A stretch of 64,000 nucleotides of DNA. It comes from Candidatus Nealsonbacteria bacterium (GTDB lineage: Bacteria > Patescibacteriota > Minisyncoccia > Minisyncoccales > RBG-13-42-11). Position numbers and translations under genes: made by a program. Within the stretch, counting starts at the first letter, position 1. The number at the start of each line of letters is the position of its first letter. The notes beneath the pieces were generated by a model, which saw only the letters and a list, made by a program, of their open reading frames with translations, made no database searches and was not told where the DNA came from. The DNA lies in the NCBI GenBank assembly GCA_026396115.1, contig JAPLXL010000002.1, positions 5,142 through 69,141 on the forward strand, read 5' to 3'. Positions 1-64,000 of this stretch are shown here, piece after piece.

Positions 1-2
1 TT

Positions 3-509
3 AATTACAAAAAAGGACCCGTCTCCGCCAAGGCTTCGTCGGGTACCCGAGCCGCAGCGAAGGGTAAAGAAGAGGATTTATACTCTTCGCCCAAGGAAAA
101 AATTAATGTTAAAGATATAGAGTTATTAGTAAAACCGAAAATTGAAACAGCTATTTTTAAAACAATTGATGCCATTGCTCAAAAAAATAAAAAACAAACT
201 TTATTATTAATTCACCAACATTTAGAAAAAGGCGACAACCCTCTCTATCTTCTTTCGATGATTAATTTCCAATTTAGAAATCTTTTAATGATAAAAGACC
301 TTATTGAAAGACATAGGCCGTACTATTCTATTTTAAAAATGACCCACCTTCATCCCTTTGTTGTTAAAAAAAGCTGCCAACAAGCTAATAAATTTACTCT
401 TCAAGAGTTAAAAAAAATCTACCAGAAAATTTTTCAGGCAGACCTTTCAATTAAAACCGGGAAAACAACGCCGGAAACCGCTTTGGATTTATTGCTTACC
501 GAGATTTAA
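3..509 (+). CDS. holA: DNA polymerase III delta subunit, C-terminal part (5' end outside window)
   Basis: Frame 3 translated by hand is open from nt 3 to TAA 507-509. The C-terminal sequence (FQFRNLLMIKD...IYQKIFQADLSIKTGK) looks like the HolA C-terminal domain. Adjacent convergent rpsT. Carries an in-frame family A repeat at 45-92. Confidence 0.65.
   Translation, partial: NYKKGPVSAKASSGTRAAAKGKEEDLYSSPKEKINVKDIELLVKPKIETAIFKTIDAIAQKNKKQTLLLIHQHLEKGDNPLYLLSMINFQFRNLLMIKDLIERHRPYYSILKMTHLHPFVVKKSCQQANKFTLQELKKIYQKIFQADLSIKTGKTTPETALDLLLTEI
45..92. repeat. Family A hairpin element, type A1, in-frame in holA
   Basis: ACCCGAGCCGCAGCGAAGGGTAAAGAAGAGGATTTATACTCTTCGCCC. Near-identical to 61261-61312 and to the reverse complement of 27967-28013. 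Confidence 0.9.
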
Positions 510-598
510 TTTATGAAAGCGAAGTCGAAGAAAATTCCTTCTTCTTCACCTCAGCTGAAGCTTCGGTAGTTGAAGAAGAGAATAAAATTCTCTTCGCC
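509..598. repeat. Family A composite element (type A3) filling the holA/rpsT spacer
   Basis: Its reverse complement aligns along its length with 61901-61990. Flanked by the 12-bp direct repeat TACCGAGATTTA (497-508 and 599-610). Confidence 0.85.
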
Positions 599-864
599 TA
601 CCGAGATTTAGAAATTAATTTAGTAATTCTGGATTTATTTCTTGAGGCGGTATTCTTTTTGATTAATCCGGTTTTAGCTGCTTTGTCTAAAACTTTGTAA
701 ACTTGGGGCAGAAGTTTTTTTGCTTCTTCAATTTTCTTTTCTGAAACCAAAAGCTTCATTTCTTTTAAGAGTTTCTTTAATTCTCTCATTTTCCGGAGAT
801 TACGAACTCTTCTTTTAAAACTTTGGCGAAGAGCCTTTTTTGCGGATTTGATAATGGGACACAT
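598..864 (-). CDS. rpsT: 30S ribosomal protein S20
   Basis: SAKKALRQSFKRRVRNLRKM... is a typical S20 sequence. Start set at ATG 864 (MCPIIKSAKK), because the longer ORF to 882 would overlap the uvrB 3' end. Confidence 0.85.
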   Translation of the reverse strand: MCPIIKSAKKALRQSFKRRVRNLRKMRELKKLLKEMKLLVSEKKIEEAKKLLPQVYKVLDKAAKTGLIKKNTASRNKSRITKLISKSR

Positions 865-868
865 ACAA

Positions 869-2875
869 TTAATTTCTACCACTTTTAATTTTTTTAATCA
901 AGTCGCGAATTTCAGCCGCTCTTTCAAAATCCAAATTTTTAGCAGCCATTTTCATTTCTTTCTTTAATAATTTAATATCTCGAATTGCCCAAAATTCATA
1001 AGCAATCTCTTTCTTTCTGCCAAAAGGCCACTCCCTTATTTCTTTGATAATAGGTTTTGGAATAATGTTGTGTTTTTTATTGTAATTTTCTTGAATTTTT
1101 TTTCTTCTTGAAACCTCTTCAATTGCCGCCTTTATTGATTTTGTGATTTTATCGGCATACAAAATAACCTGACCTTCGGGGTGGCGAGCTGCCCTTCCCA
1201 TGGTTTGAATTAGGGTTGTTTCTGACCTTAAAAAACCTTCTTTGTCAGCATCTAAAATCGCCACCAAAGCAACTTCCGGCAGATCCAGCCCTTCTCTTAA
1301 AAGATTGATTCCGACAAGAACATCGTATTTGCCTTCCCTTAGATCTTTTAAAATCTGAGGCCTTTCTAAAGTCTTAACTTCTGAATGGAGCCATTGGGTT
1401 TTTATTCCATTTTCGGTCAGATAATCAGAGACTGCTTCAGCCAACCTTTTGCTTAGGGTTAAAACCAAAATCCTTTGCCCCTTTTTTGTCCTTTTTTTAA
1501 TTTCTGCGATTAAATCATTAACCTGATTCTTAATTGGTCTTACTTCAATTGAGGGCTCTAGAAGCCCGGTTGGCCGGATTAATTGTTCAACAATATATTT
1601 TGGTTTACCCTCCCGAGCGGTAGCGAAGGGGGAAGAAGAAGATTTATCTTCTTCGCTCTGAGTTTGTTGAAGGGCTTTCTTCTTTTCTTCTTCAGCCGGC
1701 GTGGCCGAAACATAGACAATTTGATTTGTTTTTTCTTCAAATTCTTTATAGGTTAAAGGCCTATTATCAATGGCTGATGGTAATCTAAAGCCATATTCAA
1801 TTAAGGTTCTCTTTCTGGCTCGGTCCTGGATGGCCATGGCTCGAAGTTGAGGCAGTGCCATATGGGATTCATCAATAAAAACCAAAAAATCATTAGGGTA
1901 GTAATCAATTAAAGTATAAGGAGATTGGCCCGGTCTTCTAAATTCCAAATGTCTGGAATAGTTTTCGATTCCGTGGCAGAAACCAGTTTCTTTTAGCATT
2001 TCCAAGTCGTAATTTGTTCTTTGTTCTAATTTTTGAGCTTCTAATAATTTCCCTACCTTTTTTAATTTTTTCAATTGTTCTCGTAGTTCTAATTTTATAT
2101 TTTCAACAGCTATATTTAACTTTTCCTGAGGAGTTATCCAAAAATGAGCGGGATATAATATGAACGATGGACGATGGACAACGAAAGATGAATTTAAACC
2201 AGCTGGAGAAATTAAAATCTTGTCAATTTCATCGCCGGAAAATTCAATTCTTAAGATTTCTTTTCCGGTAACTAAAAAAATATCAACAATATTTCCCCTT
2301 ACTCTGAAAGTTCCGGGTTTAAAATCAATATCATTTCTTTGGTATTGAAGAGAAGTTAAATGGGAAATAAAATCTTTTCTTTTAATTCGTTGACCGAGTT
2401 TAATTTTCAAAGAAACTTTTTGATAATCTTCGGGCGAACCAATATTGTAAATACAAGAAACCGAGGCAATAATTATAATATCTTTTCTTGTTAGCAAATC
2501 CTGGACTGCCGCGTGCCTTAATCTGTCAATTTCTTCATTTATCTTGGCGTCTTTTTCAATATAAGTGTCGCTTTGGGGAATATAGGCCTCCGGTTGATAG
2601 TAATCGTAATAGCTTACGAAATAGTGAACAGCATTTTCCGGAAAGAATTCTTTGAATTCTTGGTAAGTTTGGGCAGCCAAGGTTTTGTTGTGTGATATCA
2701 AAAGAATTGGTTTTTGTACTTTGGCAATAACATTCGACATCACAAAAGTTTTGCCAGCACCTGTGACTCCTAATAAAACCTGGTGTTTAACTCCAGCTTT
2801 TAAATTTTTCACCAATTTTTCAATTGCCTGGGGCTGATCGCCAGTAGGTTTGAATGGAGAAACAAGTTTAAACAT
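869..2875 (-). CDS. uvrB: Excinuclease ABC subunit B
   Basis: 668 aa with Walker A GVTGAGKT, helicase motifs, IRPTGLLEP and a C-terminal UVR motif (LDFERAAEIRD). In-frame repeat insertion at 1610-1656. Confidence 0.95.
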   Translation of the reverse strand: MFKLVSPFKPTGDQPQAIEKLVKNLKAGVKHQVLLGVTGAGKTFVMSNVIAKVQKPILLISHNKTLAAQTYQEFKEFFPENAVHYFVSYYDYYQPEAYIPQSDTYIEKDAKINEEIDRLRHAAVQDLLTRKDIIIIASVSCIYNIGSPEDYQKVSLKIKLGQRIKRKDFISHLTSLQYQRNDIDFKPGTFRVRGNIVDIFLVTGKEILRIEFSGDEIDKILISPAGLNSSFVVHRPSFILYPAHFWITPQEKLNIAVENIKLELREQLKKLKKVGKLLEAQKLEQRTNYDLEMLKETGFCHGIENYSRHLEFRRPGQSPYTLIDYYPNDFLVFIDESHMALPQLRAMAIQDRARKRTLIEYGFRLPSAIDNRPLTYKEFEEKTNQIVYVSATPAEEEKKKALQQTQSEEDKSSSSPFATAREGKPKYIVEQLIRPTGLLEPSIEVRPIKNQVNDLIAEIKKRTKKGQRILVLTLSKRLAEAVSDYLTENGIKTQWLHSEVKTLERPQILKDLREGKYDVLVGINLLREGLDLPEVALVAILDADKEGFLRSETTLIQTMGRAARHPEGQVILYADKITKSIKAAIEEVSRRKKIQENYNKKHNIIPKPIIKEIREWPFGRKKEIAYEFWAIRDIKLLKKEMKMAAKNLDFERAAEIRDLIKKIKSGRN
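1610..1656. repeat. Family A type A1 element, in-frame in uvrB
   Basis: CCCGAGCGGTAGCGAAGGGGGAAGAAGAAGATTTATCTTCTTCGC. Confidence 0.9.
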
Positions 2876-2889
2876 GATAAAATAAGAAC

Positions 2890-4107
2890 ATGAAAGAATT
2901 GATTAAAAAGTTTATTCCTCCCTTTTTGTTGAGTTGGTATCATTACATTTTAGCTCTTTTGGGAGTAATTTTCTATTGTTTTCCTTCGTGCAGGTTAAAG
3001 ATAGTCGGAGTGACCGGGACTAACGGAAAGTCAACAGTGGTTGAGTTGACATCAAAAATTTTAGAGGAAGCAGGATATAAGATTGCCTCCTTGTCTTCAA
3101 TAAAATTCAAAATAAGAGATAAAGAATGGAAAAATATGTTTAAAATGACAATGCCGGGTCGTTTTACTATTCAAAAAATTTTAAGACAAGCCGTAAATGC
3201 AGGATGTCAATATGCGATTTTAGAAGTGACTTCAGAAGGCATTAAACAGCATCGCCACAAATTTATTAATTTTGATGCCGCCGTTTTCACCAATTTATCG
3301 CCAGAACATATTGAGTCCCACGGTTCGTTTGAAAAATATAGGGAAGCCAAAGGAAAACTTTTTCAAGCAACAAAAAACATTCATGTTATCAATATTGATG
3401 ATGAAAACGCAGAATACTTTCTGCAATTTCCCGCCAAGAAGAAATATACTTACGGATTAAATAAAGGGGATATTAATAATAAAGACCTTCAGTTAAATTT
3501 GCAATTGATTGGCAATTTTAATATTTATAACGCCTTGGCGGCAATTTGCGCCGGTATGTCGCAGGGAGTTGATTTAGAAACTTGTAAAAGAGCTGTTGAG
3601 AAAGTCAAAGGAATTCCGGGCAGAATGGAAGAGGTAATTTCTCAACCTTTCAAGGTTTTTGTTGATTATGCCGTGACCCCCGACGCTTTAGAAAAGCTTT
3701 ATCAGACAATAAAAGAGATATTTTCTCCTCAGAGGATAATTGCGGTTTTTGGCTCATGCGGAGGAGGAAGGGACAAATGGAGAAGAAAGGTGCTGGGAGA
3801 AATTGCGGCAAAATATTGTGATAAAATAATTATTACTGACGAAGATCCTTATGACGAAGACCCACGCCAAATTTTATCAATGATAAAATCTGGAATTTTC
3901 AAGTCGCATTTTCCAACCTCCAATTTTTATGAGATTTTAGACAGGCGAGAGGCTATTAGAAAATCTTTAGAATTAGCAGAAATAGGGGATATGGTCGTAA
4001 TTACAGGAAAAGGATGTGAGCCATGGATTTGCGTTGCCCGAGGCAAAAAGATTCCTTGGGATGATAGAAAAATAGTAAGAGAAGAATTTGAAAAGTTAAG
4101 ACGATGA
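2890..4107 (+). CDS. murE: Mur ligase family protein, MurE-like (short N-terminus with a hydrophobic segment)
   Basis: GVTGTNGKST P-loop, DYAVTPDAL, GSCGGGRDKWRR and TDEDPYDEDP match Mur ligase/MurE motifs. Confidence 0.65.
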   Translation: MKELIKKFIPPFLLSWYHYILALLGVIFYCFPSCRLKIVGVTGTNGKSTVVELTSKILEEAGYKIASLSSIKFKIRDKEWKNMFKMTMPGRFTIQKILRQAVNAGCQYAILEVTSEGIKQHRHKFINFDAAVFTNLSPEHIESHGSFEKYREAKGKLFQATKNIHVINIDDENAEYFLQFPAKKKYTYGLNKGDINNKDLQLNLQLIGNFNIYNALAAICAGMSQGVDLETCKRAVEKVKGIPGRMEEVISQPFKVFVDYAVTPDALEKLYQTIKEIFSPQRIIAVFGSCGGGRDKWRRKVLGEIAAKYCDKIIITDEDPYDEDPRQILSMIKSGIFKSHFPTSNFYEILDRREAIRKSLELAEIGDMVVITGKGCEPWICVARGKKIPWDDRKIVREEFEKLRR

Positions 4108-4171
4108 AATTTCGCAGAAATTTCATCTAAGAAGTTTCGTAAATTTCTAACGAAATTCACTCACTAAAACA

Positions 4172-4675
4172 ATGAAACGCTACGAAATTTTAGAGCATAA
4201 AGCTGATTTAAAAATTAAGGTCAAAGGTTCATCAAAAGAAGAACTTTTCCTTAATGCTCTTTTGGGAATGGAGGAAGGATTGAGGCCGGAAACTAAAGAA
4301 ACCAAAGAAGAAATCAAAAGAGAAATTAAAATAAAATCCATTGATTTACCGGCTCTTTTGGTTGATTTTTTGAACGAGGCATTATATCTAATTCAGGTTC
4401 ATAAAGAAATTTATAATAAGATAAAATTTGTTAAATTTTCTGAAAACGAGGGCGAAGAAGATAAATCTTCTTCTTTACTCTTCGCTGCTCGGGTGGGCGA
4501 AGAAAATAAATCTTTTTCTTCCCCCTTCAATACCGCTCGGGAGCTGGAAGGAGAATTAATTGGTCAAAAAGTAGAAAGATTTGGCGAAGACATTAAGGCA
4601 GTTACCTATCACGATTTAGATATCTACCAGAAAGAAGATGGAACCTGGGAGGCAGTTGTTCTTTTCGATATATAA
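4172..4675 (+). CDS. Archease (RtcB activator) carrying two tandem in-frame repeat copies
   Basis: N-terminal YEILEHKADLKIKV and C-terminal IKAVTYHDLDI...WEAVVLFDI are archease-like. Lies directly upstream of rtcB. Confidence 0.8.
   Translation: MKRYEILEHKADLKIKVKGSSKEELFLNALLGMEEGLRPETKETKEEIKREIKIKSIDLPALLVDFLNEALYLIQVHKEIYNKIKFVKFSENEGEEDKSSSLLFAARVGEENKSFSSPFNTARELEGELIGQKVERFGEDIKAVTYHDLDIYQKEDGTWEAVVLFDI
4451..4542. repeat. Two tandem family A type A1 elements, in-frame in the archease gene
   Basis: GGCGAAGAAGATAAATCTTCTTCTTTACTCTTCGCTGCTCGGGT followed by GGGCGAAGAAAATAAATCTTTTTCTTCCCCCTTCAATACCGCTCGGGA. Confidence 0.9.
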
Positions 4676-4716
4676 AGGGAATTGAGTTTTAAATTAAATC
4701 CAGTTAAAATTGATAT

Positions 4717-6162
4717 ATGGTTTCTAAAAAAGATTTCAAAAAATTGAACGATTGGCTCTGGGAAATTCCAAAGAGTTTTAGGGCTGATATGAGAGTTCCG
4801 GCCAGGGCTTATGTTTCAGAAAAGATGTTAGAAGAAAGCTTCAAAGATAAATCTCTTGAGCAATTAGTCAATATCTCCACCCTCCCAGGCATACAAAAGT
4901 ATGCTCTATCAATGCCAGATATGCATGAGGGTTACGCATCATGCATAGGTGGTGTAGCAGCAATAAGCACTTTTGATGGAGTGATTTCGCCTGGGGTTTG
5001 CGGTTATGACATCAATTGCGGGATGAAATTGTTAAAATCGGAATATTCGGAAACGGAAATCAAACCTCATTTGGATAAATTAGCTACTGAAATTCAAAAA
5101 GAAGTTCCATCTGGTCTTGGCCAGGGGAGGCAAATTAAACTTTCAATTGGTGAAATAGATAAGATTTTAGAGGGAGGAGTGTCTTATTTAGTTGAAAAAG
5201 GCTATGGTGAAAAAGAAGATATCGAAAACTGTGAGGCAAATGGGAGATTAGATTGGACTGATGCAACGGCAGTTTCAAATTATGCTAAAAATCGGGGAAG
5301 AGATCAGGTTGGGACTCTGGGGTCTGGAAATCATTTCTTGGAACTTCAAAAAGTGGTAGAAATTTTTAATGAAAAAGTAGCAGACGTTTTTGGTTTGTTT
5401 AAAGATCAAATTGTAATCATGATCCATTGCGGGTCAAGGGGTCTCGGCCACCAAGTTTGTACTGATTATTTAAGGACAATGATCCCGGCCATGCAAAGAT
5501 ATAAAATTAAAGTTCCAGATAGAGAATTTGCCTGTGTTCCTTTTAACTCTCCTGAAGGCCAGAGATATTTTTCAGCCATGGCATCGGCAGCAAATTATGC
5601 CTGGGCAAATCGTCAAATGATTGCTCACTTTATTAGAAAAGCTTGGAAAGATGTTTTAGGAGAAAAAGCCTCTCCTTTAGTCGCTCTTTACGATGTTGCC
5701 CACAATATTATTAAAAAAGAAACATATTTAATTAATGGAAAAGAGACTGAAGTTGCAGTTCACAGAAAAGGAGCAACAAGGGCTTTCCCACCTGGTCATT
5801 CTGAGATTCCTGAAAAATATCGAGAAGTTGGTCAACCGGTTTTGATCCCAGGAAGTATGGGAACTGCCTCATATGTTTTAGTTGGAACAAAAGAAGGGGA
5901 GGAAGCCTTCTTTAGTACGTGTCACGGCGCTGGACGTACTATGTCGCGTCATGAAGCCATGAGGCGGGTATCTGGACAAGAAGTGGTAAATAGATTAGAA
6001 TCAAAAGGAATTATTGTTAAGTGTCAAAATTTAAAAGGAATTGCCGAGGAATCTCCTCAGGCGTATAAAAATATTAATGAAGTGGTAGAAGTAGTTCAGA
6101 ATGCCGGTTTATCGAAAAAAGTGGCCAAATTAATCCCTTTAGCCGTGATAAAAGGAGAATAA
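4717..6162 (+). CDS. rtcB: RNA-splicing ligase RtcB
   Basis: 481 aa with GYDINCGM, GSGNHFLE, HCGSRGLGHQV and CHGAGR motifs of the RtcB family. Confidence 0.95.
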   Translation: MVSKKDFKKLNDWLWEIPKSFRADMRVPARAYVSEKMLEESFKDKSLEQLVNISTLPGIQKYALSMPDMHEGYASCIGGVAAISTFDGVISPGVCGYDINCGMKLLKSEYSETEIKPHLDKLATEIQKEVPSGLGQGRQIKLSIGEIDKILEGGVSYLVEKGYGEKEDIENCEANGRLDWTDATAVSNYAKNRGRDQVGTLGSGNHFLELQKVVEIFNEKVADVFGLFKDQIVIMIHCGSRGLGHQVCTDYLRTMIPAMQRYKIKVPDREFACVPFNSPEGQRYFSAMASAANYAWANRQMIAHFIRKAWKDVLGEKASPLVALYDVAHNIIKKETYLINGKETEVAVHRKGATRAFPPGHSEIPEKYREVGQPVLIPGSMGTASYVLVGTKEGEEAFFSTCHGAGRTMSRHEAMRRVSGQEVVNRLESKGIIVKCQNLKGIAEESPQAYKNINEVVEVVQNAGLSKKVAKLIPLAVIKGE

Positions 6163-6252
6163 AAAAAATTCAAAATTCAAAAGTCAGAATGCGAAATTAC
6201 AATTTAAAATTCAAAACTTTTGAAGTTTCAAAAGTTTTTTATTTCTGTTTCA

Positions 6253-6480
6253 ATGAAGAAAAAACTTCCCAAGAGTATACGTAAATTTATCCGCAAAGAA
6301 AAGGCTCGGATTCGCCGGGAAGTTTTAGATTTGAAAGAACAGGAAAAATTAATTTCAGAATTATATCAAAAAATTGTATGCGAAAAGCGCTCGCTTGGCC
6401 TTTCGGCCTCGCAAAATGCGAATGTGCCCATGCGAATTAAAAATGAAAATAAAAGAGATATTCCAATTAGCAATAAATAA
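6253..6480 (+). CDS. Hypothetical small basic protein (uncertain)
   Basis: ORF-track ORF 6220-6480. Its TTG start lies inside the rtcB terminator hairpin, so the internal ATG at 6253 (MKKKLPKSIRKF) is preferred. The 3' third runs through a GC-rich patch and overlaps the next gene. Confidence 0.3.
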   Translation: MKKKLPKSIRKFIRKEKARIRREVLDLKEQEKLISELYQKIVCEKRSLGLSASQNANVPMRIKNENKRDIPISNK

Positions 6481-7390
6481 AGGAATTGAAGCTGATTTTC
6501 GAGGGAAAGAAAGAATAGAAAAACTTCTTAAAAGAAGAAAAGAAAAATTTGAGAAATTATCAGATAAAGAAAAAGAAGAATTTGACAAAGAATCGCTGGA
6601 GAATCCTTATTTAGATTCAAGAATTTTACATGTGGCTCAAGATAGAGAAATTAAGAAAGTTTTGGTTGGTATTGATATTGAACCGGCTGAAATTCTTTTA
6701 GCAAAAGAAATTGGGAATGTTGACTTGATAATCGCCCATCATCCAATTGGAAAAGGATTAACTCATTTATCTGAAGTAATGGAGCTACAATGCGATGTTT
6801 TAAATCAATATGGAGTACCGATAAATGTTGCTGAAGGTTTGATGAAAGAAAGAATTTCAGAAGTAGCCAGAGGAGTGAATGCAGTAAACCATCAAAGAAC
6901 TGTTGATGCGGCGAAGATTTTAGGATTTAATTTAATTTGCTTACATACCGCCTGCGATAATTTAGCGGCTAAATTTATAAAGGATAAGATTGGAAAAGAA
7001 GATAGTTTAATGCGACTTGAAGATTTAACAAAAATATTAGAAGAAATTCCTGAATATAGAGAAGCCATAAAATTTGGCGCCGGTCCAAAAATATTTGTCG
7101 GAGATCCTGAGAGGAGATGTGGGAAAATTGCTGTAACTGAAATAACAGGAGGAACAGAGGGTTCGCCAAAACTTTATGAAAAAATGGCTCAATCCGGTAT
7201 TGGCACTATAATCGGTATGCACATTTCTGAAGAGCATAAAAAAGAAGCCGAGGCAGCTAATATTAATGTAGTTGTTGCCGGACATATGAGTTCAGATTCT
7301 TTAGGAGTTAATTTGTTTTTAGATGAGTTGGAAAAACAGGGAATAGAAATAATTCCCTGTTCAGGATTGATTAGAATCAAAAGAATCTAA
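6443..7390 (+). CDS. NIF3 (Nif3-like dinuclear metal centre) family protein
   Basis: DLIIAHHPIGKGL and the C-terminal VVAGHMSSDSLG pattern match NIF3. Start moved to MKIKEIFQ (6443) to exclude the GC-rich patch. Confidence 0.6.
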   Translation: MKIKEIFQLAINKGIEADFRGKERIEKLLKRRKEKFEKLSDKEKEEFDKESLENPYLDSRILHVAQDREIKKVLVGIDIEPAEILLAKEIGNVDLIIAHHPIGKGLTHLSEVMELQCDVLNQYGVPINVAEGLMKERISEVARGVNAVNHQRTVDAAKILGFNLICLHTACDNLAAKFIKDKIGKEDSLMRLEDLTKILEEIPEYREAIKFGAGPKIFVGDPERRCGKIAVTEITGGTEGSPKLYEKMAQSGIGTIIGMHISEEHKKEAEAANINVVVAGHMSSDSLGVNLFLDELEKQGIEIIPCSGLIRIKRI

Positions 7391-7589
7391 TCTTAAGGTT
7401 AGAATGACTCACGATTGCAAGTTACTTCTAAAGCTGGCTGAAAAGCCAGTTTTTTGATAGAATTTAAAAAAGAATGAGAAACTACGCTTCAAAAAGAGCT
7501 AAAAAAGGAAAGTTAGCTTACCGAACGCCGAGTGGATTTATTTACCAAAAATATAAGCAGGTTTTAAAATATAAACAAAAGAAAGTCAG

Positions 7590-9170
7590 TTAAAATCTCT
7601 TGATCATATAAGTGTCTTCTAATAGATATCTCAACTTTCGGAAGTATTCCCTTGCACCGATGCCGGAAATAACAGCAATTTTATTTAAACCAAATTCTTT
7701 TTTGGCTATTTCTTCTGCCTCTTTGATTAATTTTCTTCCAAGACCTTTATGTTGCGGTGAAATTACACGGGTCCGACCCGTGCAATTTTGATTTAGGGGA
7801 TGGAGTTGACCATATGTATGAATTTCTCGGACTATCGCCTTATTTTGGGAAGTAATTCGTAAACGAAGCAAACTATAAAGTTTTGTTCTGTTTTTATTTT
7901 CAAAGCTTAAAAATATTTCCTTGCCGCCAGAGGCTTTATAATCTTCTCTAAATAGATAAATCCTTTCTTTCGGATCATAGGCTTCCCTTATCTCTCGGCA
8001 CCTAATGCATTTACATCGCCAACCTTCCTTTTTTATTATTTTTGCTAAAATCTGACGAAGGTTAGAAATTTTGGCAGGACCAGAAACAATGGAGGGAGAA
8101 GGGATGTCTCTGCTTATCCTTTGAATTCTGATATAATAAGGAATCCTCTTTTTTATTGATTTAACAAGCTTTATTAGTTGCGATTGACTATAGGGTTTGT
8201 ATTTGCCTTCTTTCCATAATTTGTACAAAGGAGCTTCTTTTAAAAGAGCACAGGGATAAATTTTCAGAAGGTCCGGCTGGAAACTTGGATTTTTAAACAA
8301 CTCAGCAAACATTTTCTCGTCTCTTTTTAAATTAGAGCCGGGCAAGTTAGGCATTAATTGATACAAAACTTTGAATCCGGCATCTTTTAAAAGTTTTGTT
8401 GCCAAAATTGTTTCTTTAATTCCATGACCTCTTAAATTAATTTTTAAGACATCGTCATAAATTGATTGGACCCCTAATTCCACCATTGTTACCCCTAACC
8501 TTCTTAGGTGTTTAATTTCTGATTCTGTAATAAAATCCGGCCTGGTTTCAACCGACAACCCAACAATTCTATGTTTTACTTTTTCGTTTAATCTTTGGAC
8601 TTTTTCTAAGTTTCTCAGCGTAGTTCTGCATATAGTTCGGCGTGGTTCAGCGTTGCAAGCTGCGAAGCAGCGTGTAACAAACCAAATCTGGTATTGCCTC
8701 GGATAGTAAGACCAAGTCCCTCCCACTATTCTCAATTCAATTTTATCTGTTGGGTGTCCTTCCATCTCCAGCATTTCAATCCTTTTTTTAGTTTGCCAAT
8801 AAGGATCAAAATTTAATTTTTTCGCTCTTTCCACTGCCGGTTCTCCGGAAACATAGCTTTTAGGAATTCCTTTTTCAATTGGGCAGTAGAGACATTTTCC
8901 GGGACAGGGGTAGGGCTTGGTTAAAACCGAAACATTAACAATTCCAGAAAGCGAGCGGATTGGCCTCGTTTTAAGTAAAAGCTCCACAAACGCCGTTTTT
9001 TTAATCTTTTTCTTTTTGATTAATTCATGGTAAGTTTTTAATAGAGAAATATTGTTAAGGCAGGGGATTTTATATTTTTTGGCAATTTCTCTTTTAATTT
9101 TAGCCAAATTCTCCAAAGTTCTAACTTTATTTTTAATCAATTCTTTAATTGTAGTTTCTAAAAAATCCAT
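7590..9170 (-). CDS. elp3: Elp3-like radical SAM + GNAT acetyltransferase (tRNA wobble-uridine modification family)
   Basis: CPGKCLYCP radical-SAM cluster motif, a long ELP3-type core, and a C-terminal GNAT motif QHKGLGRKL. ATG at 9170 preferred over TTG at 9176. Confidence 0.8.
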   Translation of the reverse strand: MDFLETTIKELIKNKVRTLENLAKIKREIAKKYKIPCLNNISLLKTYHELIKKKKIKKTAFVELLLKTRPIRSLSGIVNVSVLTKPYPCPGKCLYCPIEKGIPKSYVSGEPAVERAKKLNFDPYWQTKKRIEMLEMEGHPTDKIELRIVGGTWSYYPRQYQIWFVTRCFAACNAEPRRTICRTTLRNLEKVQRLNEKVKHRIVGLSVETRPDFITESEIKHLRRLGVTMVELGVQSIYDDVLKINLRGHGIKETILATKLLKDAGFKVLYQLMPNLPGSNLKRDEKMFAELFKNPSFQPDLLKIYPCALLKEAPLYKLWKEGKYKPYSQSQLIKLVKSIKKRIPYYIRIQRISRDIPSPSIVSGPAKISNLRQILAKIIKKEGWRCKCIRCREIREAYDPKERIYLFREDYKASGGKEIFLSFENKNRTKLYSLLRLRITSQNKAIVREIHTYGQLHPLNQNCTGRTRVISPQHKGLGRKLIKEAEEIAKKEFGLNKIAVISGIGAREYFRKLRYLLEDTYMIKRF

Positions 9171-9870
9171 GGACAAAGAATATGCAAAATATTTATTAGA
9201 AAAAACGAGGAACGATTATAACTTGATTGCCGAAGATTTTTCAATGACCCGTGGTTCAATTTGGCCCGAAACCAAGTCTTTGTTTGACAAATATTTTTTC
9301 CCTGGAGAAAAAGTTTTAGACTTAGGATGCGGAAATGGCCGTTATTTTGACTATCTAAAAGAGAAAAAGGTAAATTATTTTGGTGTGGACAATTCTGAAA
9401 AACTAATTGAAATAGCGAAAGCCAGATACCCGGAAGCCGATTTCCAAATGACTGATGCCTTAAATTTACCATTTTCTGATAATTTTTTCGATAAAGTTAT
9501 TAGTATTGCTGTTTTTCACCATATACCTTCGGAAGAATTAAGAATTAGTTTTTTAAATGAAGCAAAAAGAATTTTAAAGCCAGAAGGATTTTTAATTCTA
9601 ACCGTCTGGAATTGGTGGGATTTTCGGGATCTCGAGGGAATCTTTCTAATTTTTAAACTTGCTATTTTAAAATTATTCGGAAAATCGAAATTAGATTTTA
9701 AAGATGTTTTTGATCCTTGGGCAAAAAAAACAGATCTCTATTATCATTGTTTTACTAAAAAGAAATTAAAGAATTTGGTCAAGAAAGTTGATTTTAGAAT
9801 AAGAGAAGTTGGAATTTTAAAAAGGCCGAGGAAAAAAGAAAGCAATATCTTTTTAATAGCTCAAAAATAA
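9169..9870 (+). CDS. Class I SAM-dependent methyltransferase
   Basis: VLDLGCGNGRY motif I. Start at ATG 9169 (MDKEYAKYL). The longer track ORF from 9052 would overlap elp3 antisense. Confidence 0.8.
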   Translation: MDKEYAKYLLEKTRNDYNLIAEDFSMTRGSIWPETKSLFDKYFFPGEKVLDLGCGNGRYFDYLKEKKVNYFGVDNSEKLIEIAKARYPEADFQMTDALNLPFSDNFFDKVISIAVFHHIPSEELRISFLNEAKRILKPEGFLILTVWNWWDFRDLEGIFLIFKLAILKLFGKSKLDFKDVFDPWAKKTDLYYHCFTKKKLKNLVKKVDFRIREVGILKRPRKKESNIFLIAQK

Positions 9871-9874
9871 TAAT

Positions 9875-9946
9875 GTCCCTATAGCTTAATGGATAAAGCG
9901 CAACCCTCCGGAGGTTGAGATCTCCGTTCGACTCGGAGTAGGGACA
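9875..9946 (+). tRNA. tRNA-Arg (anticodon CCG), CCA not encoded
   Basis: Hand-folded cloverleaf: acceptor GTCCCTA/TAGGGAC, anticodon arm CAACC-CTCCGGA-GGTTG, T arm CTCCG-TTCGACT-CGGAG. Confidence 0.9.
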
Positions 9947-10028
9947 CATTTAAAAGCACCGGGGTGAAATTTCTGTTGGGAACATAAAAGTGTGGATAAA
10001 CTGGGGATAGTCCTCTATAAAAAATGAG

Positions 10029-10056
10029 TTGACAAAAGTTTTTGGTTTATTAAACT
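10029..10056 (+). promoter_or_regulatory. Sigma70-like promoter (TTGACA - 16 nt - TAAACT)
   Basis: TTGACA at 10029-10034 and TAAACT at 10051-10056. The predicted start falls near the G-run at 10064. Confidence 0.45.
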
Positions 10057-10063
10057 AATAAAC

Positions 10064-10228
10064 GAGGGGGTGCGGGTTTTTTGCCCAAGGACAGATGGTT
10101 TTTGATAAAGGAGATGATAGCAGCTGCCTGGTTATGTCCACCTGGACTTAAGTAAAAATCAAGTTTGTCAGAAGCTATTCCCCCCTCATTAAACCCCGTT
10201 AGAAAAATTTTCTAGCGGGTTTTAATTT
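10064..10228 (+). ncRNA. Candidate small structured RNA of unknown class, with intrinsic terminator
   Basis: The 5' GAGGGGG (10064-10070) is complementary to CCCCCTC (10181-10187), enclosing about 125 nt. This is followed by the hairpin CCCGTTAGAAAA/TTTTCTAGCGGG plus a T-run (10195-10228). No convincing ORF. Confidence 0.3.
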
Positions 10229-10264
10229 AGACAAAATATTCAAAATTTCTGACGGGGTAAAAAT

Positions 10265-10287
10265 GGGAAGCAATCCTTCCCGTTTTT
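10265..10287 (+). terminator. Intrinsic terminator
   Basis: GGGAAG-CAATC-CTTCCC followed by GTTTTT. Confidence 0.6.
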
Positions 10288-10319
10288 AATTGAATTAAAG
10301 TTATGCTATAATAATTTAT

Positions 10320-10889
10320 ATGAATTATAAAATTGCGGTTTCTGGCGCAGCTCATATTAGTCATTGCTGCAAAGACATTGAAAGATTATCAAAAGAGGTT
10401 GGTCGAGAAATTGCTAAAAAAAAGTGTGTTCTTGTTACCGGCGCTACTACCGGTGTTCCTTATTTTTCCGCTTTGGGATGTGAGGAAGCCGGGGGTTTTA
10501 ATGTGGGTTTTTCGCCGGCCACTTCTGAAGCTGCCCATTTGAAAATTTATAGATTGCCTCTTGATCCTTTTAATATAATGATTTACACCGGTGCTGATTA
10601 TGTGGGCCGTAATGTAATTATGACCAAGTCCGTAGATGGAGTGATTATTATTTGCGGTAGAATGGGAACTTTGCATGAATTTGTCACTGCTTTTGAAATT
10701 CAAAAACCAATTGCCGTTTTGGAGGAAACAGGCGGAATGGCAGACAAGATAAAACAAATTGCCACCGGTCCTCACCGTGGAGTGAAAAAGATTATTTATG
10801 AGAAAGATCCAAAGAAACTGGTTGAAAAATTAATTGCTCAAATCAAAGAAGAAAAGAAAAAAGTCATAAATATTAAAATTAATTCGTAG
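10320..10889 (+). CDS. SLOG/LOG-superfamily Rossmann-fold protein (TIGR00725-like)
   Basis: IAVSGAA...VLVTGATTGVP...IIICGRMGTLHEF pattern of the LOG/TIGR00725 group. Confidence 0.55.
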   Translation: MNYKIAVSGAAHISHCCKDIERLSKEVGREIAKKKCVLVTGATTGVPYFSALGCEEAGGFNVGFSPATSEAAHLKIYRLPLDPFNIMIYTGADYVGRNVIMTKSVDGVIIICGRMGTLHEFVTAFEIQKPIAVLEETGGMADKIKQIATGPHRGVKKIIYEKDPKKLVEKLIAQIKEEKKKVINIKINS

Positions 10890-11026
10890 CCGAAGTCGCC
10901 CGTTCGTAAATTCGTACAACGACTTCGGGAGAAAGGTCGACCTCAGTAGTAGAGCATAGTGTTCACTACGGGGCAAGAAAATATTTTTTTAATTATTAAT
11001 CTAACAAAATATATTTTAAAATATTT

Positions 11027-11287
11027 ATGCCAGAAGAAATTGAAGGAAAGTTAATAGGAAAGGTTACTCATTATTTTGGCCAGATTGGAGTAGCGGTGAT
11101 TGATTTTTCTGATAAATTTAAAGTAGGCGAGACAATTAGAATTATTGGGGGAGAGACTGATTTTACCCAACAGGTGGAATCAATGGAGACTGAACATCAA
11201 AAGATTAAGGAAGCCAAAAAAGGAGATTCCATTGGATTAAAAGTAGAACAAAAGGTCCGAGAGGGCTACAAAGTCTATAAAGTTTAA
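11027..11287 (+). CDS. Small beta-barrel protein (translation-elongation-factor domain-2-like)
   Basis: 86-aa ORF. The pattern GKVTHYFGQIGVAVI...GDSIGLKV resembles EF-Tu domain-2-like small proteins. Confidence 0.35.
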   Translation: MPEEIEGKLIGKVTHYFGQIGVAVIDFSDKFKVGETIRIIGGETDFTQQVESMETEHQKIKEAKKGDSIGLKVEQKVREGYKVYKV

Positions 11288-11289
11288 AA

Positions 11290-11745
11290 ATGGCTTTTTC
11301 TGAAAGTTTTCAAATTGTTATCCAGCTATTTTTAGCTGTCATTTTAGGCAGTTTAATTGGTTTGGAAAGAGAACTTAAAAGAAAAGAAGCAGGTTTGCAA
11401 ACCTATAGTTTAGTAGTTTTGGGTGCCTGCCTTTTTACCGTAATTTCTTTTCAATTATTTAATTCCTTTCTTGGCAAGGCCGGTATTAATTTCGATCCTT
11501 CAAGAGTAATCCAGGCGATTGCCATAGGAATTGGCTTTATTGGAGCAGGAGTGATTTTCCGGCAATCCTCTGGAACAGTAGGACTCACTACAGCCGTTGG
11601 TCTCTGGGCAGTAGCAGCAATTGGGATTGCGGTTGGAGCTAAGCTTTATTTCTTAGCTATCATAGGAACATTTTTAACTCTTCTTATTTTTGCCGGTTTG
11701 GGTTTATTAGAAGAGAAAATGTTAAAAAAAATTAAGAAAGAGTAA
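11290..11745 (+). CDS. MgtC/SapB family membrane protein
   Basis: LGSLIGLERE motif and 4 predicted hydrophobic helices. Confidence 0.75.
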   Translation: MAFSESFQIVIQLFLAVILGSLIGLERELKRKEAGLQTYSLVVLGACLFTVISFQLFNSFLGKAGINFDPSRVIQAIAIGIGFIGAGVIFRQSSGTVGLTTAVGLWAVAAIGIAVGAKLYFLAIIGTFLTLLIFAGLGLLEEKMLKKIKKE

Positions 11746-11775
11746 AAATTTTAAACTCTTTATATAAACCAAAAG

Positions 11776-11808
11776 CACCAGTGATTTGCGATGTCTTGGT
11801 GTTTTTTT
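11776..11808 (+). terminator. Intrinsic terminator after the mgtC-like gene
   Basis: CACCA...TGGTG stem followed by TTTTTTT. Confidence 0.45.
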
Positions 11809-11841
11809 GCTTTAAAATGTTAAAAATGATAAATTGAACTC

Positions 11842-13092
11842 ATGAAGTTCGTAGCTGATTTTCATATTCATAGCAGATATTCACGGGCAACTTCCCGACA
11901 TATGGATTTGGAAAATCTTGATAAGTGGGCAAGAATTAAAGGAATTAAGGTTCTGGGAACCGGGGATTTCAGCCATCCCGAATGGTTTAAATCTTTAAAA
12001 GAAAAATTAGAACCTGCAGAGATAGGTCTTTTTAAGTTAAAAAAACAAGACAATGGGACGCGTTTTATATTGACTAATGAAATTAGCTGCATTTATTCAA
12101 AAAAAGGAAGAGTCAGAAAAATTCATATTTTAATTTTTAGTCCCTCTTTTGAAGCGGCAGAAAAAATTAATGTCCAATTAAGTTGGATTGGCAATTTAAA
12201 GGCAGATGGCAGGCCAATTTTAGGGTTAGATGCTAAAGAATTAGCCAAAATTGTTTTAAACGCTTCGGAAGATTGTTTAGTTGTACCAAGCCATGCCTGG
12301 ACTCCTTGGTTTTCTATTTTTGGTTCAAAATCAGGATTTGATTCAATTGAAGAATGTTTTGAAGAATACTCAAAATATATTTATGCTTTGGAAACCGGGC
12401 TTTCTAGCGATCCCTTAATGAATTGGCGGTTATCAGCTTTGGATAAAATTACTTTAATCAGTAATTCCGACGCGCACAGTGGACCAAAATTGGGCAGAGA
12501 AGCAAATGTTTTTGATACAGAGCTTAGTTATCAGTCAATTATTGGAGCAATTAAAACCAAAAATCCTCAAAAATTTTTGTACACAATTGAATTTTTTCCA
12601 GAAGAAGGAAAATATCATTATGACGGCCATAGAAATTGCGAAATTAGATTGTCTCCAAAAGAAACCAAAAAATATAACGGAATTTGTCCGGTTTGCGGTA
12701 AACCGTTGACAATTGGAGTTCTAAACAGGGTTGAAGAGCTGGCTGATAGAAAAGAAGGTTTTATTCCGGAGAGAGCCATTCCTTTTAAAAGTTTAGTTCC
12801 TTTAGAAGAGATTATTGCCGATGCTTTAGGTTGTTCTACCGGAACCAAGGGAGTTGAAAAAGAATACAAAAATTTAATTGAAAAATTGGGCTCAGAATTT
12901 AATATTCTTCTTGAGGTGCCGCCAGAAAACCTGCAGACCGTAACTCTTCCTGAAATCAGTGAGGCAATAATAAGAGTGAGAAAAGGGAAGGTGGTTAAAG
13001 AACCTGGATACGACGGAGTTTACGGGAAAATAAAAATTTTTTCTTCGGGCGAAAGAAAAAAGGATAGCTTTAAACAAAAAACTTTGTTTTAA
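11842..13092 (+). CDS. PHP-domain endonuclease Q-like protein (TIGR00375 family)
   Basis: N-terminal FHIHSRYSRATS PHP motif and a central zinc motif HRNCE...CPVCGKPLTIGVLNRVEELA. Confidence 0.55.
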   Translation: MKFVADFHIHSRYSRATSRHMDLENLDKWARIKGIKVLGTGDFSHPEWFKSLKEKLEPAEIGLFKLKKQDNGTRFILTNEISCIYSKKGRVRKIHILIFSPSFEAAEKINVQLSWIGNLKADGRPILGLDAKELAKIVLNASEDCLVVPSHAWTPWFSIFGSKSGFDSIEECFEEYSKYIYALETGLSSDPLMNWRLSALDKITLISNSDAHSGPKLGREANVFDTELSYQSIIGAIKTKNPQKFLYTIEFFPEEGKYHYDGHRNCEIRLSPKETKKYNGICPVCGKPLTIGVLNRVEELADRKEGFIPERAIPFKSLVPLEEIIADALGCSTGTKGVEKEYKNLIEKLGSEFNILLEVPPENLQTVTLPEISEAIIRVRKGKVVKEPGYDGVYGKIKIFSSGERKKDSFKQKTLF

Positions 13093-13093
13093 A

Positions 13094-13171
13094 GGGCGAA
13101 GAGAACTTCATTCTCTTTTTCAGCTATCCGAATGACAATGAAGGGTTAAGAAGAGATTTATTTCTTCGACC
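13094..13171. repeat. Family A composite element between the endoQ-like gene and ispG (supplies the ispG stop)
   Basis: GGGCGAAGAGAACTTCATTCTCTTT ... GGGTTAAGAAGAGATTTATTTCTTCGACC. Confidence 0.8.
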
Positions 13172-14231
13172 AACTTTTTTTAATATATTTCCTTAGCTCT
13201 TTTTTAAATATTTTAAAAATCTCTTTTTCTTTAGCTCGGTGAATAATTTCACCATTTTTCATCATCAAGGTTAAATCTTTGGCGCCAACAATTGCTAAGT
13301 CCGCTTCTCTTCCTTCTCCTAAGCCATTTACCAAACATCCCATAATAGCTATTCTTAGTGGTTTTTTTATTTCGCTGGTTATTTTTTCTACTTTTTTTGT
13401 TAAACTCACGACATCAATTGAACTTCTGGCGCAAGTAGGACAACTGACAATTTTTATTCCTCTTTCTCTCAAATCCAAACTCTTTAATATTTCCCAACCA
13501 ACCTTTACTTCTTCAACCGGGTCCTCGGTAAGAGAAACTCTAATTGTATCTCCAATTCCATCTAACAAAAGAGTGCCCAAAGCAATAGATGATTTAATTG
13601 ATCCTGGAAATTTACTACCAGCTTCAGTTAAACCAAGATGAAGGGGATAATTTGTTTTTTGAGATAGTAGTTTGTAGGCTTTTATTGTTCTTAGGGCGTC
13701 CGGCGCTTTTAAGGAAATTACCAAATCCTTAAAATCGAGTTTTTCCATTAATTTAATATTTCTCAGAGCGGATTTTACCATCATTTCAGCGGTTGCCATT
13801 TTATGTTCTCCCAATATCTCTTTCTCCAGAGATCCGCTATTTATTCCGATTCTAATTGGAATTTTTTTCTTTTTAGCTTCCTTGACTATTTCTTTTAATT
13901 TGTTTTTCGGAAAATTACCGGGGTTAATCCTTAGCTTATCTACTCCTTGATTTATTGCCTCTAAAGCCAAATCTACTGAAAAATGAATATCGGCAACCAA
14001 AGGAATATCTATTTGTTTTTTGATTTTAGAAAGAGTTTTGGCAGATTTAAAATCAGGCACCCCCACTCTTATTATTTCACATCCTGCTTTTTCTAATTGT
14101 TTTATTTGTTTGACAGTCTTTTCGACATTAAAAGTAGGAGTATTAGTCATCGATTGGACCAAAATGGGAAAATCCCCCCCAATTTTTAGATTGCCAATTT
14201 TTACTATTTTGGTTCTCCGCCTTTTAATCAT
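13158..14231 (-). CDS. ispG: 4-hydroxy-3-methylbut-2-en-1-yl diphosphate synthase
   Basis: 357 aa with VQSMTNT, RINPGN and SCPTCAR motifs. The last codons and the stop lie in a family A repeat. Confidence 0.92.
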   Translation of the reverse strand: MIKRRRTKIVKIGNLKIGGDFPILVQSMTNTPTFNVEKTVKQIKQLEKAGCEIIRVGVPDFKSAKTLSKIKKQIDIPLVADIHFSVDLALEAINQGVDKLRINPGNFPKNKLKEIVKEAKKKKIPIRIGINSGSLEKEILGEHKMATAEMMVKSALRNIKLMEKLDFKDLVISLKAPDALRTIKAYKLLSQKTNYPLHLGLTEAGSKFPGSIKSSIALGTLLLDGIGDTIRVSLTEDPVEEVKVGWEILKSLDLRERGIKIVSCPTCARSSIDVVSLTKKVEKITSEIKKPLRIAIMGCLVNGLGEGREADLAIVGAKDLTLMMKNGEIIHRAKEKEIFKIFKKELRKYIKKSWSKK

Positions 14232-14232
14232 T

Positions 14233-14289
14233 AACCGAGCTTACATTTATGGAAGCGAAGGTGAAGAAGAGGACGAATTCCTCTTCACC
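14233..14289. repeat. Family A type A2 element between ispH and ispG
   Basis: AACCGAGCTTACATTTATGGAAGCGAAGGTGAAGAAGAGGACGAATTCCTCTTCACC. Confidence 0.9.
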
Positions 14290-15110
14290 TTTTTTAAATA
14301 TTTTCTAATTTTTTGAATTTCCCGATCTGGCATTGAAGTTCCAGATATAACTCCCAAACTAGAAATGCCTTTAAAATTGATTTTTTTTAACTCTTCTAAA
14401 GAATTTATCCACCAGGCTGGTTTTTTAGATTTTTTTGCAATTTCTACTAAACGTCGAGTATTGGCTGATGAATGAGAGCCAATCACTAAAGTTCCATCAG
14501 CTTTTTTTAAAATTTCAGACAACTCCTTTTGGCGAAATATTACTTCAGGACAGATGGTATTCACCCATTTAAATTCCTTAACTTTATTTTTTAAAATTGT
14601 TAAAATTTGATTAACTTTATTTAAATTTTGAGTGGTTTGAGAAACCACTCCTATTTTCTTCAATTTTGGAAGATTTTTAGCTTGAAAACCATTTTCAATA
14701 ATAATTGCTCGATTCTTGACGCATTCTTTTATTCCTTTTGTTTCCGGATGATTTTTATCGCCAATAATTATCACCCGATACCCCTGTTTAAAAAGAAAAT
14801 TAGCTGTCCTTTGAACTCTTTCTACTAATGGACAAGTGGTGTCTCTAATTAATACTTTTTTTCCAATTTTCGTTGAATCAAGAATTTCTCCGTGAGCTCT
14901 GAGAATTAATGTTCCAGAGCTAATTTCTTTTAAATTGGAAATAAATTTCCCCCCTTGCTTCTTTAATTTTTCAATTATTTTTTCATTATGAACTAATGGG
15001 CCTAAAAATTGAATTGGCTTCGGATCCTCCTCTAATGATTTTTCAGCAATAGTGATCGCCCTTTTCACTCCAGAGCAGAAACCAATATGTTTTGCAAAAA
15101 TGACTTTCAT
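14247..15110 (-). CDS. ispH: 4-hydroxy-3-methylbut-2-enyl diphosphate reductase
   Basis: GFCSGVKRAI, TCPLV and ICPEV cluster-cysteine motifs. The C-terminal tail KRNSSSSSPSLP is encoded by a family A repeat. Confidence 0.9.
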   Translation of the reverse strand: MKVIFAKHIGFCSGVKRAITIAEKSLEEDPKPIQFLGPLVHNEKIIEKLKKQGGKFISNLKEISSGTLILRAHGEILDSTKIGKKVLIRDTTCPLVERVQRTANFLFKQGYRVIIIGDKNHPETKGIKECVKNRAIIIENGFQAKNLPKLKKIGVVSQTTQNLNKVNQILTILKNKVKEFKWVNTICPEVIFRQKELSEILKKADGTLVIGSHSSANTRRLVEIAKKSKKPAWWINSLEELKKINFKGISSLGVISGTSMPDREIQKIRKYLKKVKRNSSSSSPSLP

Positions 15111-15787
15111 AATTGATTCTCTACAAATTTTAAATCTTCAGGATAAGTTACCTTTATATTTTTGAAACTAGCTGGGACAATTTTTGGTTTTACTCCTAAC
15201 TTTTCTACTAAAGAAACATCATCTGTTCCATAAAACTTTTCAGCAAAAGCCTCCTCAAAAGCCCTTTTAGCCAATGTATATTCTATTACTTGAGGAGTTT
15301 GAGCTAAAAAAATCTTTTCTCGTCCGATGGTTCTAGTCACAAATCCATTTTTATCTCTTTCTTTTATCGTGTCTCTCGTTGGCTGAGCAACTAAAGCAAC
15401 CTTATATTTTTTTGCTGCCCGAATTACATCAGTGATTTCATTTTGAGAAACCAAGGGATTTGCACCATTATGAAATAAAATTAAATCTCCAGATTTTGCC
15501 CCTAATTTTTCAGCTGCTTTTAATCCAGTAAAGGCTGAATCTTGTCGCTCTTTTCCACCTTTTGCGACTAATTTAATTTTTTTAAACCCATATTTTTTGA
15601 TTAAACTAAAAAATTTCTTGGAATTTGATGCCTTCGCTAATAAAATTATTCCATCAACCTGGGGATGTTTTTCAAAAGCTTCAATTGTATAAAAAATCAA
15701 GGGTTTTCCTTTAATCCGATAAAAAATCTTATTAATTTTCCGCATTCTTTCGCTATCGCCGGCAGCTAAAATAATAGCAATATTCAT
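15107..15787 (-). CDS. ispD: 2-C-methyl-D-erythritol 4-phosphate cytidylyltransferase
   Basis: AIILAAGDSERM N-terminus; IspD family length and pattern. Confidence 0.85.
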   Translation of the reverse strand: MNIAIILAAGDSERMRKINKIFYRIKGKPLIFYTIEAFEKHPQVDGIILLAKASNSKKFFSLIKKYGFKKIKLVAKGGKERQDSAFTGLKAAEKLGAKSGDLILFHNGANPLVSQNEITDVIRAAKKYKVALVAQPTRDTIKERDKNGFVTRTIGREKIFLAQTPQVIEYTLAKRAFEEAFAEKFYGTDDVSLVEKLGVKPKIVPASFKNIKVTYPEDLKFVENQL

Positions 15788-16580
15788 TAGATTGCAATAT
15801 TTTCCGTATTTTTAAAGCTTCTTTTTGGGGACGGCAAATGAAAATATCCCCGTTAAATTTCTGATAGTTTTCAGTAATTTTTTTAGCCGTTTCATAGTTA
15901 TTAGTTTCACAAAAAACCGTTGGTCCGGATCCAGAAAGTTTAGTTTCAAGTTTAAATTTTTTAAGATAATTTTCAATTTTTAAGATATCGGGACAAATTT
16001 CTTTGGCCAGGATTGAAAAATTTCTCCCTGTTTTATCATAAAACTTATACATCTTTTTGGTTTCTATTCTTTTGTGAGGTCGAAAAAGAACAAAAACTTT
16101 TGGCAATTTTTTTTTGATAGGGGTTATTTTTTCTCCAATTCCCTCTACTTGACAAGTGCCGCCATAAAAGAAAAAAGGAATGTCGGCGCCTACCATTAGG
16201 CCGATTTGTATTAATTTCTTTCTCCCTAAATTTAATTTATAAAGTAGATTTAAGGCAAGTAAGGTAGCAGCAGCATCAGCGCTGCCGCCGCCAAGGCCGG
16301 CTGAAATTGGAATTGTTTTTTGAAGATGAATTCGGCAAGGAAGTTTTCTGTTTAAAGTTTTTTCTAAGGTTTTTTTAGCTTTTAAAATAATATTCTCTGA
16401 TTTCGGGCAAATTATCGCTCCGGTAAACTCATTTTTCTTGTGTTTTTCAAAAAACAAAAAATCAGAAAGGTTAATTGATTGAAAGACGCTTTTAATTAGA
16501 TGATGTCCGTTAGTTCTTTTTCCTAAAATTTTCAAATCAAGATTTAATTTAGCGTTGGCTTGAATTAAGATGGCATCCAT
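15753..16580 (-). CDS. ispE: 4-diphosphocytidyl-2-C-methyl-D-erythritol kinase
   Basis: GHMP kinase motif PISAGLGGGSADAAA, with an N-terminal KLNLDLKI pattern. Confidence 0.85.
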   Translation of the reverse strand: MDAILIQANAKLNLDLKILGKRTNGHHLIKSVFQSINLSDFLFFEKHKKNEFTGAIICPKSENIILKAKKTLEKTLNRKLPCRIHLQKTIPISAGLGGGSADAAATLLALNLLYKLNLGRKKLIQIGLMVGADIPFFFYGGTCQVEGIGEKITPIKKKLPKVFVLFRPHKRIETKKMYKFYDKTGRNFSILAKEICPDILKIENYLKKFKLETKLSGSGPTVFCETNNYETAKKITENYQKFNGDIFICRPQKEALKIRKILQSNEYCYYFSCRR

Positions 16581-17596
16581 GAAATTAAATTATTTTTTGT
16601 TTCAAATTTGCCTTCCAAGAATTTTTCAATTACCCAAATATTGGTTCGGCAGTGATTTGTGATTTCGGAAATTGTCACTTGACTTTTACCTTTAGATAAA
16701 GCCATATAGGGAAGAATTTGATCGGCTAAATGTCGATCTAAACACGCTTCAGACTTTTGCTCCTTTAATAATTCCAGAGCTGCTTCTTTGCCAACATCTT
16801 CAGCTCTTTTCCCCAATTTCCCTAAATTATCAACTCCCATTAACGTGTTTTCAAATTCTCCGATTAAACAAACTTGGCTGCCTGGAGATTTGGTTTGATG
16901 ATATTCGACTTGTTTTTCAATTGGCAAGTTTAATTTTCCTAGAATTTCTCTTACGCCGGCAATTTGTCTCTCAGCAACTTTTTTTTCTTTTAAAGATTCA
17001 GAAGCGCCAGAGATTGCTAAAAGTTTTTTTAATTGGTTTCTTTCGGTTAAATTAAGGTTTTTTAATCTGGCAGGGAAAACCGTAACTTCTACTTTGGCTC
17101 CGCCTTCTGGATAATAACCTCGTCTTAGAATATTAATTTCTACTTTGCCGTTCATTTTTTTTAGAATTTTCAAAAACACATATTGAAAATAGTCAATAGT
17201 GGGCGAAAAAAAAGTATCGGTTGCTCCGCCATCAAATGTAATTTTGACAGGAAAGAGAGCGAATAAAGCTGGCGGAATTAAAGTTTGCAAAACTAAAGTA
17301 ATGCTTCCGGCAGTTTCAATTTTTATATGTAAGTCCTTCGCCTCAATGTCATGGGGATAAAATTTTATTTCCTGTGAACCTAAAAAATCTCCTTCCAAAT
17401 CAGCGTTGCTTAGTTTAGCTAAGGTTTGAATCCCCAAAAGATGCTGCAGCATTAATCCGGGTTTGAGCCGATTTTTGCGTATATTAAACACCCGGCAAGG
17501 TTTTTTCGTTACTGCCGAGAGAGCACAGGCCGTTCTCAAAATTTGTCCTCCACCAGAGCCGTATGCCCCATCAATTTTAATAGTTTGATATGACAT
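16565..17596 (-). CDS. rtcA: RNA 3'-terminal phosphate cyclase
   Basis: IDGAYGSGGGQILRTA N-terminus and an RtcA-length protein. Confidence 0.88.
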   Translation of the reverse strand: MSYQTIKIDGAYGSGGGQILRTACALSAVTKKPCRVFNIRKNRLKPGLMLQHLLGIQTLAKLSNADLEGDFLGSQEIKFYPHDIEAKDLHIKIETAGSITLVLQTLIPPALFALFPVKITFDGGATDTFFSPTIDYFQYVFLKILKKMNGKVEINILRRGYYPEGGAKVEVTVFPARLKNLNLTERNQLKKLLAISGASESLKEKKVAERQIAGVREILGKLNLPIEKQVEYHQTKSPGSQVCLIGEFENTLMGVDNLGKLGKRAEDVGKEAALELLKEQKSEACLDRHLADQILPYMALSKGKSQVTISEITNHCRTNIWVIEKFLEGKFETKNNLISWMPS

Positions 17597-17652
17597 AGGA
17601 AAAAATTTTATTTAGTGTTGTTTATATTAATTATACTATGTTGCTAATGGGG

Positions 17653-17680
17653 TTGACAAACTCCCTTAGTTTAATAAAAT
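17653..17680 (+). promoter_or_regulatory. Sigma70-like promoter (TTGACA - 16 nt - TAAAAT)
   Basis: Direct reading of the hexamers. Confidence 0.4.
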
Positions 17681-17743
17681 AAACTGTGCCGCGAAAAACC
17701 TTTAGAGAATAAAGAAAAATAAGCTTTTTGATAAGTTTAACCC

Positions 17744-17771
17744 TTGACAGAACTTTTTTGTCGTCTACAAT
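17744..17771 (+). promoter_or_regulatory. Sigma70-like promoter (TTGACA - 16 nt - TACAAT) driving the greA leader
   Basis: Near-consensus hexamers about 210 nt upstream of the greA ATG. Confidence 0.55.
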
Positions 17772-17911
17772 CAAAAGGTAGGAATAAACTTATCGTATTT
17801 TCAGGAATGTTAGTCAAAAACACAAAAGAAAATAATTCCCTTAGAGTTTGGCCTATTTCGAAAAAGGTCTATTGCATTATTATTTTAACTTTTGGAGAAA
17901 TAACTTGCTGA

Positions 17912-17975
17912 AAGGGGGTTAGTCGAATACATAAAAAAATTTTCTCCTAATCCCCCTAGCCAAGGGGGATTTTGT
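17912..17975 (+). promoter_or_regulatory. greA leader attenuator-like alternative hairpins
   Basis: ATCCCCCT-AGCCA-AGGGGGAT plus TTTGT (17950-17975) ends 7 nt before the ATG. Upstream AGGGGGTTAG (17912-17922) can instead pair with CTAATCCCCCT. Confidence 0.45.
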
Positions 17976-17981
17976 AAGAAT

Positions 17982-18458
17982 ATGGCAGAAGAAAAAAAGT
18001 TTCATCTAACTAAAGAAGGATTAGAAAGAATTAAAAAAGAATACAGGACTTTGAAAGAGTTAAAACTTGCCAAAGCCAGAGGAGAATCTCCTAAGATTTT
18101 GCATTCCGAAGATTTAAATCCGGAGTACCTTGCTTTTCAAGAAGATATAAGTTTTTTAGAATTAAGAATTATTGAGCTTGAAAATATTATAAAAAATGCC
18201 GAATTGATTAGGTCGCCCAAGAAAGAAAAACAAAACATTATTGATTTAGGAGCAACGGTTTTAGTTGAGGTAAATGGTCAAACAGACGAGTTTACAATTT
18301 TAGGCTCTTTGGAGGCCAATCCATCTTCGGGAAAAATTTCTAACGAATCGCCGGTAGGTCATACTCTTTTGGGACACAAGGTGGGAGATGTGGTGATTAT
18401 TTCTTCTCCTATTCAGATGATGTATAAAATCAAGAAGATAAAATATCATCTTTCTTAA
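17982..18458 (+). CDS. greA: Transcription elongation factor GreA
   Basis: 158 aa with an N-terminal coiled-coil (LTKEGLERIKKEYRTL) and a C-terminal SPVGHTLLGHKVGD motif. Confidence 0.92.
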   Translation: MAEEKKFHLTKEGLERIKKEYRTLKELKLAKARGESPKILHSEDLNPEYLAFQEDISFLELRIIELENIIKNAELIRSPKKEKQNIIDLGATVLVEVNGQTDEFTILGSLEANPSSGKISNESPVGHTLLGHKVGDVVIISSPIQMMYKIKKIKYHLS

Positions 18459-18483
18459 GAATTTAAGATAATTTTTGGTTTTT

Positions 18484-18509
18484 AGAGAGCAAAACTCTCT
18501 TTTTCGTTT
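18484..18509 (+). terminator. Intrinsic terminator after greA
   Basis: AGAGAG-CAAAA-CTCTCT followed by TTTTCGTTT. Confidence 0.6.
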
Positions 18510-18587
18510 AAATAAATTGTGTTAGATTGAAGTCGAAGAGAAGTTTTTACTTTTTTAAAAAGATAAATAATTTTGTTGAAAACAACA

Positions 18588-19220
18588 ATGATAGGCATTA
18601 ATAAAGTTATTAAAACTCTTATTCTTTCTGATTTTTTTCTTCAGTCCGGCTGGGGCTTAATTGGTCCGATTTTTGCCATATTTATAACCCAGCAAATTCA
18701 AGGAGGAAGCTTGGCTAGCGTTGGTTTTGTCGCTGCAACCTATTGGTTTATAAAATCAATTGTCCAGCCTTTTATTGCTCATTTTCTTGATGTAAAAAAA
18801 GGAGAAAAGGACGATTTTAAATTTTTGATTTTAGGTATGTATTTAGCCAATTTGGTTCCTTTTGGCTATATTTTTGCCACTCAACTCTGGCACGTCTTTT
18901 TATTGGAAACTATTAGGGGATTATGTATGGCTTGCGTGGTTCCTGCTTGGGCAGGTATCTTCACCAGACACATTGACAAGGGCTGGGAAGCGTTTTCTTG
19001 GAGCATTGAAAGCACGGGCATTGGTTTTGCGGCTGCCCTTGCCGCTGCCTTTGGCGGAATATTGGCAACCTTTTTGGGCTTTAAGGTTGTTTTTGTCTTA
19101 GTTAGCTTTTTTGGATTGATATCTTCTTCGCTTTTGCTTTTGATCCGCAATCAACTTTTCCCCAAAGGCCATTTTGAGCCCAAAGTTAAGCCTGGCGAAA
19201 AACCAGAAAGACAATTTTGA
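18588..19220 (+). CDS. Six-helix membrane protein, MFS-half-like
   Basis: Hydrophobic helices throughout. The ATG at 18588 is preferred to the TTG at 18573. Function is not assignable from sequence alone. Confidence 0.4.
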   Translation: MIGINKVIKTLILSDFFLQSGWGLIGPIFAIFITQQIQGGSLASVGFVAATYWFIKSIVQPFIAHFLDVKKGEKDDFKFLILGMYLANLVPFGYIFATQLWHVFLLETIRGLCMACVVPAWAGIFTRHIDKGWEAFSWSIESTGIGFAAALAAAFGGILATFLGFKVVFVLVSFFGLISSSLLLLIRNQLFPKGHFEPKVKPGEKPERQF

Positions 19221-19223
19221 TGA

Positions 19224-19282
19224 GTCGAAGAGGACGAAGTCCTCTTCTTCACCTTCGCTTTCGCTGCGCGAAAGCTCGGTAT
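19224..19282. repeat. Family A type A2 variant filling the spacer upstream of polX
   Basis: GTCGAAGAGGACGAAGTCCTCTTCTTCACCTTCGCTTTCGCTGCGCGAAAGCTCGGTAT, followed directly by ATG. Confidence 0.9.
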
Positions 19283-21055
19283 ATGAAGAACCAAGAACTC
19301 GTCAAGATATTCTACGAAATTGCTGATTATCTCGAAATGGAAGAGGTAGCTTTCAAGCCTTACGCTTACCAAAAGGCAGCTATTACTTTAGAAACTTTAG
19401 AGGAAGATGTTGAAAAAATCTACAAAAAAGGAGGAGTTAAAGCCCTCGAAGAAATTCCCGGCGTAGGAAAAAGCATTGCGGAAAAAATTGAAGAATATTT
19501 AAAAACAGGGAGAATTAAATATTATGAAGAATTTAAAAAGAAGCTGCCTCTTAATTTGGGAGAAATAACTTCTGTTGAGGGAATGGGACCAAAAAAGGCA
19601 ATGGTTTTGTATCAAAAATTGGGGATTAAAAATCTAAAAGATTTGGAAAAAGCAGCCAGAGTCCATAAAATTGCTTTTTTGTTCGGTTTTGGCGAGAAAA
19701 CTGAAAAAAATATTTTAGAAGGGATTGCCTTTTTAAAAAAGAGCAAGGGAAGGTTTCTTTTGGGTGAAATTTTACCCCGGGTAAAAGAAATTTTAGAAAG
19801 ATTGGGAAAATTAAAAGAAATTGAACAGATTGATGCGGCCGGTTCTGTCAGGAGAATGAAAGAAACTATTGGCGATGTTGATATTTTAGTGGCTGTTAAG
19901 GAATCAAAAAAGCCCGCCTTCGCCAAAGCTTCAGCGGATAAAATAATGGATTTTTTTGTTCAATTGTCGGGAATAATTAAAGTTTGGATGAATGGTCCCA
20001 CCAAATCATCTGTTAGAATGGAACAAGGTTTTGATGTGGATTTGAGGGTGGTAAAAAAGAAAAGTTACGGCTCAGCCCTTCAATATTTTACAGGCTCAAA
20101 AGAGCACAACATCGTTACCAGAAGAATTGCCATAGAAAAAGGTTTGAAGCTTTCAGAATACGGTCTTTTTAAAGGAAAAAAGATGATCGCCGGTTGGTCC
20201 GAAGCTGGAATTTATAAAGCTCTTGGCCTTCCTTGGATTGAACCAGAATTGCGAGAAAATCAAGGAGAAATAGAAGCGGCCCTTCGACAAGCTCAGGGCA
20301 AACTCAATGGATTACCAAAATTGGTTGGTTACAAAGACATTAAAGGTGATTTGCATTGTCATTCTGATTGGGATGGCGGAGTAAATTCAATTGAAGAATT
20401 GGCAAGAGCAGCAAAAGATTTTGGTTATGAGTATTTGGGAATTGCTGACCACACAAAATTTTTAAGAATAGAACACGGGTTGGATGAAAGGAAATTAGAA
20501 TTGCGAAATAAAGAAATTGATAAACTTAACCAAAAATACAAAAATTTCAAAATTCTGAAAGGCGCTGAAACCAATATTTTAAACGACGGGTCAATTGATA
20601 TTAAAAATGAGGCCTTAAAAAAATTGGATTATGCTATTGCTGGAATTCATTCTAATTTCAAAATGGGAAAAACCGAAATGACAGAAAGAATAATTCGGGC
20701 AATGAAAAATCCCAATATTGATATTCTTTCTCATCCAACCGGGAGAATATTAAAAAGAAGAGACGAATATCTTTGCGACTTTGACAAAATCTTAAGAGTA
20801 GCTAAAGAATACAATGTAGTTTTGGAAATAAACGCTTTCCCTGAAAGATTGGATTTAAACGACCGGCACATTCGCCGAGCAAAAGAATCGGGAGTAAAAA
20901 TGGTTATTAACACCGACGCCCATTATAAAGACCAATTAAGATTTATAGAATTGGGTATTGCCCAGGCCAGGAGAGGCTGGGCAACTGCAGAAGATATTAT
21001 TAACACCCAATCATTAGAAAAATTACTAAAGTTTTTAGACAAAATATGCCAGTAG
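19283..21055 (+). CDS. polX: Family X DNA polymerase with C-terminal PHP domain (PolX)
   Basis: HhH motifs, GSVRRMKETIGDVDILV catalytic motif and PHP motif DLHCHSDWDGG. Start set at ATG 19283 (MKNQELVKIFYEIADYLE), since upstream codons are repeat DNA. Confidence 0.9.
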   Translation: MKNQELVKIFYEIADYLEMEEVAFKPYAYQKAAITLETLEEDVEKIYKKGGVKALEEIPGVGKSIAEKIEEYLKTGRIKYYEEFKKKLPLNLGEITSVEGMGPKKAMVLYQKLGIKNLKDLEKAARVHKIAFLFGFGEKTEKNILEGIAFLKKSKGRFLLGEILPRVKEILERLGKLKEIEQIDAAGSVRRMKETIGDVDILVAVKESKKPAFAKASADKIMDFFVQLSGIIKVWMNGPTKSSVRMEQGFDVDLRVVKKKSYGSALQYFTGSKEHNIVTRRIAIEKGLKLSEYGLFKGKKMIAGWSEAGIYKALGLPWIEPELRENQGEIEAALRQAQGKLNGLPKLVGYKDIKGDLHCHSDWDGGVNSIEELARAAKDFGYEYLGIADHTKFLRIEHGLDERKLELRNKEIDKLNQKYKNFKILKGAETNILNDGSIDIKNEALKKLDYAIAGIHSNFKMGKTEMTERIIRAMKNPNIDILSHPTGRILKRRDEYLCDFDKILRVAKEYNVVLEINAFPERLDLNDRHIRRAKESGVKMVINTDAHYKDQLRFIELGIAQARRGWATAEDIINTQSLEKLLKFLDKICQ

Positions 21056-21498
21056 AACACTCAGCCGGGGCAATAGTTTTTTGCAAGGAGGGTAATGAGA
21101 TTTATTATCTTCTTTTGCGTTATCCGAACAGCTCAGGCAACACAAAAAAAGAATACTGGGGATTCCCAAAAGGCCACATTGAAAGAGAAGAAAAAATAGA
21201 AGAAACAGCTAAAAGAGAAGTTGAAGAAGAAACCGGATTAAAGGACATTAAATTTATTAATGGATTTAAAGAACAAGAAAAATATTTTTTTATAGGAGGG
21301 GGAAAGAAAATTTTTAAAACGGTCAATTCTTTATTGGCCGAGACGAAAACCAAAGAAATAAAAATCTCTTCGGAGCATCTGGGTTTTAAATGGCTTTCTT
21401 ACGAAGAAGCATTAAAACAATTAACTTTCAAAAATGCCAAAGAAATACTCAAGAAAGCGCATAAATTTCTTTCAATCAAAAAACCACTTCTTTTTTGA
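21046..21498 (+). CDS. NUDIX hydrolase
   Basis: Nudix box GFPKGHIEREEKIEETAKREVEEETGL. Confidence 0.85.
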   Translation: MPVEHSAGAIVFCKEGNEIYYLLLRYPNSSGNTKKEYWGFPKGHIEREEKIEETAKREVEEETGLKDIKFINGFKEQEKYFFIGGGKKIFKTVNSLLAETKTKEIKISSEHLGFKWLSYEEALKQLTFKNAKEILKKAHKFLSIKKPLLF

Positions 21499-21526
21499 GG
21501 TGGTTTTTCTTTTAAATTGGAATTCG

Positions 21527-21874
21527 TCATTCTTTTATTTTTTGGATAATTTTTTCAAAAATTGGAGGATAGTTTTGAACTAAATTGGATAAAATTTTTC
21601 TATCAAGTTCAATTTTATTTTTCTTTAAACTGGCAATAAATTTACTGTAAGAAATTCCTGATTTTCGGCAGGCGGCATTAATTCGAGTTTGCCAAAGTTT
21701 TCGGAACTCTCTTTTTTTTGTTCTTCTGTCGCGATAAGCGTATTCCCAAGCATGGTAAAGAGCGTCTTTCGCCAATCTATATTTTGATTTTCTTCCCCAT
21801 CGAAAACCTTTAGCATATTTTAATATGTGCTTTCTGCGTTTATGCGCTGTTTTACCTCTTTTTACTCGAACCAT
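21527..21874 (-). CDS. rplT: 50S ribosomal protein L20
   Basis: MVRVKRGKTAHKRRKHILKYAKGFRW is a typical L20 N-terminus. Confidence 0.95.
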   Translation of the reverse strand: MVRVKRGKTAHKRRKHILKYAKGFRWGRKSKYRLAKDALYHAWEYAYRDRRTKKREFRKLWQTRINAACRKSGISYSKFIASLKKNKIELDRKILSNLVQNYPPIFEKIIQKIKE

Positions 21875-21880
21875 ATGGCT

Positions 21881-22066
21881 TTATTTAAGTAACCTTTTTA
21901 TTTTTTTTGCTTCAGATTTGGAAACCTCAACCCATTTTCTGCTTTGTCTGATTTTTCCCCCCGATTTTTTTGCCCGATAATGGTCAAGACCGGTTGGTCT
22001 TCTAAAAAGCTTACCGGTCTTGGTAATTTTGAAACGTTTGGTGATTGATTTTCGAGTTTTAGACAT
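21881..22066 (-). CDS. rpmI: 50S ribosomal protein L35
   Basis: 61 aa, basic, in the conserved infC-rpmI-rplT order. Confidence 0.9.
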   Translation of the reverse strand: MSKTRKSITKRFKITKTGKLFRRPTGLDHYRAKKSGGKIRQSRKWVEVSKSEAKKIKRLLK

Positions 22067-22575
22067 TATGCTTTAGATATTATCATAGTAAAACCCCTCG
22101 GTTCTCTTTTTAATTCTTGTTCAATTCTTATTGGAACGATTCCTTTTAAAATTTCCAGGAATTTTTCTATTTTTTCTTTAGCAAAATTTTGAAGAGCTTT
22201 TTGTCTGCCTCTTAAAGGCAATTCTACTCTTACTCTGTCTCCTCTTTTTAAGAATTTCTCTGTTTGGCGAACTCTGGTCTCCAAATCATGTTGAGAGATA
22301 TTAAAAGTCAATCTAATTCCCTTTAGTTCTCCACCTTTATGTTTATGGGTCGCTTTTTCTTTTTTTTCCTCTCGGTAGAGATATTTTCCGTAATCTCCCA
22401 ATCTGCAAACCGCAGGCGTTACTTTTTCTGTTATCTGAATCAAATCTAAATTGCGTTCACGGGCAATCCTGAGCGCTTCTTCCAAAGAAATTATCCCCAT
22501 TTGTTCTCCCGTTTCATCAATTAATCTTAATTCTCTTGCCCTTATTTGGTTATTGATTAATAGTTTTTTAAGCAA
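22066..22575 (-). CDS. infC: Translation initiation factor IF-3 (non-ATG start)
   Basis: INNQIRARELRLIDETGEQMGI. The ORF opens with TTG, and infC genes classically use unusual start codons. Confidence 0.9.
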   Translation of the reverse strand: MLKKLLINNQIRARELRLIDETGEQMGIISLEEALRIARERNLDLIQITEKVTPAVCRLGDYGKYLYREEKKEKATHKHKGGELKGIRLTFNISQHDLETRVRQTEKFLKRGDRVRVELPLRGRQKALQNFAKEKIEKFLEILKGIVPIRIEQELKREPRGFTMIISKA

Positions 22576-22618
22576 ATCTAATTATTAATAGGTAATAATA
22601 AATAATCATTAATTTTTG

Positions 22619-22967
22619 TGGAGGCGGTGGGAATCGGACCCACATCTGAGGCGTTTTCCTAAAATAATTCTACGGGATTAGTCCAGTTTTTTCAAAAAGA
22701 TACAGAATTTAAAACGGACAAAATTTCTATATCTTGAATCCGAATATTTTTCAATAGTTTTTCCGGATTCTGAAAGAACTATTTTATCTCGCAAGATTAT
22801 GACACTCGATTTTACCTAGCGAGAATTAGTAAATCGAATGGCATTAAACGTATGCTAATGCAGGTTGTTTGAACAAGTTGGCACTTATTCTTTTTGTTAG
22901 TTTTTACAAGTTCTAACAACTTGGCCCGCTTATTTTAGTTCACTCCTCATCGAATCCTTTCACCCCC
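22619..22967 (-). ncRNA. ssrA: tmRNA (ssrA)
   Basis: The 5' end GGGGGTGAAAGGATTCGATGAGG pairs with the 3' CGCCTCCA acceptor, including a G3:U pair. T arm is GTGGG-TCCGATT-CCCAC. Candidate tag ORF at 22882-22844 reads ANLFKQPALAYV-stop. Adjacent to smpB. Confidence 0.85.
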
Positions 22968-23418
22968 GCAACTTTAACTCTCTTTCTATGTTTCTTTCTA
23001 TCTCTCGTTTTTTGATTAACTCTCTTTTATCAACTTTCCTTTTCCCTTTTGCTACTCCAAATTCCAACTTTATTCTAGCGTTTTTAGTATACACCCTTAA
23101 GGGTATTAAAGTCAAGCTTTTTTCTTTTGATTTTCCAATTAGGCGTTTGATTTCTTTTTTTCGCAAAAGAAGCTTTCTTGAGCGCTCAGTTTCATAATTA
23201 GGAGGAGCGTTTTTGGGCTGATAAGGAGGAATTTTCGCTCCAATCCAGAATAACTCTTCGTCTTTAATCACTGCATAGGAGCCTGCCAGATTCACTCCTC
23301 TGGTTTTTATTGATTTTACCTCCTGGCCTTGTAAAACAATTCCTGCCTCAAATTTCTCCAGGATTTGGTAATTGAAATAAGCCTTTTTGTTTTCTGCTAA
23401 CACCTTCATTACTTCCAT
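22960..23418 (-). CDS. smpB: SsrA-binding protein SmpB
   Basis: NKKAYFNYQILEKFEAGIVLQGQEVKS is typical of SmpB. Confidence 0.95.
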   Translation of the reverse strand: MEVMKVLAENKKAYFNYQILEKFEAGIVLQGQEVKSIKTRGVNLAGSYAVIKDEELFWIGAKIPPYQPKNAPPNYETERSRKLLLRKKEIKRLIGKSKEKSLTLIPLRVYTKNARIKLEFGVAKGKRKVDKRELIKKREIERNIERELKLRG

Positions 23419-23447
23419 TCTAACAAAAATTGAGATAAACTAAAGAT

Positions 23448-25175
23448 ATGATCAGAGAAGAAATTAAAAAATTAATAGAAAAATCAATCAAGGAACTGCA
23501 AAAAGATAAAAAATTGCCTAAATTTGATATTCCCGAAATTAAGATTGAACATCCAGAAGAGAAAGTTCACGGTGATTATTCAACAAATGTTGCAATGGTG
23601 ATTGCTAAATTAGTCAGAAAAAACCCAATAGAAATTGCCAAACTGATAAATTGGAAATTGGAAATTGGAAATTGGAAATTCCTCAATAAGATTGAGGCGG
23701 TAGAACCAGGCTTTATTAATTTTTTTCTTTCTAATTCGGTCTTAACGAAGGAGTTGAAAATAATCTTAAAAGAGAAAGAGAAATATGGTTCGAGCAAAGT
23801 CGGAAAGGGAAAAACTGTTATTATTGATTATTCTAGCCCTAACATTGCCAAGCCTTTTGGTATTGGCCATTTGAGATCAACAATTATCGGTCAGGCCTTG
23901 TATAATATTTATAAATTTTTAGGATGGAAATGTATTGGCGATAACCATCTCGGAGATTGGGGAACTCAATTTGGCAAGTTGATAGTCGCAATAAAAAAAT
24001 GGAGAATGAAAGACTTTTCGGTCCGAGAATTAGAAAATCTTTATGTGAAATTTCATAAGGAGGCAGAGAAAAATCCTAAATTGGAAGAGGAGGCGAGAAG
24101 GGAATTTAAAAATTTGGAAAAAGGAGAAAAGACAGCAAGGAAAACTTGGAAAAAATGTGTTGAAATTTCATTAAAAGAGTTTGATAAAGTTTACAAACTT
24201 ATTGGGATAAAAATTGATTATGCTTTGGGAGAAAGTTTTTACCAGGGAATGTTTGAGGCAGTTGTTCAAGAAACAATAAAAAAAGAAATTGCCTTAAAAA
24301 GCCAAGGAGCTTTAGTTATTAAATATCCTAAGGACAAGCTTCCTCCGGCAATGTTGTTAAAATCGGATGGGGCAACCACTTACTTAACCAGGGATTTGGC
24401 AACAGTAAAATACAGGTTAAAAAAGTGGAAGCCAGATTTAATTATTTACGAAGTCGGAGCAGATCAGAAATTACATCTAAAGCAACTTTTTGAAGCGGTG
24501 GAGCTTTTGGGCTGGGCGAAGAGAACAGAATTTTTCCATGTTGCTCATGGACTTTATCGAACAAAGACAGGAAAATTTTCCACCAGAAAGGGAAAAACAA
24601 TTCATTTGGAAGAGGTTTTGAAAGAAGCAATAGAAAAAACGAGAGAAATCATTGAAAAATCAGAAACAGGCCAAGAGCTGTCAAAAGAAGAGAAAGAAAA
24701 AATCGCTAAAATAGTTGGAATTGGAGCAGTAAAATACAACGATTTATTTCAACATTACAGCAAGGACATAATTTTTGATTGGGATAAAATTTTAAATTTA
24801 AAAGGAAATTCCGCTCCTTACTTACAATACACTTTTGCTCGTTGTCAAAGTGTTTTGAAGAAAGCTAAATTAGAAACCGAACCGGAAAAAGTTGAAGTTT
24901 TAACCTTTAATAAAGAAGAAAAAGATATTTTGAGGGAAATTTATAAATTTCCAGAAATAGTTAAAGAAGCAGCTGATAGATTTTCTTCAAATTTAATCTG
25001 CAACTTCATTTTTGATTTAGCCCAAAAATATAATCTTTTTTACAATTTGCATTCTATTATTAAAGCTCAACCTGCCGAATTAAAAATTTTTCGTTTAACC
25101 ATAACTGCTTGCGTTGCTCAAGTTTTAAAAAACACTTTGAATTTGATTGGAATTTCAGCGCCTGAAAAAATGTAA
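23448..25175 (+). CDS. argS: Arginine--tRNA ligase
   Basis: 575 aa with SSPNIAKPFGIGHLRS (HIGH region) and an ArgRS-type C-terminal anticodon-binding domain. Confidence 0.95.
   Translation: MIREEIKKLIEKSIKELQKDKKLPKFDIPEIKIEHPEEKVHGDYSTNVAMVIAKLVRKNPIEIAKLINWKLEIGNWKFLNKIEAVEPGFINFFLSNSVLTKELKIILKEKEKYGSSKVGKGKTVIIDYSSPNIAKPFGIGHLRSTIIGQALYNIYKFLGWKCIGDNHLGDWGTQFGKLIVAIKKWRMKDFSVRELENLYVKFHKEAEKNPKLEEEARREFKNLEKGEKTARKTWKKCVEISLKEFDKVYKLIGIKIDYALGESFYQGMFEAVVQETIKKEIALKSQGALVIKYPKDKLPPAMLLKSDGATTYLTRDLATVKYRLKKWKPDLIIYEVGADQKLHLKQLFEAVELLGWAKRTEFFHVAHGLYRTKTGKFSTRKGKTIHLEEVLKEAIEKTREIIEKSETGQELSKEEKEKIAKIVGIGAVKYNDLFQHYSKDIIFDWDKILNLKGNSAPYLQYTFARCQSVLKKAKLETEPEKVEVLTFNKEEKDILREIYKFPEIVKEAADRFSSNLICNFIFDLAQKYNLFYNLHSIIKAQPAELKIFRLTITACVAQVLKNTLNLIGISAPEKM
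23648..23682. repeat. Heptanucleotide tandem array (AAATTGG x4 + AAATTCC) inside argS
   Basis: Read directly. Encodes NWKLEIGNWKF. Confidence 0.9.
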
Positions 25176-25179
25176 TTTT

Positions 25180-25776
25180 ATGCGTAATCAATACTATATT
25201 ATTCGCCACGGTCATTATTTAGGAAACACAAAAAATATTGCCTCTTGTTGGCCGGAAAAATCACTGCTTCCTTTAACTAAAAAAGGAAAACAAGAAATTA
25301 AAGAGGTAGCTAAAAAAATTAAGAACAAGAAGATTGATTTAATTTTTTCTTCGGACTTATTGAGGACAAAACAAACCGCTGAAATTATCGGAAAGGAATT
25401 AGGTATAAAGCCGAAAACTGACAAGAGATTAAGAGAGGATAATGTCGGAATTTTTAATGAAAAATTAATAGATGAAATTGGTAGATTTTGGGATAAAGAA
25501 AGAAAGCTTTCGCCTTTAGAATATTACAAAAAGAGATTTCAAATTGCTCCTCCCCAAGGAGAAACCTATACCGATGTAGAAGAAAGACTATCTAATTTTA
25601 TAAAAGAAACTGAAAAAAAATATAAGGGTAAGAATATTTTAATTGTTGGTCATAGGCGTCCCCTGACCTTATTAGAGAAAGTAACGTATAATCATAGTTT
25701 TAAAAAATTTGTAAAAATTATTATTGAAAAAAAAGAAATAAAAACAGGAGAATTGAGAAAATTAAAATTAAAATGA
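25180..25776 (+). CDS. Histidine phosphatase family protein (phosphoglycerate mutase-like)
   Basis: YIIRHGH catalytic motif at the N-terminus. Start at ATG 25180 avoids overlap with argS. Confidence 0.75.
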   Translation: MRNQYYIIRHGHYLGNTKNIASCWPEKSLLPLTKKGKQEIKEVAKKIKNKKIDLIFSSDLLRTKQTAEIIGKELGIKPKTDKRLREDNVGIFNEKLIDEIGRFWDKERKLSPLEYYKKRFQIAPPQGETYTDVEERLSNFIKETEKKYKGKNILIVGHRRPLTLLEKVTYNHSFKKFVKIIIEKKEIKTGELRKLKLK

Positions 25777-25780
25777 CGTT

Positions 25781-28678
25781 ATGGATAAGCTTTCTGAAAT
25801 AGAAAAAAAAGTATTAAATTTTTGGGAAAGGAACAAAATATTTGAGAAATCAATCAAAGAAAGAAAAGGAAAGCCTTTTTTCAGCTTTTATGACGGTCCC
25901 CCTTTTGCTACTGGTATTCCTCATTACGGCCACATTTTAGCGACGACCATAAAGGACACGGTTTTGCGCTACTGGACGATGAAAGGATATCAGGTCCCCA
26001 GAAGGGTTGGTTGGGACTGCCACGGCCTTCCGGTTGAAAATCTGATAGAAAAAGAATTGGGGATAAAAAGCAAAAGAGAGATTGAAGATCTGGGAATTGA
26101 AAAGTTCAACAAGCTCTGCAGAGATTCGGTCTTCAGATGCGTCAAGGAATTTGAAGTCACCCTAAAGAGAGTGGGCCGATGGGCCGACTACAAAAACTAT
26201 TATGCCACTCTGGACAACGACTATATTGAATCGGTCTGGTGGGTTTTCAGCCAGCTGTGGAAAGAAGGGCTGATCTACAAAGATTACAGAGTTAGTCCCT
26301 ATTGTCCCAGATGCGGTACTCCTCTTTCAAACTTTGAGGTTAATCAAGGATACAAAGACGTTAAGGACAATTCGATTTATGTAAAATTCAGGGTTAAGAG
26401 TTCCCGATTCAAAGGTTCCTATCTTTTGGCCTGGACCACGACTCCCTGGACTCTTCCCGGGAACGTCGCCTTAGCGGTTGACCCCAAAGCCAGCTACCTT
26501 TTGGTAAAAGAAGATGGGGAATCGCTGATTTTGGCTAAAGCCCGACTGTCCGTGCTTAAGGGAAAATATAAGATAATAAAGAAACTTAGGGGAAAAGAAT
26601 TGAAAGGCCTAAGATATGACCCCTTGTTTAACTGTTTAAGCGGAGTCCAAAATATTGAAAATGCTTTCCAAATTCTGCCAGCTTCCTTTGTTTCGACCAA
26701 CGAGGGGACGGGAATTGTCCACACTGCGGTGATGTACGGCGAAGATGACTTTCGCCTGGGCAGAAAGTATAATCTGCCTGCGCATCATACGGTTGACGAA
26801 TCGGGAAAGTTCAAGAAAGAGGTAGAGAAGTGGGCGGGCTGCTTTGTCAAGGACACAGAAGGAGAGATTACTGAGGATTTGAGTAAAAGAGGGCTTTTAT
26901 ACAAAAAAGAGGTTATCTTGCATTCTTATCCTTTTTGCTGGAGGTGCGATACGCCTCTGCTTTACTATGCTCTTAATACTTGGTATATTGGCGTTTCCAA
27001 AATTAAAAAGAACTTAATTGAAAATAACAAGAAGATCCGTTGGGTTCCGTCTCATATTAAAAGCGGAAGGTTTGGCAAATGGTTGAAGACTGCCAGGGAT
27101 TGGGCGTTTTCCAGGAATCGCTTCTGGGGCGCTCCGATTCCAATTTGGCAATGTAGAAAATGCGGAGAGTATAAGTGTATTGGCAGCACAAAAGAACTCG
27201 GCGTTAAATTAAAGGATTTGCATCGTCCGTATATTGATAAGATTGAACTAAAATGTAAGTGCGGTAGTAAAATGAAAAGAGTAGAGGAGGTTTTTGACTG
27301 CTGGTTTGAATCAGGGTCCATGCCCTATGCCCAAAGGCATTATCCTTTTGAAAACAAGAAGCTGGTTGAAAGCACATTTCCGGCCGATTTTATTGCCGAA
27401 GGACTGGACCAGACCAGGGGCTGGTTTTATACTCTCCACGTTCTCTCCTCAGCCCTTACTTTGAAAGATAGGGGGCTGGGAAAAAACAAGCCCGCCTTCA
27501 AAAATTCTATTGTCAACGGGATGATTTTAGATTCCCTGGGAAGAAAGCTAAGTAAAAAATTGAGCAATTATCCCGAAACTGGCGAAGTTTTTGAAAAGTA
27601 CGGGGCAGACTCCTTAAGGTATTTCCTTCTCTCTTCTACTCCGATAGGCGAGGATTATCTTTTCTCGGCCAAGGGAGTTGAAGACGCTTACCGAAAGGTT
27701 ATTTCTACTTTATGGCACAGTTATTCCTTCTTCGTAACCTATAAAGACAAGAACTTTAAGCCCAAGCACAGTTTCAAGGTTAATGATGAATTGAACAAAT
27801 GGATTCTTTCAAGACTCAATGCGACAAACAAAGAGGTCTCCTATTGGATGGATAGATACGAGCTTACCAGGGGATCCAGGCTTTTCACAAAATTCATGGA
27901 CGACCTTTCCAACTGGTATATCAGAAGGTCAAGAAGAAAATTCCAAAGAGCCAATAGTCATCGAGAGGGCGAAGAGGATAAATCCTCTTCTTCCCCCTTC
28001 GCTGCGGATCGGGAAAAAGAAGAAGCGTCGCAGGTCCTTTATCAAAGTCTGATGGTTTTGTGCAAAATGATGGCGCCTTTTACTCCTTTTGTGAGTGAAT
28101 ATATTTATCGAGCTCTAAAAATAAAGAAAGATCCGGAATCGGTCCATCTCTGTAATTATCCCAAACCCTTAAAGAGGCTTATTAATCCTGGACTAGAGAA
28201 GATGATGAAAAAAACAAGAGGGATTGTTGTTCTGGCTTTGGCTGAAAGAGCTAAAACAGGGATTAAGGTTCGTCAGCCGTTAAATAAATTGCGAATTGCG
28301 AATTATGAATTACAGAGAGAGAAAAAATTACTGGAGTTGATCAAGGACGAAGTAAATGTAAAAGAAATTAGTTTTGGCAAAACATTAAAATTGGACACTA
28401 AAATTACGCCAGAGCTTAAAGAAGAAGGCATAATTAGAGAAATTATCCGCCAAATTCAGGAAATGAGAAAGATGGCAGGTTATACACCAAAAGATATGAT
28501 TTCAATTCAATTTGATGGTTCGGAAAAGATAGCAGATATTTTAATAAAAAATAAAAATAAAATTATGGTGGAAACAAAGTCCCGAGATTTAAAATTGGGT
28601 AGGAAGGAGAAATTTAAAATTGAAAAAGAAGTAAAGGTCGACAATGAAAATTTATGGTTAGCAATTTTTAAAATTTAA
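25781..28678 (+). CDS. ileS: Isoleucine--tRNA ligase
   Basis: 965 aa with PFATGIPHYGH (HIGH), KLSKKLSN (KMSKS-like) and a CP1 editing domain. In-frame repeat at 27967-28013. Confidence 0.95.
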   Translation: MDKLSEIEKKVLNFWERNKIFEKSIKERKGKPFFSFYDGPPFATGIPHYGHILATTIKDTVLRYWTMKGYQVPRRVGWDCHGLPVENLIEKELGIKSKREIEDLGIEKFNKLCRDSVFRCVKEFEVTLKRVGRWADYKNYYATLDNDYIESVWWVFSQLWKEGLIYKDYRVSPYCPRCGTPLSNFEVNQGYKDVKDNSIYVKFRVKSSRFKGSYLLAWTTTPWTLPGNVALAVDPKASYLLVKEDGESLILAKARLSVLKGKYKIIKKLRGKELKGLRYDPLFNCLSGVQNIENAFQILPASFVSTNEGTGIVHTAVMYGEDDFRLGRKYNLPAHHTVDESGKFKKEVEKWAGCFVKDTEGEITEDLSKRGLLYKKEVILHSYPFCWRCDTPLLYYALNTWYIGVSKIKKNLIENNKKIRWVPSHIKSGRFGKWLKTARDWAFSRNRFWGAPIPIWQCRKCGEYKCIGSTKELGVKLKDLHRPYIDKIELKCKCGSKMKRVEEVFDCWFESGSMPYAQRHYPFENKKLVESTFPADFIAEGLDQTRGWFYTLHVLSSALTLKDRGLGKNKPAFKNSIVNGMILDSLGRKLSKKLSNYPETGEVFEKYGADSLRYFLLSSTPIGEDYLFSAKGVEDAYRKVISTLWHSYSFFVTYKDKNFKPKHSFKVNDELNKWILSRLNATNKEVSYWMDRYELTRGSRLFTKFMDDLSNWYIRRSRRKFQRANSHREGEEDKSSSSPFAADREKEEASQVLYQSLMVLCKMMAPFTPFVSEYIYRALKIKKDPESVHLCNYPKPLKRLINPGLEKMMKKTRGIVVLALAERAKTGIKVRQPLNKLRIANYELQREKKLLELIKDEVNVKEISFGKTLKLDTKITPELKEEGIIREIIRQIQEMRKMAGYTPKDMISIQFDGSEKIADILIKNKNKIMVETKSRDLKLGRKEKFKIEKEVKVDNENLWLAIFKI
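27967..28013. repeat. Family A type A1 element, in-frame in ileS
   Basis: GGGCGAAGAGGATAAATCCTCTTCTTCCCCCTTCGCTGCGGATCGGG. Confidence 0.92.
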
Positions 28679-29055
28679 TGGCATTATTTGAAAAAAAACA
28701 ACAACTAGACCAAGAAGGCTTAAAAGGGAAACCAGAGAAAATACCGCCACCAAAAGAAGAAAAAAGAGATACTTCGGTATACGGAGAAAAGCCATCTCTT
28801 AAACGAGGTGAGGTTAGGGAATGGTTAAGAAGAGATGAAATTTATAAAATTGTTCCCCGGCCAAAAGAAAAAAGAGCTCAATTGGAAAAAGAATTATTCG
28901 GTCCAGAATCCGGAAAATATGGCTCCCTTATTGAAAGAGCGAAAAAAGAACCAGAGCGGTTATTAAATGAAATAGAAACGGGTAAAGTTAAACCGCCAGC
29001 CGGCCTCACAAAACATCAGGCTAAGAGTTTATTGAAAAAATTTTTAGGCAAATAG
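28678..29055 (+). CDS. Hypothetical lysine/glutamate-rich protein
   Basis: 125-aa ORF coupled to the ileS stop (TAATG overlap). No recognisable motif. Confidence 0.45.
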   Translation: MALFEKKQQLDQEGLKGKPEKIPPPKEEKRDTSVYGEKPSLKRGEVREWLRRDEIYKIVPRPKEKRAQLEKELFGPESGKYGSLIERAKKEPERLLNEIETGKVKPPAGLTKHQAKSLLKKFLGK

Positions 29056-29063
29056 TTTTTTTA

Positions 29064-29840
29064 ATGTTCACCCATTACAGAACCCAAGGTTTTATTTTGA
29101 AAAAAAATGACCGAGGAGAATCCAATCAATTATTGACTATTTATACTAAAGATTTTGGCAAATTGGAAATATTGGGCAGAGCAATCAGAAAAATTTCTTC
29201 AAAATTGAGGTCAGGCGCCGAACTTTTTTATTTATCTGAAATTGAGTTTATTCAGGGCAAAACCCACAAAACCTTGACGGATGCGATTTTAATTAACAAT
29301 TTTAAAAACCTAAGAAAAGATTTAACGAGATTAACTATTACCTACAAAATTTCAGAAGTTTTTGATAGATTAGTAAGTGGTCAGGAGTCCGATAAAAAAC
29401 TCTGGCAATTATTAAACGAAACATTCACTAAATTAAACGATTGTCAATCGTCAATTACCGAAGCTTCAACTGAGGTGAAGAAGAAGGAATCTTCTTCGAC
29501 TGTCGATTGTCAATTGTTATATCATTATTTCCTCTGGAACTTCCTTTCTTTATTGGGTTATCAATCGGGGTTTTATCGTTGTTCTTTGTGTCAAAAGAGA
29601 TTGTTCCCGGAGAAACTTTATTTTAGCGCGAAAGAAGGGGGAATAATTTGCAGCCAGTGTCAAAAAAAAACAAAGTCAGAAACCTTAATTGTTTTTCCCG
29701 ACATAGTCAAAATAATTAGAATTTTATTAAAAAAAGATTGGACCTTTTTAGGAAAGTTAAAAGTTGAAATTAAAGACCTTAATTCGTTAAGAACAATTTC
29801 TAATTATTACCTTTCTGAAGTTTTGGAACAAGTTGAATAA
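29064..29840 (+). CDS. recO: DNA repair protein RecO
   Basis: N-terminal OB-fold pattern (GFILKKNDRGESNQLLTIYTKDFGK) and a C-terminal zinc motif CSLC...CSQC. In-frame repeat at 29448-29502. Confidence 0.85.
   Translation: MFTHYRTQGFILKKNDRGESNQLLTIYTKDFGKLEILGRAIRKISSKLRSGAELFYLSEIEFIQGKTHKTLTDAILINNFKNLRKDLTRLTITYKISEVFDRLVSGQESDKKLWQLLNETFTKLNDCQSSITEASTEVKKKESSSTVDCQLLYHYFLWNFLSLLGYQSGFYRCSLCQKRLFPEKLYFSAKEGGIICSQCQKKTKSETLIVFPDIVKIIRILLKKDWTFLGKLKVEIKDLNSLRTISNYYLSEVLEQVE
29448..29502. repeat. Family A sub-module, in-frame in recO, flanked by a perfect 11-bp direct repeat
   Basis: ...TACCGAAGCTTCAACTGAGGTGAAGAAGAAGGAATCTTCTTCGAC... flanked by CGATTGTCAAT at 29437-29447 and 29503-29513. 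Confidence 0.88.
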
Positions 29841-29858
29841 TTTGCTAAGATGATTTAA

Positions 29859-30015
29859 GGCGAAGAGGACTTCGTCCGTCGAGTCAAAGACGAGACGAAA
29901 GAAGAAAAACTTTTCTTCGCACTCTTATTCACCTTCGCTTCCATAGTCGAAAGAGAATTTCATTCTCTTTCTCACCTTCGCTTCCTTCGGAAGCTCGGTA
30001 ATGGAAGCTCGGTAT
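29859..30015. repeat. Left inverted-repeat arm (family A2 with nested insertions)
   Basis: Positions 29860-29945 are the reverse complement of 31706-31791 (85/86 by hand alignment). A 54-nt extra family A module lies at 29946-29999. Confidence 0.9.
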
Positions 30016-31692
30016 ATGAAAAAATTTACTATTTTTGTCATTATTTTAACCGTGATAGTTGGGATTTTTGGTTTTTATTATTATCAAAGGAATATTTACT
30101 CAAAAGATATTTTAAGATTGGAAATTTTGGGCCAAGAAGAGACAGAGTTGCTTCAGGAGATTAAATATATTGTAAAGTATAAGAACAACGGAAACGTCAG
30201 GTTGGAAGAGCCGGAGCTCATTTTTGATTATCCTTCTTATTCTATACCCGCAGACGGAACGTCCTTAAGGGTTATTAAAAAATCGGAAGAATTGGGAGGA
30301 GTTATTTATCCCGGCCAGGAAAAAACTTTTACTTTTACAGCCAGGCTTATGGGCCGAGAGGGAGAAATTAAAGAGGCTCAAGTCACATTATCGTATCGAC
30401 CAAAGAATTTAAAAGCTCGTTATGAATCAAAAACTTCATTTACGACAATAATAAAAAAAGTTCCTCTCAATTTTGATTTTGATTTGTCTGCAAAAATTGA
30501 GTCCGGAAAAGAATTAAAATTTAGGTTAAATTATTTCTCGAATGTAGATTATCCGCTTTCCGGCTTGACAATAATGATTGATTATCCTTCAGGTTTTGAA
30601 TTTATTGATTGTACCCCAAAATCTTTAGAAAAAACTGAATGGGATCTTGAGCTTTTGAATAAAGCTGAAGGAGGAAGAGTCGAAATCTCGGGTAAACTGA
30701 TAGGTGAAGTTGGGGAAGAAAAAGTTTTTCGAGCAAGAATAGGCACTTGGCAAGACGGCGAGTTTATTTTGTTAAGGGAAGCAGCCAGAGGAATAACCAT
30801 TATTAGACCGGCTTTATACATTACTCAGCAGATTAACAACAATCCTAAATTTATAGCCAGTCCCGGCAACTTGCTTCATTATGAAATTTTCTTTAAAAAT
30901 ATTGGTGAAGAATTTTTAAGCGATATGTTTTTGCTGGTCACTTTAACCGGTTCAGCCTTTGATTTTAAGACAGTTCAAGCGCCGGAAGGAGATTTTACTC
31001 CGGGAGACAATTCCATAATTTGGGATTGGAGAAAGGTAAGAGATCTCCAGCTTTTGCCCCCTCAATCAGAGGGCAAGATTGAGTTTTGGGTGAAATTGAA
31101 AGATGAATGGGAAATTAAAGGTTTAGAAGACAAAAATCCTGAAATTCTGAGCACAATTTTTTTAAGCCAAGTTAAAGAAGAATTTGTCAATAAGGTTAAT
31201 TCAAAATTAATTGTTTCGCAAAAAGGATACTTTAGCGATGAAGTTTTTGGAAATGTCGGCCCTTTTCCTCCTAAGATTGGAGAAACCACAACTTATACAA
31301 TTATTTGGCAGGTTAAGAACTATTATAACGAGATGAAAGATGTAAAAGTCAAAGCCACTCTGCCCAAAAATGTAAATTTAACCGGTAAAATTTTCCCCGA
31401 AGCAGAAGTTGACAAAATTACTTTTGATTCGCAATCCCGGGAGATAGTTTGGAATGTTGGCGATTTAATGGTTGGACAAGGAGTTTTAAATCAGGGTCCC
31501 AATATTTCTTTCCAGATCGCTTTTTTGCCTGAAGAAAATCAAAAAGGAGAAACTCCGGAATTAATTAGTCAAGCAAAAATTATTGGTCAAGACCAATGGA
31601 CCGGCGAAATCCTCCAGTCTACAGCTTCTTTCATTGACACAACTCTGCAAGACGACCAAGCCATTGCTCCCGGCTCAGGAGTTGTTCAATAA
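30016..31692 (+). CDS. Membrane-anchored multi-beta-sandwich (CARDB/DUF11-like) surface protein, bracketed by inverted repeats
   Basis: N-terminal TM helix (FTIFVIILTVIVGIFGFYYY) followed by repetitive beta-rich segments. Start set at ATG 30016, since the upstream 5 codons are repeat DNA. Confidence 0.6.
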   Translation: MKKFTIFVIILTVIVGIFGFYYYQRNIYSKDILRLEILGQEETELLQEIKYIVKYKNNGNVRLEEPELIFDYPSYSIPADGTSLRVIKKSEELGGVIYPGQEKTFTFTARLMGREGEIKEAQVTLSYRPKNLKARYESKTSFTTIIKKVPLNFDFDLSAKIESGKELKFRLNYFSNVDYPLSGLTIMIDYPSGFEFIDCTPKSLEKTEWDLELLNKAEGGRVEISGKLIGEVGEEKVFRARIGTWQDGEFILLREAARGITIIRPALYITQQINNNPKFIASPGNLLHYEIFFKNIGEEFLSDMFLLVTLTGSAFDFKTVQAPEGDFTPGDNSIIWDWRKVRDLQLLPPQSEGKIEFWVKLKDEWEIKGLEDKNPEILSTIFLSQVKEEFVNKVNSKLIVSQKGYFSDEVFGNVGPFPPKIGETTTYTIIWQVKNYYNEMKDVKVKATLPKNVNLTGKIFPEAEVDKITFDSQSREIVWNVGDLMVGQGVLNQGPNISFQIAFLPEENQKGETPELISQAKIIGQDQWTGEILQSTASFIDTTLQDDQAIAPGSGVVQ

Positions 31693-31791
31693 CCGAGCTT
31701 CCATTTATGGAAGCGAAGGTGAAGAAGAGTGCGAAGAAAAGTTTTTCTTCTTTCGTCTCGTCTTTGACTCGACGGACGAAGTCCTCTTCGC
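31691..31791. repeat. Right inverted-repeat arm (family A2 with one nested insertion)
   Basis: See the left arm. It starts inside the stop codon of the bracketed gene. Confidence 0.9.
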
Positions 31792-31811
31792 TAAAGGTTA
31801 AAATAAAATCA

Positions 31812-33122
31812 ATGGAAAATTTAATGGAGAAAATTGTTTCACTTGCTAAAAGACGCGGTTTTATATTTCCCTCATCGGAAATTTACGGGGGCTTTGGTTC
31901 TTGTTATGATTTTGGTCCTCTGGGAGTTGAAATGAAAAACAATATTAAAAAATCCTGGTGGAAAGAAATGACTGGAAATCATGAAAATATTGTTGGATTA
32001 GACGCAGCGATTCTAATGTCGCCTCAGGTCTGGCAGGCCTCCGGTCACTTAACTGCCGGTTTTGCTGATGAGTTGGTTGAGTGTAAAAAATGCCATCACC
32101 GCTTCAGAAAAGATTTCTTAAAAGAGAACAAGTGTTCTGATTGTGGGGGAGAATTGACTGAGCCAAAAAAGTTTAACTTAATGATGAAAACTTTTGTTGG
32201 GTCATTGGAAGATGAGGCAGTCACCACTTATTTGAGGGCGGAAACCTGTCAGGGGATATATCTAAATTTTTTAAATGTTTTGAATTCAATGCGGCTGAAA
32301 ATACCTTTTGGCATAGCTCAGATCGGCAAAGCTTTCAGAAATGAAATTACGCCGGGGAATTTTATTTATAGAACTAGAGAATTTGAACAGATGGAAATGC
32401 AGTGGTTCTGCCATCCAAAAGAGGCCGACAAATTTTTCGATTATTGGAAAAAAGAAAGGATGCAGTGGTATTTGAATTTGGGTATTAAAAAAGAAAATTT
32501 GAGAATGGTTGAGGTTTCGGCAAAGGAGCGGGCTCATTATGCAAAAAGACAGGTAGATATTGAATATCGCTTTCCTTTTGGCTGGCATGAAATAGAGGGA
32601 GTTCATAATCGGGGAGATTGGGATTTATCCAATCATTCCAAGTACTCTGGCAAGAATCTCAAATACGAAGATTATTATCCTTACATTATTGAAACTTCAG
32701 TCGGAGCTGACAGAAGTTTTTTAACTTTTTTAGTTGCGGCTTTCCATGAGGTAAAAGGCGGCAGGACTAAAACAACAGAAGCCAAAAAAGAGGTAGAGGT
32801 TTTATTAAAACTTCACAGAGAGTTGGCTCCGGTTAAGGTAGCGGTTCTGCCTTTAATCAAAAACAAGCCGGAATTGGTTAAAAAAGCCAAAGAGGTTTAC
32901 CAAATGTTAAAACCCTATTTTACCTGTCAATATGATGAGTTGGGTTCAATTGGCAGGAGATACCGCCGTCAAGATGAAATTGGAACATTATGGACAATAA
33001 CTACTGACTTTGACACTTTAAAATATGATACGGTAACTGTCCGCAACCGCGACACAATGTCGCAGGAAAGAGTAAAAATTTCTGATTTAGTAAAAGTGAT
33101 AGATAAAAAGTTAAGAGAATAA
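31812..33122 (+). CDS. glyQS: Glycine--tRNA ligase (class II, alpha2 type)
   Basis: MENLMEKIVSLAKRRGFIFPSSEIYGG is a typical GlyRS N-terminus. The track ORF from 31707 starts in repeat DNA. Confidence 0.92.
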   Translation: MENLMEKIVSLAKRRGFIFPSSEIYGGFGSCYDFGPLGVEMKNNIKKSWWKEMTGNHENIVGLDAAILMSPQVWQASGHLTAGFADELVECKKCHHRFRKDFLKENKCSDCGGELTEPKKFNLMMKTFVGSLEDEAVTTYLRAETCQGIYLNFLNVLNSMRLKIPFGIAQIGKAFRNEITPGNFIYRTREFEQMEMQWFCHPKEADKFFDYWKKERMQWYLNLGIKKENLRMVEVSAKERAHYAKRQVDIEYRFPFGWHEIEGVHNRGDWDLSNHSKYSGKNLKYEDYYPYIIETSVGADRSFLTFLVAAFHEVKGGRTKTTEAKKEVEVLLKLHRELAPVKVAVLPLIKNKPELVKKAKEVYQMLKPYFTCQYDELGSIGRRYRRQDEIGTLWTITTDFDTLKYDTVTVRNRDTMSQERVKISDLVKVIDKKLRE

Positions 33123-34418
33123 ATGTTTAAAAAAATTACTCTGAAAAATGGATTGAGGATAATTACGGTTCCCCAAAAAAGCACCCCGGCAGTGACGGTT
33201 TTGGTTTTAGTCGGGACTGGTTCAAAATACGAAACAAAAGAGACAAAAGGTATTTCCCATTTTTTAGAACACCTTTATTTTAAGGGAACGAAAAAAAGAC
33301 CTTCTGGTTTATTAATTGCCGAAGTTTTAGACAAACTGGGAGGAGTTTATAATGCCTTTACCTCAGAAGAATATACGGGATACTATGCCAAAGTTGCAAC
33401 TCCTCACTTTGAAACAGCCTTAGATTGGGTTTCTGATATTTATTTTGATTCTTTGTTACCAAAAAAAGAAATTGAAAAAGAGAGAGGAGTAATAATTGAA
33501 GAAATAAATATGTATCTGGACATGCCAATGATATATATTGGAGAACTTTGGAAAACTTTGCTTTATGGAGACCAGCCGGCCGGCTGGGATATTGCCGGAA
33601 CCAAAAAAACCGTAAGTAAAATTACCAGAGAACAAATTTTAGATTATATGAAATCCCAGTATGTTGCTTCAAACACTATAGTTTGTATAGCCGGGAACAT
33701 TTCTTTGCCGCAGGCAATAAACAAAATTGAAAATTGTTTCTCTGGAATTAGTAAAACTCAACCAAAATCAAAACCGCCGGTTATTGATGCTTCTGTAAAT
33801 TCAGCATTAATCGTTGAAAAACAAGAAAAACCAAAAACACTTCTTTTTTCTAAAAAAACCGACCAAACACATTTGGCTTTAGGAGTTAGGGCTTTTAATC
33901 TTTTTCATCCTCACAGATTTGCCTTAGAGATTTTGGGAATAATCTTGGGAGGAATGATGAGCTCTCGTTTGTTCGTTGAAATAAGGGGAAAGCTGGGTTT
34001 GGCTTACTATATCAAAACCGAAGTTGAATGCGATCCCGACACAGGATATTTAGTAACAAATGCCGGGATAGACAATCAGAGGGTTGATAAGGCAATTTTG
34101 GCCATTTTGAAAGAATATAGAAAAATCTCGCAGAAAAAAATATCTTTGGCAGAACTTAAAAAATCAAAAGAAAATTTTAAAGGTAAATTGGCTCTTTATT
34201 TAGAATCTTCTGATGCTAAAGCTTCTTTTTGCGCCGGTCAGGAACTTTTGGAAAGAAAAATTTTAACCCCAAAGGAAATTTTTAAAAAAATTGATAAAAT
34301 TACTATAAATGATATTCTAAAAATAGCCAGAGAGATTTTTAAGTCAGAGAAGCTAAATTTGGCTTTGGTTGGTCCTTTTGAGGATAAAGAAAAATTTCAA
34401 AAATTGTTGAAGCTATAG
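33123..34418 (+). CDS. M16 family zinc peptidase (pitrilysin/insulinase-like)
   Basis: HFLEHLYFKGT inverted zinc motif HxxEH. Confidence 0.85.
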   Translation: MFKKITLKNGLRIITVPQKSTPAVTVLVLVGTGSKYETKETKGISHFLEHLYFKGTKKRPSGLLIAEVLDKLGGVYNAFTSEEYTGYYAKVATPHFETALDWVSDIYFDSLLPKKEIEKERGVIIEEINMYLDMPMIYIGELWKTLLYGDQPAGWDIAGTKKTVSKITREQILDYMKSQYVASNTIVCIAGNISLPQAINKIENCFSGISKTQPKSKPPVIDASVNSALIVEKQEKPKTLLFSKKTDQTHLALGVRAFNLFHPHRFALEILGIILGGMMSSRLFVEIRGKLGLAYYIKTEVECDPDTGYLVTNAGIDNQRVDKAILAILKEYRKISQKKISLAELKKSKENFKGKLALYLESSDAKASFCAGQELLERKILTPKEIFKKIDKITINDILKIAREIFKSEKLNLALVGPFEDKEKFQKLLKL

Positions 34419-34555
34419 TCAAAGAAGGCAAACCTTTTTTTCCATACTTCGTTTGCTCAATGAAATAAAAATTTCATTTCGACGTTCGATTGATGAAATA
34501 TAAATTGAGACGTAAGATGAGATTTATCTCATCGAACTTATAAATAAAAACTCGT

Positions 34556-35614
34556 ATGAATAACGAAAAAATATTAGATATTTCTTGGAACAGTATTTTA
34601 AAAGTTGTCCTCACTTTTCTTATTGTTTATCTTCTTTTTTTAATAAAAGATATTTTAATTTTGATTATTTTTGCTTTAATTATTTCGGTTTTGTTCAACC
34701 CAGCCATTGATTTTTTACAAAAAAGGAGAATTCCCCGTGTTTTAGCAACCGGTTTAATTTATTTTTTTATTTTTGGGGCTTTGAGCTTTTTGATTTATTT
34801 AATATCTTTATCTTTTATTCCTGAAATTCAGCAATTTGCCGAGCTTTTTTCCCAATATTTTGAAAGAATAGCTCCTCCTTTGAAAGGATTAGGTATTGAG
34901 GCTTTTGAAAGTTTTGACGCCTTTGTTAAAGTTTCTGAAAAATGGTTAATAGGGGCGTCGGCTAATATTTTCACTGCCTTGTTTGCTGTTTTTGGAGGAG
35001 CTTTTACTGCTTTTACTATTTTTTTTCTTGCCTTTTTCTTTTCTTTAGAAGAAAAATGGATGGAAAAAGCAATAAGGCTTCTTTTTCCTAAACAACAGGA
35101 AGATTTGGCTTTTTTCGTTTGGAACAAATCCCAACAAAAAATTTCCGGTTGGTTTGCATCAAGGGTTTTGTGTTGTCTTTTTGTGGGCTTTGCTTCCTTT
35201 ATTGCTTTAAAATTATTTAAAATTGATTATGCTTTTAGTCTGAGCTTGTTTGCCGGAATAACAAATATTATTCCTTATCTGGGGCCGCTTTTTGCCGGAG
35301 CAGTAATCACAATCTTAGTTTTTCTTGAAGACTGGTTCAAAGCACTTTTTATTTTAATTGTTTTTATTTTGATTCATCAAATAGAAGGAAATATTTTGAG
35401 CCCAATTTTAACTAAAAAATTTATTGGATTGCCGCCGGTTTTAGTTTTAATCTCTTTAATAATCGGCGGAAAGCTTTTGGGGATTTTGGGGGCAATTTTA
35501 GTAATTCCCTTGGCCGGAATTTTATTTGAATTTATAAGGGATTTTCTGAAAAAAAAGAAGGAAGAATACAATTCGTCCGGCGACAGACAACCCCCAAAGG
35601 CAATAGTAATGTAG
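34556..35614 (+). CDS. AI-2E family transporter (PerM/UPF0118)
   Basis: 352 aa, multi-pass membrane protein with the typical C-terminal IPYLGP...HQIEGNILSP pattern. Confidence 0.8.
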   Translation: MNNEKILDISWNSILKVVLTFLIVYLLFLIKDILILIIFALIISVLFNPAIDFLQKRRIPRVLATGLIYFFIFGALSFLIYLISLSFIPEIQQFAELFSQYFERIAPPLKGLGIEAFESFDAFVKVSEKWLIGASANIFTALFAVFGGAFTAFTIFFLAFFFSLEEKWMEKAIRLLFPKQQEDLAFFVWNKSQQKISGWFASRVLCCLFVGFASFIALKLFKIDYAFSLSLFAGITNIIPYLGPLFAGAVITILVFLEDWFKALFILIVFILIHQIEGNILSPILTKKFIGLPPVLVLISLIIGGKLLGILGAILVIPLAGILFEFIRDFLKKKKEEYNSSGDRQPPKAIVM

Positions 35615-35621
35615 AATTAAA

Positions 35622-36320
35622 ATGGCAATTCTTTATATCGTTGCAACTCCCATTGGCAATCTTAAAGATATCAGCCTCCGAACTTTAGAAGTTTTAAAGG
35701 AGGTTGATTTAATTTTGTGCGAAGATACAAGGACAACTAAAAAACTGCTAGACCGTTATCAAATAAAGACCTTGATACTTAGCTATCACCAGCATTCAAA
35801 AATCCAAAAGATTGAATATATCTTACAGCTCTTAAAAGAAGGCAAAAATTTGGCTTTGGTTTCAGATGCCGGCACTCCCGGGATTTCTGACCCGGGAAAT
35901 AAATTAGTTCAAGAAGTTATTAAGTCATTAAGTGATCAAGTGGAAATTGTGCCGATTCCCGGACCTTCGGCAGTTGCTGCAGCCGCTTCCATTTCCGGCT
36001 TTCCAATGGACAAATTTTTATTTTTGGGCTTTCCGCCAACAAAAAAGAAAAGAAAAAAATTTTTTGAAGAAGTTATAAATTCGAAATACCCAGTAATTCT
36101 TTACGAATCCCCTTATCGAATTCTAAAAACTCTGCAAGAGATTCGTTTAACGTTCAGCGTTCATAGTTCATCGTTCAAAATTGTGGTCGGCCGCGAATTA
36201 ACTAAAAAATTTGAAACAATTTATCGCGGAACGATTGAAGAAGTAATCGAAAAAATCAAAAATCCGCCAGCTGGCGCAAAAATCAAAGGCGAATTTATAG
36301 TAATTGTTAACTCAAAGTAA
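35622..36320 (+). CDS. rsmI: 16S rRNA (cytidine1402-2'-O)-methyltransferase
   Basis: LYIVATPIGNLKDISLRTLEVLKEVDLILCEDTR is a typical RsmI N-terminus. Confidence 0.9.
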   Translation: MAILYIVATPIGNLKDISLRTLEVLKEVDLILCEDTRTTKKLLDRYQIKTLILSYHQHSKIQKIEYILQLLKEGKNLALVSDAGTPGISDPGNKLVQEVIKSLSDQVEIVPIPGPSAVAAAASISGFPMDKFLFLGFPPTKKKRKKFFEEVINSKYPVILYESPYRILKTLQEIRLTFSVHSSSFKIVVGRELTKKFETIYRGTIEEVIEKIKNPPAGAKIKGEFIVIVNSK

Positions 36321-37798
36321 TGACAGAAAAAAAGAAAAAATTTTATATTACTACTACTCTTCCTTATGTTAATGCTGAACCGCATATTGGTTTCGCTTTA
36401 GAGATTATTCATGCAGATGTAATTGCTCGTTATTATCACCAACAGGGTTACGAAGTTTTTTTCAACACCGGTGTAGACGAACATGGACTTAAAATTTTTC
36501 GTAAAAGCCAAGAAAAAAATTTAAAACCTCAAGCCTATTGCGATATCTATGCTAAGAGATATAAGAATTTAAAACAGGCTTTAAATTTAAGCTACAACAG
36601 TTTTATTCGCACAACCGATCCGCATCATATTAAAGCAGCCCAGGAATTCTGGCGTCGTTGTGATAAAAACGGAGATATTTACAAAAAGGATTATAAAATT
36701 AAGTACTGCGTAGGTTGTGAATTGGAAAAGACCGAGTCAGAATTAGTTGAGGGCGGATGTCCTATTCATCCTGACGAGAAGTTGGAAATTATTAAAGAAG
36801 AGAATTATTTTTTTCGTTATTCAAGATATCAAGATAAGCTTCTAGAATTATATCAAAAAAATCCTCAATTTGTTGTGCCAGAATCCAGACTAAACGAAAT
36901 TGAAGAGTTTACTAAACGGGGATTGGAGGATTTTAGTATTTCTCGACTGAAGGAAAAAATGCCCTGGGGCATTCCTGTACCAGGGGATGATAAACATATA
37001 ATCTATGTTTGGTTTGACGCATTGATAAATTATATTTCTTGTTTGGGCTGGCCTGATAGTTTAGAAAAGTTCGATCATTTTTGGCCGGGTGTTCAGATAG
37101 CTGGAAAAGATAATCTCCGTCAGCAATCTTCTATGTGGCAGGCTATGCTTATATCAGCCGGTCTCTCGATATCCGAACAGATTTTTATTCACGGCTTTAT
37201 AACCTCTGGTGGTCAAAAAATGTCAAAGAGTTTGGGGAATGTTGTCAGTCCGTTTGAATTAGTTGAAAAATACGGCACAGATACTGTTAGGTATTTTCTT
37301 TTGCGGGAAATTCCATCAACCGAAGATGGTGATTTTACTTATGAAAAATTTGAACAGAGATACAATTCGGATTTGGCTAAAGGATTAGGAAATCTTATTG
37401 CGCGGGTAGTTACCCTTGCTAAAAATTCTAAATTCGAAATCCCAGATCTTCACCCGCCAAAATTTTCAAAGAAAACTTGGGCGGGCAGACAAATCCAAAA
37501 TCCTAAATTCAAAACAATAATAAACAAAACTCAGGAAAACTACAGAAAAGCTTTAGAGGAATTTAGATTTAACGAAGCATTGATTGAGATTTGGGATTTA
37601 ATTAGTTTTTGTGACAAATACATTGAAAAAGAAAGGCCTTGGGAAGAAAGTAAAAACCAAAAAGAGGTAATCGGTAATTTGTTATTGGTCCTCAATGAAA
37701 TAGCAAAATTATTGCAGCCATTTTTGCCAGAAACCTCGGAAAAGATATTTCAGCAATTGAAAACAAGAAAAAGCAAGCCATTATTTCCGAGAATTTAA
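36320..37798 (+). CDS. metG: Methionine--tRNA ligase
   Basis: YITTTLPYVNAEPHIGF (HIGH region) and KMSKSLGN. Contains a family B element at 37421-37515. Confidence 0.95.
   Translation: MTEKKKKFYITTTLPYVNAEPHIGFALEIIHADVIARYYHQQGYEVFFNTGVDEHGLKIFRKSQEKNLKPQAYCDIYAKRYKNLKQALNLSYNSFIRTTDPHHIKAAQEFWRRCDKNGDIYKKDYKIKYCVGCELEKTESELVEGGCPIHPDEKLEIIKEENYFFRYSRYQDKLLELYQKNPQFVVPESRLNEIEEFTKRGLEDFSISRLKEKMPWGIPVPGDDKHIIYVWFDALINYISCLGWPDSLEKFDHFWPGVQIAGKDNLRQQSSMWQAMLISAGLSISEQIFIHGFITSGGQKMSKSLGNVVSPFELVEKYGTDTVRYFLLREIPSTEDGDFTYEKFEQRYNSDLAKGLGNLIARVVTLAKNSKFEIPDLHPPKFSKKTWAGRQIQNPKFKTIINKTQENYRKALEEFRFNEALIEIWDLISFCDKYIEKERPWEESKNQKEVIGNLLLVLNEIAKLLQPFLPETSEKIFQQLKTRKSKPLFPRI
37421..37515. repeat. 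Family B element (heptamer-flanked AT-loop hairpin), in-frame in metG
   Basis: AAAATTC TAAATTC GAAATCC ... CCCGCC-AAAATTTTCAAAGAAAACTTG-GGCGGG ... AAATCCA AAATCCT AAATTCA. Confidence 0.8.
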
Positions 37799-37977
37799 AA
37801 ACTAAAAAACATTGACAAAATTTCTGATATTTGTTAATTGATAATTAGAGATTGTAATAAGGCCTATAGAATAAAAAATACCGCAAAATTAATCTCCAGC
37901 CAAGGAGGTTTTTAAAATTTATAGTTCTTTTAAAAGAAAATAAATTCGGTAGAAAGACAAAGAAAAGTTTTGTCTTG

Positions 37978-38028
37978 GTAGCAGCTATTTTTTCAGATTT
38001 TTTTATTACCGGGAAAATAGCTGCTACT
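37978..38028. repeat. Perfect 14-bp-stem hairpin in orphan region
   Basis: GTAGCAGCTATTTT ... AAAATAGCTGCTAC with a 23-nt loop. Confidence 0.85.
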
Positions 38029-38058
38029 AAGTTAAAAGCAGCAGAAAGGATGTGTGAT

Positions 38059-38229
38059 ATGGTAAGAAAAGATTCTCTTTCCGATGAGCAGTTATTACTT
38101 GCATACTCTGTTGAATTGGAGACTTTGAAAGGAAGACCTCCAACCAAAAATCGGCAAAAAAGAAGGAAAATTATAGAAGAGAAATTGCTTCCGAGACTTC
38201 AAAATCAGATAATGGCTAATTCTGTCTGA
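38059..38229 (+). CDS. Hypothetical small protein (56 aa), uncertain
   Basis: ATG at 38059 is preceded by GAAAGGA about 9 nt upstream. Sequence MVRKDSLSDEQLLLAYSVELETLKGRPPTKNRQKRRK. An overlapping antisense ORF also exists. Confidence 0.3.
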   Translation: MVRKDSLSDEQLLLAYSVELETLKGRPPTKNRQKRRKIIEEKLLPRLQNQIMANSV

Positions 38230-38260
38230 AAAGATCACGCTCAAGTTATAATTTTTAGAG

Positions 38261-38301
38261 GGCGAAGAGGCAGAGTGAACGCTTCCTCGCTCTTTTTTTT
38301 T
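38261..38301 (+). terminator. Terminator-like family A hairpin plus T-run
   Basis: GGCGAAGAGGC...GCTTCCTCGC imperfect stem followed by TCTTTTTTTTT. Confidence 0.5.
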
Positions 38302-38328
38302 CTTAAAATTTTGATAAAATAAAGTATT

Positions 38329-39156
38329 ATGTTGATAGACACTCACGCCCATTTGAATTTTAATGCCTATAAAGATGATCTAGATGAAGTTATCAAGCGT
38401 TCTTTGGATAATAAGGTCTGGATGATAAATGTCGGCTCTCAATATGAAACCAGTAAAAAGGCGGTAAAAATTGCAGAGCAATATGAGAAAGAAGTTTATG
38501 CGGCGGTCGGTCTTCACCCAATTCACTTATCAGACGGAATTTTTAAGACGAAAATAGATCAAGAAGAAATAGAATTTCAAACTAGAGAAGAGGATTTTGA
38601 TTATCAAAAATATAAAGAGCTTGCCCGGTCTAAAAAAGTAGTGGCCATTGGCGAAATTGGGTTTGATTATTGGTATAAACCAAAAACAAAGAAGAAATTG
38701 GAAGAGTTTAAGCAAAAACAAAAAGAAGTTTTTTTGCAGCAATTAGAATTAGCCAGAGAATTGGGCTTGCCGGTTATATTTCATTGTCGTATGGCTCACG
38801 ATGACTTATTAGAAACATTAAATTTTCAATTTTCAAGTTTCAAGTTTCGTGGTGCGATTCACTGCTTTACCGGGAATTGGCAGCAAGCCGAAAGATATCT
38901 GGAAATGGGGCTTTATCTCGGTTTTAACGGCATCATTTTCAAATTAGATTTGGATGAAATTATAAAGAAAACTCCTTTAGAAAAAATTCTAATTGAGACC
39001 GATTGTCCTTATTTAACACCGCCCCCGATGATCGATCGTAATGAACCTTTATATGTAAAATATATTGCCGAAAAGGTTGCCAAAATAAAAAATTTAAATT
39101 ATGAAAAAGTATCCAATATTACGACCGAAAACGCCAGAAAACTATTTAATATTTAA
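38329..39156 (+). CDS. tatD: TatD family hydrolase
   Basis: MLIDTHAHLNF, GEIGFDY and ETDCPYL motifs. Confidence 0.9.
   Translation: MLIDTHAHLNFNAYKDDLDEVIKRSLDNKVWMINVGSQYETSKKAVKIAEQYEKEVYAAVGLHPIHLSDGIFKTKIDQEEIEFQTREEDFDYQKYKELARSKKVVAIGEIGFDYWYKPKTKKKLEEFKQKQKEVFLQQLELARELGLPVIFHCRMAHDDLLETLNFQFSSFKFRGAIHCFTGNWQQAERYLEMGLYLGFNGIIFKLDLDEIIKKTPLEKILIETDCPYLTPPPMIDRNEPLYVKYIAEKVAKIKNLNYEKVSNITTENARKLFNI
38821..38848. repeat. Heptanucleotide array (AATTTTC x2, AAGTTTC x2) inside tatD
   Basis: Read directly. Encodes NFQFSSFKF. Confidence 0.85.
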
Positions 39157-39161
39157 TTAAT

Positions 39162-41561
39162 ATGGAAAATTATAAGCCCCAAGGAATTGAGAAAAAATGG
39201 CAGAAGATTTGGGAAAGAAGAAAAACTTTTCAAGTTAATTTAAAAAAAGCGAAAAAACCCTATTATAACTTGATGATGTTTCCTTATCCTTCGGCTGAGG
39301 GTCTGCATGTTGGCAACGTCTATGCTTTTACTGGTTCAGATATTTATGGAAGATTCCGAAAAATGCAGGGCTATGATGTTTTTGAGCCGATTGGTTTTGA
39401 TGCCTTTGGTATTCATTCTGAAAATTTTGCCATTCAAAAAAAGATTCACCCCAAGGTTTTAATTCAAAAAAATGTTAATAATTTCAGGCGACAACTAAAA
39501 AATCTTGGTTGTCTTTTTGATTGGAGGTACGAGGTAGATACGACAAAGCCCAATTACTATACATGGACGCAATGGCTGTTTTTGCAGTTATTTAAGTCAG
39601 GTCTGGCTTATCGGAAAAAAGCGCCGGTTGACTGGTGCCCTTCTTGCAAAACCGTTTTGGCCGATGAGCAGGTAATTGACGGGAAATGCGAAAGGTGCGA
39701 CACGAATGTTATTCAAAAAGAATTAGAGCAATGGTTTTTTAAAATTACCAAATACGCGGAAAGATTGCTCAAAAACCTTGATTGGATTAATTGGTCGGAG
39801 AGAACAAAAGTTGCCCAAAAAAATTGGATAGGACGATCTGAGGGCGCTCAGATTGAATTCAAAATTCAAAATTCGAAATTCAAAATTCCAGTTTTTACCA
39901 CGCGGCCCGACACCCTTTTCGGGTGCACTTATTTAATTATTTCTCCGGAACATCGATTAATTGAAAATTTAAAATTAAAAATTAAAAATTGGGACGAAGT
40001 CCAGAAATACATTAAAGAATCAAAGAAAAAAACCGAGTCAGAGAGAACAGAACTTATTAAAGAAAAAACCGGAGTGGAATTAAAAAGAATTAAAGCTGTT
40101 AATCCGGCTAATCAAGAAGAAATTCCCGTTTTTGTGGCTGATTATGTTTTAGTTTCTTATGGCACCGGCGCAATCATGGCGGTTCCCGGCCATGATCAGA
40201 GAGATTTTGATTTTGCCAAAAAATATAATTTGTTGATTGTTGAGGTAATTAGTCCAGACGGTAAAGAACATATTCTTACAGAATCCTATACGGGTGAAGG
40301 GATTTTGATAAATTCCGGAAAGTTTAATGGAATAGAATCAGAAAAAGCAAAATTGGAAATTACAAAGTTTGTCAAAGCCAAAAAAGCCGTTAATTATCAT
40401 CTAAGAGATTGGTTGATTTCTAGGCAGCGTTATTGGGGACCGCCCATACCCATAATTTATTGTAAAAAATGCGGAATAGTTCCGGCGTCGGAAAAAGATT
40501 TGCCAATAGAACTTCCTCATGTAAAAAATTTCCGGCCAGCCGGCGCCGGAAAATCACCCTTGGCTTCAGTTCCGAATTTTGTAAAAACAAAATGCCCGAA
40601 GTGCAAAGGGCCGGGTCAAAGGGAAACCGATGTTTCAGATACTTTCTTGGATTCTTCTTGGTACTTCTTCAGATATCCTTCGGCTAATTTGAAGAATTCA
40701 CCCTTTGACAAAAAATTGACTGAAAAATGGCTGCCGGTTGATATGTACATTGGCGGGCAGGAGCATGCGGTCTTGCATTTGCTTTACACCAGATTTATGA
40801 CTATGGTTTTAAAGGATTTAAGCCATATTAATTTTGAAGAGCCGTTTAAAAAATTCCGGGCCCATGGATTGTTAACCAAAGAAGGAACCAAAATGTCAAA
40901 ATCAAAAGGGAATGTGGTTAATCCCGATGACTATTATAAAAAATACGGCGCCGATACTTTGAGAATGTATTTAATGTTTTTGGGGCCGTTTTCAGAAGGC
41001 GGTGATTGGCAGGACAGGGGGATTATGGGAACTTACAGGTTTTTGAATAAAGTTTGGAACTTGCGATCAAAAGTGAATTATGGATTAAGCATAAAGAATA
41101 AAGAATTAGATAGATTGATTCATAAAACAATTAAGAAAGTGACGGAAGATATTGAAAATTTAAAATACAATACTGCAATTTCGGCTTTAATGATATTAGC
41201 CAACGAATTGGAAAAAGAAGAAAAAATATCCTCGGAGTATTATTCATTATTCTTAATTCTTTTAGCTCCTTTTGCGCCGCATATTACAGAAGAACTTTGG
41301 CAGAAATTGGGACATAAAGAAAGTATTTCTTTGGAGAAATGGCCCGAGCCCAGGCCAGAATTACTCAAAGAAGAGAAAATAACCTTGATTATCCAGGTTA
41401 ATGGCAAGGTCCGAGATAAGATTGAGGTTTCGGCTGATATTTCTAAAGAAAAAGCCAGGGACCTGGCAGTTTCTCAAAAAAAGATTAAGAATTGGGTGGA
41501 AGGCAAAGAAATCAAGAAAGTAATTTTTGTCCCGAATAAACTTATTAATATAGTCATTTAA
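39162..41561 (+). CDS. leuS: Leucine--tRNA ligase
   Basis: 799 aa with PYPSAEGLHVGN (HIGH), KMSKSKGN and the TTRPDTLFG editing-domain motif. Confidence 0.95.
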   Translation: MENYKPQGIEKKWQKIWERRKTFQVNLKKAKKPYYNLMMFPYPSAEGLHVGNVYAFTGSDIYGRFRKMQGYDVFEPIGFDAFGIHSENFAIQKKIHPKVLIQKNVNNFRRQLKNLGCLFDWRYEVDTTKPNYYTWTQWLFLQLFKSGLAYRKKAPVDWCPSCKTVLADEQVIDGKCERCDTNVIQKELEQWFFKITKYAERLLKNLDWINWSERTKVAQKNWIGRSEGAQIEFKIQNSKFKIPVFTTRPDTLFGCTYLIISPEHRLIENLKLKIKNWDEVQKYIKESKKKTESERTELIKEKTGVELKRIKAVNPANQEEIPVFVADYVLVSYGTGAIMAVPGHDQRDFDFAKKYNLLIVEVISPDGKEHILTESYTGEGILINSGKFNGIESEKAKLEITKFVKAKKAVNYHLRDWLISRQRYWGPPIPIIYCKKCGIVPASEKDLPIELPHVKNFRPAGAGKSPLASVPNFVKTKCPKCKGPGQRETDVSDTFLDSSWYFFRYPSANLKNSPFDKKLTEKWLPVDMYIGGQEHAVLHLLYTRFMTMVLKDLSHINFEEPFKKFRAHGLLTKEGTKMSKSKGNVVNPDDYYKKYGADTLRMYLMFLGPFSEGGDWQDRGIMGTYRFLNKVWNLRSKVNYGLSIKNKELDRLIHKTIKKVTEDIENLKYNTAISALMILANELEKEEKISSEYYSLFLILLAPFAPHITEELWQKLGHKESISLEKWPEPRPELLKEEKITLIIQVNGKVRDKIEVSADISKEKARDLAVSQKKIKNWVEGKEIKKVIFVPNKLINIVI
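39854..39888. repeat. Heptanucleotide tandem array (RAAATTC x5) inside leuS
   Basis: TGAATTC AAAATTC AAAATTC GAAATTC AAAATTC. Encodes EFKIQNSKFKI. Confidence 0.9.
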
Positions 41562-41564
41562 TTT

Positions 41565-43394
41565 ATGTGTGGTATTGTTGGCTACATTGGTAAAAAACCA
41601 GCCTTTCCGTTTTTGTTATCCGGACTCAAAAGGATTCTTTATAGAGGTTATGATAGTTTTGGTTTTGGCGTGATTGGTAAAGAAAATAAACTTAATTGTT
41701 TCAAGCGACCTGGCAAATTAGACGAGTGGGAACAAAAATTACTTGAAATGAATTTTGAAGGAAATATAGGAATCGCTCACACTCGTTGGGCCACGACCGG
41801 AACTGTTACAGAAGCAAATTCGCATCCCCACTGGGATTGTCACCGAAATATTTTTTTGGTCCATAATGGCATTATTGAGAATTATAAAGAGTTAAAAGAA
41901 AAATTGGAAAAAGAGGGACATAAATTTCATTCGGAATGCGATACAGAGGTTTTAGCCCATTTAATTGAAAAATTTTTTAAAGGGAACTTAGAAACAGCTG
42001 TGAGAAATGCTTTAAAGTTTGTCAGGGGCACTTATGGTTTGGCGATTATCGCTCGAAACGATCCTGAGAAAATTGTGGTGGCGCGAAATTCCTCACCGAT
42101 TTTAATTGGTATAGGAGAAAATGAATATATTGTTGCTTCTGATGCAGCAGCCATTGTGGACAGAACGAAGAAAGTAATTTATTTAGATGACGGAGAAGTA
42201 GCGGTTTTAACTCCTTCAAGATTCTTTATTACTGATATAAATCAAAATCAGATTGAAAAAAACATTAAAGAAATTGATTGGGATTTAGAAGAAGTTCAAA
42301 AAGGAGATTATTCTCATTTTATGATTAAAGAAATAATAGAAGAGCCCGAAACAATTGAAAATGCCGTCAGAGGAAGATTGATGATTGAAGAAGGCAGGGT
42401 AAAATTGGGAGGATTAGACGGAATTCAGGAAAAATTAAGGAAAATCAACAGAATAATCTTGGTTGCCTGCGGTACGGCAGGTTATGCTGCCAGAGTGGGA
42501 GAATATATGTTGGAAGAATATGTCGGCATTCCCACCGAAGTTGATATTGCTTCTGAATTTCGTTATCGCAAACCGGTTGTAGATAAAAATACAGCAGCTA
42601 TTTTTGTTTCTCAATCCGGAGAAACGGCTGACACCTTAGCCGCCCTAAAAGAAATGAAAGAAAAAGGAATTTTAACTATCGGTATTACCAATGTTGTTGG
42701 CTCAACTCAGTCCAGAGAAACAGATGCTGGAGTTTATACAAGATCGGGTCCGGAAATCGCCGTTGCTTCAACAAAAGCTTTTTTGGGTCAGTTGGCAATC
42801 CTATCTATGTTAGCGGTGTATTTAGGAAGACAGAGAGAAATGGCTTTGGTAATGGGTAAAAGAATTGTTTCTGAACTTACAAAACTTCCAGAACTGGCAA
42901 AAGAAACTTTGAAATCAGCCCCAGAGATTGAAAAATTAGCAAAGAAATATAAAAACTTTAAAAATTTTTGGTTTATTGGTAGAAAGTACAATTTTCCAAT
43001 TGCCTTAGAAGGCGCCTTAAAATTAAAAGAGATTTCTTATTTACATGCCGAAGGAGTGGCTGGCGGAGAATTAAAACACGGTCCCATTGCTTTAATAGAT
43101 GAAAATTTTCCTACCGTAGCTATTTGTCCTTTGGACTCGGTTTATGAAAAAATGATTTCCAATATTCAAGAGATAAAAGCAAGAGAAGGAAAAGTCATTG
43201 CTGTGGCTACCCAAGGCGACAAAGATATTAAAAAAATTGCTGACGATGTAATTTATATTCCCAAAACCTTAGAAATGTTGACTCCAATGTTATCTGTTAT
43301 TCCTTTGCATCTTTTCGCTTATTATATAGCAGTTTTGCTCGGTCACGATGTAGACAAACCAAGGAATCTTGCGAAAAGTTGCACGGTGGAGTAA
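41565..43394 (+). CDS. glmS: Glutamine--fructose-6-phosphate aminotransferase
   Basis: MCGIVGY N-terminal nucleophile, two SIS domains and a C-terminal KSCTVE. Confidence 0.95.
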   Translation: MCGIVGYIGKKPAFPFLLSGLKRILYRGYDSFGFGVIGKENKLNCFKRPGKLDEWEQKLLEMNFEGNIGIAHTRWATTGTVTEANSHPHWDCHRNIFLVHNGIIENYKELKEKLEKEGHKFHSECDTEVLAHLIEKFFKGNLETAVRNALKFVRGTYGLAIIARNDPEKIVVARNSSPILIGIGENEYIVASDAAAIVDRTKKVIYLDDGEVAVLTPSRFFITDINQNQIEKNIKEIDWDLEEVQKGDYSHFMIKEIIEEPETIENAVRGRLMIEEGRVKLGGLDGIQEKLRKINRIILVACGTAGYAARVGEYMLEEYVGIPTEVDIASEFRYRKPVVDKNTAAIFVSQSGETADTLAALKEMKEKGILTIGITNVVGSTQSRETDAGVYTRSGPEIAVASTKAFLGQLAILSMLAVYLGRQREMALVMGKRIVSELTKLPELAKETLKSAPEIEKLAKKYKNFKNFWFIGRKYNFPIALEGALKLKEISYLHAEGVAGGELKHGPIALIDENFPTVAICPLDSVYEKMISNIQEIKAREGKVIAVATQGDKDIKKIADDVIYIPKTLEMLTPMLSVIPLHLFAYYIAVLLGHDVDKPRNLAKSCTVE

Positions 43395-43472
43395 TGAAAT
43401 AGGGTGGGGTTGTAGAAAAATTATCTTCGGAACGTTGCTCCGATTTTTAAATTAAGTTATAATTAAAATAAT

Positions 43473-45485
43473 ATGATTTATTTTCCAATTATTGTTTCGA
43501 TTCTTGCTATTGTTTTTGTTTTTTTTCTGGTAAGAAAAATCAAAAAATACCCATCTGGTGATGGTAAAATGCTCGAGATTTCCCAAGCCATAAGCGAAGG
43601 CGCTGCATCTTACTTAAAAAGGCAGTTCAAAACAGTTTTTTTAGTGGCAGTTGTTCTTTGTTTGATTCTTTTAGTGATCTACACAGTTAATACAAGAGAC
43701 CTCCGGACAGGTCTTATGACCGCTGTTGGTTTTTTATTAGGAGCAGCCCTGTCCGCTCTTTGCAGTTTTATTGGAATGCTTGTTTCTACCCAGGCAAATG
43801 TAAGGGTTGCAGAAGCCGCCAAAAAAGGATTAAAACCGGCGTTTAACCTTTCTTATACTGGTGGCTTGATTACCGGACTTTTGGTTGTGAGTTTTGGGTT
43901 GTTGGCGGTTGCCGGTTTTTATCTTTTAACACAAGATTTAAAAGCCTTGATTGCATTGGGATTTGGGGCAAGTTTGATTTCGGTTTTTGCCAGGATAGGC
44001 GGAGGAATCTACACTAAAGCCGCTGATGTTGGCGCGGATTTGGTCGGTAAGGTAGAAAAAGGAATCCCAGAAGATGATCCCCGTAATCCAGCAGTGATTG
44101 CGGACCTGGTCGGCGACAATGTTGGAGATTGTGCTGGAATGGCCGCCGATATTTTTGAAACATACGCTGTTACAATAGTGGCTACAATGATTTTAGGGGC
44201 TTTGTTATTTCCCCAATCTCCCCAATTTATCTTTTTGCCCCTGATTCTGACTGCCATTTCTATTTTATCGTCTATTATTGGCAGTTTTTTTGTTCGTTTA
44301 GGGAAAGGCAAAAACATTATGAACGCTCTGTATAAAGGAATTGTTGTTTCAGCAATCCTTTCTGCGGTTGGTTTCTATCCTGTAATTAAAAGCATGGTAG
44401 TCGGAAATATTGGTCTTTCTTCTAATAAATTATATCTTGCTTCTTTAATAGGTTTAATAATAGCTGCCGGAATGTTTATCATTACCGAATATTACACTTC
44501 TAAAAAATACAAACCAGTAAGGAGTCTTGCTTCAGCTTCTCAAACCGGTCACGCCACTAATATAATAACAGGCTTGGCAATAGGAATGAGGTCTACTGCC
44601 TTGCCCATTCTTTTGATTTCCGGAGGAATAATAATAAGTTTTTGGCTCGCTGGGACCTATGGCGTGGCTTTAGCGGTATTAACAATGATTTCTTTGGCTG
44701 GGATTGTGGTCGGCGTTGATGCTTATGGTCCGATTACTGACAATGCTGGCGGAATCGCTGAAATGTCTGACTTACCAGAAGATGTAAGAGAGGTGACTGA
44801 CGCTTTAGACGCGGTTGGAAACACTACCAAAGCAGTTACAAAGGGATACGCCATTGCTTCAGCCGGCTTAGCAGCTTTGGTGCTTTTTTCCGTTTATTCT
44901 CAAGAATTAATTGATTTAGGGGCTAAGACAAAATTCTTATTAGATAATCCTAAAATTATTGCAGGTCTTTTTATCGGCGGATTGCTGCCATATTTATTTG
45001 CGTCTTTTGCAATGAGTTCAGTAGGTAGGACAGCCGCTAAAGTAGTTGACGAGGTTAGGCGTCAATTTAAAGAAATAAAGGGTTTAATGGCGGGAACTGC
45101 CAAGCCCGAATATGGCAAATGCGTGGATATTGTTACCAAAGCAGCTATCAAAGAAATGCTCATTCCTGCTTTAATTCCAGTTGTTGCTCCCATTCTAATA
45201 GGTTTTATTTTAGGACCAGAAGCCCTAGGAGGACTTTTAATTGGCAGCATTGTTACTGGTCTTTTTGTTGCTATTTCAATGACTACTGGCGGAGCTGCCT
45301 GGGATAATGCTAAAAAGTATATTGAAGAAGGAAATTTTGGTGGCAAGGGCTCTTTTGCCCACCAGGCAGCGATAACTGGCGATACGGTTGGTGACCCCTA
45401 TAAAGACACTGCTGGTCCTGCTATTAACCCTATGATAAAGGTATTGAATATCGTCGCTCTTTTGATTGTTAGTTTTTTGGTGTAG
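43473..45485 (+). CDS. hppA: Membrane-bound ion-translocating pyrophosphatase
   Basis: 670 aa, multi-pass, with [27 protein letters not shown]-type and [14 protein letters not shown] motifs. Confidence 0.95.
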
Positions 45486-45546
45486 CGCAGTAGGTAGAGG
45501 AAAGAGGAGGGGGTTTCCTCATCTTGATTTTAAGAATTAATAAAAA

Positions 45547-47247
45547 ATGTTTGAAAATATCCTACAAAATAAAACAGAAAAAAAAGTGATTCTTTTGGGA
45601 AATGAAGCGATTATCAGGGGCGCTTTGGAAGTAGGCGTTGATTTTGTTTCTACTTATCCCGGTACGCCGGCTTCCGAAATCGGAGACATTTTTTTTAAAT
45701 TATCTCAAAGTAAAGATTATAAGGGTTATTTTGAGTTTTCCACCAATGAAAAAGTGGCCTTGGAAGCAGGAATTGGAGCTAGTTTTTCCGGTTTGAAAAC
45801 CTTGGTGGCAATGAAAAATTTTGGCGCAAATGTGGCTTTAGATGCTTTAATCCCTTTTGTTTATACCGGCTCAAAGGGGCCGACAGTCATTCTAGTGGCT
45901 GATGATCCTTCCTGTCATAGTTCGGCTCAATCCGAAGAGAATTCTCGGGGATTGGCTTATTTAGCTCACATTCCAATTTTAGAACCATCGGATCCTCAGG
46001 AGTGCAAGGACTTTGTAAAATTAGCTTTTCAGATTTCTGAAAAATTCAAAATACCGGTAATAATAAGAACTACCACCAGAGTGGCTCATCAGCGCGCTTT
46101 AGTAAAATTAGAAAAAATTAAGATAGGTCGGGCTGCTGGATTTTTTAAGAAAGATCCGAAGAAATTTGTCACTTTACCGCCAAGAGTTTTAGAAATGAAA
46201 AAAGAGCTCTTGGAAAAAATAGAAAAAATCAGAGAATTTTCCGAAAAATCTGAAATAAATAGAAGAATAAATAGAGGACGGGTCTCTATTAGCTCAAAAG
46301 TGGGCATAATTACTTCAGGGGTTTCTTATTTATATGTCATGGAAGTGTTAAAGGAGTTTAATTTAAAATTACCGCTATTAAAACTCGGATTTTTTTATCC
46401 TTTGTCGGAAAAGAAAATTCAAAATTTTATCAAAAATCTTAAAAAAGTTTTAATAGCAGAAGAATTGGAACCCTATTTGGAAAAAGAAGTTGAAAGATTA
46501 GCCAAAGAAGTAAATTGTAAATTAGAAATAATAGGAAAAAAATTACTTCCCGAAGTCGGCGAACTTAGACCGGAAATTGTCGCCTCAGCCATTGCGAAAT
46601 TCACTAATGATAAATTGAAAATTGAAAATTTTGCTCTCCAAAATTTTTGTAAAACAAAAACTTGGGAGAGTGATAAATTGAAAATTCCGAGGCGTTCACC
46701 TCGGCTCTGTCCCGGTTGTCCTTATTGGTTGGTTATTTCAGCGATAAAAAAGGTCCTTCGACACGGCTCAGGGCAAGCGGTTAAAGATGTAATTTTCGGG
46801 GGAGAAATCGGTTGTTACATGTTATTCGGCACACTGGCTGTTAATATGCAGGATTATTTATCTTGTATGGGTTCCTCGGTTGGAATTGCTCATGGGATTC
46901 AAAAGGCAACTGGCCAAAAACTAATTACTTTTGTTGGTGACTCATCTTTCTTTCATAGCGGCATTCCTGCTTTAATAAATACTGTTTTTAACAAATCAAA
47001 CCCCTTGATTATTATTTTGGAAAATCAAACCACGGCCATGACCGGCCATCAACCCCATCCCGGAGCGCCTGTATTTCCTAATGGAATTAAAATAGAAAAT
47101 ATTGTTCAAGCTTGTGGAGTAAAGCATTTTAAGGTAATTGATCCAATTAATCAGAAAGAATTTGTTGATACCGTAAAAAGTTTCTTAGAGAAACCTGAGG
47201 TTTCGGTAATTATTTCAAGAAGACCATGCATTCAAATAAAAAAATAA
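45547..47247 (+). CDS. iorA: Indolepyruvate/2-oxoacid:ferredoxin oxidoreductase alpha subunit (TPP-binding)
   Basis: LLGNEAIIRGALEVGVDFVSTYPGTPASEI, CPGCPYW and GDSSFFHSG TPP motifs. Contains a family B element at 46591-46690. Confidence 0.8.
   Translation: MFENILQNKTEKKVILLGNEAIIRGALEVGVDFVSTYPGTPASEIGDIFFKLSQSKDYKGYFEFSTNEKVALEAGIGASFSGLKTLVAMKNFGANVALDALIPFVYTGSKGPTVILVADDPSCHSSAQSEENSRGLAYLAHIPILEPSDPQECKDFVKLAFQISEKFKIPVIIRTTTRVAHQRALVKLEKIKIGRAAGFFKKDPKKFVTLPPRVLEMKKELLEKIEKIREFSEKSEINRRINRGRVSISSKVGIITSGVSYLYVMEVLKEFNLKLPLLKLGFFYPLSEKKIQNFIKNLKKVLIAEELEPYLEKEVERLAKEVNCKLEIIGKKLLPEVGELRPEIVASAIAKFTNDKLKIENFALQNFCKTKTWESDKLKIPRRSPRLCPGCPYWLVISAIKKVLRHGSGQAVKDVIFGGEIGCYMLFGTLAVNMQDYLSCMGSSVGIAHGIQKATGQKLITFVGDSSFFHSGIPALINTVFNKSNPLIIILENQTTAMTGHQPHPGAPVFPNGIKIENIVQACGVKHFKVIDPINQKEFVDTVKSFLEKPEVSVIISRRPCIQIKK
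46591..46690. repeat. Family B element, in-frame in iorA
   Basis: GATAAATTGAAAATTGAAAATT ... CTCTCC-AAAATTTTTGTAAAACAAAAACTTG-GGAGAG ... GATAAATTGAAAATTCC. Confidence 0.8.
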
Positions 47248-47816
47248 CAGAATTTAATATGTTAATTGTTGGAACCGGCGGTCAGGGACAGATTACTCTT
47301 TTGCAAGTTTTGGCTGAAGCCGCCTTAATTGAAAATCTTGATTTCAAAAGTTCTGAACTGCACGGCTTATCTCAAAGAGGAGGTTCGGTTGAGGTTCATA
47401 TTAGATTTGGAAAACAAATTTACTCGCCAATGGTTTCAGCCGGAAAAGCTGATTTAATTTTAGGTTTAGAAATGCAAGAAAGTTTAATGGCGGCGAATTT
47501 TGCCGGCCTTAAAACAAATTTTTTGGTTAATAAATATATTGTTCCTATTCCTTTGCAAAAAAACTTATCCGAAAAAGAACTTTTAAACCAATTAAAAAGG
47601 ATTGGTAAAGATGTTTTTTTGGTGCCGGCAACCGAAATCTGTCAGAAAGAATTAGGAACTAACGTAGTTGCCGGAATTTATTTAATAAGCTTAGCCTCTT
47701 TCAAAAAACTAATTCCGATAAGACCAGATTCAATTCTTAAAGCAATGAAAAAAATAATTCCAGAAAAATATCTGGAACTAAATCTCAAAGCCCTTAACCT
47801 TGCACTTAATCAATGA
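47226..47816 (+). CDS. iorB: Indolepyruvate oxidoreductase beta subunit
   Basis: LIVGTGGQGQITL motif. The start could instead be the ATG at 47259. Confidence 0.75.
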   Translation: MHSNKKITEFNMLIVGTGGQGQITLLQVLAEAALIENLDFKSSELHGLSQRGGSVEVHIRFGKQIYSPMVSAGKADLILGLEMQESLMAANFAGLKTNFLVNKYIVPIPLQKNLSEKELLNQLKRIGKDVFLVPATEICQKELGTNVVAGIYLISLASFKKLIPIRPDSILKAMKKIIPEKYLELNLKALNLALNQ

Positions 47817-47868
47817 ATCTTCGATTCATTTCAATCTTCAATAAATTTTCAATTTATTTAGATAACCA

Positions 47869-49197
47869 ATGAATAACTATATTATTCAGGGAGCAAAAAA
47901 ATTAAAAGGAACTGTTGTTGTTAACTCGTCAAAGAATTCGGCATTGGCCATTCTGGCTGGTTCCCTTTTAAATGAAAAAAAGACCATAATAGCCAATCTG
48001 CCAAAAGTTGAAGAAGTTTATAGAATCATTGAAGTTTTAGAAAGTATTGGCGTTAAAACAGAGTGGAAAGGAGGTCATTGTATTGAAATAATTCCTCCCA
48101 AAAAATTAAATCTTGAGAGAATAAATAAAAAATCGGCTGCTCAAACGCGCAGTATTATTTTGTTTTTGGCCGGGCTTTTGCTCAAATTTAAAGATTTTGA
48201 TTTGCCAATGTCTGGGGGATGTCAACTTGGTCGAAGAACAATAATGCCCCATATTTATGCTTTGGAGAATTTTGGAATAAGAATAAAGGATTTTTGCGAT
48301 AAATTGAATATAAGTTATCAAAAACTTCATCCGGCTGAAATTGTAATGTATGAATCAGGAGATACGGCGACAGAAAATGTTATTCTTGCTGCTTCCTTAA
48401 TTCCGGGAAAAAGCGTTATAAAATTTGCCTCTTCTAATTATCAGGTTCAGGACCTCTGCTATTTTCTGAGCGATCTTGGAGTGAAAATTGAAGGAATTGG
48501 AACAACCACTTTGAGAATTTGGGGCAGAAGAAAATTATCCAAAAATATTAGGTATTATTTAACAGAAGATCCGATTGAGTCCATGCTTTTTTTGTCTATT
48601 GCTGCTGTTACAAAATCATCAATTGTTATAAAAAGATGTCCCATAGAATTTTTAGAGTTAGAACTTTTGAAGATGCAAAAAATGGGTTTTCAGTTTAAGA
48701 TATTAAAGAGATATAGGGCAGAAAACGGATATGCTAAGTTAGTTGATATTAAAACTTTCCCCTCTAATTTAACTGCTCCGGTTGAAAAACTTTACGGAAG
48801 ACCCTTTCCCGGGTTAAACATAGACAATCTTCCTTTTTTTGTTCCTATTGCCACCCAGGCAAAAGGAGAGACATTAATTCACGATTGGGTTTATGAAAAC
48901 CGCACTATTTATTATGCTGAGCTAAATCGACTTGGGGCAAAAATAAAACTTGCTGATCCTCATCGAGTTTTTATAACGGGACCATCAAGGTTAAAAGGAT
49001 CGGAAATTATTTGCCCTCCGGCACTGCGGCCTTCAGCCATTATTTTAGTAGCAATGTTGGCAGCAAAAGGAGAATCAGTTCTCAGAAATACTTATGCAAT
49101 TGAAAGAGGATATGAGAATTTAGTTGAAAGATTAGAAGAATTAGGAGCAGACATAAAAAAACAAACATCTGAAAACAACTATGTCAAAAAGACTTAA
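47869..49197 (+). CDS. murA: UDP-N-acetylglucosamine 1-carboxyvinyltransferase
   Basis: 442 aa with the active-site region SGGCQLGRRTI and an EPSP/MurA fold pattern. Confidence 0.9.
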   Translation: MNNYIIQGAKKLKGTVVVNSSKNSALAILAGSLLNEKKTIIANLPKVEEVYRIIEVLESIGVKTEWKGGHCIEIIPPKKLNLERINKKSAAQTRSIILFLAGLLLKFKDFDLPMSGGCQLGRRTIMPHIYALENFGIRIKDFCDKLNISYQKLHPAEIVMYESGDTATENVILAASLIPGKSVIKFASSNYQVQDLCYFLSDLGVKIEGIGTTTLRIWGRRKLSKNIRYYLTEDPIESMLFLSIAAVTKSSIVIKRCPIEFLELELLKMQKMGFQFKILKRYRAENGYAKLVDIKTFPSNLTAPVEKLYGRPFPGLNIDNLPFFVPIATQAKGETLIHDWVYENRTIYYAELNRLGAKIKLADPHRVFITGPSRLKGSEIICPPALRPSAIILVAMLAAKGESVLRNTYAIERGYENLVERLEELGADIKKQTSENNYVKKT

Positions 49198-50137
49198 AAA
49201 TATTGTTTGTCTTGGGGGAGGCAATGCCATGCCTAAAGCAGTTTTGACCGGGCTGAAAGAACATTCTGTAAAACTATCGGTAATTTGCGCCATGCTTGAC
49301 TCCGGTGGTTCTGCCGGCAGATTAAGAAAGGATTATAGAATTGTATCTCCGGGCGACATCCGCCGGGCTTTTATTGCCTTAGCTAATACTTCGCCTGTCA
49401 TTAAGGAACTTTTTGATTACCGTTTTCAATCGGGCGAACTGAAAGGACATAATTTTGCTAACCTTTTAATTACTGCTTTAGAATTAAGCACTAATGATTA
49501 TGAGAAAACTCGGCAAGAATTAAAAAGAATTTTAAATGTTTCCCATGAAGTTTTACCGGCTACCTTGGATAAGGCCCATCTTTATGCCATTTTAGAAAAT
49601 GGCAAGATAATTTCTGGCGAGATAAATATTGATATTCCAAAGCATAATAAGAGTTTAAAAATTAGAAAAGTTTTTTTAAAACCAAAAGCCAAAGCTTATC
49701 CTCTAACTTTGAAAGCAATAAAAAAAGCCGATTTAATAATCATAGGCCCTGGCGATTTATATTCTTCTCTGGCTCAGATTTTGTTAACTGAAGGTGTTGG
49801 AGAAGCTATTTTAAAGAGCAAAGCTAAAAAAGTTTATATTTGTAATTTAATGACAAAAATTGGCGAAACTAACAATTTTACTGTTTTAGATTTTACAGAA
49901 GAAATAGAAAAGTATTTAGGCAGTAAAGTAAATTATGTTGTTTATAATAATTATTTTCCCAAAAAAGGAATAATAAAAAAATATAAAAAAGAATACCCCG
50001 AATTATTAGATTTAGTAAAAGTTAATAAAAACTTACCGAAAGAAAAATTTATCGGCAGAAATTTATTGAAAAAAGAGGTTATTGAACATCATCCTCAAAA
50101 ATTAGCAAAAATATTATTAAAACTATGCAGGCGATAA
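49181..50137 (+). CDS. YvcK/CofD-family protein (UPF0052, gluconeogenesis factor-like)
   Basis: [11 protein letters not shown]...[12 protein letters not shown] pattern. Confidence 0.7.
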
Positions 50138-51396
50138 TCTTGGCAGCCGGCGAATCGTCAAGATTTTGGCCGTTAAATCAAAGGCACAAATCCCTTATCA
50201 AAATAATGGGAAGACCTTTGATTTGGTGGACTCTTGAAAGTTTAAGGAAAAGCGGAATAAAAGATTTAATTATAGTTGAAAATCCTTTAAAGGAGATAGA
50301 ATCAGAACTTAAAAACTATTTCTCCGGCCTTAAAATAAAATATGTTATTCAAAAAAAACCATTAGGAATGGGAGATGCTATCTTTCAGGCTAAAAATTTA
50401 ATTAAGGATAATTTTTTTGTAATCCACGCTCACCATTTTGATATAAATGAATTTGTAAAACCAATGATAGAGAAACAAAAAAAGACGAAAGCAAAGTTAA
50501 TTCTTTTGGGGAAAAAAGTTGATAAACCCTGGAAATATGGAATTGTTGAATTAGATAAAAAAAATCGTGATAGGGTGATAAAAATTGTTGAACAACCAAA
50601 AAAAGAAAGAGCCTCTTCTAATATAGGGCTCAAAGGAATATATTTACTTCCAAAAGATTTTTTCCAATACTATAGAAAAATAAAAAAACATATTTATGAT
50701 TTTGAAGATACCCTCAACCTTTATTTGAAAGACAACGATGTGAGAATAATCATATCTGAAAAAGAAATTCCAACTCTTAAATTCCCCTGGGAGCTATTCG
50801 AAGTAACAAAACAATTAATGAATAAATCCCTAAAATCTAAAATTGAGAAATCAGCCCAAATTGCTAAAAATGCAACAATTAAAGGTAAAGTCTACATTGG
50901 TAAAAATACCAAAGTTTTTGAAGGAGCTGTTATTAAAGGACCCTGTTACATTGGTGAGAATTGTTTGATTGGAAACAATGCTTTAATTCGAGAATACACT
51001 AATCTGGAAAACAACATTTTGATTGGGGCTTTGGCAGAAGTTACCAGGTGTATCTTTCAAGAGGATATCCATATTCACTCAGGCTATTTTGGCGATTCAA
51101 TTTTTGGCAAGGGCTGTCGAATTGGAGCTGGCACAATTTGCGCCAATGTCAGAATTGACCGCGGTGAAATAAAATCAGTTGTAAAAGGCGAAAAGATTGG
51201 CACCGGTTTGGATTCTTTGGGGGCAATCATTGGTGAAAATACAAAAATTGGAATCAATTGTTCCTTAATGCCTGGAGTTTTAATTGGGTCTAATTGTATA
51301 ATCGGCCCAAATTCAGTTGTTTCTGCAAGTATAGAAGATAACACAACTTTTTACACAAAATTTGAAGGAATAAAAAAATGGAGAAAAAATACGTAA
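50125..51396 (+). CDS. Bifunctional sugar-1-phosphate nucleotidyltransferase/left-handed beta-helix acyltransferase (GlmU-like)
   Basis: [16 protein letters not shown]-terminal NTP-transferase motif and C-terminal hexapeptide repeats. Confidence 0.7.
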
Positions 51397-52316
51397 TTGG
51401 AGTCGATGGGGGAGGGACAAAGACAATATCTGCTTTGGCTAATTTAGAAGGAAAGATTTTGGCTTTTGGAAAATCAGGTTCTTCCAATGTTAGGAAGGTT
51501 GGATTAAAAATAGCTGTTGAAAATATCGCCAAAGCAATTGAAAAAGTATTAAGGAAGACTGAAAAAAGTGGTATCTTATCAACATTTATTGGTTTGGCAG
51601 CGATTCAAGAGGAGCCAAGATTTAAGGAAAAAGTTAAAAAAGCTCTTTTTAAATATAAGGAGATTTCCCCGATATTAAAAGGAAAATTGGAAATTGATTC
51701 AGATCAGATTGTTGCTTTTAGGGCAGGGAGTAGTGAAAGAAATGGGGTTTTATTGATTGCCGGTACAGGATGTGTTGCTCATGGTTGGAGAAAGGGAAAA
51801 GAAGAAAAAAGCAGTGGCTGGGATTGGTTAGCAGATGAAGGTTCTGCTTTTTGGGTTGGCCAAAAGGCATTTCAGGTAGTTTTTAAAGATTTAGATGGGA
51901 GGGGTCAAAAAACTAAAATCAAAGAAATTGCTTTCGGAAAATTTAAAATAAAAAATGAAGAAGAATTGATGGCTAAAGTTTATTCAAAAAATCCAATTGA
52001 AATTATTTCCTATTTTTCAATTTTTTGTGATCTAGCTAGTAAAAGAGGAGATAAAATAGCAAAAAACATTATGAGAGAAGCAGGAAAAGAACTCTCTATT
52101 TCAGCAAAAACAGTAATAAAAAAACTGGGCTTTCAAAAAGTTAAATTCCCTCTGGTTTTAGTTGGAGGTATTTTCCAATCAAAAATTGTTTTAAGAACAG
52201 TAAAAAGAGAGGTTAAAAAATTTGCCCCAAAAACAGAATTTATTCAAGCCAAAAACGAGGCGGTTGTCGGAGCAGTAAAATTAGCCATTGAGCACTCAAG
52301 CGATAGCGCAGAGTAA
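51378..52316 (+). CDS. BadF/BadG/BcrA/BcrD-type ATPase (N-acetylglucosamine kinase-like)
   Basis: [11 protein letters not shown] phosphate-1 motif and LIAGTGC. Confidence 0.7.
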
Positions 52317-52374
52317 AGAAGAAAATTTATTGTGAAAAAATAATGAAAATTTAACCGTTGCGTAGAAATTTTCT

Positions 52375-52962
52375 ATGAAAATTTTAAAAACAGATCAAGA
52401 AAACTTTAACCAATTGGTTGAAAAAACGGTAAAAGCAATTAGAAATGGCAGAGTTATAGTTTGTCCAACAGATACAGTTTATGGATTAATTGCCGATGCA
52501 ACTAATAAAAAAGCAGTTGAGAAAATTTTTAAAATCAAAAAAAGACCGAAAAACAAACCCGTTCCGATTTTTATAAAAGATATTAACGTGGCAAAAAAAT
52601 TGGCTAAAATAAATGAAAAACAAGAAGCATTTTTGAAATCGGTTTGGCCGGGCAAAATTACGGTGGTTTTGAATAGAAAAAAATCAAGATTGTACGGAGT
52701 GGATAAAAAAACAATTGCTCTTAGAATTCCCAAATATGGGCTATTGCTTAGCTTAGCTAAGCAACTTAATTGTCCGTTGACCGGGACTTCGGCTAATATC
52801 TCCGGCCGACTGGTTTCAACCAGGATAAAAGAAGTTATAAAACAATTTCAAAATCAAAAACAAAAACTTGATTTAGTTATTGACGCCGGAAACTTAAAAC
52901 CGGCCAAACCATCAAAAGTAATTGATTTAACCGGTTCCAAACCCAAAATTTTGCGCAAATAA
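52375..52962 (+). CDS. tsaC: L-threonylcarbamoyladenylate synthase (YrdC/TsaC family)
   Basis: VIVCPTDTVYGLIADA, KKRPKNKPVPIF and SANISG motifs. Confidence 0.88.
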   Translation: MKILKTDQENFNQLVEKTVKAIRNGRVIVCPTDTVYGLIADATNKKAVEKIFKIKKRPKNKPVPIFIKDINVAKKLAKINEKQEAFLKSVWPGKITVVLNRKKSRLYGVDKKTIALRIPKYGLLLSLAKQLNCPLTGTSANISGRLVSTRIKEVIKQFQNQKQKLDLVIDAGNLKPAKPSKVIDLTGSKPKILRK

Positions 52963-53081
52963 TTATACTCCTAAAAAATTAAAAACCTCCCGTTTTTAGA
53001 GATTTTTAATTGGTGCATTATATTGAAAATAGTTCGAACGTATTTCGTCGCCTGCGGCGGCGAAGAGCCAGCCCAGCAAAT

Positions 53082-53129
53082 CGCGGCTCTGCCGCGCCGA
53101 TGACAATTTCAAGTTTTTTTTGGCGGCAA
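53082..53129. repeat. Left copy of the ~49-bp direct repeat flanking GC-rich island 1
   Basis: CGCGGCTCTGCCGCGCCGATGACAATTTCAAGTTTTTTTTGGCGGCAA. About 44 of 49 positions match the copy at 53741-53789. Confidence 0.9.
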
Positions 53130-53173
53130 TTGAATTATGAATTTATTTCATTTAAAAATCAATAAAAGAGAAA

Positions 53174-53201
53174 GGGGTTGTGAGATTTCTCTCACAACCC
53201 C
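53174..53201 (-). terminator. Intrinsic terminator of the Cys-rich ORF
   Basis: Perfect 12-bp stem GGGGTTGTGAGA/TCTCACAACCCC, followed on the minus strand by TTTCTCTTTT. Confidence 0.8.
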
Positions 53202-53214
53202 CGTTGGAACGTGT

Positions 53215-53526
53215 CTATATGTCGTCGTAGGCAGACGAGTGTGTGAAGCGCCGACCGCAGCAGTAGCAGAGTGCAATGTAGTAGTTCGTGACGTGATCTT
53301 CTTGCCGTCCGCACTTCTTGCATCGCTGTGTCTGCACTTCCTTCATCTGCGCCATCGGCTTGCCGCAGCACCGAGTGAACCACCAGGTCTTCTTGCCGAA
53401 GATTCCTGGATTGGGCTCGAACCGCTTCTCACCGACGTTTTCCCACTCCGGTCCGTGGTCAAGGCACCTGCCGTGAACACACTGGCCGTGTGGATACTTC
53501 TGACCTGCAAGATTGCTATGTTCCAT
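53215..53526 (-). CDS. Cys/His-rich small protein (103 aa, 9 Cys), putative zinc-binding, in GC-rich island
   Basis: ATG is preceded by AAGGAGG at a 7-nt spacing, with its own promoter and terminator. Contains CKKCG and CYCCG motifs. No family recognised. Confidence 0.6.
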   Translation of the reverse strand: MEHSNLAGQKYPHGQCVHGRCLDHGPEWENVGEKRFEPNPGIFGKKTWWFTRCCGKPMAQMKEVQTQRCKKCGRQEDHVTNYYIALCYCCGRRFTHSSAYDDI

Positions 53527-53573
53527 AGCACATCCTCCTTTCTGGCCACCCGTTTTCTTAGGTGCCAATTAAT

Positions 53574-53601
53574 ATGATACATGAAATCAGTAAAAAGTCA
53601 A
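53574..53601 (-). promoter_or_regulatory. Sigma70-like promoter (TTGACT - 16 nt incl. TG - TATCAT) for the Cys-rich ORF
   Basis: Read on the minus strand: CTCTTGACTTTTTACTGATTTCATGTATCAT. Confidence 0.5.
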
Positions 53602-53740
53602 GAGCAACAAAAAATCACCATCTCTGGTGTTTCTTATCTCTTAAATCCTAGTATTTTATGATTAAAAATTTTTTTCCCCCAAATTCAAAATATGGTTCGT
53701 GCCGATATTTTTCTCCAGGTTCTTTTGCGGTTTTTATCGG

Positions 53741-53789
53741 CGCGGCTCCACCGCGCCGATGACAATTTCAAGTTTTTCTTTGGCGGCAA
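53741..53789. repeat. Right copy of the direct repeat flanking GC-rich island 1
   Basis: CGCGGCTCCACCGCGCCGATGACAATTTCAAGTTTTTCTTTGGCGGCAA. Contains the 10-bp-stem hairpin ATCGGCGCGG/CCGCGCCGAT. Confidence 0.9.
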
Positions 53790-53817
53790 ATTTTTGTTTT
53801 GTAATATGCAAGCAAAA

Positions 53818-54288
53818 TTAATTAACAAAAAAATCTTTTCTTCTGGCTAAATAAATTATTACAATAAGCCCTATGATCCAACCAAATACCAATCCAGATA
53901 TTAAGCTAGCATTGATTAACTCGTGGGTCATCAAAGAAGCCATATCTGGAGGAAGAAATTTCTGATAATAACTGCCATACATGGTTTTATTTGCCAGAAA
54001 TGAAACTAAATTGATCAATAATAGCGCCATCCAAAAAATATACCAACCAATTGCTAATTTTCTTGCCCATCTAAATCTCTTTAGAATGCCATAGAAAATT
54101 ATTCCCAATATTCCAGCAATAACTAACATTACTACAGTAGCTCTGGCTCCACTAACTATAATTGGCCCCAATTGATACGAGGGAATTTTAAATGCGTTAA
54201 GCAACAAAGATACAGCTCCCCATCCGAAAAGGACTAGAATTAATATCATGCCAATAGGCATCTTCTGTTCAATTTGTTCGTTTTCCAT
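53818..54288 (-). CDS. Hypothetical membrane protein (about 4 TM helices)
   Basis: Hydrophobic segments throughout. No recognisable motif. Confidence 0.5.
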   Translation of the reverse strand: MENEQIEQKMPIGMILILVLFGWGAVSLLLNAFKIPSYQLGPIIVSGARATVVMLVIAGILGIIFYGILKRFRWARKLAIGWYIFWMALLLINLVSFLANKTMYGSYYQKFLPPDMASLMTHELINASLISGLVFGWIIGLIVIIYLARRKDFFVN

Positions 54289-54331
54289 AATGTTATAAAA
54301 AATTAATAATTAAATAATTCGATCTTTGTAT

Positions 54332-54757
54332 TTATATTTTATTTGTTAAATATGGACCCGATATTAAACTTATCGAGATTATAATTAAAATTAATACAAC
54401 GAACATAATTAATCCAGTTAAGAGAAGAACTAAAAACGACTTCAATATTGATTCTCCATAGAATCTATGAATAACGTAAATTCCGGCGATAAAAGAAACG
54501 GTCAATGATAAAATTGTAAATATAGAAGATAATTTTTGGATTTGATCTAAAAATAATATAGATAAAATAGAATTAATGCCGATGAGTATGCCAAGAATAA
54601 TTAAACTACAATAAAATGCGGTTTTGAAATCATTCTTTTGAAATTTGAAAAGACGAGAAAACAAGCGTAACACCAAAGAGGCGACCAAGGGAGCAATTGC
54701 TGAACCCAATATACTCAGAAACATTATTAATATAATTAGTGGTGTGCTATTTAACAT
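54332..54757 (-). CDS. Hypothetical membrane protein (about 4 TM helices)
   Basis: Hydrophobic segments throughout. No recognisable motif. Confidence 0.5.
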   Translation of the reverse strand: MLNSTPLIILIMFLSILGSAIAPLVASLVLRLFSRLFKFQKNDFKTAFYCSLIILGILIGINSILSILFLDQIQKLSSIFTILSLTVSFIAGIYVIHRFYGESILKSFLVLLLTGLIMFVVLILIIISISLISGPYLTNKI

Positions 54758-54936
54758 TCTAAATTTATTATATTATAACAGTTTTATGAAAAAATTTTCT
54801 CTTCCTCAAATAAAATCGCCAACTGATTTTTTCGTCCAAAATTTCCTACAATTTGGTCGTCGAGCCCTGCACCAGAACAAGTTCGGTGCGGGATAAACTC
54901 CGCGAGGCGAATCGAAACCGCTTGCAAATTCTTTAC

Positions 54937-55022
54937 TGGTGCCGCGGGAGAGAGTTGAACTCTCATGAGGTTGCCCTCGATAGATTTTGAATCTATTGCG
55001 TCTGCCATTTCGCCACCGCGGC
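54937..55022 (-). tRNA. tRNA-Leu (anticodon CAA), CCA encoded
   Basis: Hand-folded: acceptor GCCGCGG/CCGCGGC, anticodon arm ATAGA-TTCAAAA-TCTAT, long variable arm, T arm GAGAG-TTCAACT-CTCTC, 3' ACCA. Confidence 0.9.
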
Positions 55023-55048
55023 AAAACTAAATCTATCTTAATAAATTT

Positions 55049-57166
55049 TTATTTTTTTTCAAGTTTATAGCTACATTCCTTGTTTGAACATTTAACCTGT
55101 TCTCTTTTTGTTTGAACTAAAAGCGAACCGCATTTTTGGCATTTTTTTCCGGTGGGTTTGTCCCACAAAGCAAAGTCGCATTTTGGAAACTGGTTGCAGC
55201 CGTAGAAGATTTTTCTTTTTTTGGTTCTTTTTTCAACAATTTCTCCCTTTTTGCATTTGGGGCATTTTATTCCCAAAATATTCTTTTCTAAAGATTCCGT
55301 ATATCTGCATTTTGGAAACTTGGAGCAGGCATAAAATTTGCCGTATTTTCCGAGGCGAATTAACAACGGGGCTCCGCATTTTGGACAAGTTTTTTTTGTC
55401 GGTTTTTCGGTAATGTCTTTTTTGGAAACCTCTTCATATTTTTGTTTTAGATTTTTTTCAAACGGATTGTAAAAATCTTTTATCACCTTGATCCATTCTT
55501 TTTGATTATTGGCAATTTTATCCAGATTTTCTTCCATTTTGGCAGTAAATCCAACGTCAACGATTTCCGGAAAATGAGCCACTAAAAGATCATTAACCAC
55601 CAGACCGATCTCGGTTGGCCGGAATCTTCTTTGTTCATCCTTCTCAATATAGTTTTTTTCTTGAATGTTTGATAAAGTCGGAGCATAGGTTGAGGGTCTG
55701 CCAATTCCGTTTTCTTCCAAGACCTTAATTAAAGTTGCTTCATTGTATCTTGGTGGAGGTTGAGTAAAATGCTGCGAGGGAAGGAGTTTAATTAGTTCCA
55801 AAATCTCTTCCTTCTCCAAAACTGGGAGCTCTTTCTCCTCAAATTTCAAAGGATAAACTTTCAGGAATCCGTCAAACTTGAGAATTTGCCCTGTGGTTCT
55901 AAATGTATATATTTTTGATTTTAGGGCTTCGATATCAACGACAGTCGAGTCGAAGCTCGCCTGTGCCATTTGGCAGGCAATAAATCTTCGCCAGATTAAA
56001 TCATAGAGTTTTATCTGTTGGTTATCTAATTTGAGCTTATCGGGCGTTTTATCAGGATAAGCGGGCCTTATTGCTTCGTGAGCCTCTTGGGCACCCTTGC
56101 TTTTTGTTTTGTATTTTCTTAAAAATCCTGGCCAATAATTTTCACCATAATTTTTAACAATAAATTTTTTCGCAGCAAATAAAGATAAATTGGAGAGATT
56201 TAGAGAATCGGTCCGGTGATACGTGATTTTTCCAGTTTCGTAAAGTTGTTGGGCAATTCGCATTGTTAGTTTTGCCGGAAATTTAAATTTTTGCCAAGCG
56301 GTTTGCTGTAGAGTACTGGTAGTAAATGGCGGTAGAGGATTTCTCTTTATTTCTTTTTTTTCAACATTAATTACTTTATATTCTGCTCCTTCCAAATCTT
56401 TTAAAATTCCATCCGCCTCTTCCTTTGTTTTAATTCCCAATTTCGGAATAGCTTCCCCGTCTCTTTTAACCAAAACCGCTTCGAATTCGTTATTTTTGAT
56501 TTTTGATTTTTGAAAGGCGAAGAGGACTTCGTCCTCTTCTTCACATTCGCTTCCATGAATGGAAGCTCGGTTTTTGAGGAGCGTAGCGACGATACTCCAG
56601 TACTCTTGAGCGATAAAATTTTCAATTTCTCTTTCCCGTTCTACGACAAATCGTACTGCTACCGACTGAACTCGTCCGGCCGATAACCCCCTGGCAACTT
56701 TTTTCCATAAAAATGGAGAAAGCTTGTAACCGACAATTCTATCTAAAATTCTTCTGGCCTGCTGGGCGTTGACTAAATTAATATCAATTTTTCTCGGATT
56801 TTTTAAGGACTCTTTAATGGCTGATTTGGTAATTTCATGGAAAAAAATTCGTTGATATTTTTTATCTTTATTAAGGTTTAGGAGAAAGATTAAGTGGTAG
56901 GCGATTGCTTCTCCCTCCCGGTCTTGGTCGGTTGCCAAAATTACCAATTCTGCTTTTTGAGACTCTTTTTTTAAAGATTCCACATTTTTTTTAGCCCGGG
57001 GGATGATGATGTACTTTGGTTTGAAATTATTTTTCAAATCAATTCCAAATTCATCTTCCGGCAGGTCCCGCATGTGGCCGTAAGAAGACAAAACTTGGTA
57101 TTTTGGGCCTAAAAATTTTGATATTGTTTTAGATTTAGCAGGACTTTCAACGATAACTAATAGCAT
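55049..57166 (-). CDS. topA: DNA topoisomerase I
   Basis: 705 aa with a TOPRIM N-terminus (LVIVESPAKSKTI), catalytic region ITYHRTDS and C-terminal zinc ribbons (CPKCG..., CPKCKKG..., CQKCG...). In-frame repeat at 56516-56571. Confidence 0.95.
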   Translation of the reverse strand: MLLVIVESPAKSKTISKFLGPKYQVLSSYGHMRDLPEDEFGIDLKNNFKPKYIIIPRAKKNVESLKKESQKAELVILATDQDREGEAIAYHLIFLLNLNKDKKYQRIFFHEITKSAIKESLKNPRKIDINLVNAQQARRILDRIVGYKLSPFLWKKVARGLSAGRVQSVAVRFVVEREREIENFIAQEYWSIVATLLKNRASIHGSECEEEDEVLFAFQKSKIKNNEFEAVLVKRDGEAIPKLGIKTKEEADGILKDLEGAEYKVINVEKKEIKRNPLPPFTTSTLQQTAWQKFKFPAKLTMRIAQQLYETGKITYHRTDSLNLSNLSLFAAKKFIVKNYGENYWPGFLRKYKTKSKGAQEAHEAIRPAYPDKTPDKLKLDNQQIKLYDLIWRRFIACQMAQASFDSTVVDIEALKSKIYTFRTTGQILKFDGFLKVYPLKFEEKELPVLEKEEILELIKLLPSQHFTQPPPRYNEATLIKVLEENGIGRPSTYAPTLSNIQEKNYIEKDEQRRFRPTEIGLVVNDLLVAHFPEIVDVGFTAKMEENLDKIANNQKEWIKVIKDFYNPFEKNLKQKYEEVSKKDITEKPTKKTCPKCGAPLLIRLGKYGKFYACSKFPKCRYTESLEKNILGIKCPKCKKGEIVEKRTKKRKIFYGCNQFPKCDFALWDKPTGKKCQKCGSLLVQTKREQVKCSNKECSYKLEKK
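56516..56571. repeat. Family A type A2 element, in-frame in topA
   Basis: GGCGAAGAGGACTTCGTCCTCTTCTTCACATTCGCTTCCATGAATGGAAGCTCGGT. Preceded by (ATTTTTG)x3 at 56491-56513. Confidence 0.92.
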
Positions 57167-58019
57167 ATACGTTATTTCCTAAGTTTCTTACTTTACATTT
57201 TATTTCTAAGATAGCAAGAGTGCTGGCTATGGTTGAGGCCGGCAATTTTGTCTTTTCAATAATTTTATCAATATATAATGCTTCTTCTTTTAAAATTTTC
57301 AAAATCAAATTTTCTTCTTCTGACCTTTCATTTTCAACGAGAACAGTTCTCGTTGATGGTTGTGGTAAATTCAATTCTTTTAAAATATCGTTGGTATGTT
57401 CAACTAATTTTGCCCCTTGCTTAATTAATTTATGAGGTCCTTTGGAATTTGAAGAATGAATTGGGCCGGGAACAGCGAAAACTTTTCTTCTTTGTTTTCT
57501 TGCCCATTCGGCAGTGATTAAAGCTCCGGACTTTTGTTTTGCTTCGACAACTAAGACTCCTAAACTCAATCCGGAAATAATTCTATTTCTTTGGGGAAAA
57601 GAGAATTGGGAGCCGGGGGTTCCCGGAGGATATTCAGAAATTAAGCAGCCACCGGTTTCTAAGATTTTTTGAGCTAATTTTAAATTTGACTGAGGATAAA
57701 TGGTTTTTTCATCTAAACCCGTGCCCAAGACCGCAATCGTTCTTTTGTTTCTTTCAACTGCTGCTGTATGAGCAAAAGTATCAATTCCCGGTGCTAATCC
57801 CGAAACAATAATTAATCCAGTTTCGGCTAAATCTCCGGCCATTTCCAAAGCCACCTGTTTTCCATAAGGAGAGTATCTTCTTGTTCCAACAATTGCAAAA
57901 CAATTTTCCTCTTTTTTTAATTCGCCTCTTACATAAAGAACCTTTGGCGGATTTTTGATTTCTTTCAGAAGTTTTGGATAATTTTTATCGTTGAGAGCAA
58001 TAGTTTTTATTTCTTCCAT
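57147..58019 (-). CDS. dprA: DNA-processing protein DprA
   Basis: AIVGTRRYSPYGK...SGLAPGIDTFAH Rossmann core, in the conserved dprA-topA order. Confidence 0.9.
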   Translation of the reverse strand: MEEIKTIALNDKNYPKLLKEIKNPPKVLYVRGELKKEENCFAIVGTRRYSPYGKQVALEMAGDLAETGLIIVSGLAPGIDTFAHTAAVERNKRTIAVLGTGLDEKTIYPQSNLKLAQKILETGGCLISEYPPGTPGSQFSFPQRNRIISGLSLGVLVVEAKQKSGALITAEWARKQRRKVFAVPGPIHSSNSKGPHKLIKQGAKLVEHTNDILKELNLPQPSTRTVLVENERSEEENLILKILKEEALYIDKIIEKTKLPASTIASTLAILEIKCKVRNLGNNVYAISYR

Positions 58020-58021
58020 AT

Positions 58022-58140
58022 TTTTTTATCTTATCATTTACTGAGCTTTTATGTAATAAAGGTCAAAGAGATAAATCTCTTTTTCATCTTCGTTTTCGCT
58101 GTGCGAAAACTTGATAAGTGAATAAGAATGAATATTCTTC
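58022..58140. repeat. ~120-bp module upstream of dprA (copy 1)
   Basis: About 114/120 identical (hand alignment) to 61141-61260. Confidence 0.9.
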
Positions 58141-60100
58141 AACCAGTTCGTAATCTTTCCACGGCTTCAGATAGCATTTGACAGTAGAGATTTAACCCCA
58201 CCCTATTTATATTCCCTGATTGCTCTTTTCCCAAAACATTGCCGGCTCCACGGATTTCCAAATCTTTCAAAGCAATTTTATAGCCAGAGCCTAATTCTTC
58301 GGTCTCCTTGAGTGCGGTTAATCTTTCTTTAACCAAAGGAGCGAGCCGTTGGGGATACAAAAAATAAGCAAAGGCTTGAATATGGCTTCTTCCAATTCGA
58401 CCCCGGATTTGGTAGGCCTGAGCTAAACCTAATTTAGTTGAATCGGCGACAACTAAAGTATTAACATTGGGCAGGTCTAATCCATTTTCAATAATTGTTG
58501 TCGCTACCAAAACATCAATTTTTTCTTTTTGGAAATCTTCCATCACTTTTACCAATTCTTTTTCTTTTAATCTTCCGTGAGCGATACCGAACTTCGCCTG
58601 GGGAACCAGTTTTTCTAAGAAATTTTTTACTGTTTCAATTGTTTCTACTCTATTATGCAAATGATATACCTGGCCACCTCGAGAAATTTCATTTTCAATC
58701 GCTTCTTTAATAACTTTTTCATTAAATTGTGAAATAAAAGTTTTTACCGATAATCTTCCCTTCGGCGGAGTTTGAATCAAGCTGATATTTTTTAGAGAGG
58801 ATAAAGCCATATACAAAGTTCTGGGAATGGGAGTGGCAGAAAGTGATAAAACATCCAAAGAAGTTCTTATCTTTTTTAATCTTTCTTTTTGTTTAACTCC
58901 AAATCTTTGTTCGTCATCAATAACCAATAGCCCCAAATTTTTAAATTCAACATCGTTTGATAAAATTCGGTGAGTGCCTACCGCTATGTCAACTTTCCCA
59001 TTTTTTAAATCATTAATTATTTCTCTCTGGTATTTTTTAGATTGCAACCTCGATAACATCGCTATTTTAACTGGTAAATTTTTTAATCGTCCCTTAAAAT
59101 TTTGAAAATGTTGATTAGCCAAAATAGTGGTTGGGCAAATCATCGCCGCTTGATAGCCGGACTTAACCGCCCTTATTATTGTTCTAAGAGCTATTTCAGT
59201 TTTGCCAAAACCAACATCGCCGCAAACAATTCTGTCCATCGGCTCTTCTTTTTCTAAATCTTTTTTGATATCTTCAAGTGTTTCAATTTGGTCAGAGGTT
59301 TCTTCGTATTGGAAAGAAGAAGCTAATTGAAAATCAATTTCATCTTCCGGTAAATATGGAGGACGGGAAGAAATAGTTCTTTTAGCATAAATTTCCAATA
59401 ATTCTTTGGCCGTTTTTTCCGTATCGGTTTTTATTTTTCTTTTTGTTTTCTGCCAAATTAGAGAACCCAATCTTGAGATTTTGGGTTCAATAAATCCAAC
59501 ATATCTTGAAAGTTTTCTTTCCAAGCCAGTTGGTACATATAGTTTGTCGCTGGCAGCGTATTCAAGTTGATAATATTGCTGATTGTCAATTGTTAATCGT
59601 TGATTGTAAATTCCGATGCCGTGGTCAAGATGGACTAAATAGTTTCCGGGCTTCAGTCCTCTTAAATCGGAAAAAAATTTTTGAGATTTTAATTTCTTTT
59701 TTAAAAATTCTTTTGCGGTCTTTTCATTTTTAACTTCGATTGGCAACTTTTCAATGTTTTCAATTCTATTTCCCAAAAACTCAAAACGAACAGCCTGATT
59801 GGAATTTATCGGAAAAACATCAAGAATTCCTCCTCTTTGAGAGAACTCTCCGGGATCTTGAACCCCAAGCATTTTTTCATATCCCATTTCATCTAATTTT
59901 CTTAAAATTTGAGACAAATTAACTTTTTGGTTCTTGGTAAAATATAGAGTATTATCTTCAAAGAAAGATTGGGTCTTTCTTGTTTCCAAGATTTTATTAA
60001 GATTTTCTTCAAACCAAAAAAAGCCCTTTTCTAAAAAGTAGGGGGTGATAGAGCAAATCAGAACTTTATCAATCTGGCTTGACAAATTCATTTTATTCAA
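58139..60100 (-). CDS. mfd: Transcription-repair coupling factor, short form lacking the N-terminal UvrB-homology module
   Basis: CarD/TRCF RNAP-interaction motif (NYLVHLDHGIGIY) and SF2 helicase motifs (GDVGFGKTE, DDEQRFG). The track start is TTG at 60100. The ATG at 60091, preceded by TATAAT plus 8 nt, is an alternative. Confidence 0.8.
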   Translation of the reverse strand: MNKMNLSSQIDKVLICSITPYFLEKGFFWFEENLNKILETRKTQSFFEDNTLYFTKNQKVNLSQILRKLDEMGYEKMLGVQDPGEFSQRGGILDVFPINSNQAVRFEFLGNRIENIEKLPIEVKNEKTAKEFLKKKLKSQKFFSDLRGLKPGNYLVHLDHGIGIYNQRLTIDNQQYYQLEYAASDKLYVPTGLERKLSRYVGFIEPKISRLGSLIWQKTKRKIKTDTEKTAKELLEIYAKRTISSRPPYLPEDEIDFQLASSFQYEETSDQIETLEDIKKDLEKEEPMDRIVCGDVGFGKTEIALRTIIRAVKSGYQAAMICPTTILANQHFQNFKGRLKNLPVKIAMLSRLQSKKYQREIINDLKNGKVDIAVGTHRILSNDVEFKNLGLLVIDDEQRFGVKQKERLKKIRTSLDVLSLSATPIPRTLYMALSSLKNISLIQTPPKGRLSVKTFISQFNEKVIKEAIENEISRGGQVYHLHNRVETIETVKNFLEKLVPQAKFGIAHGRLKEKELVKVMEDFQKEKIDVLVATTIIENGLDLPNVNTLVVADSTKLGLAQAYQIRGRIGRSHIQAFAYFLYPQRLAPLVKERLTALKETEELGSGYKIALKDLEIRGAGNVLGKEQSGNINRVGLNLYCQMLSEAVERLRTG

Positions 60101-60107
60101 TTATAAT
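60079..60107 (+). promoter_or_regulatory. Perfect consensus sigma70 promoter TTGACA - 17 nt - TATAAT (plus strand), overlapping the mfd start
   Basis: Hexamers and a 17-nt spacer counted directly. Points into GC-rich island 2. Confidence 0.65.
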
Positions 60108-60162
60108 ATATTCTATAATAAGAAGAATAGGAACTTTGTCAAATTAAAATAATTTTGCTTTC

Positions 60163-60315
60163 CGGTCTATCTGCGAGTTGGCTTAACCGAGCATATAACT
60201 TTGTTATATGCTCGGGGATGGATTTCTAAGTGATCACTCCTTTAAACTTAGTGTGCCTTAGCTTTGTAGCGAAGTACTTATGTATTTTTACTACGAAGGC
60301 TCGCAGGTAGACCGG
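60163..60315 (+). ncRNA. Structured 5' leader / candidate cis-regulatory RNA of unknown class
   Basis: A 16-bp long-range stem pairs CCGGTCTATCTGCGAG (60163-60178) with CTCGCAGGTAGACCGG (60300-60315), with one G-U pair. It encloses a perfect 13-bp hairpin CCGAGCATATAAC/GTTATATGCTCGG and a CTAAGT/ACTTAG hairpin. Confidence 0.4.
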
Positions 60316-60361
60316 AGGGTAAAAGTAAGTTAAAAAATGAATAGGGGAGGAGGTGAGACTA

Positions 60362-60595
60362 ATGGAGAGACCGATGATGGACGAGATCGAGATCCAGAAA
60401 AAAATACTTGTTGCTCTGCAAAAAAGCGGCAAGCCCATGACCAGCACCGAGCTGGAAAAGGCACTTGGCCTGGAGTGGACAGAGTTTTCCCGCCCTTTTG
60501 GAAAAATGATTCAAACTGTTTTTAATACCGGGGGTCGAGTGTTGACAATTCCGGATCCTACCGGACGGGGACAACTATTTGTTCTATCTTCCTAA
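60362..60595 (+). CDS. Small winged-helix-like protein (77 aa) in GC-rich island 2
   Basis: ATG is preceded by GGAGGAGGTGA (strong SD). The segment KKILVALQKSGKPMTSTELEKALGL resembles a wHTH recognition unit. Terminator follows. Confidence 0.55.
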   Translation: MERPMMDEIEIQKKILVALQKSGKPMTSTELEKALGLEWTEFSRPFGKMIQTVFNTGGRVLTIPDPTGRGQLFVLSS

Positions 60596-60602
60596 TTGAA
60601 GA

Positions 60603-60631
60603 GTCGGGGCCATCTGTGGTTTCGACTTTTT
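60603..60631 (+). terminator. Intrinsic terminator of island 2
   Basis: GTCGGGG...TTTCGAC stem (3 G-U pairs) followed by TTTTT. Confidence 0.45.
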
Positions 60632-60633
60632 AT

Positions 60634-61137
60634 TTAGGCGTTGAATTTCGCCATTGCTTTTTCTATTCCCTCCTTTAAAGAAAATTCAATCGCCTCAACT
60701 GTTTCTTGAATAACTTCTTTGACAATTCCTTCTTCTTTATTAAATTTTTGAAGAACAAATCTTTCTGGACTTTTGGGCTTGCCAAATTTTGGCTGAATAC
60801 CGATTCTAAACCTAATAAAATTTTTTGATTTTAATTCATTCACTATTGATTGAACTCCTTTATGGCCGCCTGCTCCCCGATTTTTATTGATTCGGATTTT
60901 GCCCAGAGGAATGTCGATGTCGTCATGAACGACAATCAAATTGTCAGGTTTTAGTTTATGGTTTTTTAGTAAATTTCTTACTGCTTGACCGGAAAGATTC
61001 ATGAAACTTTTAGGTTTAGCCAAAACAACTCCTTTCAATGTTAAAGGAGCAAGCTTGTCGATAACTCTAAAACCAACATTATGGCGAGTAAATTTATATT
61101 TTGGCCCGGGGTTGCCGAGACCGACAATTAAAACCAT
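60634..61137 (-). CDS. pth: Peptidyl-tRNA hydrolase
   Basis: LIVGLGNPGPKYKFTRHNVGF is a typical Pth N-terminus. Confidence 0.95.
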   Translation of the reverse strand: MVLIVGLGNPGPKYKFTRHNVGFRVIDKLAPLTLKGVVLAKPKSFMNLSGQAVRNLLKNHKLKPDNLIVVHDDIDIPLGKIRINKNRGAGGHKGVQSIVNELKSKNFIRFRIGIQPKFGKPKSPERFVLQKFNKEEGIVKEVIQETVEAIEFSLKEGIEKAMAKFNA

Positions 61138-61140
61138 AGA

Positions 61141-61260
61141 TTTTTTTATTATATCATTTACTGAGCTTTTATGTAATAAAGTTCAAAGAGATAAATCTCT
61201 TTTTCATCTTCGTTTTCGCTGTGCGAAAACTTGATAAATGAAGAAGAATGAATATTCTTC
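61141..61260. repeat. ~120-bp module upstream of pth (copy 2)
   Basis: Same orientation and same position relative to the downstream ATG as copy 1. Confidence 0.9.
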
Positions 61261-61312
61261 GCCTACCCGAGCCGCAGCGAAGGGGGAAGAAGAGGATTTA
61301 TCCTCTTCGCCT
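61261..61312. repeat. Family A type A1 element (intergenic reference copy)
   Basis: GCCTACCCGAGCCGCAGCGAAGGGGGAAGAAGAGGATTTATCCTCTTCGCCTAC. Confidence 0.92.
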
Positions 61313-61351
61313 ACTTGCAAAACAAGAAAAACTAAGTATAATTAAAATAGT

Positions 61352-61897
61352 ATGAAATCGTTTTTAGTATTTATCTGGGAAATCGCAAAAATAGTAATCA
61401 TTGCCCTATTGATTGTCGTTCCCATTCGCTATTTTGTTTTTCAGCCATTTTTTGTAAAGGGTCAGTCAATGGAGCCAAATTTTGGCAATGGCGATTATCT
61501 GATTGTTGACGAAATTACTTACAGATTCAGACCGCCGCAACGGGGAGAAGTAATTGTTTTTAAATATCCCAATGATCCCTCCCAGCGTTATATTAAAAGG
61601 ATTATTGGTCTTCCCGGAGAAACAATAGAAATAGAAGAGGGAAAAGTGATAATTTATAATGAAGAGGGAGGGAGAATGTTAGAAGAGTCAGATTATCTTT
61701 CATCCTCTGTTTCCACTTCGGGAAGTCTTCGCATAACCTTAGACGGAGATGAATATTTTGTTTTGGGAGACAACAGAGTTGCTTCATCAGATTCAAGGCG
61801 ATGGGGTTCGTTGCCTCAGGAAAATATTATTGGTCGGGTTTTAATTAGAGTTTGGCCGTTTGTTACCTTTGCCAAAATTGAAATCCCCAATTACTAA
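61352..61897 (+). CDS. lepB: Signal peptidase I
   Basis: N-terminal TM helix, GQSMEPNF (catalytic Ser), YIKRIIGLPGE (Lys box) and GDNRVASSDSR. Confidence 0.92.
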   Translation: MKSFLVFIWEIAKIVIIALLIVVPIRYFVFQPFFVKGQSMEPNFGNGDYLIVDEITYRFRPPQRGEVIVFKYPNDPSQRYIKRIIGLPGETIEIEEGKVIIYNEEGGRMLEESDYLSSSVSTSGSLRITLDGDEYFVLGDNRVASSDSRRWGSLPQENIIGRVLIRVWPFVTFAKIEIPNY

Positions 61898-61900
61898 AAA

Positions 61901-62003
61901 GGCGAAGAGGGCTTCACCCTCTTCTTAATCTACCGAAGCTTCAGCTGAGGTGGAGAAGAATGAATGTTCTTCGATTCGCTTTCGCTGCGCGAAAGCTCGA
62001 TAT
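61901..62003. repeat. Family A composite (A3) filling the lepB/hisS spacer
   Basis: GGCGAAGAGGGCTTCACCCTCTTC...CTACCGAAGCTTCAGCTGAGGTG...TTCGCTTTCGCTGCGCGAAAGCTCGATAT, followed directly by ATG. Confidence 0.9.
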
Positions 62004-63284
62004 ATGAAAAAACCAAAATTTCAAAGACCGACCGGAATGCACGATATTTTACCGGAAGATCAGGGATATTTTCAAAAAATTTATAATGTTTGTGAAACGG
62101 TGGCTAATTTTTACGGATTTAAAAAAATAGACACTCCAATTTTGGAAGATACAGCTCTTTATGAAAAAGGGACCGGGCTGGCAACCGACATTGTTCAAAA
62201 GCAAATGTTTACTCTTCGAACAAAAGGAAGAAATTATTTAACCTTAAGACCAGAATTTACTCCGGGGATAATAAGAGCTTATTTGGAACACGGAATGCAA
62301 ACTCTGCCTCAGCCCATAAAATTATATTCATCGGGACCGGCATTTAGATATGAACATCCTCAGGCAGGAAGATATCGCCAGTTTCATCAATTTAATCTTG
62401 AGGTTATTGGAGATGGTAATTCGGTTATTGATGCCCAAGTCATTCAGATTTTTTATAATATTTTAACTGAAATTAAATTAAAAAAATTAATTGTAGAGAT
62501 AAACAGCATTGGCGACAATCAGTGTCGGCCATATTATAAAAAACTTTTACTAAGCTATCTTAAATCAAGAGATTTGTCTTTATGTGTTGATTGTCGTCGC
62601 AGATTAAGAGAGAACCCTTTAAGAGTTTTGGATTGTAAAGAGGAAAAATGTCAAAGAATAGTAAGTCAAGCGCCGCAAATGATCGACCATCTTTGCCAAG
62701 AATGTCATGATCATTTTAAGGGAGTTTTAGAATTTCTTGATGAGATTGAATTACCTTATCGTTTAAATCCTTATCTGGTGAGAGGGCTGGATTATTATAC
62801 TAAAACAGTTTTTGAAATATTTGAAGACACAGAAGAAGGAAGAAAAATGGGGAGCCTATCAGGCGGAGGAAGATACGATGCTTTAGTAAAATTGTTAGGC
62901 GGAGAAGATACAAAAGCTATTGGGGGAGCAATGGGTATAGAAAGAGTGATTGCCACAATTAAATCTAAAAAAATAAAAACCCAAAAGCCCTCCAATCCTC
63001 CAATTTTCTTGGCCCAACTTGGTATAATGGCAAAAAGAAAAAGTTTAAAACTTCTAGAGGATTTTAGAAAAGTTAAAATTCAGGTGGCAGAATCTTTTGG
63101 AAGAGATTCATTAAAAGCTCAGCTAAAAATAGCAGATAGGCTGGGAGTAAAATATACGCTTCTTTTGGGCCAAAAAGAGGTCTTAGAAGAGACAATTATA
63201 ATCAGAGATATGAAAATAGGCAGGCAAGAAACAGTGAAATTGGAAAAAGTAGTGAGAGAAATGCAGAAACGACTTAAAAAATGA
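62004..63284 (+). CDS. hisS: Histidine--tRNA ligase
   Basis: RPTGMHDILP N-terminus with class II motifs. Start at ATG 62004, since upstream track codons are repeat DNA. Confidence 0.93.
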   Translation: MKKPKFQRPTGMHDILPEDQGYFQKIYNVCETVANFYGFKKIDTPILEDTALYEKGTGLATDIVQKQMFTLRTKGRNYLTLRPEFTPGIIRAYLEHGMQTLPQPIKLYSSGPAFRYEHPQAGRYRQFHQFNLEVIGDGNSVIDAQVIQIFYNILTEIKLKKLIVEINSIGDNQCRPYYKKLLLSYLKSRDLSLCVDCRRRLRENPLRVLDCKEEKCQRIVSQAPQMIDHLCQECHDHFKGVLEFLDEIELPYRLNPYLVRGLDYYTKTVFEIFEDTEEGRKMGSLSGGGRYDALVKLLGGEDTKAIGGAMGIERVIATIKSKKIKTQKPSNPPIFLAQLGIMAKRKSLKLLEDFRKVKIQVAESFGRDSLKAQLKIADRLGVKYTLLLGQKEVLEETIIIRDMKIGRQETVKLEKVVREMQKRLKK

Positions 63285-63308
63285 AATAAATTAAAAATTC
63301 ATTGAACA

Positions 63309-63653
63309 ATGAAAAATTGTATTTTTTGTAAAATCGTAAATAAAGAAATACCAGCTGAGTTCGTTTATGAAGATGAAGAAATTTTAGGTTTTAAAAATAT
63401 TCATCCCGAAGCCCCTATTCACTTTCTTTTAATTCCTAAAAGGCATATTGTTTGGAAAGACGAATTTGATGAAGAAGATTTAACTCTTTTAGGTCGGCTT
63501 CTCTCAACTGCTAAAAAAATATCAAAAGAGAAAAAAGTTTTTGAGGCCTGCAAACTGATTTTTAATGTTGGAAAAACTGGACACATTACTCATATCCATG
63601 TTCATCTTTTGGGCGGTTGGGGAGAAGAAAAAATTCCAAAGTATAATGTTTAA
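63309..63653 (+). CDS. HIT family (histidine triad) protein
   Basis: CIFCKI N-terminus and the HIHVHLLGG triad. Confidence 0.9.
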   Translation: MKNCIFCKIVNKEIPAEFVYEDEEILGFKNIHPEAPIHFLLIPKRHIVWKDEFDEEDLTLLGRLLSTAKKISKEKKVFEACKLIFNVGKTGHITHIHVHLLGGWGEEKIPKYNV

Positions 63654-63687
63654 TGAATTTTTAATTCATTTCAATGTTTAATTTCAT

Positions 63688-63909
63688 ATGTCATTAGAAG
63701 TAAAAAAACAAGAAAGAGAGAATTCTCAAAGTTTAATTCGCCGCTTTAGAAAAAAAGTTCAAAAAAGCGGTATTTTACTTAGAGCGAGAAAGATTCGTTT
63801 TCGTCAACGTTCTAAAAACAAAGAGATGAGAAAGAGAACGGCTTTAAGAAAAGAAAAACTAAAAGCAGAATACGAAAAGCTTGAAAAGTTAGGGTTGTCC
63901 AAAAAGTAA
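63688..63909 (+). CDS. rpsU: 30S ribosomal protein S21
   Basis: Basic 73 aa. SLIRRFRKKVQKSGILLRARKIRF is a typical S21 sequence. Confidence 0.85.
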   Translation: MSLEVKKQERENSQSLIRRFRKKVQKSGILLRARKIRFRQRSKNKEMRKRTALRKEKLKAEYEKLEKLGLSKK

Positions 63910-63914
63910 AAATT

Positions 63915-64000
63915 ATGGAGCTAAAAGAGAAGATTAGATTAAACCTTAATTCGGCGCTGAAAGAAAAGAGAACATTGGAGGTTTTAGTTTTAAGGCAGCT
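63915..64000 (+). CDS. GatB/YqeY domain protein, N-terminal fragment (continues past window)
   Basis: MELKEKIRLNLNSALKEKRTLEVLVLRQ matches the YqeY N-terminal pattern, and the rpsU-yqeY order is common. Confidence 0.6.
   Translation, partial: MELKEKIRLNLNSALKEKRTLEVLVLRQ

Follow-up and report, generated by a model that had tools for sequence, protein, structure and literature searches.

The 64-kb window (64,000 nucleotides, the whole stretch of DNA that was analysed) raises the question of why two unrelated genes carry much the same hairpin inside their coding sequences. The first gene, metG (36320..37798, + strand), encodes a methionyl-tRNA synthetase (MetRS) of 492 aa (Pfam tRNA-synt_1g, E=2e-97; PDB 2csx, E=4.6e-125). 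The second, an iorA-like gene (45547..47247, + strand; 566 aa, Pfam POR_N + TPP_enzyme_C), encodes the alpha subunit of an indolepyruvate/2-oxoacid:ferredoxin oxidoreductase, and its product is identical to the Candidatus Nealsonbacteria MAG protein P0121.

Two related hairpins in metG and iorA

When the sequence was read directly, both hairpins of the original prediction were present where it had placed them. The metG element (37452..37486, + strand) has the form ACCCGCC-AAAATTTT-C-AAA-G-AAAACTTG-GGCGGGC, reads A-CCCGCC-AAAATTTTCAAAGAAAACTTG-GGCGGG-C, and encodes the peptide LHPPKFSKKTWAG at MetRS residues about 377-389. The iorA element (46633..46671, + strand), of the form G-CTCTCC-AAAATTTT-TG-TAAAA-CA-AAAACTTG-GGAGAG-T, contains the hairpin CTCTCC-AAAATTTTTGTAAAACAAAAACTTG-GGAGAG at 46634-46670 and encodes the peptide ALQNFCKTKTWES. 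The hairpins are real and their resemblance is far above chance; the pattern AAAATTTT-N(3-20)-AAAACTTGGG was matched twice in the window and in none of 100 shuffles. A covariance model matched the metG copy at 37449-37489 (57.4 bits, E=2e-13) and the iorA copy at 46630-46674 (54.0 bits, E=1.8e-12), while an unfiltered scan of the window with this type of model found no third copy, all else scoring <=14 bits.

The basal stems had been described as completely different; CCCGCC and CTCTCC in fact share four of six positions, and each of the two changes is matched by one in the partner base (G-C versus T-A and C-G versus T-A). The two hairpins had also been said to be read in the same frame, which was correct for the 3' arm (AAA ACT TGG, translated KTW) and incorrect for the 5' arms, which are offset by one base (CCA AAA TTT versus CAA AAT TTT) because the metG and iorA interiors differ by 4 nt. 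The encoded peptides are alike in their C-terminal halves (KTWAG and KTWES).

A family of imperfect palindromes in CPR bacteria

As proposed, the metG and iorA hairpins are copies of one family of small imperfect-palindrome DNA elements. They share a motif, and a genome scan and a metagenome scan recovered ~55 further unique copies, all in bacteria of the Candidate Phyla Radiation (CPR/Patescibacteria), so the possibility raised with the original prediction, that no other copies exist, does not apply. The consensus is TTYRCCCK-CC-AAAATTTT-(2-3 bp stem, 3-nt loop)-AAAACTTG-GG-MGGGYRAA, with a core of 35-41 nt (mode 37), or about 43-47 nt counting the A/T-rich foot, and the whole element is one hairpin.

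The genome scan yielded 103 loci. Outside CC/GG, all four bases were able to pair in 12 of 22 labelled CPR loci, in 4 of 5 from unlabelled "bacterium" MAGs, and in none of 76 non-CPR loci. The metagenome scan added 53 loci, and the left outer stem, which lay outside the search pattern, was complementary in nearly all of them. Most copies were collected by a pattern that fixes both AT-rich arms, so the apparent invariance of the arms is by construction and the sample understates how diverse the family really is; copies not matching the pattern were also recovered, using covariance model R1. The family was restricted to CPR/Patescibacteria, where the motif recurs in at least three classes and in GC-normal contexts, and near-identical sequence in such deep lineages requires either horizontal spread or strong constraint. 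Two matches on viral contigs had no outer stem and looked like chance, giving no sign of a phage vector. Rfam 15 had no match at the hairpin sites, its only matches in the window being a tmRNA and two tRNAs elsewhere. No description of the element in CPR was found in the literature searched, the coverage of which was incomplete, and an earlier description is possible.

Presence and absence among orthologues

The MetRS site was hypervariable among 120 orthologues, and the nearest relatives were without the hairpin. DNA alignment with the closest hairpin-free orthologue (L106) showed a clean gap of exactly 36 nt at the site. In a second MetRS (L162) this site was occupied by a variant hairpin, and neither of the two proteins was the nearest relative of the other. 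The MetRS of L163 was left out as an empty-site control because it is only 51% identical and probably belongs to a different lineage. At the IorA site, three unrelated inserts were found at one position in genes 95% identical to that of the window, and L106 had none; all three lay between identical (GAAAATT)n flanks, and no donor copies of the alternative inserts, those of L104 and L105, were found among the sequences compared. The alignments indicate that the element is an insertion polymorphism, present or absent among close orthologues, and those of MetRS and IorA bore out the expectation that the segments lengthen their host proteins.

In PDB alignments the extra length was 21 aa in PNPase, about 10 aa in KsgA, and 13 aa in MurD, and insert length overall was 12-21 aa. 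The AlphaFold model of MetRS had a mean pLDDT of 89, and its sole segment below 50 was the insert (residues 377-389). In the IorA model, the hairpin segment lay in a low-confidence linker (residues 357-387, pLDDT <50). In these models the inserts fall in surface loops or linkers that are predicted to be disordered and appear to be tolerated.

Location of the copies

Over half of the copies were inside long ORFs, with in-frame copies in at least 20 unrelated housekeeping genes (e.g., PNPase, KsgA, RNase HII, MurD (twice), and ValRS). Every ORF copy seen preserved the host frame, and all three reading frames of the element were used (KTW, KLG, NLG). The non-protein sites were 16S V1, group I introns, a 23S-5S spacer, and intergenic DNA; at related loci the hairpin formed a variable helix inside SSU rRNA or group I intron Rfam matches. 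For the hairpin of L019, a 16S location was rejected, the Rfam alignment being spurious and the flank matching the group I intron context of L161. A candidate frame break or ribosomal bypass at L143, where the hairpin coincides with an overlap of two long ORFs in different frames, was also rejected; there, a TraG/VirD4-like ORF has the hairpin within its disordered C-terminal tail, and its neighbour simply begins downstream. Two contigs of one MAG (L024 and L093) carried copies identical even through the otherwise variable apical loop, and the MurD gene of L042 contained two copies 170 nt apart. Both pairs may be signs of recent copying.

We consider it probable, although well short of certain, that the hairpin is a selfish insertional palindromic element, tolerated in loops, that keeps its shape for its own propagation. 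Such an element would be inserted or copied into new sites and would survive only where it is harmless. In proteins these sites would be surface loops and inter-domain linkers, with in-frame copies translated as a disordered loop of 12-21 residues; the others would be variable helices of 16S rRNA and group I introns, rRNA spacers, and intergenic DNA. We infer that the element is actively mobile.

Heptamer arrays and flanking sequence

Both copies in the window sit among heptamers. In metG, the left array (37422..37449, + strand) reads AAAATTC TAAATTC GAAATCC CAGATCT and the right array (37490..37517, + strand) reads CAAATCC AAAATCC TAAATTC AAAACAA, with period 7 over 37491-37514 (TRF). The iorA hairpin is flanked by two exact copies of the heptamer-type 16-nt direct repeat TGATAAATTGAAAATT (46608..46623 and 46671..46686, both + strand), with period 7 over 46612-46630 on the left (TRF). 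Exact period-7 tandem runs numbered 5 in the window versus 0 in 30 simulations. Direct heptamer repeats also bracket the copies of L162, L055/L153, and L117, and the hairpin-free orthologue L106 has an unbroken heptamer array at the metG site. On the minus strand, the metG region folds into a long hairpin (-37.5 kcal/mol, z = -6.7), which was judged an automatic outcome of RRAUUUN heptamers that are self-complementary through G.U pairs; the heptamers of iorA (GAAAATT), L117, and L153 do not self-pair in this way.

The family had been described as heptamer-flanked. As a family feature such flanks were rejected, being present in only about 4 of 55 copies. No consistent target-site duplication was found when the flanks of 55 copies were compared; the longest flank-shared string averaged 5.2 nt versus 4.8 nt in controls and reached at least 8 nt in six copies, all in low-complexity or heptamer contexts, the longest being the iorA TGATAAATTGAAAATT flank (15-16 nt). 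A fixed duplication was thus ruled out as a family feature, and the same comparison revealed no terminal inverted repeats other than the arms of the hairpin.

The arrays might instead act as micro-homology, with gene conversion or illegitimate recombination, rather than transposition, swapping hairpins between loci. The direct heptamer repeats around the copies named above, the excess of period-7 runs, the exact 16-nt duplication around the iorA hairpin, and the three different inserts between identical flanks in closely related IorA genes are all in keeping with this. We nevertheless regard it as unlikely. About 50 of the 55 copies, in other CPR genomes, have neither heptamer flanks nor an above-chance flank repeat, the heptamer units vary by locus (AAATTCN, GAAAATT, CAATTTC), so that array-to-array homology is limited, and no donor locus was present in the window. 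A bolder proposal, also unlikely in our judgement, is that heptamer arrays and interchangeable hairpins together make up a dedicated hypervariable-cassette system of CPR, driven by a structure-specific enzyme. This enzyme would insert and excise hairpins of roughly 40 nt via 7-nt staggered cuts, and each cycle would leave a heptamer footprint; footprints would build up into an array, loci would become hotspots, and hairpin families would replace one another within 5% sequence divergence. If this were true, surface loops of essential proteins would be continually remodelled. For a selfish insertional element, the arrays of this Nealsonbacteria-type genome may mark hypervariable, insertion-prone loops inside which it sits.

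Covariation and strand

The compensatory stem changes that had been predicted were confirmed across the family. Pair 8-40 was GC in 11 and UA in 9 sequences, and pair 19-29 was CG in 8, UA in 7, GC in 6, and AU in 2, with zero unpaired cells. The covariation score was 0.206 versus 0.104 in shuffles (0/500 reached 0.206), slid registers gave <=0.05, and the apical stem contained 102 Watson-Crick and 10 wobble pairs.

The helices of the sense RNA are interrupted by one A.G and one A.C mismatch. The opposite strand folded more stably than the sense strand in metG (-19.9 versus -14.3 kcal/mol) and in iorA (-17.1 versus -15.9 kcal/mol), and of 52 copies, 50 had the weaker fold on the sense strand, the difference being about 4 kcal/mol. 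The sense folds of the 95-100-nt regions were unexceptional (z = -1.7 and -1.8). Among ORF copies, the CCAAAATTTT orientation was sense in about 24 and opposite in about 3, and it lay on the G-rich strand at 29 of 41 loci, including 16 of 22 outside ORFs; selection on the peptide or on mRNA stability can also explain this bias. An intrinsic (Rho-independent) terminator was rejected, both window copies being ORF-internal and neither strand being called terminator-like.

Covarying stems would also be expected if the host selected the hairpin as an RNA structure in its mRNA, for ribosome pausing at domain boundaries, transcript stability, or as an RNase site. The window copies do lie at domain junctions (between the catalytic and anticodon-binding parts of MetRS, and in the IorA linker), and the rRNA and intron copies are certainly RNA helices. 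Host selection is nonetheless quite improbable as the explanation, given that the hairpin comes and goes among close orthologues, that unrelated inserts can take its place, that the sense strand bears the weaker and regionally unexceptional fold, that the window copies match no Rfam family, and that the host genes are unrelated and have no common regulation. The original prediction had attributed the conservation to structure rather than protein, which stands at the level of the nucleotide sequence and helix (three frames, rRNA, introns, and spacers). The data do not call for its further implication of host selection for RNA structure in these mRNAs, since the weaker orientation is almost always the one in mRNA, the inserts are present or absent among orthologues, and the loops are disordered.

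Local de novo formation of palindromes, by template switching or slippage in AT-rich low-complexity loops with convergent similarity among copies, is already strongly disfavoured. The sites are low-complexity and slippage-prone, and template switching gives complementary arms without selection; even so, copies from at least three CPR classes share the asymmetric arms, AAAATTTT versus AAAACTTG, and the RCCCK/MGGGY outer stem, copies outside the search pattern retain the same internal imperfection, and it is not credible that so specific a motif, of ~30 nt, arose independently. An ancestral or functional peptide (PPKF..KTWAG) under protein-level selection, suggested by the similar C-terminal halves, can be taken as already refuted by orthologue alignments and frame usage, the segments being missing from the nearest orthologues, read in three frames, found in non-coding RNA, and predicted to be disordered.

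Comparison with known elements

RPE are palindromic repeats of Rickettsia found in-frame in unrelated housekeeping genes and in non-coding regions (Ogata et al., 2000). They add a translated surface segment that the protein's fold and function can accommodate, occur as several families per genome, measure about 100-150 bp, are confined to Rickettsia, and encode in each family a conserved peptide with one frame preferred (PMC10969869). The CPR element is likewise palindromic, in-frame in unrelated ORFs, and present in non-coding and RNA regions; it too adds a translated surface segment that fold and function can accommodate, and here also several families share a genome. It differs in being about 40 nt long (core 35-41 nt), in using all three frames, and in occurring in several CPR classes and in 16S V1 and group I intron helices. 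With a CPR host, membership in RPE is implausible, and the resemblance is one of behaviour only.

REP/REPIN sequences are imperfect, G+C-footed hairpins of 20-40 nt with a conserved helix imperfection, mobilised by RAYT (Y1 HUH) transposases. They are extragenic, typically number hundreds per genome, and occur in either orientation with a strand bias. Their foot bears a GTAG or CGTC tag, and they have neither target-site duplications nor terminal inverted repeats. The CPR element shares the imperfect, G+C-footed palindrome within this size range, the conserved helix imperfection, the lack of duplications and terminal repeats, and both orientations with a strand bias. Its foot is instead TTYRCCCK / MGGGYRAA (CTTGCCC on the other strand), with no GTAG or CGTC, many copies are intragenic, and there is about one per 30 kb.

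Allomyces double-hairpin elements and Magnusiomyces "byps" are mitochondrial hairpin elements, and "byps" disrupt the reading frame, with the ribosome passing over them. Yeast GC clusters (PMC4478555) and the repetitive hairpin-forming elements of sponge mitochondria (PMC2800124) belong to the same group. Like the CPR element, these are very small mobile hairpins in intergenic DNA, variable rRNA, and coding genes of compact AT-rich genomes, with several families and recurrent insertion hotspots; unlike it, they are organellar and of unrelated sequence, and its ORF copies, in contrast to "byps", all keep the frame. The QMITEs of Coxiella are MITEs that fuse in-frame (PMC5896051). MITEs resemble the CPR element in being non-autonomous, palindromic, and sometimes intragenic with in-frame fusion, and differ in their length (50-500 bp), IS-derived terminal inverted repeats, and fixed target-site duplication; the flank comparison of the CPR copies found neither a fixed duplication nor terminal repeats separate from the hairpin.

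If the hairpin is a selfish element, its shape and conserved internal imperfection would be kept for its own propagation and not for a need of the host mRNA. The likeliest dependence would be on a putative trans-acting enzyme that recognises a single-stranded DNA hairpin, as with REP/RAYT or the ends of IS200/IS605. Which enzyme mobilises the element, and that it does so through single-stranded DNA, is guesswork, and we give this specific mechanism a low probability. Counted against the selfish-element explanation are the lack of a consistent target-site duplication and of separate terminal inverted repeats, and the low copy density, with 2 copies in the 64 kb of the window, far fewer than is usual for REPs and MITEs.

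Significance for CPR biology

For 25 years, translated selfish palindromes in essential genes have been a Rickettsia curiosity with scattered organellar analogues, and the same behaviour is now seen in a much smaller element spanning the Candidate Phyla Radiation, a large, poorly understood share of bacterial diversity with tiny genomes. The element accounts for part of the odd insertions in CPR proteins, 16S rRNA, and introns, and annotators and phylogeneticists should take care not to treat the inserted segments as homologous protein sequence. Its consensus and covariance model provide a handle for tracing horizontal exchange between CPR lineages and for finding the mobilising enzyme. The hotspot at which genes 95% identical carry three inserts at one site, always within period-7 arrays, hints at an uncharacterised DNA-level process.

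Hairpins in metG and iorA

Both hairpins were read directly in the sequence where the original prediction had placed them. The metG copy (37452-37486, + strand; A-CCCGCC-AAAATTTT-C-AAA-G-AAAACTTG-GGCGGG-C) lies in an ORF (36320-37798, + strand) assigned to MetRS by Pfam and PDB, and the iorA copy (46634-46670, + strand; CTCTCC-AAAATTTT-TG-TAAAA-CA-AAAACTTG-GGAGAG) lies in an IorA-like ORF (45547-47247, + strand; POR_N plus TPP_enzyme_C) whose protein is identical to orthologue P0121 of a Candidatus Nealsonbacteria MAG, the group from which the window comes. AAATYCN-type heptamers stand on either side of the metG hairpin, and two exact copies of TGATAAATTGAAAATT bracket the iorA hairpin. A pattern common to both hairpins yielded two matches in the window and none in 100 shuffles. 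The basal stems, predicted to be completely different yet complementary, were indeed complementary, with both changes compensated, but differed at only two of six positions; likewise, the shared reading frame applied to the 3' arm (KTW in both) but not to the 5' arms, which were offset by one base. In computed folding, each sense-RNA helix carried A.G and A.C mismatches, and the complementary strand had a G.U pair and a single C.U mismatch and folded about 1-6 kcal/mol more strongly than the sense strand.

Family, consensus and taxon range

Genomes, one per species, were scanned with the pattern CCAAAATTTT-N(1-16)-AAAACTTGGG, yielding 103 loci, and matches were compared for complementarity at the four positions beyond CC/GG, left free by the pattern. 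All four were complementary in 12 of the 22 CPR-labelled matches, which spanned Saccharibacteria, Parcubacteria-type groups, Gracilibacteria and others, in 4/5 unlabelled 'bacterium' MAGs, and in 0/76 non-CPR matches, whose distribution was chance-like. A metagenome scan that fixed the right outer stem alone and left the left one free yielded 53 loci, nearly all with a complementary left outer stem. In these scans, a family much larger than the two window copies emerged, and it was restricted to CPR. Its consensus, drawn from a sample biased by the search pattern, was TTYRCCCK-CC-AAAATTTT-[2-3 bp stem plus 3-nt loop]-AAAACTTG-GG-MGGGYRAA; the metG copy matches it in full, and the iorA copy departs from it by a single C-G to T-A double change. 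The covariance model R1 detected only these two copies in the window and extra copies outside the scan pattern in other loci. Among the latter, the MurD gene of locus L042 held a second copy and the MetRS gene of locus L162 a variant. No description of the element in CPR was found in the literature, of which our coverage was incomplete, so an earlier one may exist.

Hairpin structure

The predicted compensatory changes were confirmed at the free positions of 23 distinct sequences, in which the arms, fixed by the search pattern, were uninformative. Pair 8-40 was GC in 11 and UA in 9, and pair 19-29 was CG in 8, UA in 7, GC in 6 and AU in 2, being unpaired in none; the covariation score was 0.206 compared to 0.104 in column shuffles (0/500 reached 0.206), and slid registers gave 0.05 at most. 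Among 54 copies, outer positions 1-4 were Watson-Crick in 47-51, the apical stems comprised 102 Watson-Crick and 10 wobble pairs, and the apical loop was 3 nt long in 42. The helix imperfection (C.U, U.U, or AU opposite G) stood at a constant place and was kept in variants outside the pattern, suggesting that it is recognised, not a product of decay.

Insertion into host genes

The MetRS hairpin site, where the catalytic domain gives way to the anticodon-binding helices, was hypervariable in an alignment of 120 orthologues (66-80% identity). The closest relatives, P0002-P0006, had no hairpin, and P0005 carried FEIRNSKQIRNSKFKT in place of the window's FEIPDLHPPKFSKKTWAGRQIQNPKFKT. That the hairpin segments lengthen their host proteins was borne out at both genes: locus L106, 80% identical to the window's metG DNA, showed an unbroken heptamer array with a gap of 36 nt precisely where the hairpin stands, and the linker ahead of the IorA motif PKRxPxLCPGCPYW was only about 11 residues long in the simplest orthologues. 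A different MetRS, P0007 of L162, carried the variant hairpin, identically placed and oriented and centred between repeats as (CAATTTC)3 / hairpin / (CAATTTC)3. Because P0001 and P0007 are not mutual nearest relatives and each has its closest relatives among hairpin-free proteins, the element was gained or lost more than once at this site.

The IorA linker stands out strikingly as a hotspot of insertion or replacement. It was heptamer-coded (KLKIENSLKIENWKLKI) in many orthologues, and two IorA genes 95% identical to the window's at the nucleotide level held wholly different inserts, one a double G+C-rich hairpin, between the same GAAAATT-type flanks. At one codon position, and between the same heptamer flanks, window 46608-46686, L104:1619-1688 and L105:2013-2060 have three inserts that are unrelated to one another. 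Against PDB homologues, the element was a clean gap in PNPase (+21 aa), KsgA (about +10) and MurD (+13).

Coding and non-coding sites

The housekeeping genes with ORF copies numbered at least 20 and were unrelated; they included those for PNPase, KsgA, RNase HII, ValRS-type synthetases, MurD (twice), a DegT-type aminotransferase, an ABC-F ATPase, HemK, an FtsQ-like protein, a NiFe-hydrogenase-like protein, a family-11 glycosyltransferase and a TraG-like tail. Copies were read in each of the three frames (...KTW[AE]G, ...KLGR[AV] and ...NLGG). Element DNA also formed the V1 helix of one Gracilibacteria 16S rRNA, part of a 23S-5S spacer, and a peripheral helix of group I introns in L161 (Rfam gathering score) and L019 (flank similarity). 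With three frames, rRNA, introns and a spacer occupied, the predicted conservation at the nucleic-acid rather than the protein level stands. In the MetRS AlphaFold model (mean pLDDT 89), the sole segment below 50 was residues 377-389, LHPPKFSKKTWAG, between two helices; in the weaker IorA model (71.8), residues 357-387 were also below 50. The predicted models agree with a tolerated loop at both inserts.

Several host loci had features of their own. L124:5364-6875 (- strand) is a 504-codon low-complexity ORF in which one hairpin copy is intact and several look-alikes (TTFAPQNLNGQ, NNFSKENLSGQ, TNFEGQNLNGQ) are decayed, and from its sequence it looks as if repeated element insertions were the source of much of the protein's length. 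The ValRS-like host at L111:2331-5120 has an apparent histidine-phosphatase (PGM-like) domain inserted in the synthetase (FLVRHGETDWN..., by eye in translation). The CPR 16S rRNA genes here are insertion-expanded, L098:35-3132 spanning 3.1 kb against a 1.5-kb model, and group I introns are present, with the element in their peripheral helices (L019; L161:173-424).

Orientation bias

On the sense strand of ORFs, the CCAAAATTTT...AAAACTTGGG orientation was found in about 24 independent cases versus about 3 opposite; it gave the weaker RNA fold in 50/52 copies (mean difference, 4.2 kcal/mol). The bias extended beyond ORFs, this orientation being on the G-rich strand in 29/41 loci; for the copies among them that lie outside long ORFs, the figure was 16 of 22. 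The data fit any of three explanations: strand-specific insertion, as in single-stranded DNA transposition; selection against strong transcript hairpins; and selection for a more hydrophilic peptide.

Heptamer arrays

Period-7 arrays genuinely set this genome apart. The window held five exact period-7 tandem runs, all inside ORFs; 30 Markov simulations produced none, and no runs occurred at periods 8-13. Exact runs or arrays lie at 23648-23680, 39856-39888, 39959-39990, 46612-46630 and 56492-56513, and further arrays at 6165-6216, 36143-36177 and 38824-38848. The units were AT-rich (AAATTGG, AATTCAA, AAAATTA, AAATTGA, ATTTTTG). Most of the further arrays also lie in long ORFs, LeuRS included, despite a 7-nt unit that is not a whole number of codons; in LeuRS, ordinary sequence was replaced with length unchanged. 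The minus-strand fold around the metG copy was very stable (-37.5 kcal/mol) because RRAUUUN units self-pair through G.U.

For the Nealsonbacteria loci, recombination through heptamer micro-homology is a live alternative to transposition. Across the family, period-7 flanks accompanied only about 4 of 55 hairpin copies, which rules them out as a family feature, and flank comparison of the 55 copies revealed no general target-site duplication. The arrays mark insertion-prone, hypervariable loops, and may be cause, attractant or result of insertions.

Other repeats and RNA genes in the window

Other G+C-rich palindromic repeat families (CGAAGAGGA...TCCTCTTCG, CCCGAGCSGYAGCGAAGGG and others) also had many copies inside long ORFs (35-91, 1601-1657, 4448-4553, 19221-19297, 27961-28025, 31686-31791, 56506-56577 and 61255-61311). 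One of them is polymorphic for in-frame presence: in a syntenic relative, IorB (L163:11686-12318) carries a 21-aa insert with a -29 kcal/mol hairpin, absent from the window. An 86-nt inverted repeat (29860-29945 and 31706-31791; 99% complementary, about 1.76 kb between) could mark the two termini of a segment that moves or inverts. Terminator-like hairpins with T-runs numbered 31 in 36000-48000 versus 10.5 +/- 3.7 in shuffles, an approximately threefold excess, many in ORFs; one, CCGAGGCGTTCACCTCGG (46687-46704), directly adjoins the iorA element and encodes PRRSPR. The tmRNA (22616-22967, - strand) and the tRNAs (9875-9946, + strand; 54940-55022, - strand) were ordinary and unrelated to the hairpins.

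Mechanism and comparison with known systems

Among organellar hairpin elements, which are close ecological analogues, are the Allomyces DHEs and 'byps'. Others are yeast GC clusters (PMC4478555) and sponge RHEs (PMC2800124). Rickettsia palindromic elements (PMC10969869) behave similarly, lying in-frame in many housekeeping genes; the CPR element differs in size, in its use of all frames and in its phylum-level group. It resembles REPs in size and shape, but its copies are sparse, lie largely inside genes and have no GTAG/CGTC tag. MITE hallmarks were absent.

The core was mostly 37 nt long, not a multiple of three, and the added lengths varied (36, 39 and 60 nt), the pattern to be expected were survival limited to in-frame events. 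Two contigs of a single MAG share identical copies, the otherwise variable loop included; these and the two copies in L042 MurD point to recent intragenomic copying. For mobilisation, we favour recognition of a single-stranded DNA hairpin by a mobilising activity, as in REP/RAYT and IS200/IS605, because target-site duplications and terminal inverted repeats were lacking, the imperfection was conserved and strands were used unequally. The evidence fits a selfish insertional hairpin, with mobility deduced from distribution, in which purifying selection would leave harmless in-frame or non-coding copies. Such a CPR-wide element is a better explanation than the structure-selected host hairpin of the original prediction.

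What the first reader, a model, noticed from the sequence alone, without database searches (positions are those of the whole stretch)
60079..60633. GC-rich island 2 splits the conserved pth-mfd pair: perfect promoter, ~245-nt structured leader, 77-aa wHTH-like ORF
pth and mfd are adjacent in many bacteria. Here they are separated by a ~530-bp plus-strand (antisense to both) unit of higher G+C. It begins with a textbook TTGACA-17-TATAAT promoter (60079-60107) that overlaps the mfd start codon and the mfd -10-like box on the other strand. The transcript would carry a 16-bp long-range helix (60163-60178 with 60300-60315) enclosing a perfect 13-bp hairpin (60188-60217) and at least one more stem. 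That looks like a multi-helix junction typical of riboswitches or ribozyme-like ncRNAs. A strong SD (GGAGGAGG), a 77-aa ORF with a wHTH-like segment and a terminator follow. I cannot match the RNA to a known class. The architecture (strong promoter + structured RNA + tiny DNA-binding protein, no mobility gene) could be a novel regulatory or selfish module. Its promoter may also interfere with mfd expression.
Basis: partly seen in the sequence, partly recalled or inferred. Interest (0 to 1): 0.7.

Follow-up and report, generated by a model that had tools for sequence, protein, structure and literature searches.

The report
Conserved small RNA with swappable gene
Between pth and mfd this candidate-phyla-radiation bacterium carries a previously undescribed, evolutionarily conserved small structured RNA gene. 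One loop of the RNA copies the ribosome's anti-Shine-Dalgarno tail, and the small winged-helix gene behind it is an exchangeable passenger rather than the RNA's regulatory target.

Summary
A 12/12 sigma-70 promoter lies at 60079-60107 and is the only perfect one in 64 kb. It drives a structured RNA at 60154-60325: a 25-bp closing helix, a perfect 13-bp hairpin and two further hairpins (z = -10). A strong SD, a 77-aa ORF (AlphaFold pLDDT 90, winged helix) and a plus-strand terminator follow.

The RNA is neither a riboswitch leader nor a recent island. The same RNA sits by pth in every relative fetched, about 10 distinct sequence versions. Covariation is strong: 26 of 45 pairs show double changes and 94% of cells are paired. 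The ancestral form is a ~125-nt three-way junction.

In L016-L020 the RNA stands alone, with promoter, RNA and terminator but no ORF. Elsewhere it is followed by unrelated ORFs of 55 or 97 aa, or by winged-helix alleles that diverge sharply right after the RNA's 3' end.

The most conserved element is the P2 loop, AUCC(C)UCCUUA, which mimics the 16S 3' tail. No Rfam 15 family matches.

The genome is SD-poor, yet every passenger ORF has a strong SD. Best reading: a new stand-alone sRNA whose anti-SD loop occludes SD sequences, first of all that of its passenger. This mechanism is inferred, not shown.

The parts
60079..60107 (+). Promoter of the sRNA unit: TTGACA (60079-60084), 17-nt spacer, TATAAT (60102-60107).
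   Evidence: 12/12 match. Only perfect match in the window, 0.07 expected. A TTGACA-N16-18-TAnnnT site lies upstream of the RNA on the RNA strand in all homologous loci that include the upstream region.
60115..60142 (-). Facing minus-strand promoter, presumably for mfd: TTGACA (60142-60137), 16-nt spacer, TATTAT (60120-60115). It lies inside the sRNA's 5' leader.
   Evidence: 11/12 match. Its position relative to the mfd start is read from the sequence.
58139..60100 (-). mfd (transcription-repair coupling factor, short CPR form). The start is ATG 60091 or TTG 60100, inside the spacer of the plus-strand promoter.
   Evidence: TIGR00580 mfd, E 3.6e-236; UvrB_inter, CarD_TRCF_RID, DEAD and Helicase_C domains.
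60154..60325 (+). Structured sRNA, long form: a four-way junction in this lineage, whereas the core shared with relatives is a three-way junction P1-P2-P3.
   Evidence: MFE -82.5 to -83.4 kcal/mol, z = -10. A covariance model built only from six short-form relatives hits here at 50 bits, E 1.3e-11, and this is the only copy in the window. Covariation shown.
60154..60178 (+). P1 5' arm. It pairs with 60299-60323 to give a 25-bp helix with 6 G-U pairs.
   Evidence: 23 modelled pairs, 96.8% of cells paired, 7 pairs with changes on both sides across 11 sequences.
60187..60215 (+). P1a: a perfect 13-bp hairpin with a UUU loop, an insertion specific to the long form.
   Evidence: Absent from the short forms. 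In L014 it is replaced by an unrelated perfect hairpin of 13 bp with a 3-nt loop (CCCCGCCCUCACU-AUU-AGUGAGGGCGGGG).
60226..60251 (+). P2 hairpin CUAAGU/ACUUAG with the 14-nt loop GAUCACUCCUUUAA (60232-60245). The loop mimics the 16S rRNA 3' tail (anti-SD).
   Evidence: The stem covaries between lineages: AAAGAUC/GAUCUUU, AAAAGC/GCUUUU, CCAGAC/GUCUGG, GAAGA-CC/GG-UUUUC. The loop core AUCC(C)UCCUU is conserved in all 11 distinct sequences; only this window has A in place of C.
60262..60298 (+). P3 hairpin.
   Evidence: 12 modelled pairs, 10 with changes on both sides, 95.5% of cells paired.
60299..60323 (+). P1 3' arm.
   Evidence: In L005 versus L006 the sharp boundary between conserved and variable DNA falls at the end of this arm.
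60344..60356 (+). Shine-Dalgarno sequence GGGGAGGAGGUGA of the passenger ORF.
   Evidence: Strongest SD + ATG + ORF site in the whole window: -21.3 kcal/mol against a canonical 16S tail.
60362..60595 (+). Passenger ORF of 77 aa, a stand-alone winged helix-turn-helix protein (exchangeable cargo).
   Evidence: AlphaFold2 pLDDT 90.4 with topology H1-H2-H3-beta hairpin. Foldseek best matches are Zalpha, MarR/ArsR and PapI winged helices. HTH_24 hits 9 of 14 family members. 13 small homologues were found among billions of proteins. DNA identity to close relatives is 73%, against 93-98% for the flanks.
60597..60636 (+). Intrinsic terminator of the plus-strand unit: hairpin followed by UUUUUAUUU. It is not a terminator on the minus strand.
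   Evidence: -19.4 kcal/mol on the plus strand against -7.2 on the minus strand. In relatives a U-to-C change turns a G-U pair into G-C.
60634..61137 (-). pth (peptidyl-tRNA hydrolase), convergent with the unit.
   Evidence: PF01195 E 4e-55; TIGR00447 E 7e-49.

Best explanation
The core of the finding is a stand-alone, strongly promoted small structured RNA gene. It is conserved by descent in a clade of Parcubacteria (Nealsonbacteria-like CPR bacteria) in the spacer downstream of pth.

Its shared architecture is a long closing helix P1 (19-25 bp) and two hairpins, P2 and P3, on a three-way junction. This genome's lineage adds a perfect 13-bp hairpin (P1a). Other lineages add a ~75-nt GC-rich 5' module.

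The most conserved single-stranded element is the P2 apical loop, AUCC(C)UCCUUA, a copy of the anti-Shine-Dalgarno tail of 16S rRNA.

The DNA just 3' of P1 is a variable slot. It is empty in one lineage. In the others it holds an exchangeable small ORF with its own strong SD and terminator, here a 77-aa winged-helix protein.

Proposed mechanism (inferred, not shown; about 0.35 on its own): the anti-SD loop base-pairs with SD sequences. Its first target would be the SD of the passenger ORF carried on the same transcript, and possibly those of the few other SD-led mRNAs in this otherwise SD-poor genome. Pairing would limit their translation. The long P1 duplex is a likely RNase III processing site that separates the stable sRNA from the passenger mRNA.

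Shown: the anatomy, the strand, conservation, covariation, independence from the ORF, cargo variability, and the SD-poor background. Inferred: transcription, processing, and SD occlusion.
For: Structure and strand:
- z = -10, and the plus strand is 23 kcal/mol more stable than the minus strand.

Conservation and covariation:
- 11 distinct sequences from NCBI, JGI, ENA, Logan and GTDB assemblies.
- 94.3% of cells paired; 26 of 45 pairs changed on both sides; 0 of 500 shuffles reach this; slid controls give 40-44% paired.
- RNAalifold on six short forms gives 16 compensatory pairs.
- A model built without the window's lineage finds the window RNA at E 1e-11.

Independence from the ORF:
- L016-L020 have promoter, RNA and terminator only, inside a 253-nt pth-mfd spacer.
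- L009 has an unrelated 55-aa ORF.
- L014 has an unrelated 97-aa ORF.
- L013 has the wHTH ORF without the RNA.

Cassette boundary:
- L005 and L006 are 253/253 identical through the RNA's 3' end, then 50% identical. Their ORFs share 49% aa identity.
- Window versus L001, L002 and L010: mfd 98%, RNA 94-96%, pth 93-95%, ORF 73%.

Promoter:
- Conserved in the homologous loci and unique in the window.

Anti-SD loop:
- Conserved in all members.

SD context:
- 15 of 17 housekeeping genes with clear starts score no better than -4.2 kcal/mol for SD pairing; the exceptions are smpB (-6.4) and greA (-9.8).
- Gene starts are no richer in SD than random ATGs.
- The passenger ORFs all carry an SD, -8.7 to -23.4 kcal/mol at ten of the eleven annotated starts. 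For L014 the annotated ATG scores only -6.2 and a strong SD precedes a GUG a few codons downstream, read directly.
- Each locus's own P2 loop can pair with its passenger's SD at -6.5 to -14.9 kcal/mol.
Against: - There are no expression data. The promoter and terminator are consensus matches only.
- The passenger SDs fit a canonical 16S tail (UCACCUCC) better than they fit the sRNA loop: -21 against -12 kcal/mol in the window. They therefore look tuned to the ribosome, not to the sRNA.
- No target with extended complementarity turned up in the 64 kb.
- The ORF-less lineage shows that the RNA must have a role beyond its passenger.
- Conserved nucleotides in J1/2, J2/3 and the P3 loop, and the very long P1, are not explained by a simple seed-pairing sRNA. 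They suggest a protein partner or a tertiary fold.
- The family was found in only about ten lineages, so the covariation statistics rest on few, related sequences.
Confidence: 0.6

Rival explanations
1. Protein decoy or mimic. The P2 loop copies the 16S 3' tail, and the preceding CUGCGAGUUGG resembles the 3' strand of helix 45. Together they would bind a factor that normally recognises the 16S 3' end, such as Era, YbeY or another 3'-end maturation RNase, bS21, bS18, or a ribotoxin. The RNA would titrate, regulate or protect against that factor. The passenger ORFs would be incidental.
For: - The loop is close to the canonical 16S tail: window GAUCACUCCUUUA against GAUCACCUCCUUA (16S tail quoted from established knowledge), and consensus AUCC(C)UCCUUA.
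- Several unpaired junction and loop nucleotides are conserved, as expected for a protein or tertiary site.
- The RNA persists without any ORF.
- ybeY and rpsU lie in the same conserved gene neighbourhood.
Against: - No candidate binding protein co-varies in presence with the RNA in the data held.
- The similarity to helix 45 is short, and that stretch is base-paired within P1.
- The organism's own 16S 3' end could not be inspected.
Confidence: 0.2
2. A housekeeping or otherwise unrelated stable RNA whose 3' flank is simply a recombination or insertion hot spot, as with tRNA and tmRNA genes. Passenger ORFs would exploit the strong promoter by read-through. The CCUCC loop would have a structural or unknown role unrelated to SD pairing.
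For: - A sharp conserved/variable boundary lies exactly at the RNA's 3' end.
- Three unrelated ORF families and an empty state occupy the same slot.
- L014 is a mosaic with a breakpoint inside the RNA.
- The wHTH ORFs are more GC-rich than their hosts, 0.46-0.56 against 0.35-0.41.
Against: - Every passenger, even the unrelated ones, keeps a strong SD in a genome that otherwise lacks them. This suggests a functional link to an anti-SD element, or at least a need created by the upstream structure.
- No integrase, att-like repeats or target duplication were seen.
Confidence: 0.15
3. One reading: a cis-regulatory leader (riboswitch or ribozyme-like) that controls the downstream winged-helix gene.
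For: - The RNA and ORF are co-oriented, with no terminator between them in most loci.
- The RNA is a multi-helix junction.
- An anti-SD loop could act in cis.
Against: - The RNA exists without any ORF and with unrelated ORFs. The ORF exists without the RNA.
- P1 is a 19-25-bp stable helix, unlike switchable P1 stems.
- No alternative expression platform was found.
- No Rfam riboswitch or ribozyme family matches.
- A hammerhead core was checked by eye and is not met.
Confidence: 0.05
4. An antisense or promoter-interference device for the pth-mfd operon. Plus-strand transcription across the spacer collides with, or pairs with, pth read-through and the mfd promoter, and so sets mfd levels.
For: - Face-to-face promoters about 8 bp apart, with overlap of the mfd start codon in this lineage.
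- pth has no minus-strand terminator in the spacer.
Against: - The overlap is not conserved: in L016 the mfd ATG is 45 nt from the -35 box.
- L004 and L021 have topA there instead of mfd.
- Interference would not need a covarying three-way junction or a conserved loop.
Confidence: 0.07
5. A selfish or mobile GC-rich island, or a chance structure.
For: - Higher G+C than the surroundings.
- The perfect 13-bp hairpin has a second copy elsewhere in a relative, at the pth 3' end of L014.
Against: - Same locus in all relatives. Single copy. No terminal repeats or mobility genes. No phage or plasmid matches.
- Compensatory evolution excludes chance.
Confidence: 0.03

Closest known systems
Base-pairing sRNAs of Gram-positive bacteria that present C/U-rich anti-SD motifs in apical loops (S. 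aureus RNAIII, RsaA, RsaE; PMC2837412, PMC3961350)
   Same: An independent small transcription unit, with a pyrimidine-rich CCUCC-type motif displayed in a hairpin loop that is complementary to SD sequences. Those sRNAs repress translation by SD occlusion and often recruit RNase III.
   Different: - No sequence or structural homology; Rfam is negative.
- Here the motif copies about 11-13 nt of the 16S tail rather than a short UCCC seed.
- It sits on a three-way junction closed by a 19-25-bp helix.
- The host genome is SD-poor.
- A variable ORF slot is fused downstream.
- No targets have been demonstrated.
Cis-acting anti-SD elements in mRNA leaders (SD-sequestering hairpins of translational riboswitches, RNA thermometers and type I toxin mRNAs)
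   Same: An anti-SD sequence lies upstream on the same transcript as a strong SD.
   Different: - The anti-SD is held in a loop, not pre-paired with the SD.
- The element survives without any ORF.
- The passengers are soluble proteins, not hydrophobic toxins.
- There is no ligand or temperature-switch architecture.
Stable RNA genes (tRNA, tmRNA) whose 3' ends serve as hot spots for variable DNA
   Same: A conserved RNA gene is followed immediately by strain-variable DNA, with the boundary at the RNA's 3' end.
   Different: The variable part is only about 250-450 bp, a single small ORF. No integrase or att repeats are present, and the alleles look exchanged by homologous recombination.
Minimal winged-helix proteins (Zalpha domains, PapI/PefI/FaeA, ArsR/MarR DNA-binding domains), for the ORF only
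   Same: H1-H2-H3-beta hairpin fold. TM-score normalised to the target is 0.75-0.83 for Zalpha, with rmsd about 1.9-2.6 A. Weak HTH_24, HTH_5 and MarR_2 profile hits.
   Different: - Sequence identity is only 14-25%, and no Foldseek match reaches E below 0.001.
- The Zalpha signature residues (N/Y in helix 3, PPxW in the wing; from memory) are not evident in the family alignment.
- Only 13 homologues were found among billions of proteins.

Membership tests
Any curated RNA family (Rfam 15, 4227 models, including riboswitches, ribozymes, 6S, Y RNA, SRP, RNase P) | Covariance-model score at or near the family's gathering threshold. | tested here: not met
   The whole window at gathering thresholds gives only tmRNA and 2 tRNAs. 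A permissive scan of 59900-60800 gives a best hit of 19.6 bits against a gathering score of 230. Permissive scans of relatives give nothing at the RNA.
Riboswitch or cis-regulatory leader | Constant association with a downstream regulated gene, or with genes of one pathway. | tested here: not met
   No downstream ORF in L016-L020. Three unrelated ORF families occupy the slot.
Riboswitch or cis-regulatory leader | An expression platform with mutually exclusive structures (terminator/antiterminator or SD-sequestering helix) and a short, switchable P1. | tested here: not met
   P1 is 19-25 bp and stable in every member. No competing terminator follows it in the window. Only the loop-SD kissing option remains.
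Trans- or cis-acting anti-SD base-pairing sRNA | Own promoter and own terminator (an independent gene). | tested here: met
   At sequence level only. The promoter is conserved. In L016 an 8-bp hairpin plus U6 terminator follows P1 directly.
Trans- or cis-acting anti-SD base-pairing sRNA | An accessible pyrimidine-rich motif complementary to SD sequences, conserved across members. | tested here: met
   The loop AUCC(C)UCCUU is present in 11 of 11 distinct sequences and lies in the P2 apical loop in all folds.
Trans- or cis-acting anti-SD base-pairing sRNA | Demonstrated pairing with, and regulation of, target mRNAs. | not testable with these tools
   Only duplex energies could be computed: -6.5 to -14.9 kcal/mol with each locus's own passenger SD. 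No outstanding trans site was found in the window.
Mobile or selfish genetic element | Mobility gene, terminal repeats or target duplication, multiple copies, or patchy distribution. | tested here: not met
   Neighbours are housekeeping genes. No repeats bound the unit. No second copy in the window. Same locus in all relatives. No phage, plasmid or viral matches. Only the ORF slot is patchy.
Retron ncRNA (msr-msd) | Flanking inverted repeats plus an adjacent reverse transcriptase gene. | tested here: not met
   A long closing helix is present, but no RT is in the neighbourhood. The genes are topA, dprA, mfd, pth, lepB and hisS.
Type I toxin-antitoxin mRNA | A small hydrophobic membrane toxin ORF. 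| tested here: not met
   The passenger is a soluble winged helix. The other passengers are hydrophilic.
Winged helix-turn-helix proteins (ORF) | Three-helix bundle followed by a beta-hairpin wing. | tested here: met
   AlphaFold2 pLDDT 90.4, with H8-22, H28-35, H39-47, E60-64 and E71-75. Foldseek probability is 0.84-1.00 to MarR, ArsR, Zalpha and PapI. HTH_24 hits 9 of 14 members, best E 9.5e-5.
Zalpha (Z-DNA/Z-RNA-binding) domain (ORF) | Signature contact residues in helix 3 and the wing. | tested here: inconclusive
   This is the best size-matched fold hit (TMt 0.75-0.83), but identity is about 16-22% and E is at least 0.07. The signature residues, recalled from memory, are not evident in alignment A7.

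The most novel reading that the evidence does not exclude
In an SD-poor Parcubacteria lineage, from a group in which the 16S anti-SD motif is reported to be often undetectable (PMC9297842), the cell keeps an abundant dedicated RNA that carries the anti-SD sequence off the ribosome. One version: the RNA recognises the rare SD-led messages (acquired or passenger genes, and perhaps phage genes) and silences them. That would be self/non-self discrimination at the level of translation initiation, because host mRNAs lack SDs. The other version: the RNA supplies anti-SD recognition in trans. In either version, the slot behind the RNA would be a capture site where SD-bearing small genes are held under its control.
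Probability: 0.12. Interest if true: 0.85.

Novelty: new variant of a known kind. Interest (0 to 1): 0.6.

Why it matters
Almost nothing is known about regulatory RNAs in candidate-phyla-radiation bacteria, which cannot be grown alone and have unusual ribosomes.

This locus provides three things:
- A well-supported new structured RNA family, with 26 covarying pairs from about 10 lineages, a clear promoter and defined limits.
- A loop that is a near-copy of the 16S anti-SD tail, in a genome whose own genes largely lack SDs.
- A neighbouring slot that holds fast-evolving or swapped small genes, each with a very strong SD.

Together these make a testable question out of how SD-poor, reduced-ribosome bacteria handle SD-led messages. 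They also give a concrete RNA to look for in metatranscriptomes. If the loop acts only on its passenger gene, this is a modest new cis/trans regulator. If it acts globally, it would be a new layer of translational control.

Tried and rejected
- **Rfam.** Scans at gathering and permissive thresholds on the window and on nine related loci found nothing at the RNA or at the 75-nt accessory module.
- **Phage, plasmid and viral collections.** blastn of the unit against 50,697 phage and 72,556 plasmid records gave only AT-rich chance hits. Two pattern scans of IMG/VR gave nothing.
- **Second copy in the window.** blastn-short, tblastn and the covariance model found none.
- **Homologues of the ORF.** The word-index search found only the ORF itself. 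The exhaustive HMMER search was needed to find the three small homologues that opened up the family; its repeat-protein hits are spurious low-complexity matches.
- **GTDB genomes.** The protein-pattern scan found no relatives. The RNA-pattern scan found one, L009.
- **Hammerhead core.** Checked by eye against J2/3 (CUGAAAG or CUUAAAG against CUGANGA): not met.
- **6S RNA, Y RNA, retron and type I toxin-antitoxin readings.** Rejected; see the membership tests.
- **DGR-type mutagenesis of the ORF.** Rejected: there is no RT, and the substitutions are of all kinds.
- **Trans targets in the window.** A duplex-energy search found nothing above background apart from the RNA's own antisense.
- **Other passenger ORFs.** Pfam, PHROGs and PADLOC gave no informative hits for the 55-aa and 97-aa ORFs.
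- **P2 realignment.** A MAFFT realignment with P1a removed was still off by one column for some members. P2 covariation is therefore reported from the short-form alignment and from direct reading of the sequences.
- **Not possible.** The MAG's own 16S 3' end and the presence of uL1 could not be checked.

Full report
**1. The observation**

[quoted passage not shown] The ORF's only exact database match is NT012_00695, on a 167-kb contig.

mfd (58139-60100, minus strand) and pth (60634-61137, minus strand) are confirmed by Pfam and NCBIfam.

- TTGACA-17-TATAAT at 60079-60107 scores 12/12. It is the only perfect match in 64 kb, against 0.07 expected.
- The mfd start (ATG 60091 or TTG 60100) lies inside this promoter's spacer.
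- An 11/12 minus-strand promoter (60142-60115) faces it. The two predicted start sites are a few bases apart.
- The long-range helix is 25 bp (60154-60178 with 60299-60323).
- The perfect hairpin has 13-bp arms at 60187-60199 and 60203-60215.
- The 171-nt segment folds at -82.5 kcal/mol, z = -10.2, with 0 of 200 shuffles as stable.
- The reverse complement reaches only -59.7 kcal/mol. Five G-U pairs in P1 would be A-C mismatches on the other strand, so the structure belongs to the plus-strand RNA, not to DNA or to the pth-mfd strand.
- GGGGAGGAGGUGA (60344-60356) precedes a 77-aa ORF (60362-60595).
- A plus-strand-only terminator hairpin with a U-tract follows (-19.4 kcal/mol against -7.2 on the minus strand).
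- G+C is 0.42 for the RNA and 0.47 for the ORF, against 0.35 for the window.

**2. What relatives show**

Pth homologues and exhaustive protein searches with the ORF led to 21 loci from NCBI, JGI, ENA, Logan and GTDB assemblies. All loci that include the pth-proximal spacer contain the RNA on the strand opposite to pth. There are 11 distinct RNA sequences.

- **Close relatives** (Pth 92-95% identical: L001, L002, L003, and also L010). They have the same 172-nt 'long form'.
- **Short-form lineages** (L004, L012, L021, L005, L006, L008, L009, L016-L020). They have a ~125-nt 'short form' that lacks the 13-bp hairpin. Every short form folds on its own into the same three-way junction: P1 of 19-26 bp, P2 with an 11-14-nt loop, and P3.
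- **L014 and L015** (Pth 80% identical). They have a long form in which the extra hairpin is replaced by an unrelated perfect hairpin of identical size, and P3 has a different but still pairing sequence.

Evidence that the fold is selected:
- RNAalifold on six short forms predicts 45 pairs, 16 of them with compensatory changes.
- A covariance model built from those six sequences, without the window's lineage, finds the window RNA at 50 bits, E 1.3e-11. It finds no other copy in the window.
- On the 11-sequence model alignment, 94.3% of cells are paired and 26 of 45 pairs have changes on both sides. No shuffle out of 500 reaches any measure. Sliding the partners by 1-3 columns drops pairing to 40-44%.
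- P2 covaries visibly: CUAAGU/ACUUAG, AAAGAUC/GAUCUUU, AAAAGC/GCUUUU, CCAGAC/GUCUGG.

The structure is therefore under selection and is old relative to the divergence of these lineages.

A TTGACA-N16-18-TAnnnT promoter precedes the RNA in the homologous loci.

**3. The RNA is the constant part and the ORF is a passenger**

- In L016-L020, five samples with identical sequence, the whole pth-mfd spacer is 253 nt. It holds only promoter, RNA and an intrinsic terminator (an 8-bp stem plus U6 directly after P1) and no ORF.
- In L009 the RNA is followed by an unrelated 55-aa ORF.
- In L014 it is followed by an unrelated 97-aa ORF.
- In L013 a winged-helix homologue has its own promoter and no RNA.
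- L005 and L006 are identical at 253 of 253 positions through the promoter, the accessory module and the RNA, up to the end of P1. Identity then falls to 50%, with ORFs 49% identical in protein.
- Between the window and L001, L002 and L010, mfd is 98% identical, the RNA 94-96%, pth 93-95%, and the ORF only 73%. The corresponding protein identity is 55-60%.
- L014 is a mosaic. Its mfd and promoter match the window at 98-100%. From inside the RNA onward, through pth, it is 80% or unrelated.

These facts rule out a riboswitch or leader dedicated to the ORF. They also rule out a recently inserted island that split pth from mfd. Only the slot 3' of the RNA is exchangeable.

In L004 and L021 the gene on the other side is topA, not mfd. 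In L016 the mfd ATG is 45 nt from the -35 box. The overlap with mfd is therefore a lineage-specific detail.

**4. The ORF**

The family has 14 members of 66-79 aa. AlphaFold2 on this alignment gives pLDDT 90.4 and a classic H1-H2-H3-beta-hairpin winged helix.

Foldseek's best size-matched hits are Zalpha domains (TM normalised to target 0.75-0.83). MarR, ArsR, PapI and PefI follow, all at low identity with E of at least 0.02.

HTH_24 hits 9 of the 14 members. PDB profile hits are ScpB, Lrp and ArsR, at marginal E-values.

The protein's function is unknown. PADLOC and PHROGs give nothing useful.

**5. The conserved loop and the SD context**

The most conserved unpaired element is the P2 loop. 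Its consensus is AUCC(C)UCCUUA. The close relatives have GAUCCCUCCUUUA and the window has GAUCACUCCUUUA. This is almost the 3' tail of bacterial 16S rRNA, GAUCACCUCCUU(A/U), quoted from established knowledge. The preceding CUGCGAGUUGG resembles the 3' strand of helix 45 (CUGCGGUUGG), although here it is paired within P1.

Seventeen housekeeping genes with unambiguous starts were checked: uvrB, rplT, infC, smpB, ileS, metG, leuS, glmS, topA, dprA, mfd, pth, lepB, HIT, rpsU, greA and a murA-like gene. Fifteen score no better than -4.2 kcal/mol for SD pairing. The exceptions are smpB (-6.4) and greA (-9.8). Long-ORF starts are no richer in SDs than random ATGs.

The two strongest SD + ATG + ORF sites in the whole window are:
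- the passenger ORF, at -21.3 kcal/mol;
- the Cys-rich ORF of the other GC-rich patch at 53526(-), at -16.4 kcal/mol.

The passenger ORFs in the other loci, including the unrelated ones, also carry an SD (-8.7 to -23.4 kcal/mol at ten of the eleven annotated starts). For L014 the annotated ATG scores only -6.2, and a strong SD precedes a GUG a few codons downstream; this was read directly.

Tsurumaki et al. (PMC9297842) report that the CCTCCT anti-SD motif was detected at the 16S 3' end in only 48% of Parcubacteria. Whether this organism's 16S has it could not be checked.

The passenger SDs fit a canonical 16S tail better than they fit the sRNA loop, for example -21 against -12 kcal/mol. This argues that the ribosome does read them and that the loop would act as a competitor.

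**6. Most likely mechanism**

I take the unit to be a strongly expressed stand-alone sRNA. Its P2 loop would pair with SD sequences, first the SD of the passenger on the same transcript and possibly the few other SD-led messages, and so limit their translation. The 19-25-bp P1 is a plausible RNase III site that separates the stable RNA from the passenger mRNA.

The identity part of this reading (conserved, independently transcribed, structured sRNA with a variable cargo slot) is well supported, at about 0.85. The SD-occlusion step is inference, at about 0.35.

Rivals:
- A decoy for a protein that recognises the 16S 3' end (0.2).
- A stable RNA of unrelated function whose 3' flank is merely a recombination hot spot (0.15).
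- Interference with mfd (0.07).
- A selfish element or a chance structure (0.03).

**7. Comparison with known systems, and novelty**

No Rfam 15 family matches. Literature searches found no description of such an RNA in CPR bacteria.

Functionally the nearest known kind is the anti-SD-loop sRNA of Firmicutes: RNAIII, RsaA and RsaE (PMC2837412, PMC3961350). The differences here are:
- the extent of the 16S-tail copy;
- the three-way junction closed by a very long helix;
- the SD-poor host;
- the attached exchangeable ORF slot.

I rate it a new variant of a known kind and moderately interesting (0.6). The most novel reading not excluded is an off-ribosome anti-SD RNA that singles out SD-led foreign messages in an SD-less host. 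I give this a probability of about 0.12.

Noticed in passing
window 53082-53789: The other GC-rich patch (0.53 G+C) holds a Cys-rich 103-aa ORF on the minus strand (53215-53526) with no family match. It has the second-strongest SD in the window (-16.4 kcal/mol). It is bracketed by 40-48-nt direct repeats at 53082-53129 and 53741-53789 (93-94% identical), each with an internal GC-rich palindrome. It looks like an inserted cassette.
   Followed up: partly
window, whole (for example starts at 2875-, 21874-, 25781+, 39162+, 57166-, 61137-, 63688+): Housekeeping genes with clear start codons have A/U-rich upstream regions and essentially no Shine-Dalgarno sequence, so the genome appears SD-poor. 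This fits a published report that many Parcubacteria lack a detectable 16S anti-SD motif (PMC9297842).
   Followed up: partly
window 19265-19287, 58100-58122, 61220-61242, 61986-62008 (all plus strand): A 23-nt motif, TGYGCGAAARCTYGATAWATGAA, occurs four times against 0 expected. It is preceded by a TTCGC...GCGAA palindrome. In at least two cases (hisS at 62004 and the ORF at 19283) its ATG looks like the true start codon. It could be a promoter or operator for leaderless or short-leader mRNAs, or a repeat element.
   Followed up: partly
L002 4988-5075 (-), also L003 and L007; L005 50-135; L006 1400-1486, also L008: An optional ~75-nt GC-rich module sits directly 5' of P1 in two different lineages: CCCCGU.GGUGGAAAAACAGUC[covarying hairpin]GCCAGAAACCGAAGGUGUCUGG.GCGGGG.UCGGGGGA. 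The two versions are 85% identical, with a compensatory hairpin swap. The module is absent from the window, from viral contigs and from Rfam. It may be an accessory domain or a separate sensor.
   Followed up: partly
L014 3516-3541 (also L015 779-804): A near-copy of the window's P1a hairpin (GAGCATATAA...TTATATGCTC) lies at the 3' end of pth in the lineage whose sRNA carries a different P1a hairpin. The perfect hairpin may be a small mobile palindrome.
   Followed up: partly
L021 1330-1503: In this locus a 175-nt spacer separates the sRNA from the wHTH ORF. It contains a duplicated GGAGGAGGUAAAC GGAGGAGG motif followed by CCUCCC. These SD-like decoys could pair with the P2 loop. The covariance model gives a weak minus-strand hit there (20.6 bits).
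   Followed up: no
L013 1-360: A winged-helix homologue (P0140, 41% identical) has its own TTGCAA-17-TATAAT promoter and a short leader without the sRNA, in a different genomic context. The ORF family is therefore not tied to the RNA.
   Followed up: partly
window 60079-60142: A 12/12 plus-strand promoter and an 11/12 minus-strand promoter face each other, with predicted start sites a few bases apart and a TATAATATAT palindrome between them. RNA polymerase binding at the two should be mutually exclusive in this lineage.
   Followed up: partly
window 22616-22967 (-), 9875-9947 (+), 54937-55022 (-): tmRNA (130 bits; tag ANLFKQPALAYV), tRNA-Arg(CCG) and tRNA-Leu(CAA) are the only curated RNA genes in the window.
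   Followed up: yes

Follow-up and report, generated by a model that had tools for sequence, protein, structure and literature searches.

A modular two-hairpin DNA repeat family in the pth-lepB-hisS region and elsewhere in a Candidatus Nealsonbacteria genome

Segment 61141-62003 of the window, the 64,000-nt stretch of Candidatus Nealsonbacteria DNA analysed here, runs from the pth-lepB spacer with its divergent promoters to the lepB-hisS spacer. All hairpins listed by a sequence-only reading of this DNA exist, 0-8 nt away from the positions it gave, and they are modules of one previously undescribed, lineage-specific two-hairpin DNA repeat family with a unit of about 50 nt. The unit consists of NGGC, hairpin 1 (H1; GAAGAGGAC-TTC-GTCCTCTTC, 9-bp stem), the linker TTCACCTTC, hairpin 2 (H2; GCTTCCAT-AA-ATGGAAGC, 6-8-bp stem) and TCGGT, with the individual hairpins spanning 18-21 nt. 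The copies in this segment, and the related composite upstream of dprA, are as follows.

61160..61181, minus strand: H2-type module CTTTAT-TAC-ATAAAAG, then CTCAGT; overlaps the -35 element of the predicted pth promoter (promoter scan)
61181..61235, plus strand: complete 55-nt unit (GTTC, H1, linker TTCATCTTC, H2, TTGAT), then AAATGA
61243..61260, plus strand: hairpin-3 (H3) module GAAGAAT-GAAT-ATTCTTC, also at 61955-61972 and 58123-58140
61265..61312, minus strand: 48-nt short-form unit (AGGC, H1, TTCCCCCTTC, GCTGCGGC, TCGGGT)
61900..62001, plus strand: 102-nt composite filling the lepB-hisS spacer, then AT and the hisS ATG at 62004
58041..58144, plus strand: 104-nt composite upstream of dprA (H2-type module, full unit, H3)

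In the 55-nt unit, H1 is AAAGAGAT-AA-ATCTCTTT at 61185-61202 (earlier placed at 61187-61203) and H2 is GTTTTCGC-TGT-GCGAAAAC at 61212-61230, which occurs a second time at 58092-58110. A near-identical copy of the whole unit is found at 58061-58115, inside a 121-nt repeat of 96% identity by which the dprA composite is a paralogue of 61161-61260. H1 of the short-form unit lies at 61289-61308 (earlier 61281-61305) and reads GAAGAGGAT-AA-ATCCTCTTC on the minus strand, with -TT- at its centre on the plus strand; CTTCGCCTAC is repeated at the two ends of this unit, which sits just upstream of the lepB promoter (61315-61342, promoter scan). The cluster 61185-61311 is located between the divergent pth and lepB promoters, that is, upstream of both. 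The 102-nt composite has a first part of AGGC, H1 (61904-61924, GAAGAGGGC-TTC-ACCCTCTTC, the innermost pair being a C/A mismatch), TTAAT and a nested hairpin Z (61930-61953), and a second part of H3 (61955-61972), GATTC, H2 (61978-61996) and TCGAT; the sequence GCTTTCGC-TGC-GCGAAAGC is common to 61978-61996 and 19257-19275.

These copies are recent insertions, because relatives at about 91% identity are without them. The pth-lepB spacer is empty in the relative L078 and partly filled in L084, which has the modules 61160..61181 and 61243..61260, both absent in L078; the window carries two further insertions, the units 61181..61235 and 61265..61312, which are missing in both relatives. The lepB-hisS site is empty in L078 (TAA-TTTT-ATG), L094 and many others, and holds a simple 61-nt unit in L084. 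L084 lacks the dprA composite, and in L078 its place is taken by a different one. Units and extra hairpin modules have been added singly, in tandem or nested, and the composite arrangements agree with the earlier suggestion that modules have been shuffled. Elsewhere in the window the family is represented by the following features.

45..92, minus strand: 48-nt short-form unit in holA (DNA polymerase III delta), in reading frame, antisense
492..610, minus strand: composite downstream of holA (H1, Z, H3-like hairpin, degenerate H2)
1612..1657, minus strand: short-form unit in uvrB, in frame, sense, encoding SEEDKSSSSPFATAREG; hairpin at 1635-1654
4450..4542, plus strand: two tandem short-form units (45 and 48 nt) in the archease gene, in frame
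13094..13124, plus strand: H1-only module, then a T-run, between convergent genes
14234..14290, minus strand: 57-nt unit between ispH and ispG, ending 2 nt before the ispG start codon
19223..19280, plus strand: 58-nt unit between the stop codon of an MFS gene and the polX start (ATG 19283); H1 is GAAGAGGAC-GAA-GTCCTCTTC at 19227-19247
27967..28014, plus strand: 48-nt short-form unit in ileS, in frame, sense, encoding GEEDKSSSSPFAADR
29856..30012, plus strand: composite of a unit with H1 split by a nested insertion, a second unit and a duplicated H2 end; stops at the start codon 30016
31686..31795, minus strand: inverted copy of the nested composite, with an 86-nt arm 99% complementary to 29860-29945
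34516..34533, no strand assigned: hairpin GATGAGAT-TT-ATCTCATC, then GAAC; family membership uncertain
56515..56571, plus strand: 57-nt canonical unit in topA, in frame, antisense to the gene; H1 56519-56539, then GCTTCCAT-GA-ATGGAAGC at 56549-56566

Units are found at stop-start junctions, beside promoters and in frame within genes. In-frame copies are present in holA, uvrB, archease (two copies), ileS and topA, and those of archease, TopA and IleRS appear from alignment to fall in unaligned loops: the archease units lie in a region unaligned to solved archease structures, the topA unit in a stretch unaligned to E. coli TopA, and the ileS unit looks like an insertion relative to solved IleRS structures. 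The topA unit adjoins a (TTTTTGA)3 run at 56493-56513 and is absent in L084, L078 and L094. The 17-aa insert of UvrB is missing from the orthologues in L017 and L067, and UvrB orthologues have inserts at differing sites. The hairpin at 34516..34533 is possibly a diverged H1/promoter module and is not detected by the family HMM. Hairpins with an ATTTAT/ATAAAT centre had been described as unrelated-looking; they turn out to be related, TAAA/TTTA being the loop of one subfamily.

About 20 copies, intergenic and intragenic, are present in the 64-kb window. A search with the linker pattern alone gave about 45 true units from Candidatus Nealsonbacteria and other Parcubacteria MAGs, and a sequence HMM gave 16 matches in the window and 97 distinct full-length copies overall. 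Unit lengths range from 45 to 58 nt with modes at 57 and 54 nt and a 48-nt short form with a vestigial H2, and the length is divisible by three in 60 of the 97 copies. Loops and linkers are conserved, as had been proposed: the linker TTCACCTTC occurs in 54 of 89 copies, and of the same 89, 40 have TTC and 15 have TAAA as their H1 loop. The flanks NGGC, TTCACCTTC and TCGGT keep a constant order across dozens of assemblies, and the unpaired linkers are retained across genomes sharing only about 70% HisRS identity. Unit density, 2.5 per 10 kb in the window, declines to 0 once the HisRS identity of the relatives drops below 70%, and the family is restricted to one clade of Parcubacteria (CPR/Patescibacteria). 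A literature search found nothing tying CPR, Parcubacteria or Nealsonbacteria to REP, MITE or palindromic elements. A pairing of the 5' GCGAAG with CTTCGC of the linker was considered and rejected as unsupported, because the outer H1 stem varies (GACGAG, GATGAG) while the linker stays constant.

The window has 52 perfect hairpins of 8 bp or more, as compared with 19.4 ± 4.2 in dinucleotide shuffles; of these, 29 have at least three G/C per arm, as compared with 4.4 ± 2.2. The arm pair GAAGAGG..CCTCTTC, seen 6 times in the window, is found in none of 100 shuffles, and folding of either strand of 61180-61315 and 61895-62006 gives a z of about -4. Covariation was assessed on 41 copies selected by the linker alone, with pairing disregarded; in this set paired cells amount to 96.7% vs 45-58% in slid controls, two-sided changes occur at 7 of 17 pairs, and the covariation score of 0.215 vs 0.107 is reached by none of 500 shuffles. 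The two most conservative measures are non-significant on their own (double-change pairs 26/500, pair types 259/500), so covariation was retested on non-redundant stems. This gave 13 distinct perfect stems for H1, where 1.3 were expected and 2000 permutations reached at most 7, and 15 for H2, where 1.5 were expected and the permutations reached at most 6. The claim that both hairpins keep pairing while their sequence changes is therefore upheld, and the covariation exceeds that of independent palindromes.

The level at which pairing is maintained was examined on 89-96 copies from dozens of related genomes, with re-dealt arms as the control. Watson-Crick pairs make up 97.0% of H1 (81.8 ± 0.9 with arms re-dealt) and 93.3% of H2 (66.0 ± 1.5), and the stem mismatches comprise 21 G·T and 27 A·C against 1365 Watson-Crick pairs; on the inferred transcript the counts, which are small, are 14 G·U-type vs 12 A·C-type. 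Stem compensation is strictly Watson-Crick and strand-symmetric, which points to pairing of DNA rather than RNA. The DNA level is favoured because there is no G·U excess, because copies within ORFs occur in both orientations (17 of 22 antisense to the host gene) and because copies lie upstream of promoters. The sequence-only reading had left the selected structure as DNA or RNA; the mismatch balance favours the first. Watson-Crick-only compensation could also arise without selection, via mutational perfecting of quasi-palindromes. In Rfam, the whole window matches only tmRNA and two tRNAs, with nothing meaningful in 61100-62050 at E<=1.

In ybeY, units of exactly 57 nt have been added without target duplication in L079 relative to L094 and in L104 relative to L106, at the same nucleotide of one codon; the site is also filled in L083, so that three lineages, separated by empty relatives, carry a unit there. 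Target duplication is absent in three clean cases (L079, L104, L110). Elsewhere flanking direct repeats are heterogeneous, at 0, 3 (ATG, GTA), 7, 10 or 17 nt, and repeats of at least 7 nt flank 14 of 97 copies vs 4.6 expected. A fixed target-site duplication was rejected on account of these lengths, and a single transposase chemistry would not predict such footprints because they are so heterogeneous. Recombination or slippage would explain heterogeneous footprints no less well.

The context beyond the unit is strongly kept. Of the 97 copies, 69 carry a T four positions beyond TCGGT (+4), 74 a G at +5 and 93 an A at +6, giving an NNN-TGA(A) motif after the H2 end, 3 nt away from the unit end; the empty pth site of L078 already has AATGA. 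In 30 units the H2 side faces a gene start in sense orientation, at the exact TCGGT-NN-ATG offset in 19 of them, as compared with 9 units that have a start on the H1 side. Phasing to start codons is possibly a by-product of target choice, because NNN-TGA is also found where no start codon exists, in the pth -10 region and in topA. The orientation bias could reflect an RNA or translation role too.

Taken together, the units probably constitute a non-autonomous element resembling REP/BIME and the Rickettsia palindromic elements (RPEs), recognised as folded single-stranded DNA by a putative trans-acting enzyme; we hold this reading with modest confidence. What is conserved would be a single-stranded-DNA fold together with the linker motifs, and the folded unit would be the substrate of an enzyme that copies or excises it precisely, by analogy with the REP/RAYT or IS200/IS605 systems. 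Insertion would prefer sites followed by NNN-TGA(A), and, since ATGA.. is a frequent gene start, units would come to lie in sense with 2 nt between them and the start codon. Host selection may retain only frame-preserving copies, with modal lengths that are multiples of three and most frames stop-free, and recombination between shared motifs would shuffle modules into composites.

A candidate for this enzyme was sought in several ways. A Pfam scan of all window ORFs found no transposase domain in any of them. No RAYT or IS200-type Y1 protein was found by phmmer in the window and all fetched loci (1.38 Mb, 4693 ORFs), a weak negative from single-sequence searches with E. coli RayT and an approximate IS200 TnpA sequence as queries, against loci that cover about 10-20 kb per genome and are partly unrelated chance pattern matches; the sole match was weak and in an unrelated Pseudobdellovibrionaceae contig. 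Among the window and fetched loci there is no recurrent gene flanked by units, only housekeeping genes. The 563-aa gene at 30016-31692, bracketed by the 99% inverted composites, was considered as a transposase and rejected, its product being a surface-type protein anchored in the membrane, for which DUF7619 gave only a weak match. Carriage by phages or plasmids was also rejected: in viral contigs the linker pattern gave chance coding matches only, and blastn against plasmids and phages returned no match.

As a tentative alternative, to which we give low confidence, the unit may be the substrate of a novel CPR single-stranded-DNA mobilisation system whose enzyme is unrelated to RAYT or IS200 TnpA, or is a host replication or repair factor. 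Under such a system, the element would be one of 19 (or 18 or 16) codons that inserts and excises seamlessly beside TGA-containing sites. It would be harmless in coding DNA, with a length divisible by three and several frames (nearly) stop-free in both orientations, and on landing between genes it would regenerate an ATGA start context.

We consider it unlikely that the family spread without any dedicated enzyme or structural selection, through recombination, slippage or template switching between short motifs. Intrastrand template switching that corrects quasi-palindromes is a known mutational mechanism and would keep the stems perfect under this explanation, in keeping with a compensation that is Watson-Crick only and strand-symmetric. 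The variable flanking repeats (0 to 17 nt), the nested and tandem composites, the 10-nt repeat CTTCGCCTAC bounding 61265-61312, itself family sequence, and the failure to find a transposase in the window and fetched loci also agree with it. It accounts poorly for exact 57-nt gains without junction microhomology at one nucleotide position in three lineages, for an external context kept as strongly as +6 A in 93 of 97 copies, and for linkers kept across genomes at about 70% HisRS identity; unselected short palindromes would, moreover, not be expected to persist long.

A role as RNA punctuation is distinctly improbable. H1 would then be a terminator or 3'-end stabiliser and H2 with TCGGTNNATG a translation-start cassette, in a genome without Shine-Dalgarno signals, where the motif is seen in only 2 of 47 genes. 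Units usually follow a stop codon directly and leave 2 nt to the next start, in sense, and the start-side orientation (30 vs 9) and the overlap of one H2 variant with a predicted promoter would fit as well; Di Nocera et al. (2013, PMC3733652) make the case for an RNA role of many REPs. T-runs do follow some H1 copies (13094-13124; 61924-61904), but most are followed by TTCACC rather than the U-tract of an intrinsic terminator, a terminator scan of 57900-62100 gave 3 sites vs 4.0 expected, and only one family hairpin qualifies, on the strand opposite lepB. The lack of a G·U excess (14 vs 12 A·C), the 17 of 22 in-ORF copies antisense to their host gene, the cluster 61185-61311 upstream of both flanking promoters, the lack of an Rfam family match and the NNN-TGA motif at sites lacking start codons also argue against this role. 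The unit is furthermore dispensable, because in close relatives the same genes are expressed with spacers of 2-4 nt that hold no unit.

That the inverted repeats are operator-type sites of a dimeric protein binding duplex DNA is very hard to credit: short perfect palindromes do lie near promoters and gene ends, but copies also lie inside ORFs, and a sequence-specific operator is disfavoured because complementarity alone is conserved, base identity differing among at least 13 and at least 15 perfect stems. Independent, unrelated or chance palindromes, for which the AT-rich background palindromes of the shuffles could be cited, can be set aside in view of the shared flanks in the same order and of the permutation and slid controls.

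The family is of wider interest for several reasons. Few known genomes are as small and streamlined as those of CPR/Patescibacteria, and about 2.5 repeats per 10 kb is unexpected because of this. The family fills intergenic spacers and adds peptides of 15-19 residues to TopA, IleRS, UvrB, DNA polymerase III delta and archease; for such an in-gene spread in a reduced genome, the only parallel is the Rickettsia RPE. It points to a putative activity of precise insertion and excision. With dozens of stem variants around constant linkers, and with filled and empty sites available between genomes about 91% identical, it provides a clean natural data set for hairpin covariation at the DNA vs the RNA level. 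Because ATG, GTG and TTG codons occur in the units along with several open frames, gene callers are misled, examples in the window being the ORF starts at 31707, 19217, 61950 and 30001; the units also inflate the apparent divergence of orthologous proteins. Polymorphic unit sites are usable as strain markers.

Among known systems, classical DDE-type MITEs differ in that the units here have neither terminal inverted repeats nor a target duplication of fixed length. Relatives do also contain true MITEs, which are of a different appearance, having CCCCGT.. terminal repeats and short duplications. The BOX elements of Streptococcus pneumoniae are modular (boxA-B-C), and the Correia/NEMIS elements of Neisseria have terminal inverted repeats and a TA duplication. 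Both resemble the present family as small modular repeats of variable module number that may carry promoters or affect the expression of neighbours, and differ from it in lacking sequence similarity and in not typically lying in frame within genes. The integron attC site is a single long, imperfect hairpin that has R/L core boxes and extrahelical bases and depends on IntI; none of these features is seen here, and the likeness lies in recognition of folded single-stranded DNA with little sequence conservation, in the gene-oriented position between cassettes and in sizes from 57 nt.

The IS200/IS605 family with its Y1 HUH TnpA is described in PMC6006769. Like its PATE-type derivatives, the unit has a hairpin near each end, with 4 nt to the left of H1 and 5 nt to the right of H2, and it lacks terminal inverted repeats, NGGC and TCGGT not being inverted repeats of each other. 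Clean cases lack target duplication, gain and loss are apparently seamless, a short conserved flank is found at one end, and the strand-symmetric, DNA-level pairing is as expected of a single-stranded DNA substrate. In contrast, the two hairpins are mutually dissimilar, the conserved flank is 3 nt off the end, several copies have flanking direct repeats, and no TnpA was found in the window and fetched loci.

REPs, according to PMC3733652, are short, high-copy hairpins at gene ends and sometimes inside genes, notably replication and repair genes, with a conserved unpaired GTAG or CGTC tag at one palindrome end as their hallmark. The sequence-only reading had likened the hairpins to REP/BIME elements and their RAYT transposases. 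The likeness holds for many short, structured, interspersed hairpin copies at gene ends, some within genes, whose stems keep pairing, for BIME-like mosaic clusters whose linkers are conserved, for the lack of terminal inverted repeats, for a lineage-restricted distribution that is patchy between strains, and for size and number (hairpins of 18-21 nt and 97 full units here; palindromes of 20-40 nt with many extragenic copies in REPs). It fails for the tag, the unit starting with NGGC and then GAAGAG, with GTAG confined to certain tandem junctions, in about 5 of 41 copies, and for the inverted doublet of REPINs, in place of which two dissimilar hairpins stand in the fixed direct order H1-linker-H2; no RAYT or IS200-type Y1 was detected in the window and fetched loci (1.38 Mb). 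The modal length that is a multiple of three, the frequent in-frame copies and the host, a CPR bacterium with a genome probably below 1 Mb (nearest complete relative 0.64 Mb), also set the family apart from REPs.

The RPEs were reportedly described by Ogata and colleagues in 2000. They measure 100-150 bp, as compared with a unit of 45-58 nt with two discrete hairpins and modular composites here, and the conserved external TGA context and the Parcubacteria host are particular to the present family, whose sequences are probably unrelated to RPEs. RPEs are also mentioned in a MITE review (PMC10969869). The mobilising agent is known for neither family. In both, palindromic repeats lie in frame in housekeeping genes of a reduced genome, leave the genes intact, also occur between genes, and introduce at loop positions a peptide particular to the family, here GEEDKSSSSPFAA...

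The hairpins at window 61141-62003 occupy two intergenic spacers, pth(-)/lepB(+) (61138-61351) and lepB/hisS (61898-62003). Those listed by the sequence-only reading all exist, within 0-8 nt of where it had placed them, and repeat analysis together with inspection identified them as modules of a single unit, not separate objects. Perfect hairpins of 8 bp or more number 52 in the window (19.4 ± 4.2 in shuffles), 29 of these have 3 or more G/C in each arm (4.4 ± 2.2 in shuffles), and the palindrome GAAGAGG..CCTCTTC is present in 6 copies (none in shuffles); the folding z is ~-4 for both strands of both spacers. The unit consists, in order, of N-GGC, hairpin 1 (H1, GAAGAGGAC-TTC-GTCCTCTTC), the linker TTCACCTTC, hairpin 2 (H2, GCTTCCAT-AA-ATGGAAGC), and TCGGT, with H2 variants including GCTTTCGC-TGC-GCGAAAGC and GCTTCC-TTCG-GGAAGC. 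A short form of 48 nt has a vestigial H2 (GCTGCGGC), and composites are units with extra hairpins (H3, GAAGAAT-GAAT-ATTCTTC; Z, CTACCGAAGCTTCAGCTGAGGTGG) or nested insertions. A profile (HMM) of the unit, using sequence only, gives 16 matches in the window.

Repeat units in the window
56515-56571 (+), canonical 57/58-nt unit
14234-14290 (-), canonical 57/58-nt unit
19223-19280 (+), canonical 57/58-nt unit
45-92 (-), short form
1612-1657 (-), short form
4450-4542, short forms, tandem pair
27967-28014, short form
61265-61312 (-), short form
492-610 (-), composite
29856-30012, composite
31686-31795 (-), composite
58041-58144, composite
61160-61260, composite
61900-62001, composite

An 86-nt inverted repeat with 99% complementary arms (29860-29945 and 31706-31791) brackets the gene 30016-31692, whose product is a membrane-anchored, surface-type protein of 563 aa. 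Each arm is a family unit with its H1 split by a nested 43-nt insertion, and the near-identity of the arms suggests that they arose by very recent duplication or belong to a composite mobile cassette.

The surrounding window (G+C ~35%) is tightly packed with housekeeping genes, including uvrB, a murein ligase gene, archease-rtcB, rtcA, ispDEGH (isoprenoid), greA, polX, several tRNA synthetase genes, topA, dprA, mfd, pth, lepB, and hisS, with one tmRNA and two tRNA genes; no transposase domain was found among its ORFs. Among named genomes, the nearest relatives are from Parcubacteria MAGs, with 76% UvrB identity to CG1_02_39_15, and other matches belong to Ca. Nealsonbacteria. A Shine-Dalgarno-like motif is present at only 2 of 47 gene starts and TATAAT lies 8-12 nt 5′ of the ATG in many first genes (e.g. 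lepB, pth, dprA), which suggests that initiation may be leaderless or Shine-Dalgarno-independent. We also noticed an RNA repair set in this reduced genome, namely the archease-RtcB pair and the RNA 3′-phosphate cyclase RtcA (4172-6162; 16565-17596), whose archease gene is interrupted by two repeat units.

Window 49-64 kb has collinear counterparts in three metagenome contigs of relatives, L084, L078, and L094 (~88-95% nucleotide identity), and within 55-64 kb each collinearity break falls at a repeat. The pth-lepB spacer reads only ..TATATCATT|TACTTGCAAAAC... in L078, has an H2-type module and H3 added in L084, and contains in the window a further full unit (61181-61235) and the short unit 61265-61312, the latter flanked at both ends by repeated CTTCGCCTAC. 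The lepB-hisS junction is TAA-TTTT-ATG in L078 and TAA-AT-ATG in L094, a simple 61-nt unit in L084, and in the window the L084-type unit, its linker containing nested Z and H3. Relatives at greater distance show the same architecture with other stems, AAAGAGGAT/ATCCTCTTT with GTTTTTTAT/ATAAAAAAC, or GAAGAGAT/ATCTCTTC with GTTTTTAAT/ATTAAAAAC, and the junction is empty in many others. Upstream of dprA, 104 nt of the window are missing in L084 and L078 carries another composite; the 57-nt topA unit is missing in all three contigs. Judged from these comparisons, the copies at 61141-62003 are insertions.

Some of these events are exact and recur at one site, the external context is conserved, and in-frame copies are tolerated. 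Three pairs of filled and empty sites among related loci have exact boundaries and no duplication: a 57-nt gain in L079 versus L094 (aaa|GGGCGAAG..GCTCGGT|agc), a 57-nt gain at the same nucleotide in L104 versus L106, and a 54-nt gain in L110 versus L118. In ybeY a hot spot lies at one codon position (KKF.S.|F.KEL), which is filled by a 57-nt unit in L079/L081, L083, and L104, empty in L084, L087, L094, L095, L102, L106 and others, and occupied by a different, unrelated insert in L109. By the HisRS identity matrix the filled genomes form three separate lineages, which implies at least three precise gains or losses at a single nucleotide position. In L078 a unit lies at another ybeY position.

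Beyond the end of H2 follows NNN-TGA(A) (n = 97: T at +4 in 69, G at +5 in 74, A at +6 in 93), and because AATGA is already present in the empty pth site of L078, this is target context outside the element. A start codon directly adjoins 30 intergenic units in sense (19 at the exact offset) versus 9 in the opposite arrangement, a pattern explained by the target context alone since many genes begin ATGA..; the same context accounts for a second pattern, in that TGA would read as a stop codon for in-ORF copies in sense. Direct repeats do flank other copies: ATG in L092 (versus the empty L089 site), GTA at pth, TTTTTGA inside a pre-existing heptamer run at topA, a 10-nt motif of the family at 61265-61312, and a perfect 17-mer at the L140 copy. 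Such repeats reach 7 nt or more in 14 of 97 copies, versus 4.6 expected.

The hairpins had also been proposed to vary by compensatory change around conserved loops and linkers, and this is borne out by pairing and distinct-stem counts above controls. In 41 copies chosen by linker alone, the H1 and H2 helices are 96.7% paired versus 45-58% with slid partners, both-sided changes occur in 7 of 17 pairs (54 cells), and the covariation score (0.215 versus 0.107) was reached by none of 500 shuffles. Because the two most conservative measures of the covariation tool were not significant alone and the copies are related by descent, two further tests were made. For the first, 89 units were collected by HMM, their arms were paired from outside inwards, and 3′ arms were re-dealt as control. 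Watson-Crick pairing is 97.0% for H1 (81.8 ± 0.9 re-dealt) and 93.3% for H2 (66.0 ± 1.5 re-dealt). Counting each once, there are 13 distinct perfect H1 stems (GATGAAG, GACGAGG, and AAAGAGA among them) versus 1.3 expected (maximum 7 in 2000 permutations), and 15 distinct perfect H2 stems (including GTCCCG, GCCTTT, ACCTCG, and GTTTTT) versus 1.5 expected (maximum 6). Of the 89 copies, 54 have the exact linker and 40 have TTC as the H1 loop. With distinct perfect stems and pairing so far above the permutation controls, a set of independent, unrelated palindromes is excluded.

In a functional RNA helix, G·U should be much more readily tolerated than A·C. The stems contain 21 G·T and 27 A·C mismatch cells versus 1365 Watson-Crick pairs; oriented to the transcript, with directions inferred from ORFs, 14 are of G·U type and 12 of A·C type. 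This parity indicates, though such small counts do not prove, a constraint or process symmetric between strands, that is, on DNA. The presence of in-ORF copies in both orientations (17 antisense, 5 sense) and the location of the cluster 61185-61311 between predicted divergent promoters (pth 61177-61148, lepB 61315-61342) agree with this. Overall, we lean towards maintenance of the stems at the DNA level.

Units in archease, TopA, and IleRS coincide exactly with stretches unaligned to solved structures of these proteins. UvrB of the window carries SEEDKSSSSPFATAREG, where the related loci L017 and L067 have nothing; two other family inserts are found in UvrB of L067 at sites that are empty in the window. 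The peptide encoded by the short form, GEEDKSSSSPFAA.., is identical in UvrB, IleRS, and both archease copies. Unit lengths peak at 57 nt (32 copies) and 54 nt (21 copies), and 60 of 97 are divisible by three. Frames read by eye show two that are stop-free in the canonical unit, one per strand, a third closed only by the flanking TGA, and a fourth open in the TTCG-loop H2 variant. Mechanical ORF starts fall inside units at 31707, 19217, 61950, 30001, and 14247 (e.g. ATG GAA GCG AAG GTG.. in the H2 loop and arm), and true starts lie further downstream (polX 19283, hisS 62004, surface protein 30016), so N-termini are likely mis-called by automated annotation of such genomes. Short repeat runs form another type of insertion found in frame in housekeeping genes: (TTTTTGA)3 lies in frame in topA (56493-56513; present in L084, absent in L078 and L094), and A/T-rich 5-7-nt repeat runs of similar kind lie within leuS (39857-39993).

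Scanning 185,579 species-representative genomes with only the linker and adjoining bases (CTCTTCTTCACNTTCGCTT) gave 76 loci; ~45 of these are true units, each from a Parcubacteria/CPR MAG, and the others are chance coding matches; the complete genome CP179888.1 (639,534 bp) contributes nine loci. HisRS of the window identified 80 orthologous metagenome loci (95-64% identity). Unit density per 10 kb, counted with an HMM that undercounts divergent subfamilies, is 2.5 in the window, 1.8 in relatives with ≥90% HisRS identity, 1.0 at 80-89%, 0.9 at 75-79%, 0.5 at 70-74%, and 0 below 70%. Searches of viral contigs, phages, plasmids, and Rfam gave no units. Our literature search found nothing tying CPR to repeats of this sort, and nothing similar to the two-hairpin repeats appears to have been described before in this lineage.

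Other repeats were noticed in the window and in its relatives. A second hairpin family, AATGAATnnnnnATTCATTTCAAT (window 47812-47870 and 63652-63682; L078 8640-8735; L094 11677-11778), is polymorphic among close relatives, its ends marked by repeated AATGTTTAA(T). Classical MITEs with CCCCGT..ACGGGG terminal inverted repeats occur in the related loci L105 (1323-1452), L106 (11298-11427), L113 (15200-15283), and L122 (upstream of hisS), and their target duplications are short (TGAA, or (T)ATG where there is a start codon); the 84-nt insertion in L113 versus L112 is very recent, as its flanks are 100% identical. A G+C-rich islet (~53190-53570), with 48-nt direct repeats on either side (53082-53129 and 53741-53788), contains a Cys-rich minus-strand ORF of 117 aa (53215-53568) with no Pfam match. 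An AGGAGG-type ribosome-binding site precedes this ORF, which sets it apart from the remainder of the window. Collinearity with L084 is lost over window 53121-54812, and the region 53082-53788 has the appearance of a small insertion of foreign DNA.

Together the units make up a modular repeat family that is mobile, or has at least been gained and lost repeatedly, and whose stems are kept as base pairs; we are highly confident that it is a structured mobile family. Folded single-stranded DNA with constant linkers would be the substrate of a trans-acting REP/RAYT- or IS200/IS605-like activity, outcomes would be filtered by host selection, and composites may be built by recombination between shared motifs. 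The weakest step is a dedicated enzyme recognising the hairpins, which we hold to be rather doubtful because footprints are heterogeneous and no Y1 transposase was found in the window or fetched loci with RayT and IS200 queries. One alternative is enzyme-free recombination with quasi-palindrome correction; slippage or recombination would fit the heterogeneous footprints equally well. RNA punctuation cassettes are another, less probable reading, and operator sites a very unlikely one. Chance palindromes are ruled out by the permutation and slid or re-dealt controls.

Compared with known systems, the mobile family works like REP/BIME elements and Rickettsia RPEs, while its ends, and the lack of a duplication in clean cases, resemble what is seen in IS200/IS605-derived miniature elements. 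However, it has neither the GTAG/CGTC tag nor the inverted doublet of REP/REPIN, is not 100-150 bp as RPEs are, and lacks the terminal inverted repeats and fixed duplication of classical MITEs, and is therefore not a member of these classes; as to RAYT or TnpA, no cognate gene was found in the window and fetched loci. The family belongs among the small structured interspersed repeats of bacteria, where its two-hairpin, codon-multiple unit in a CPR lineage is distinctive.
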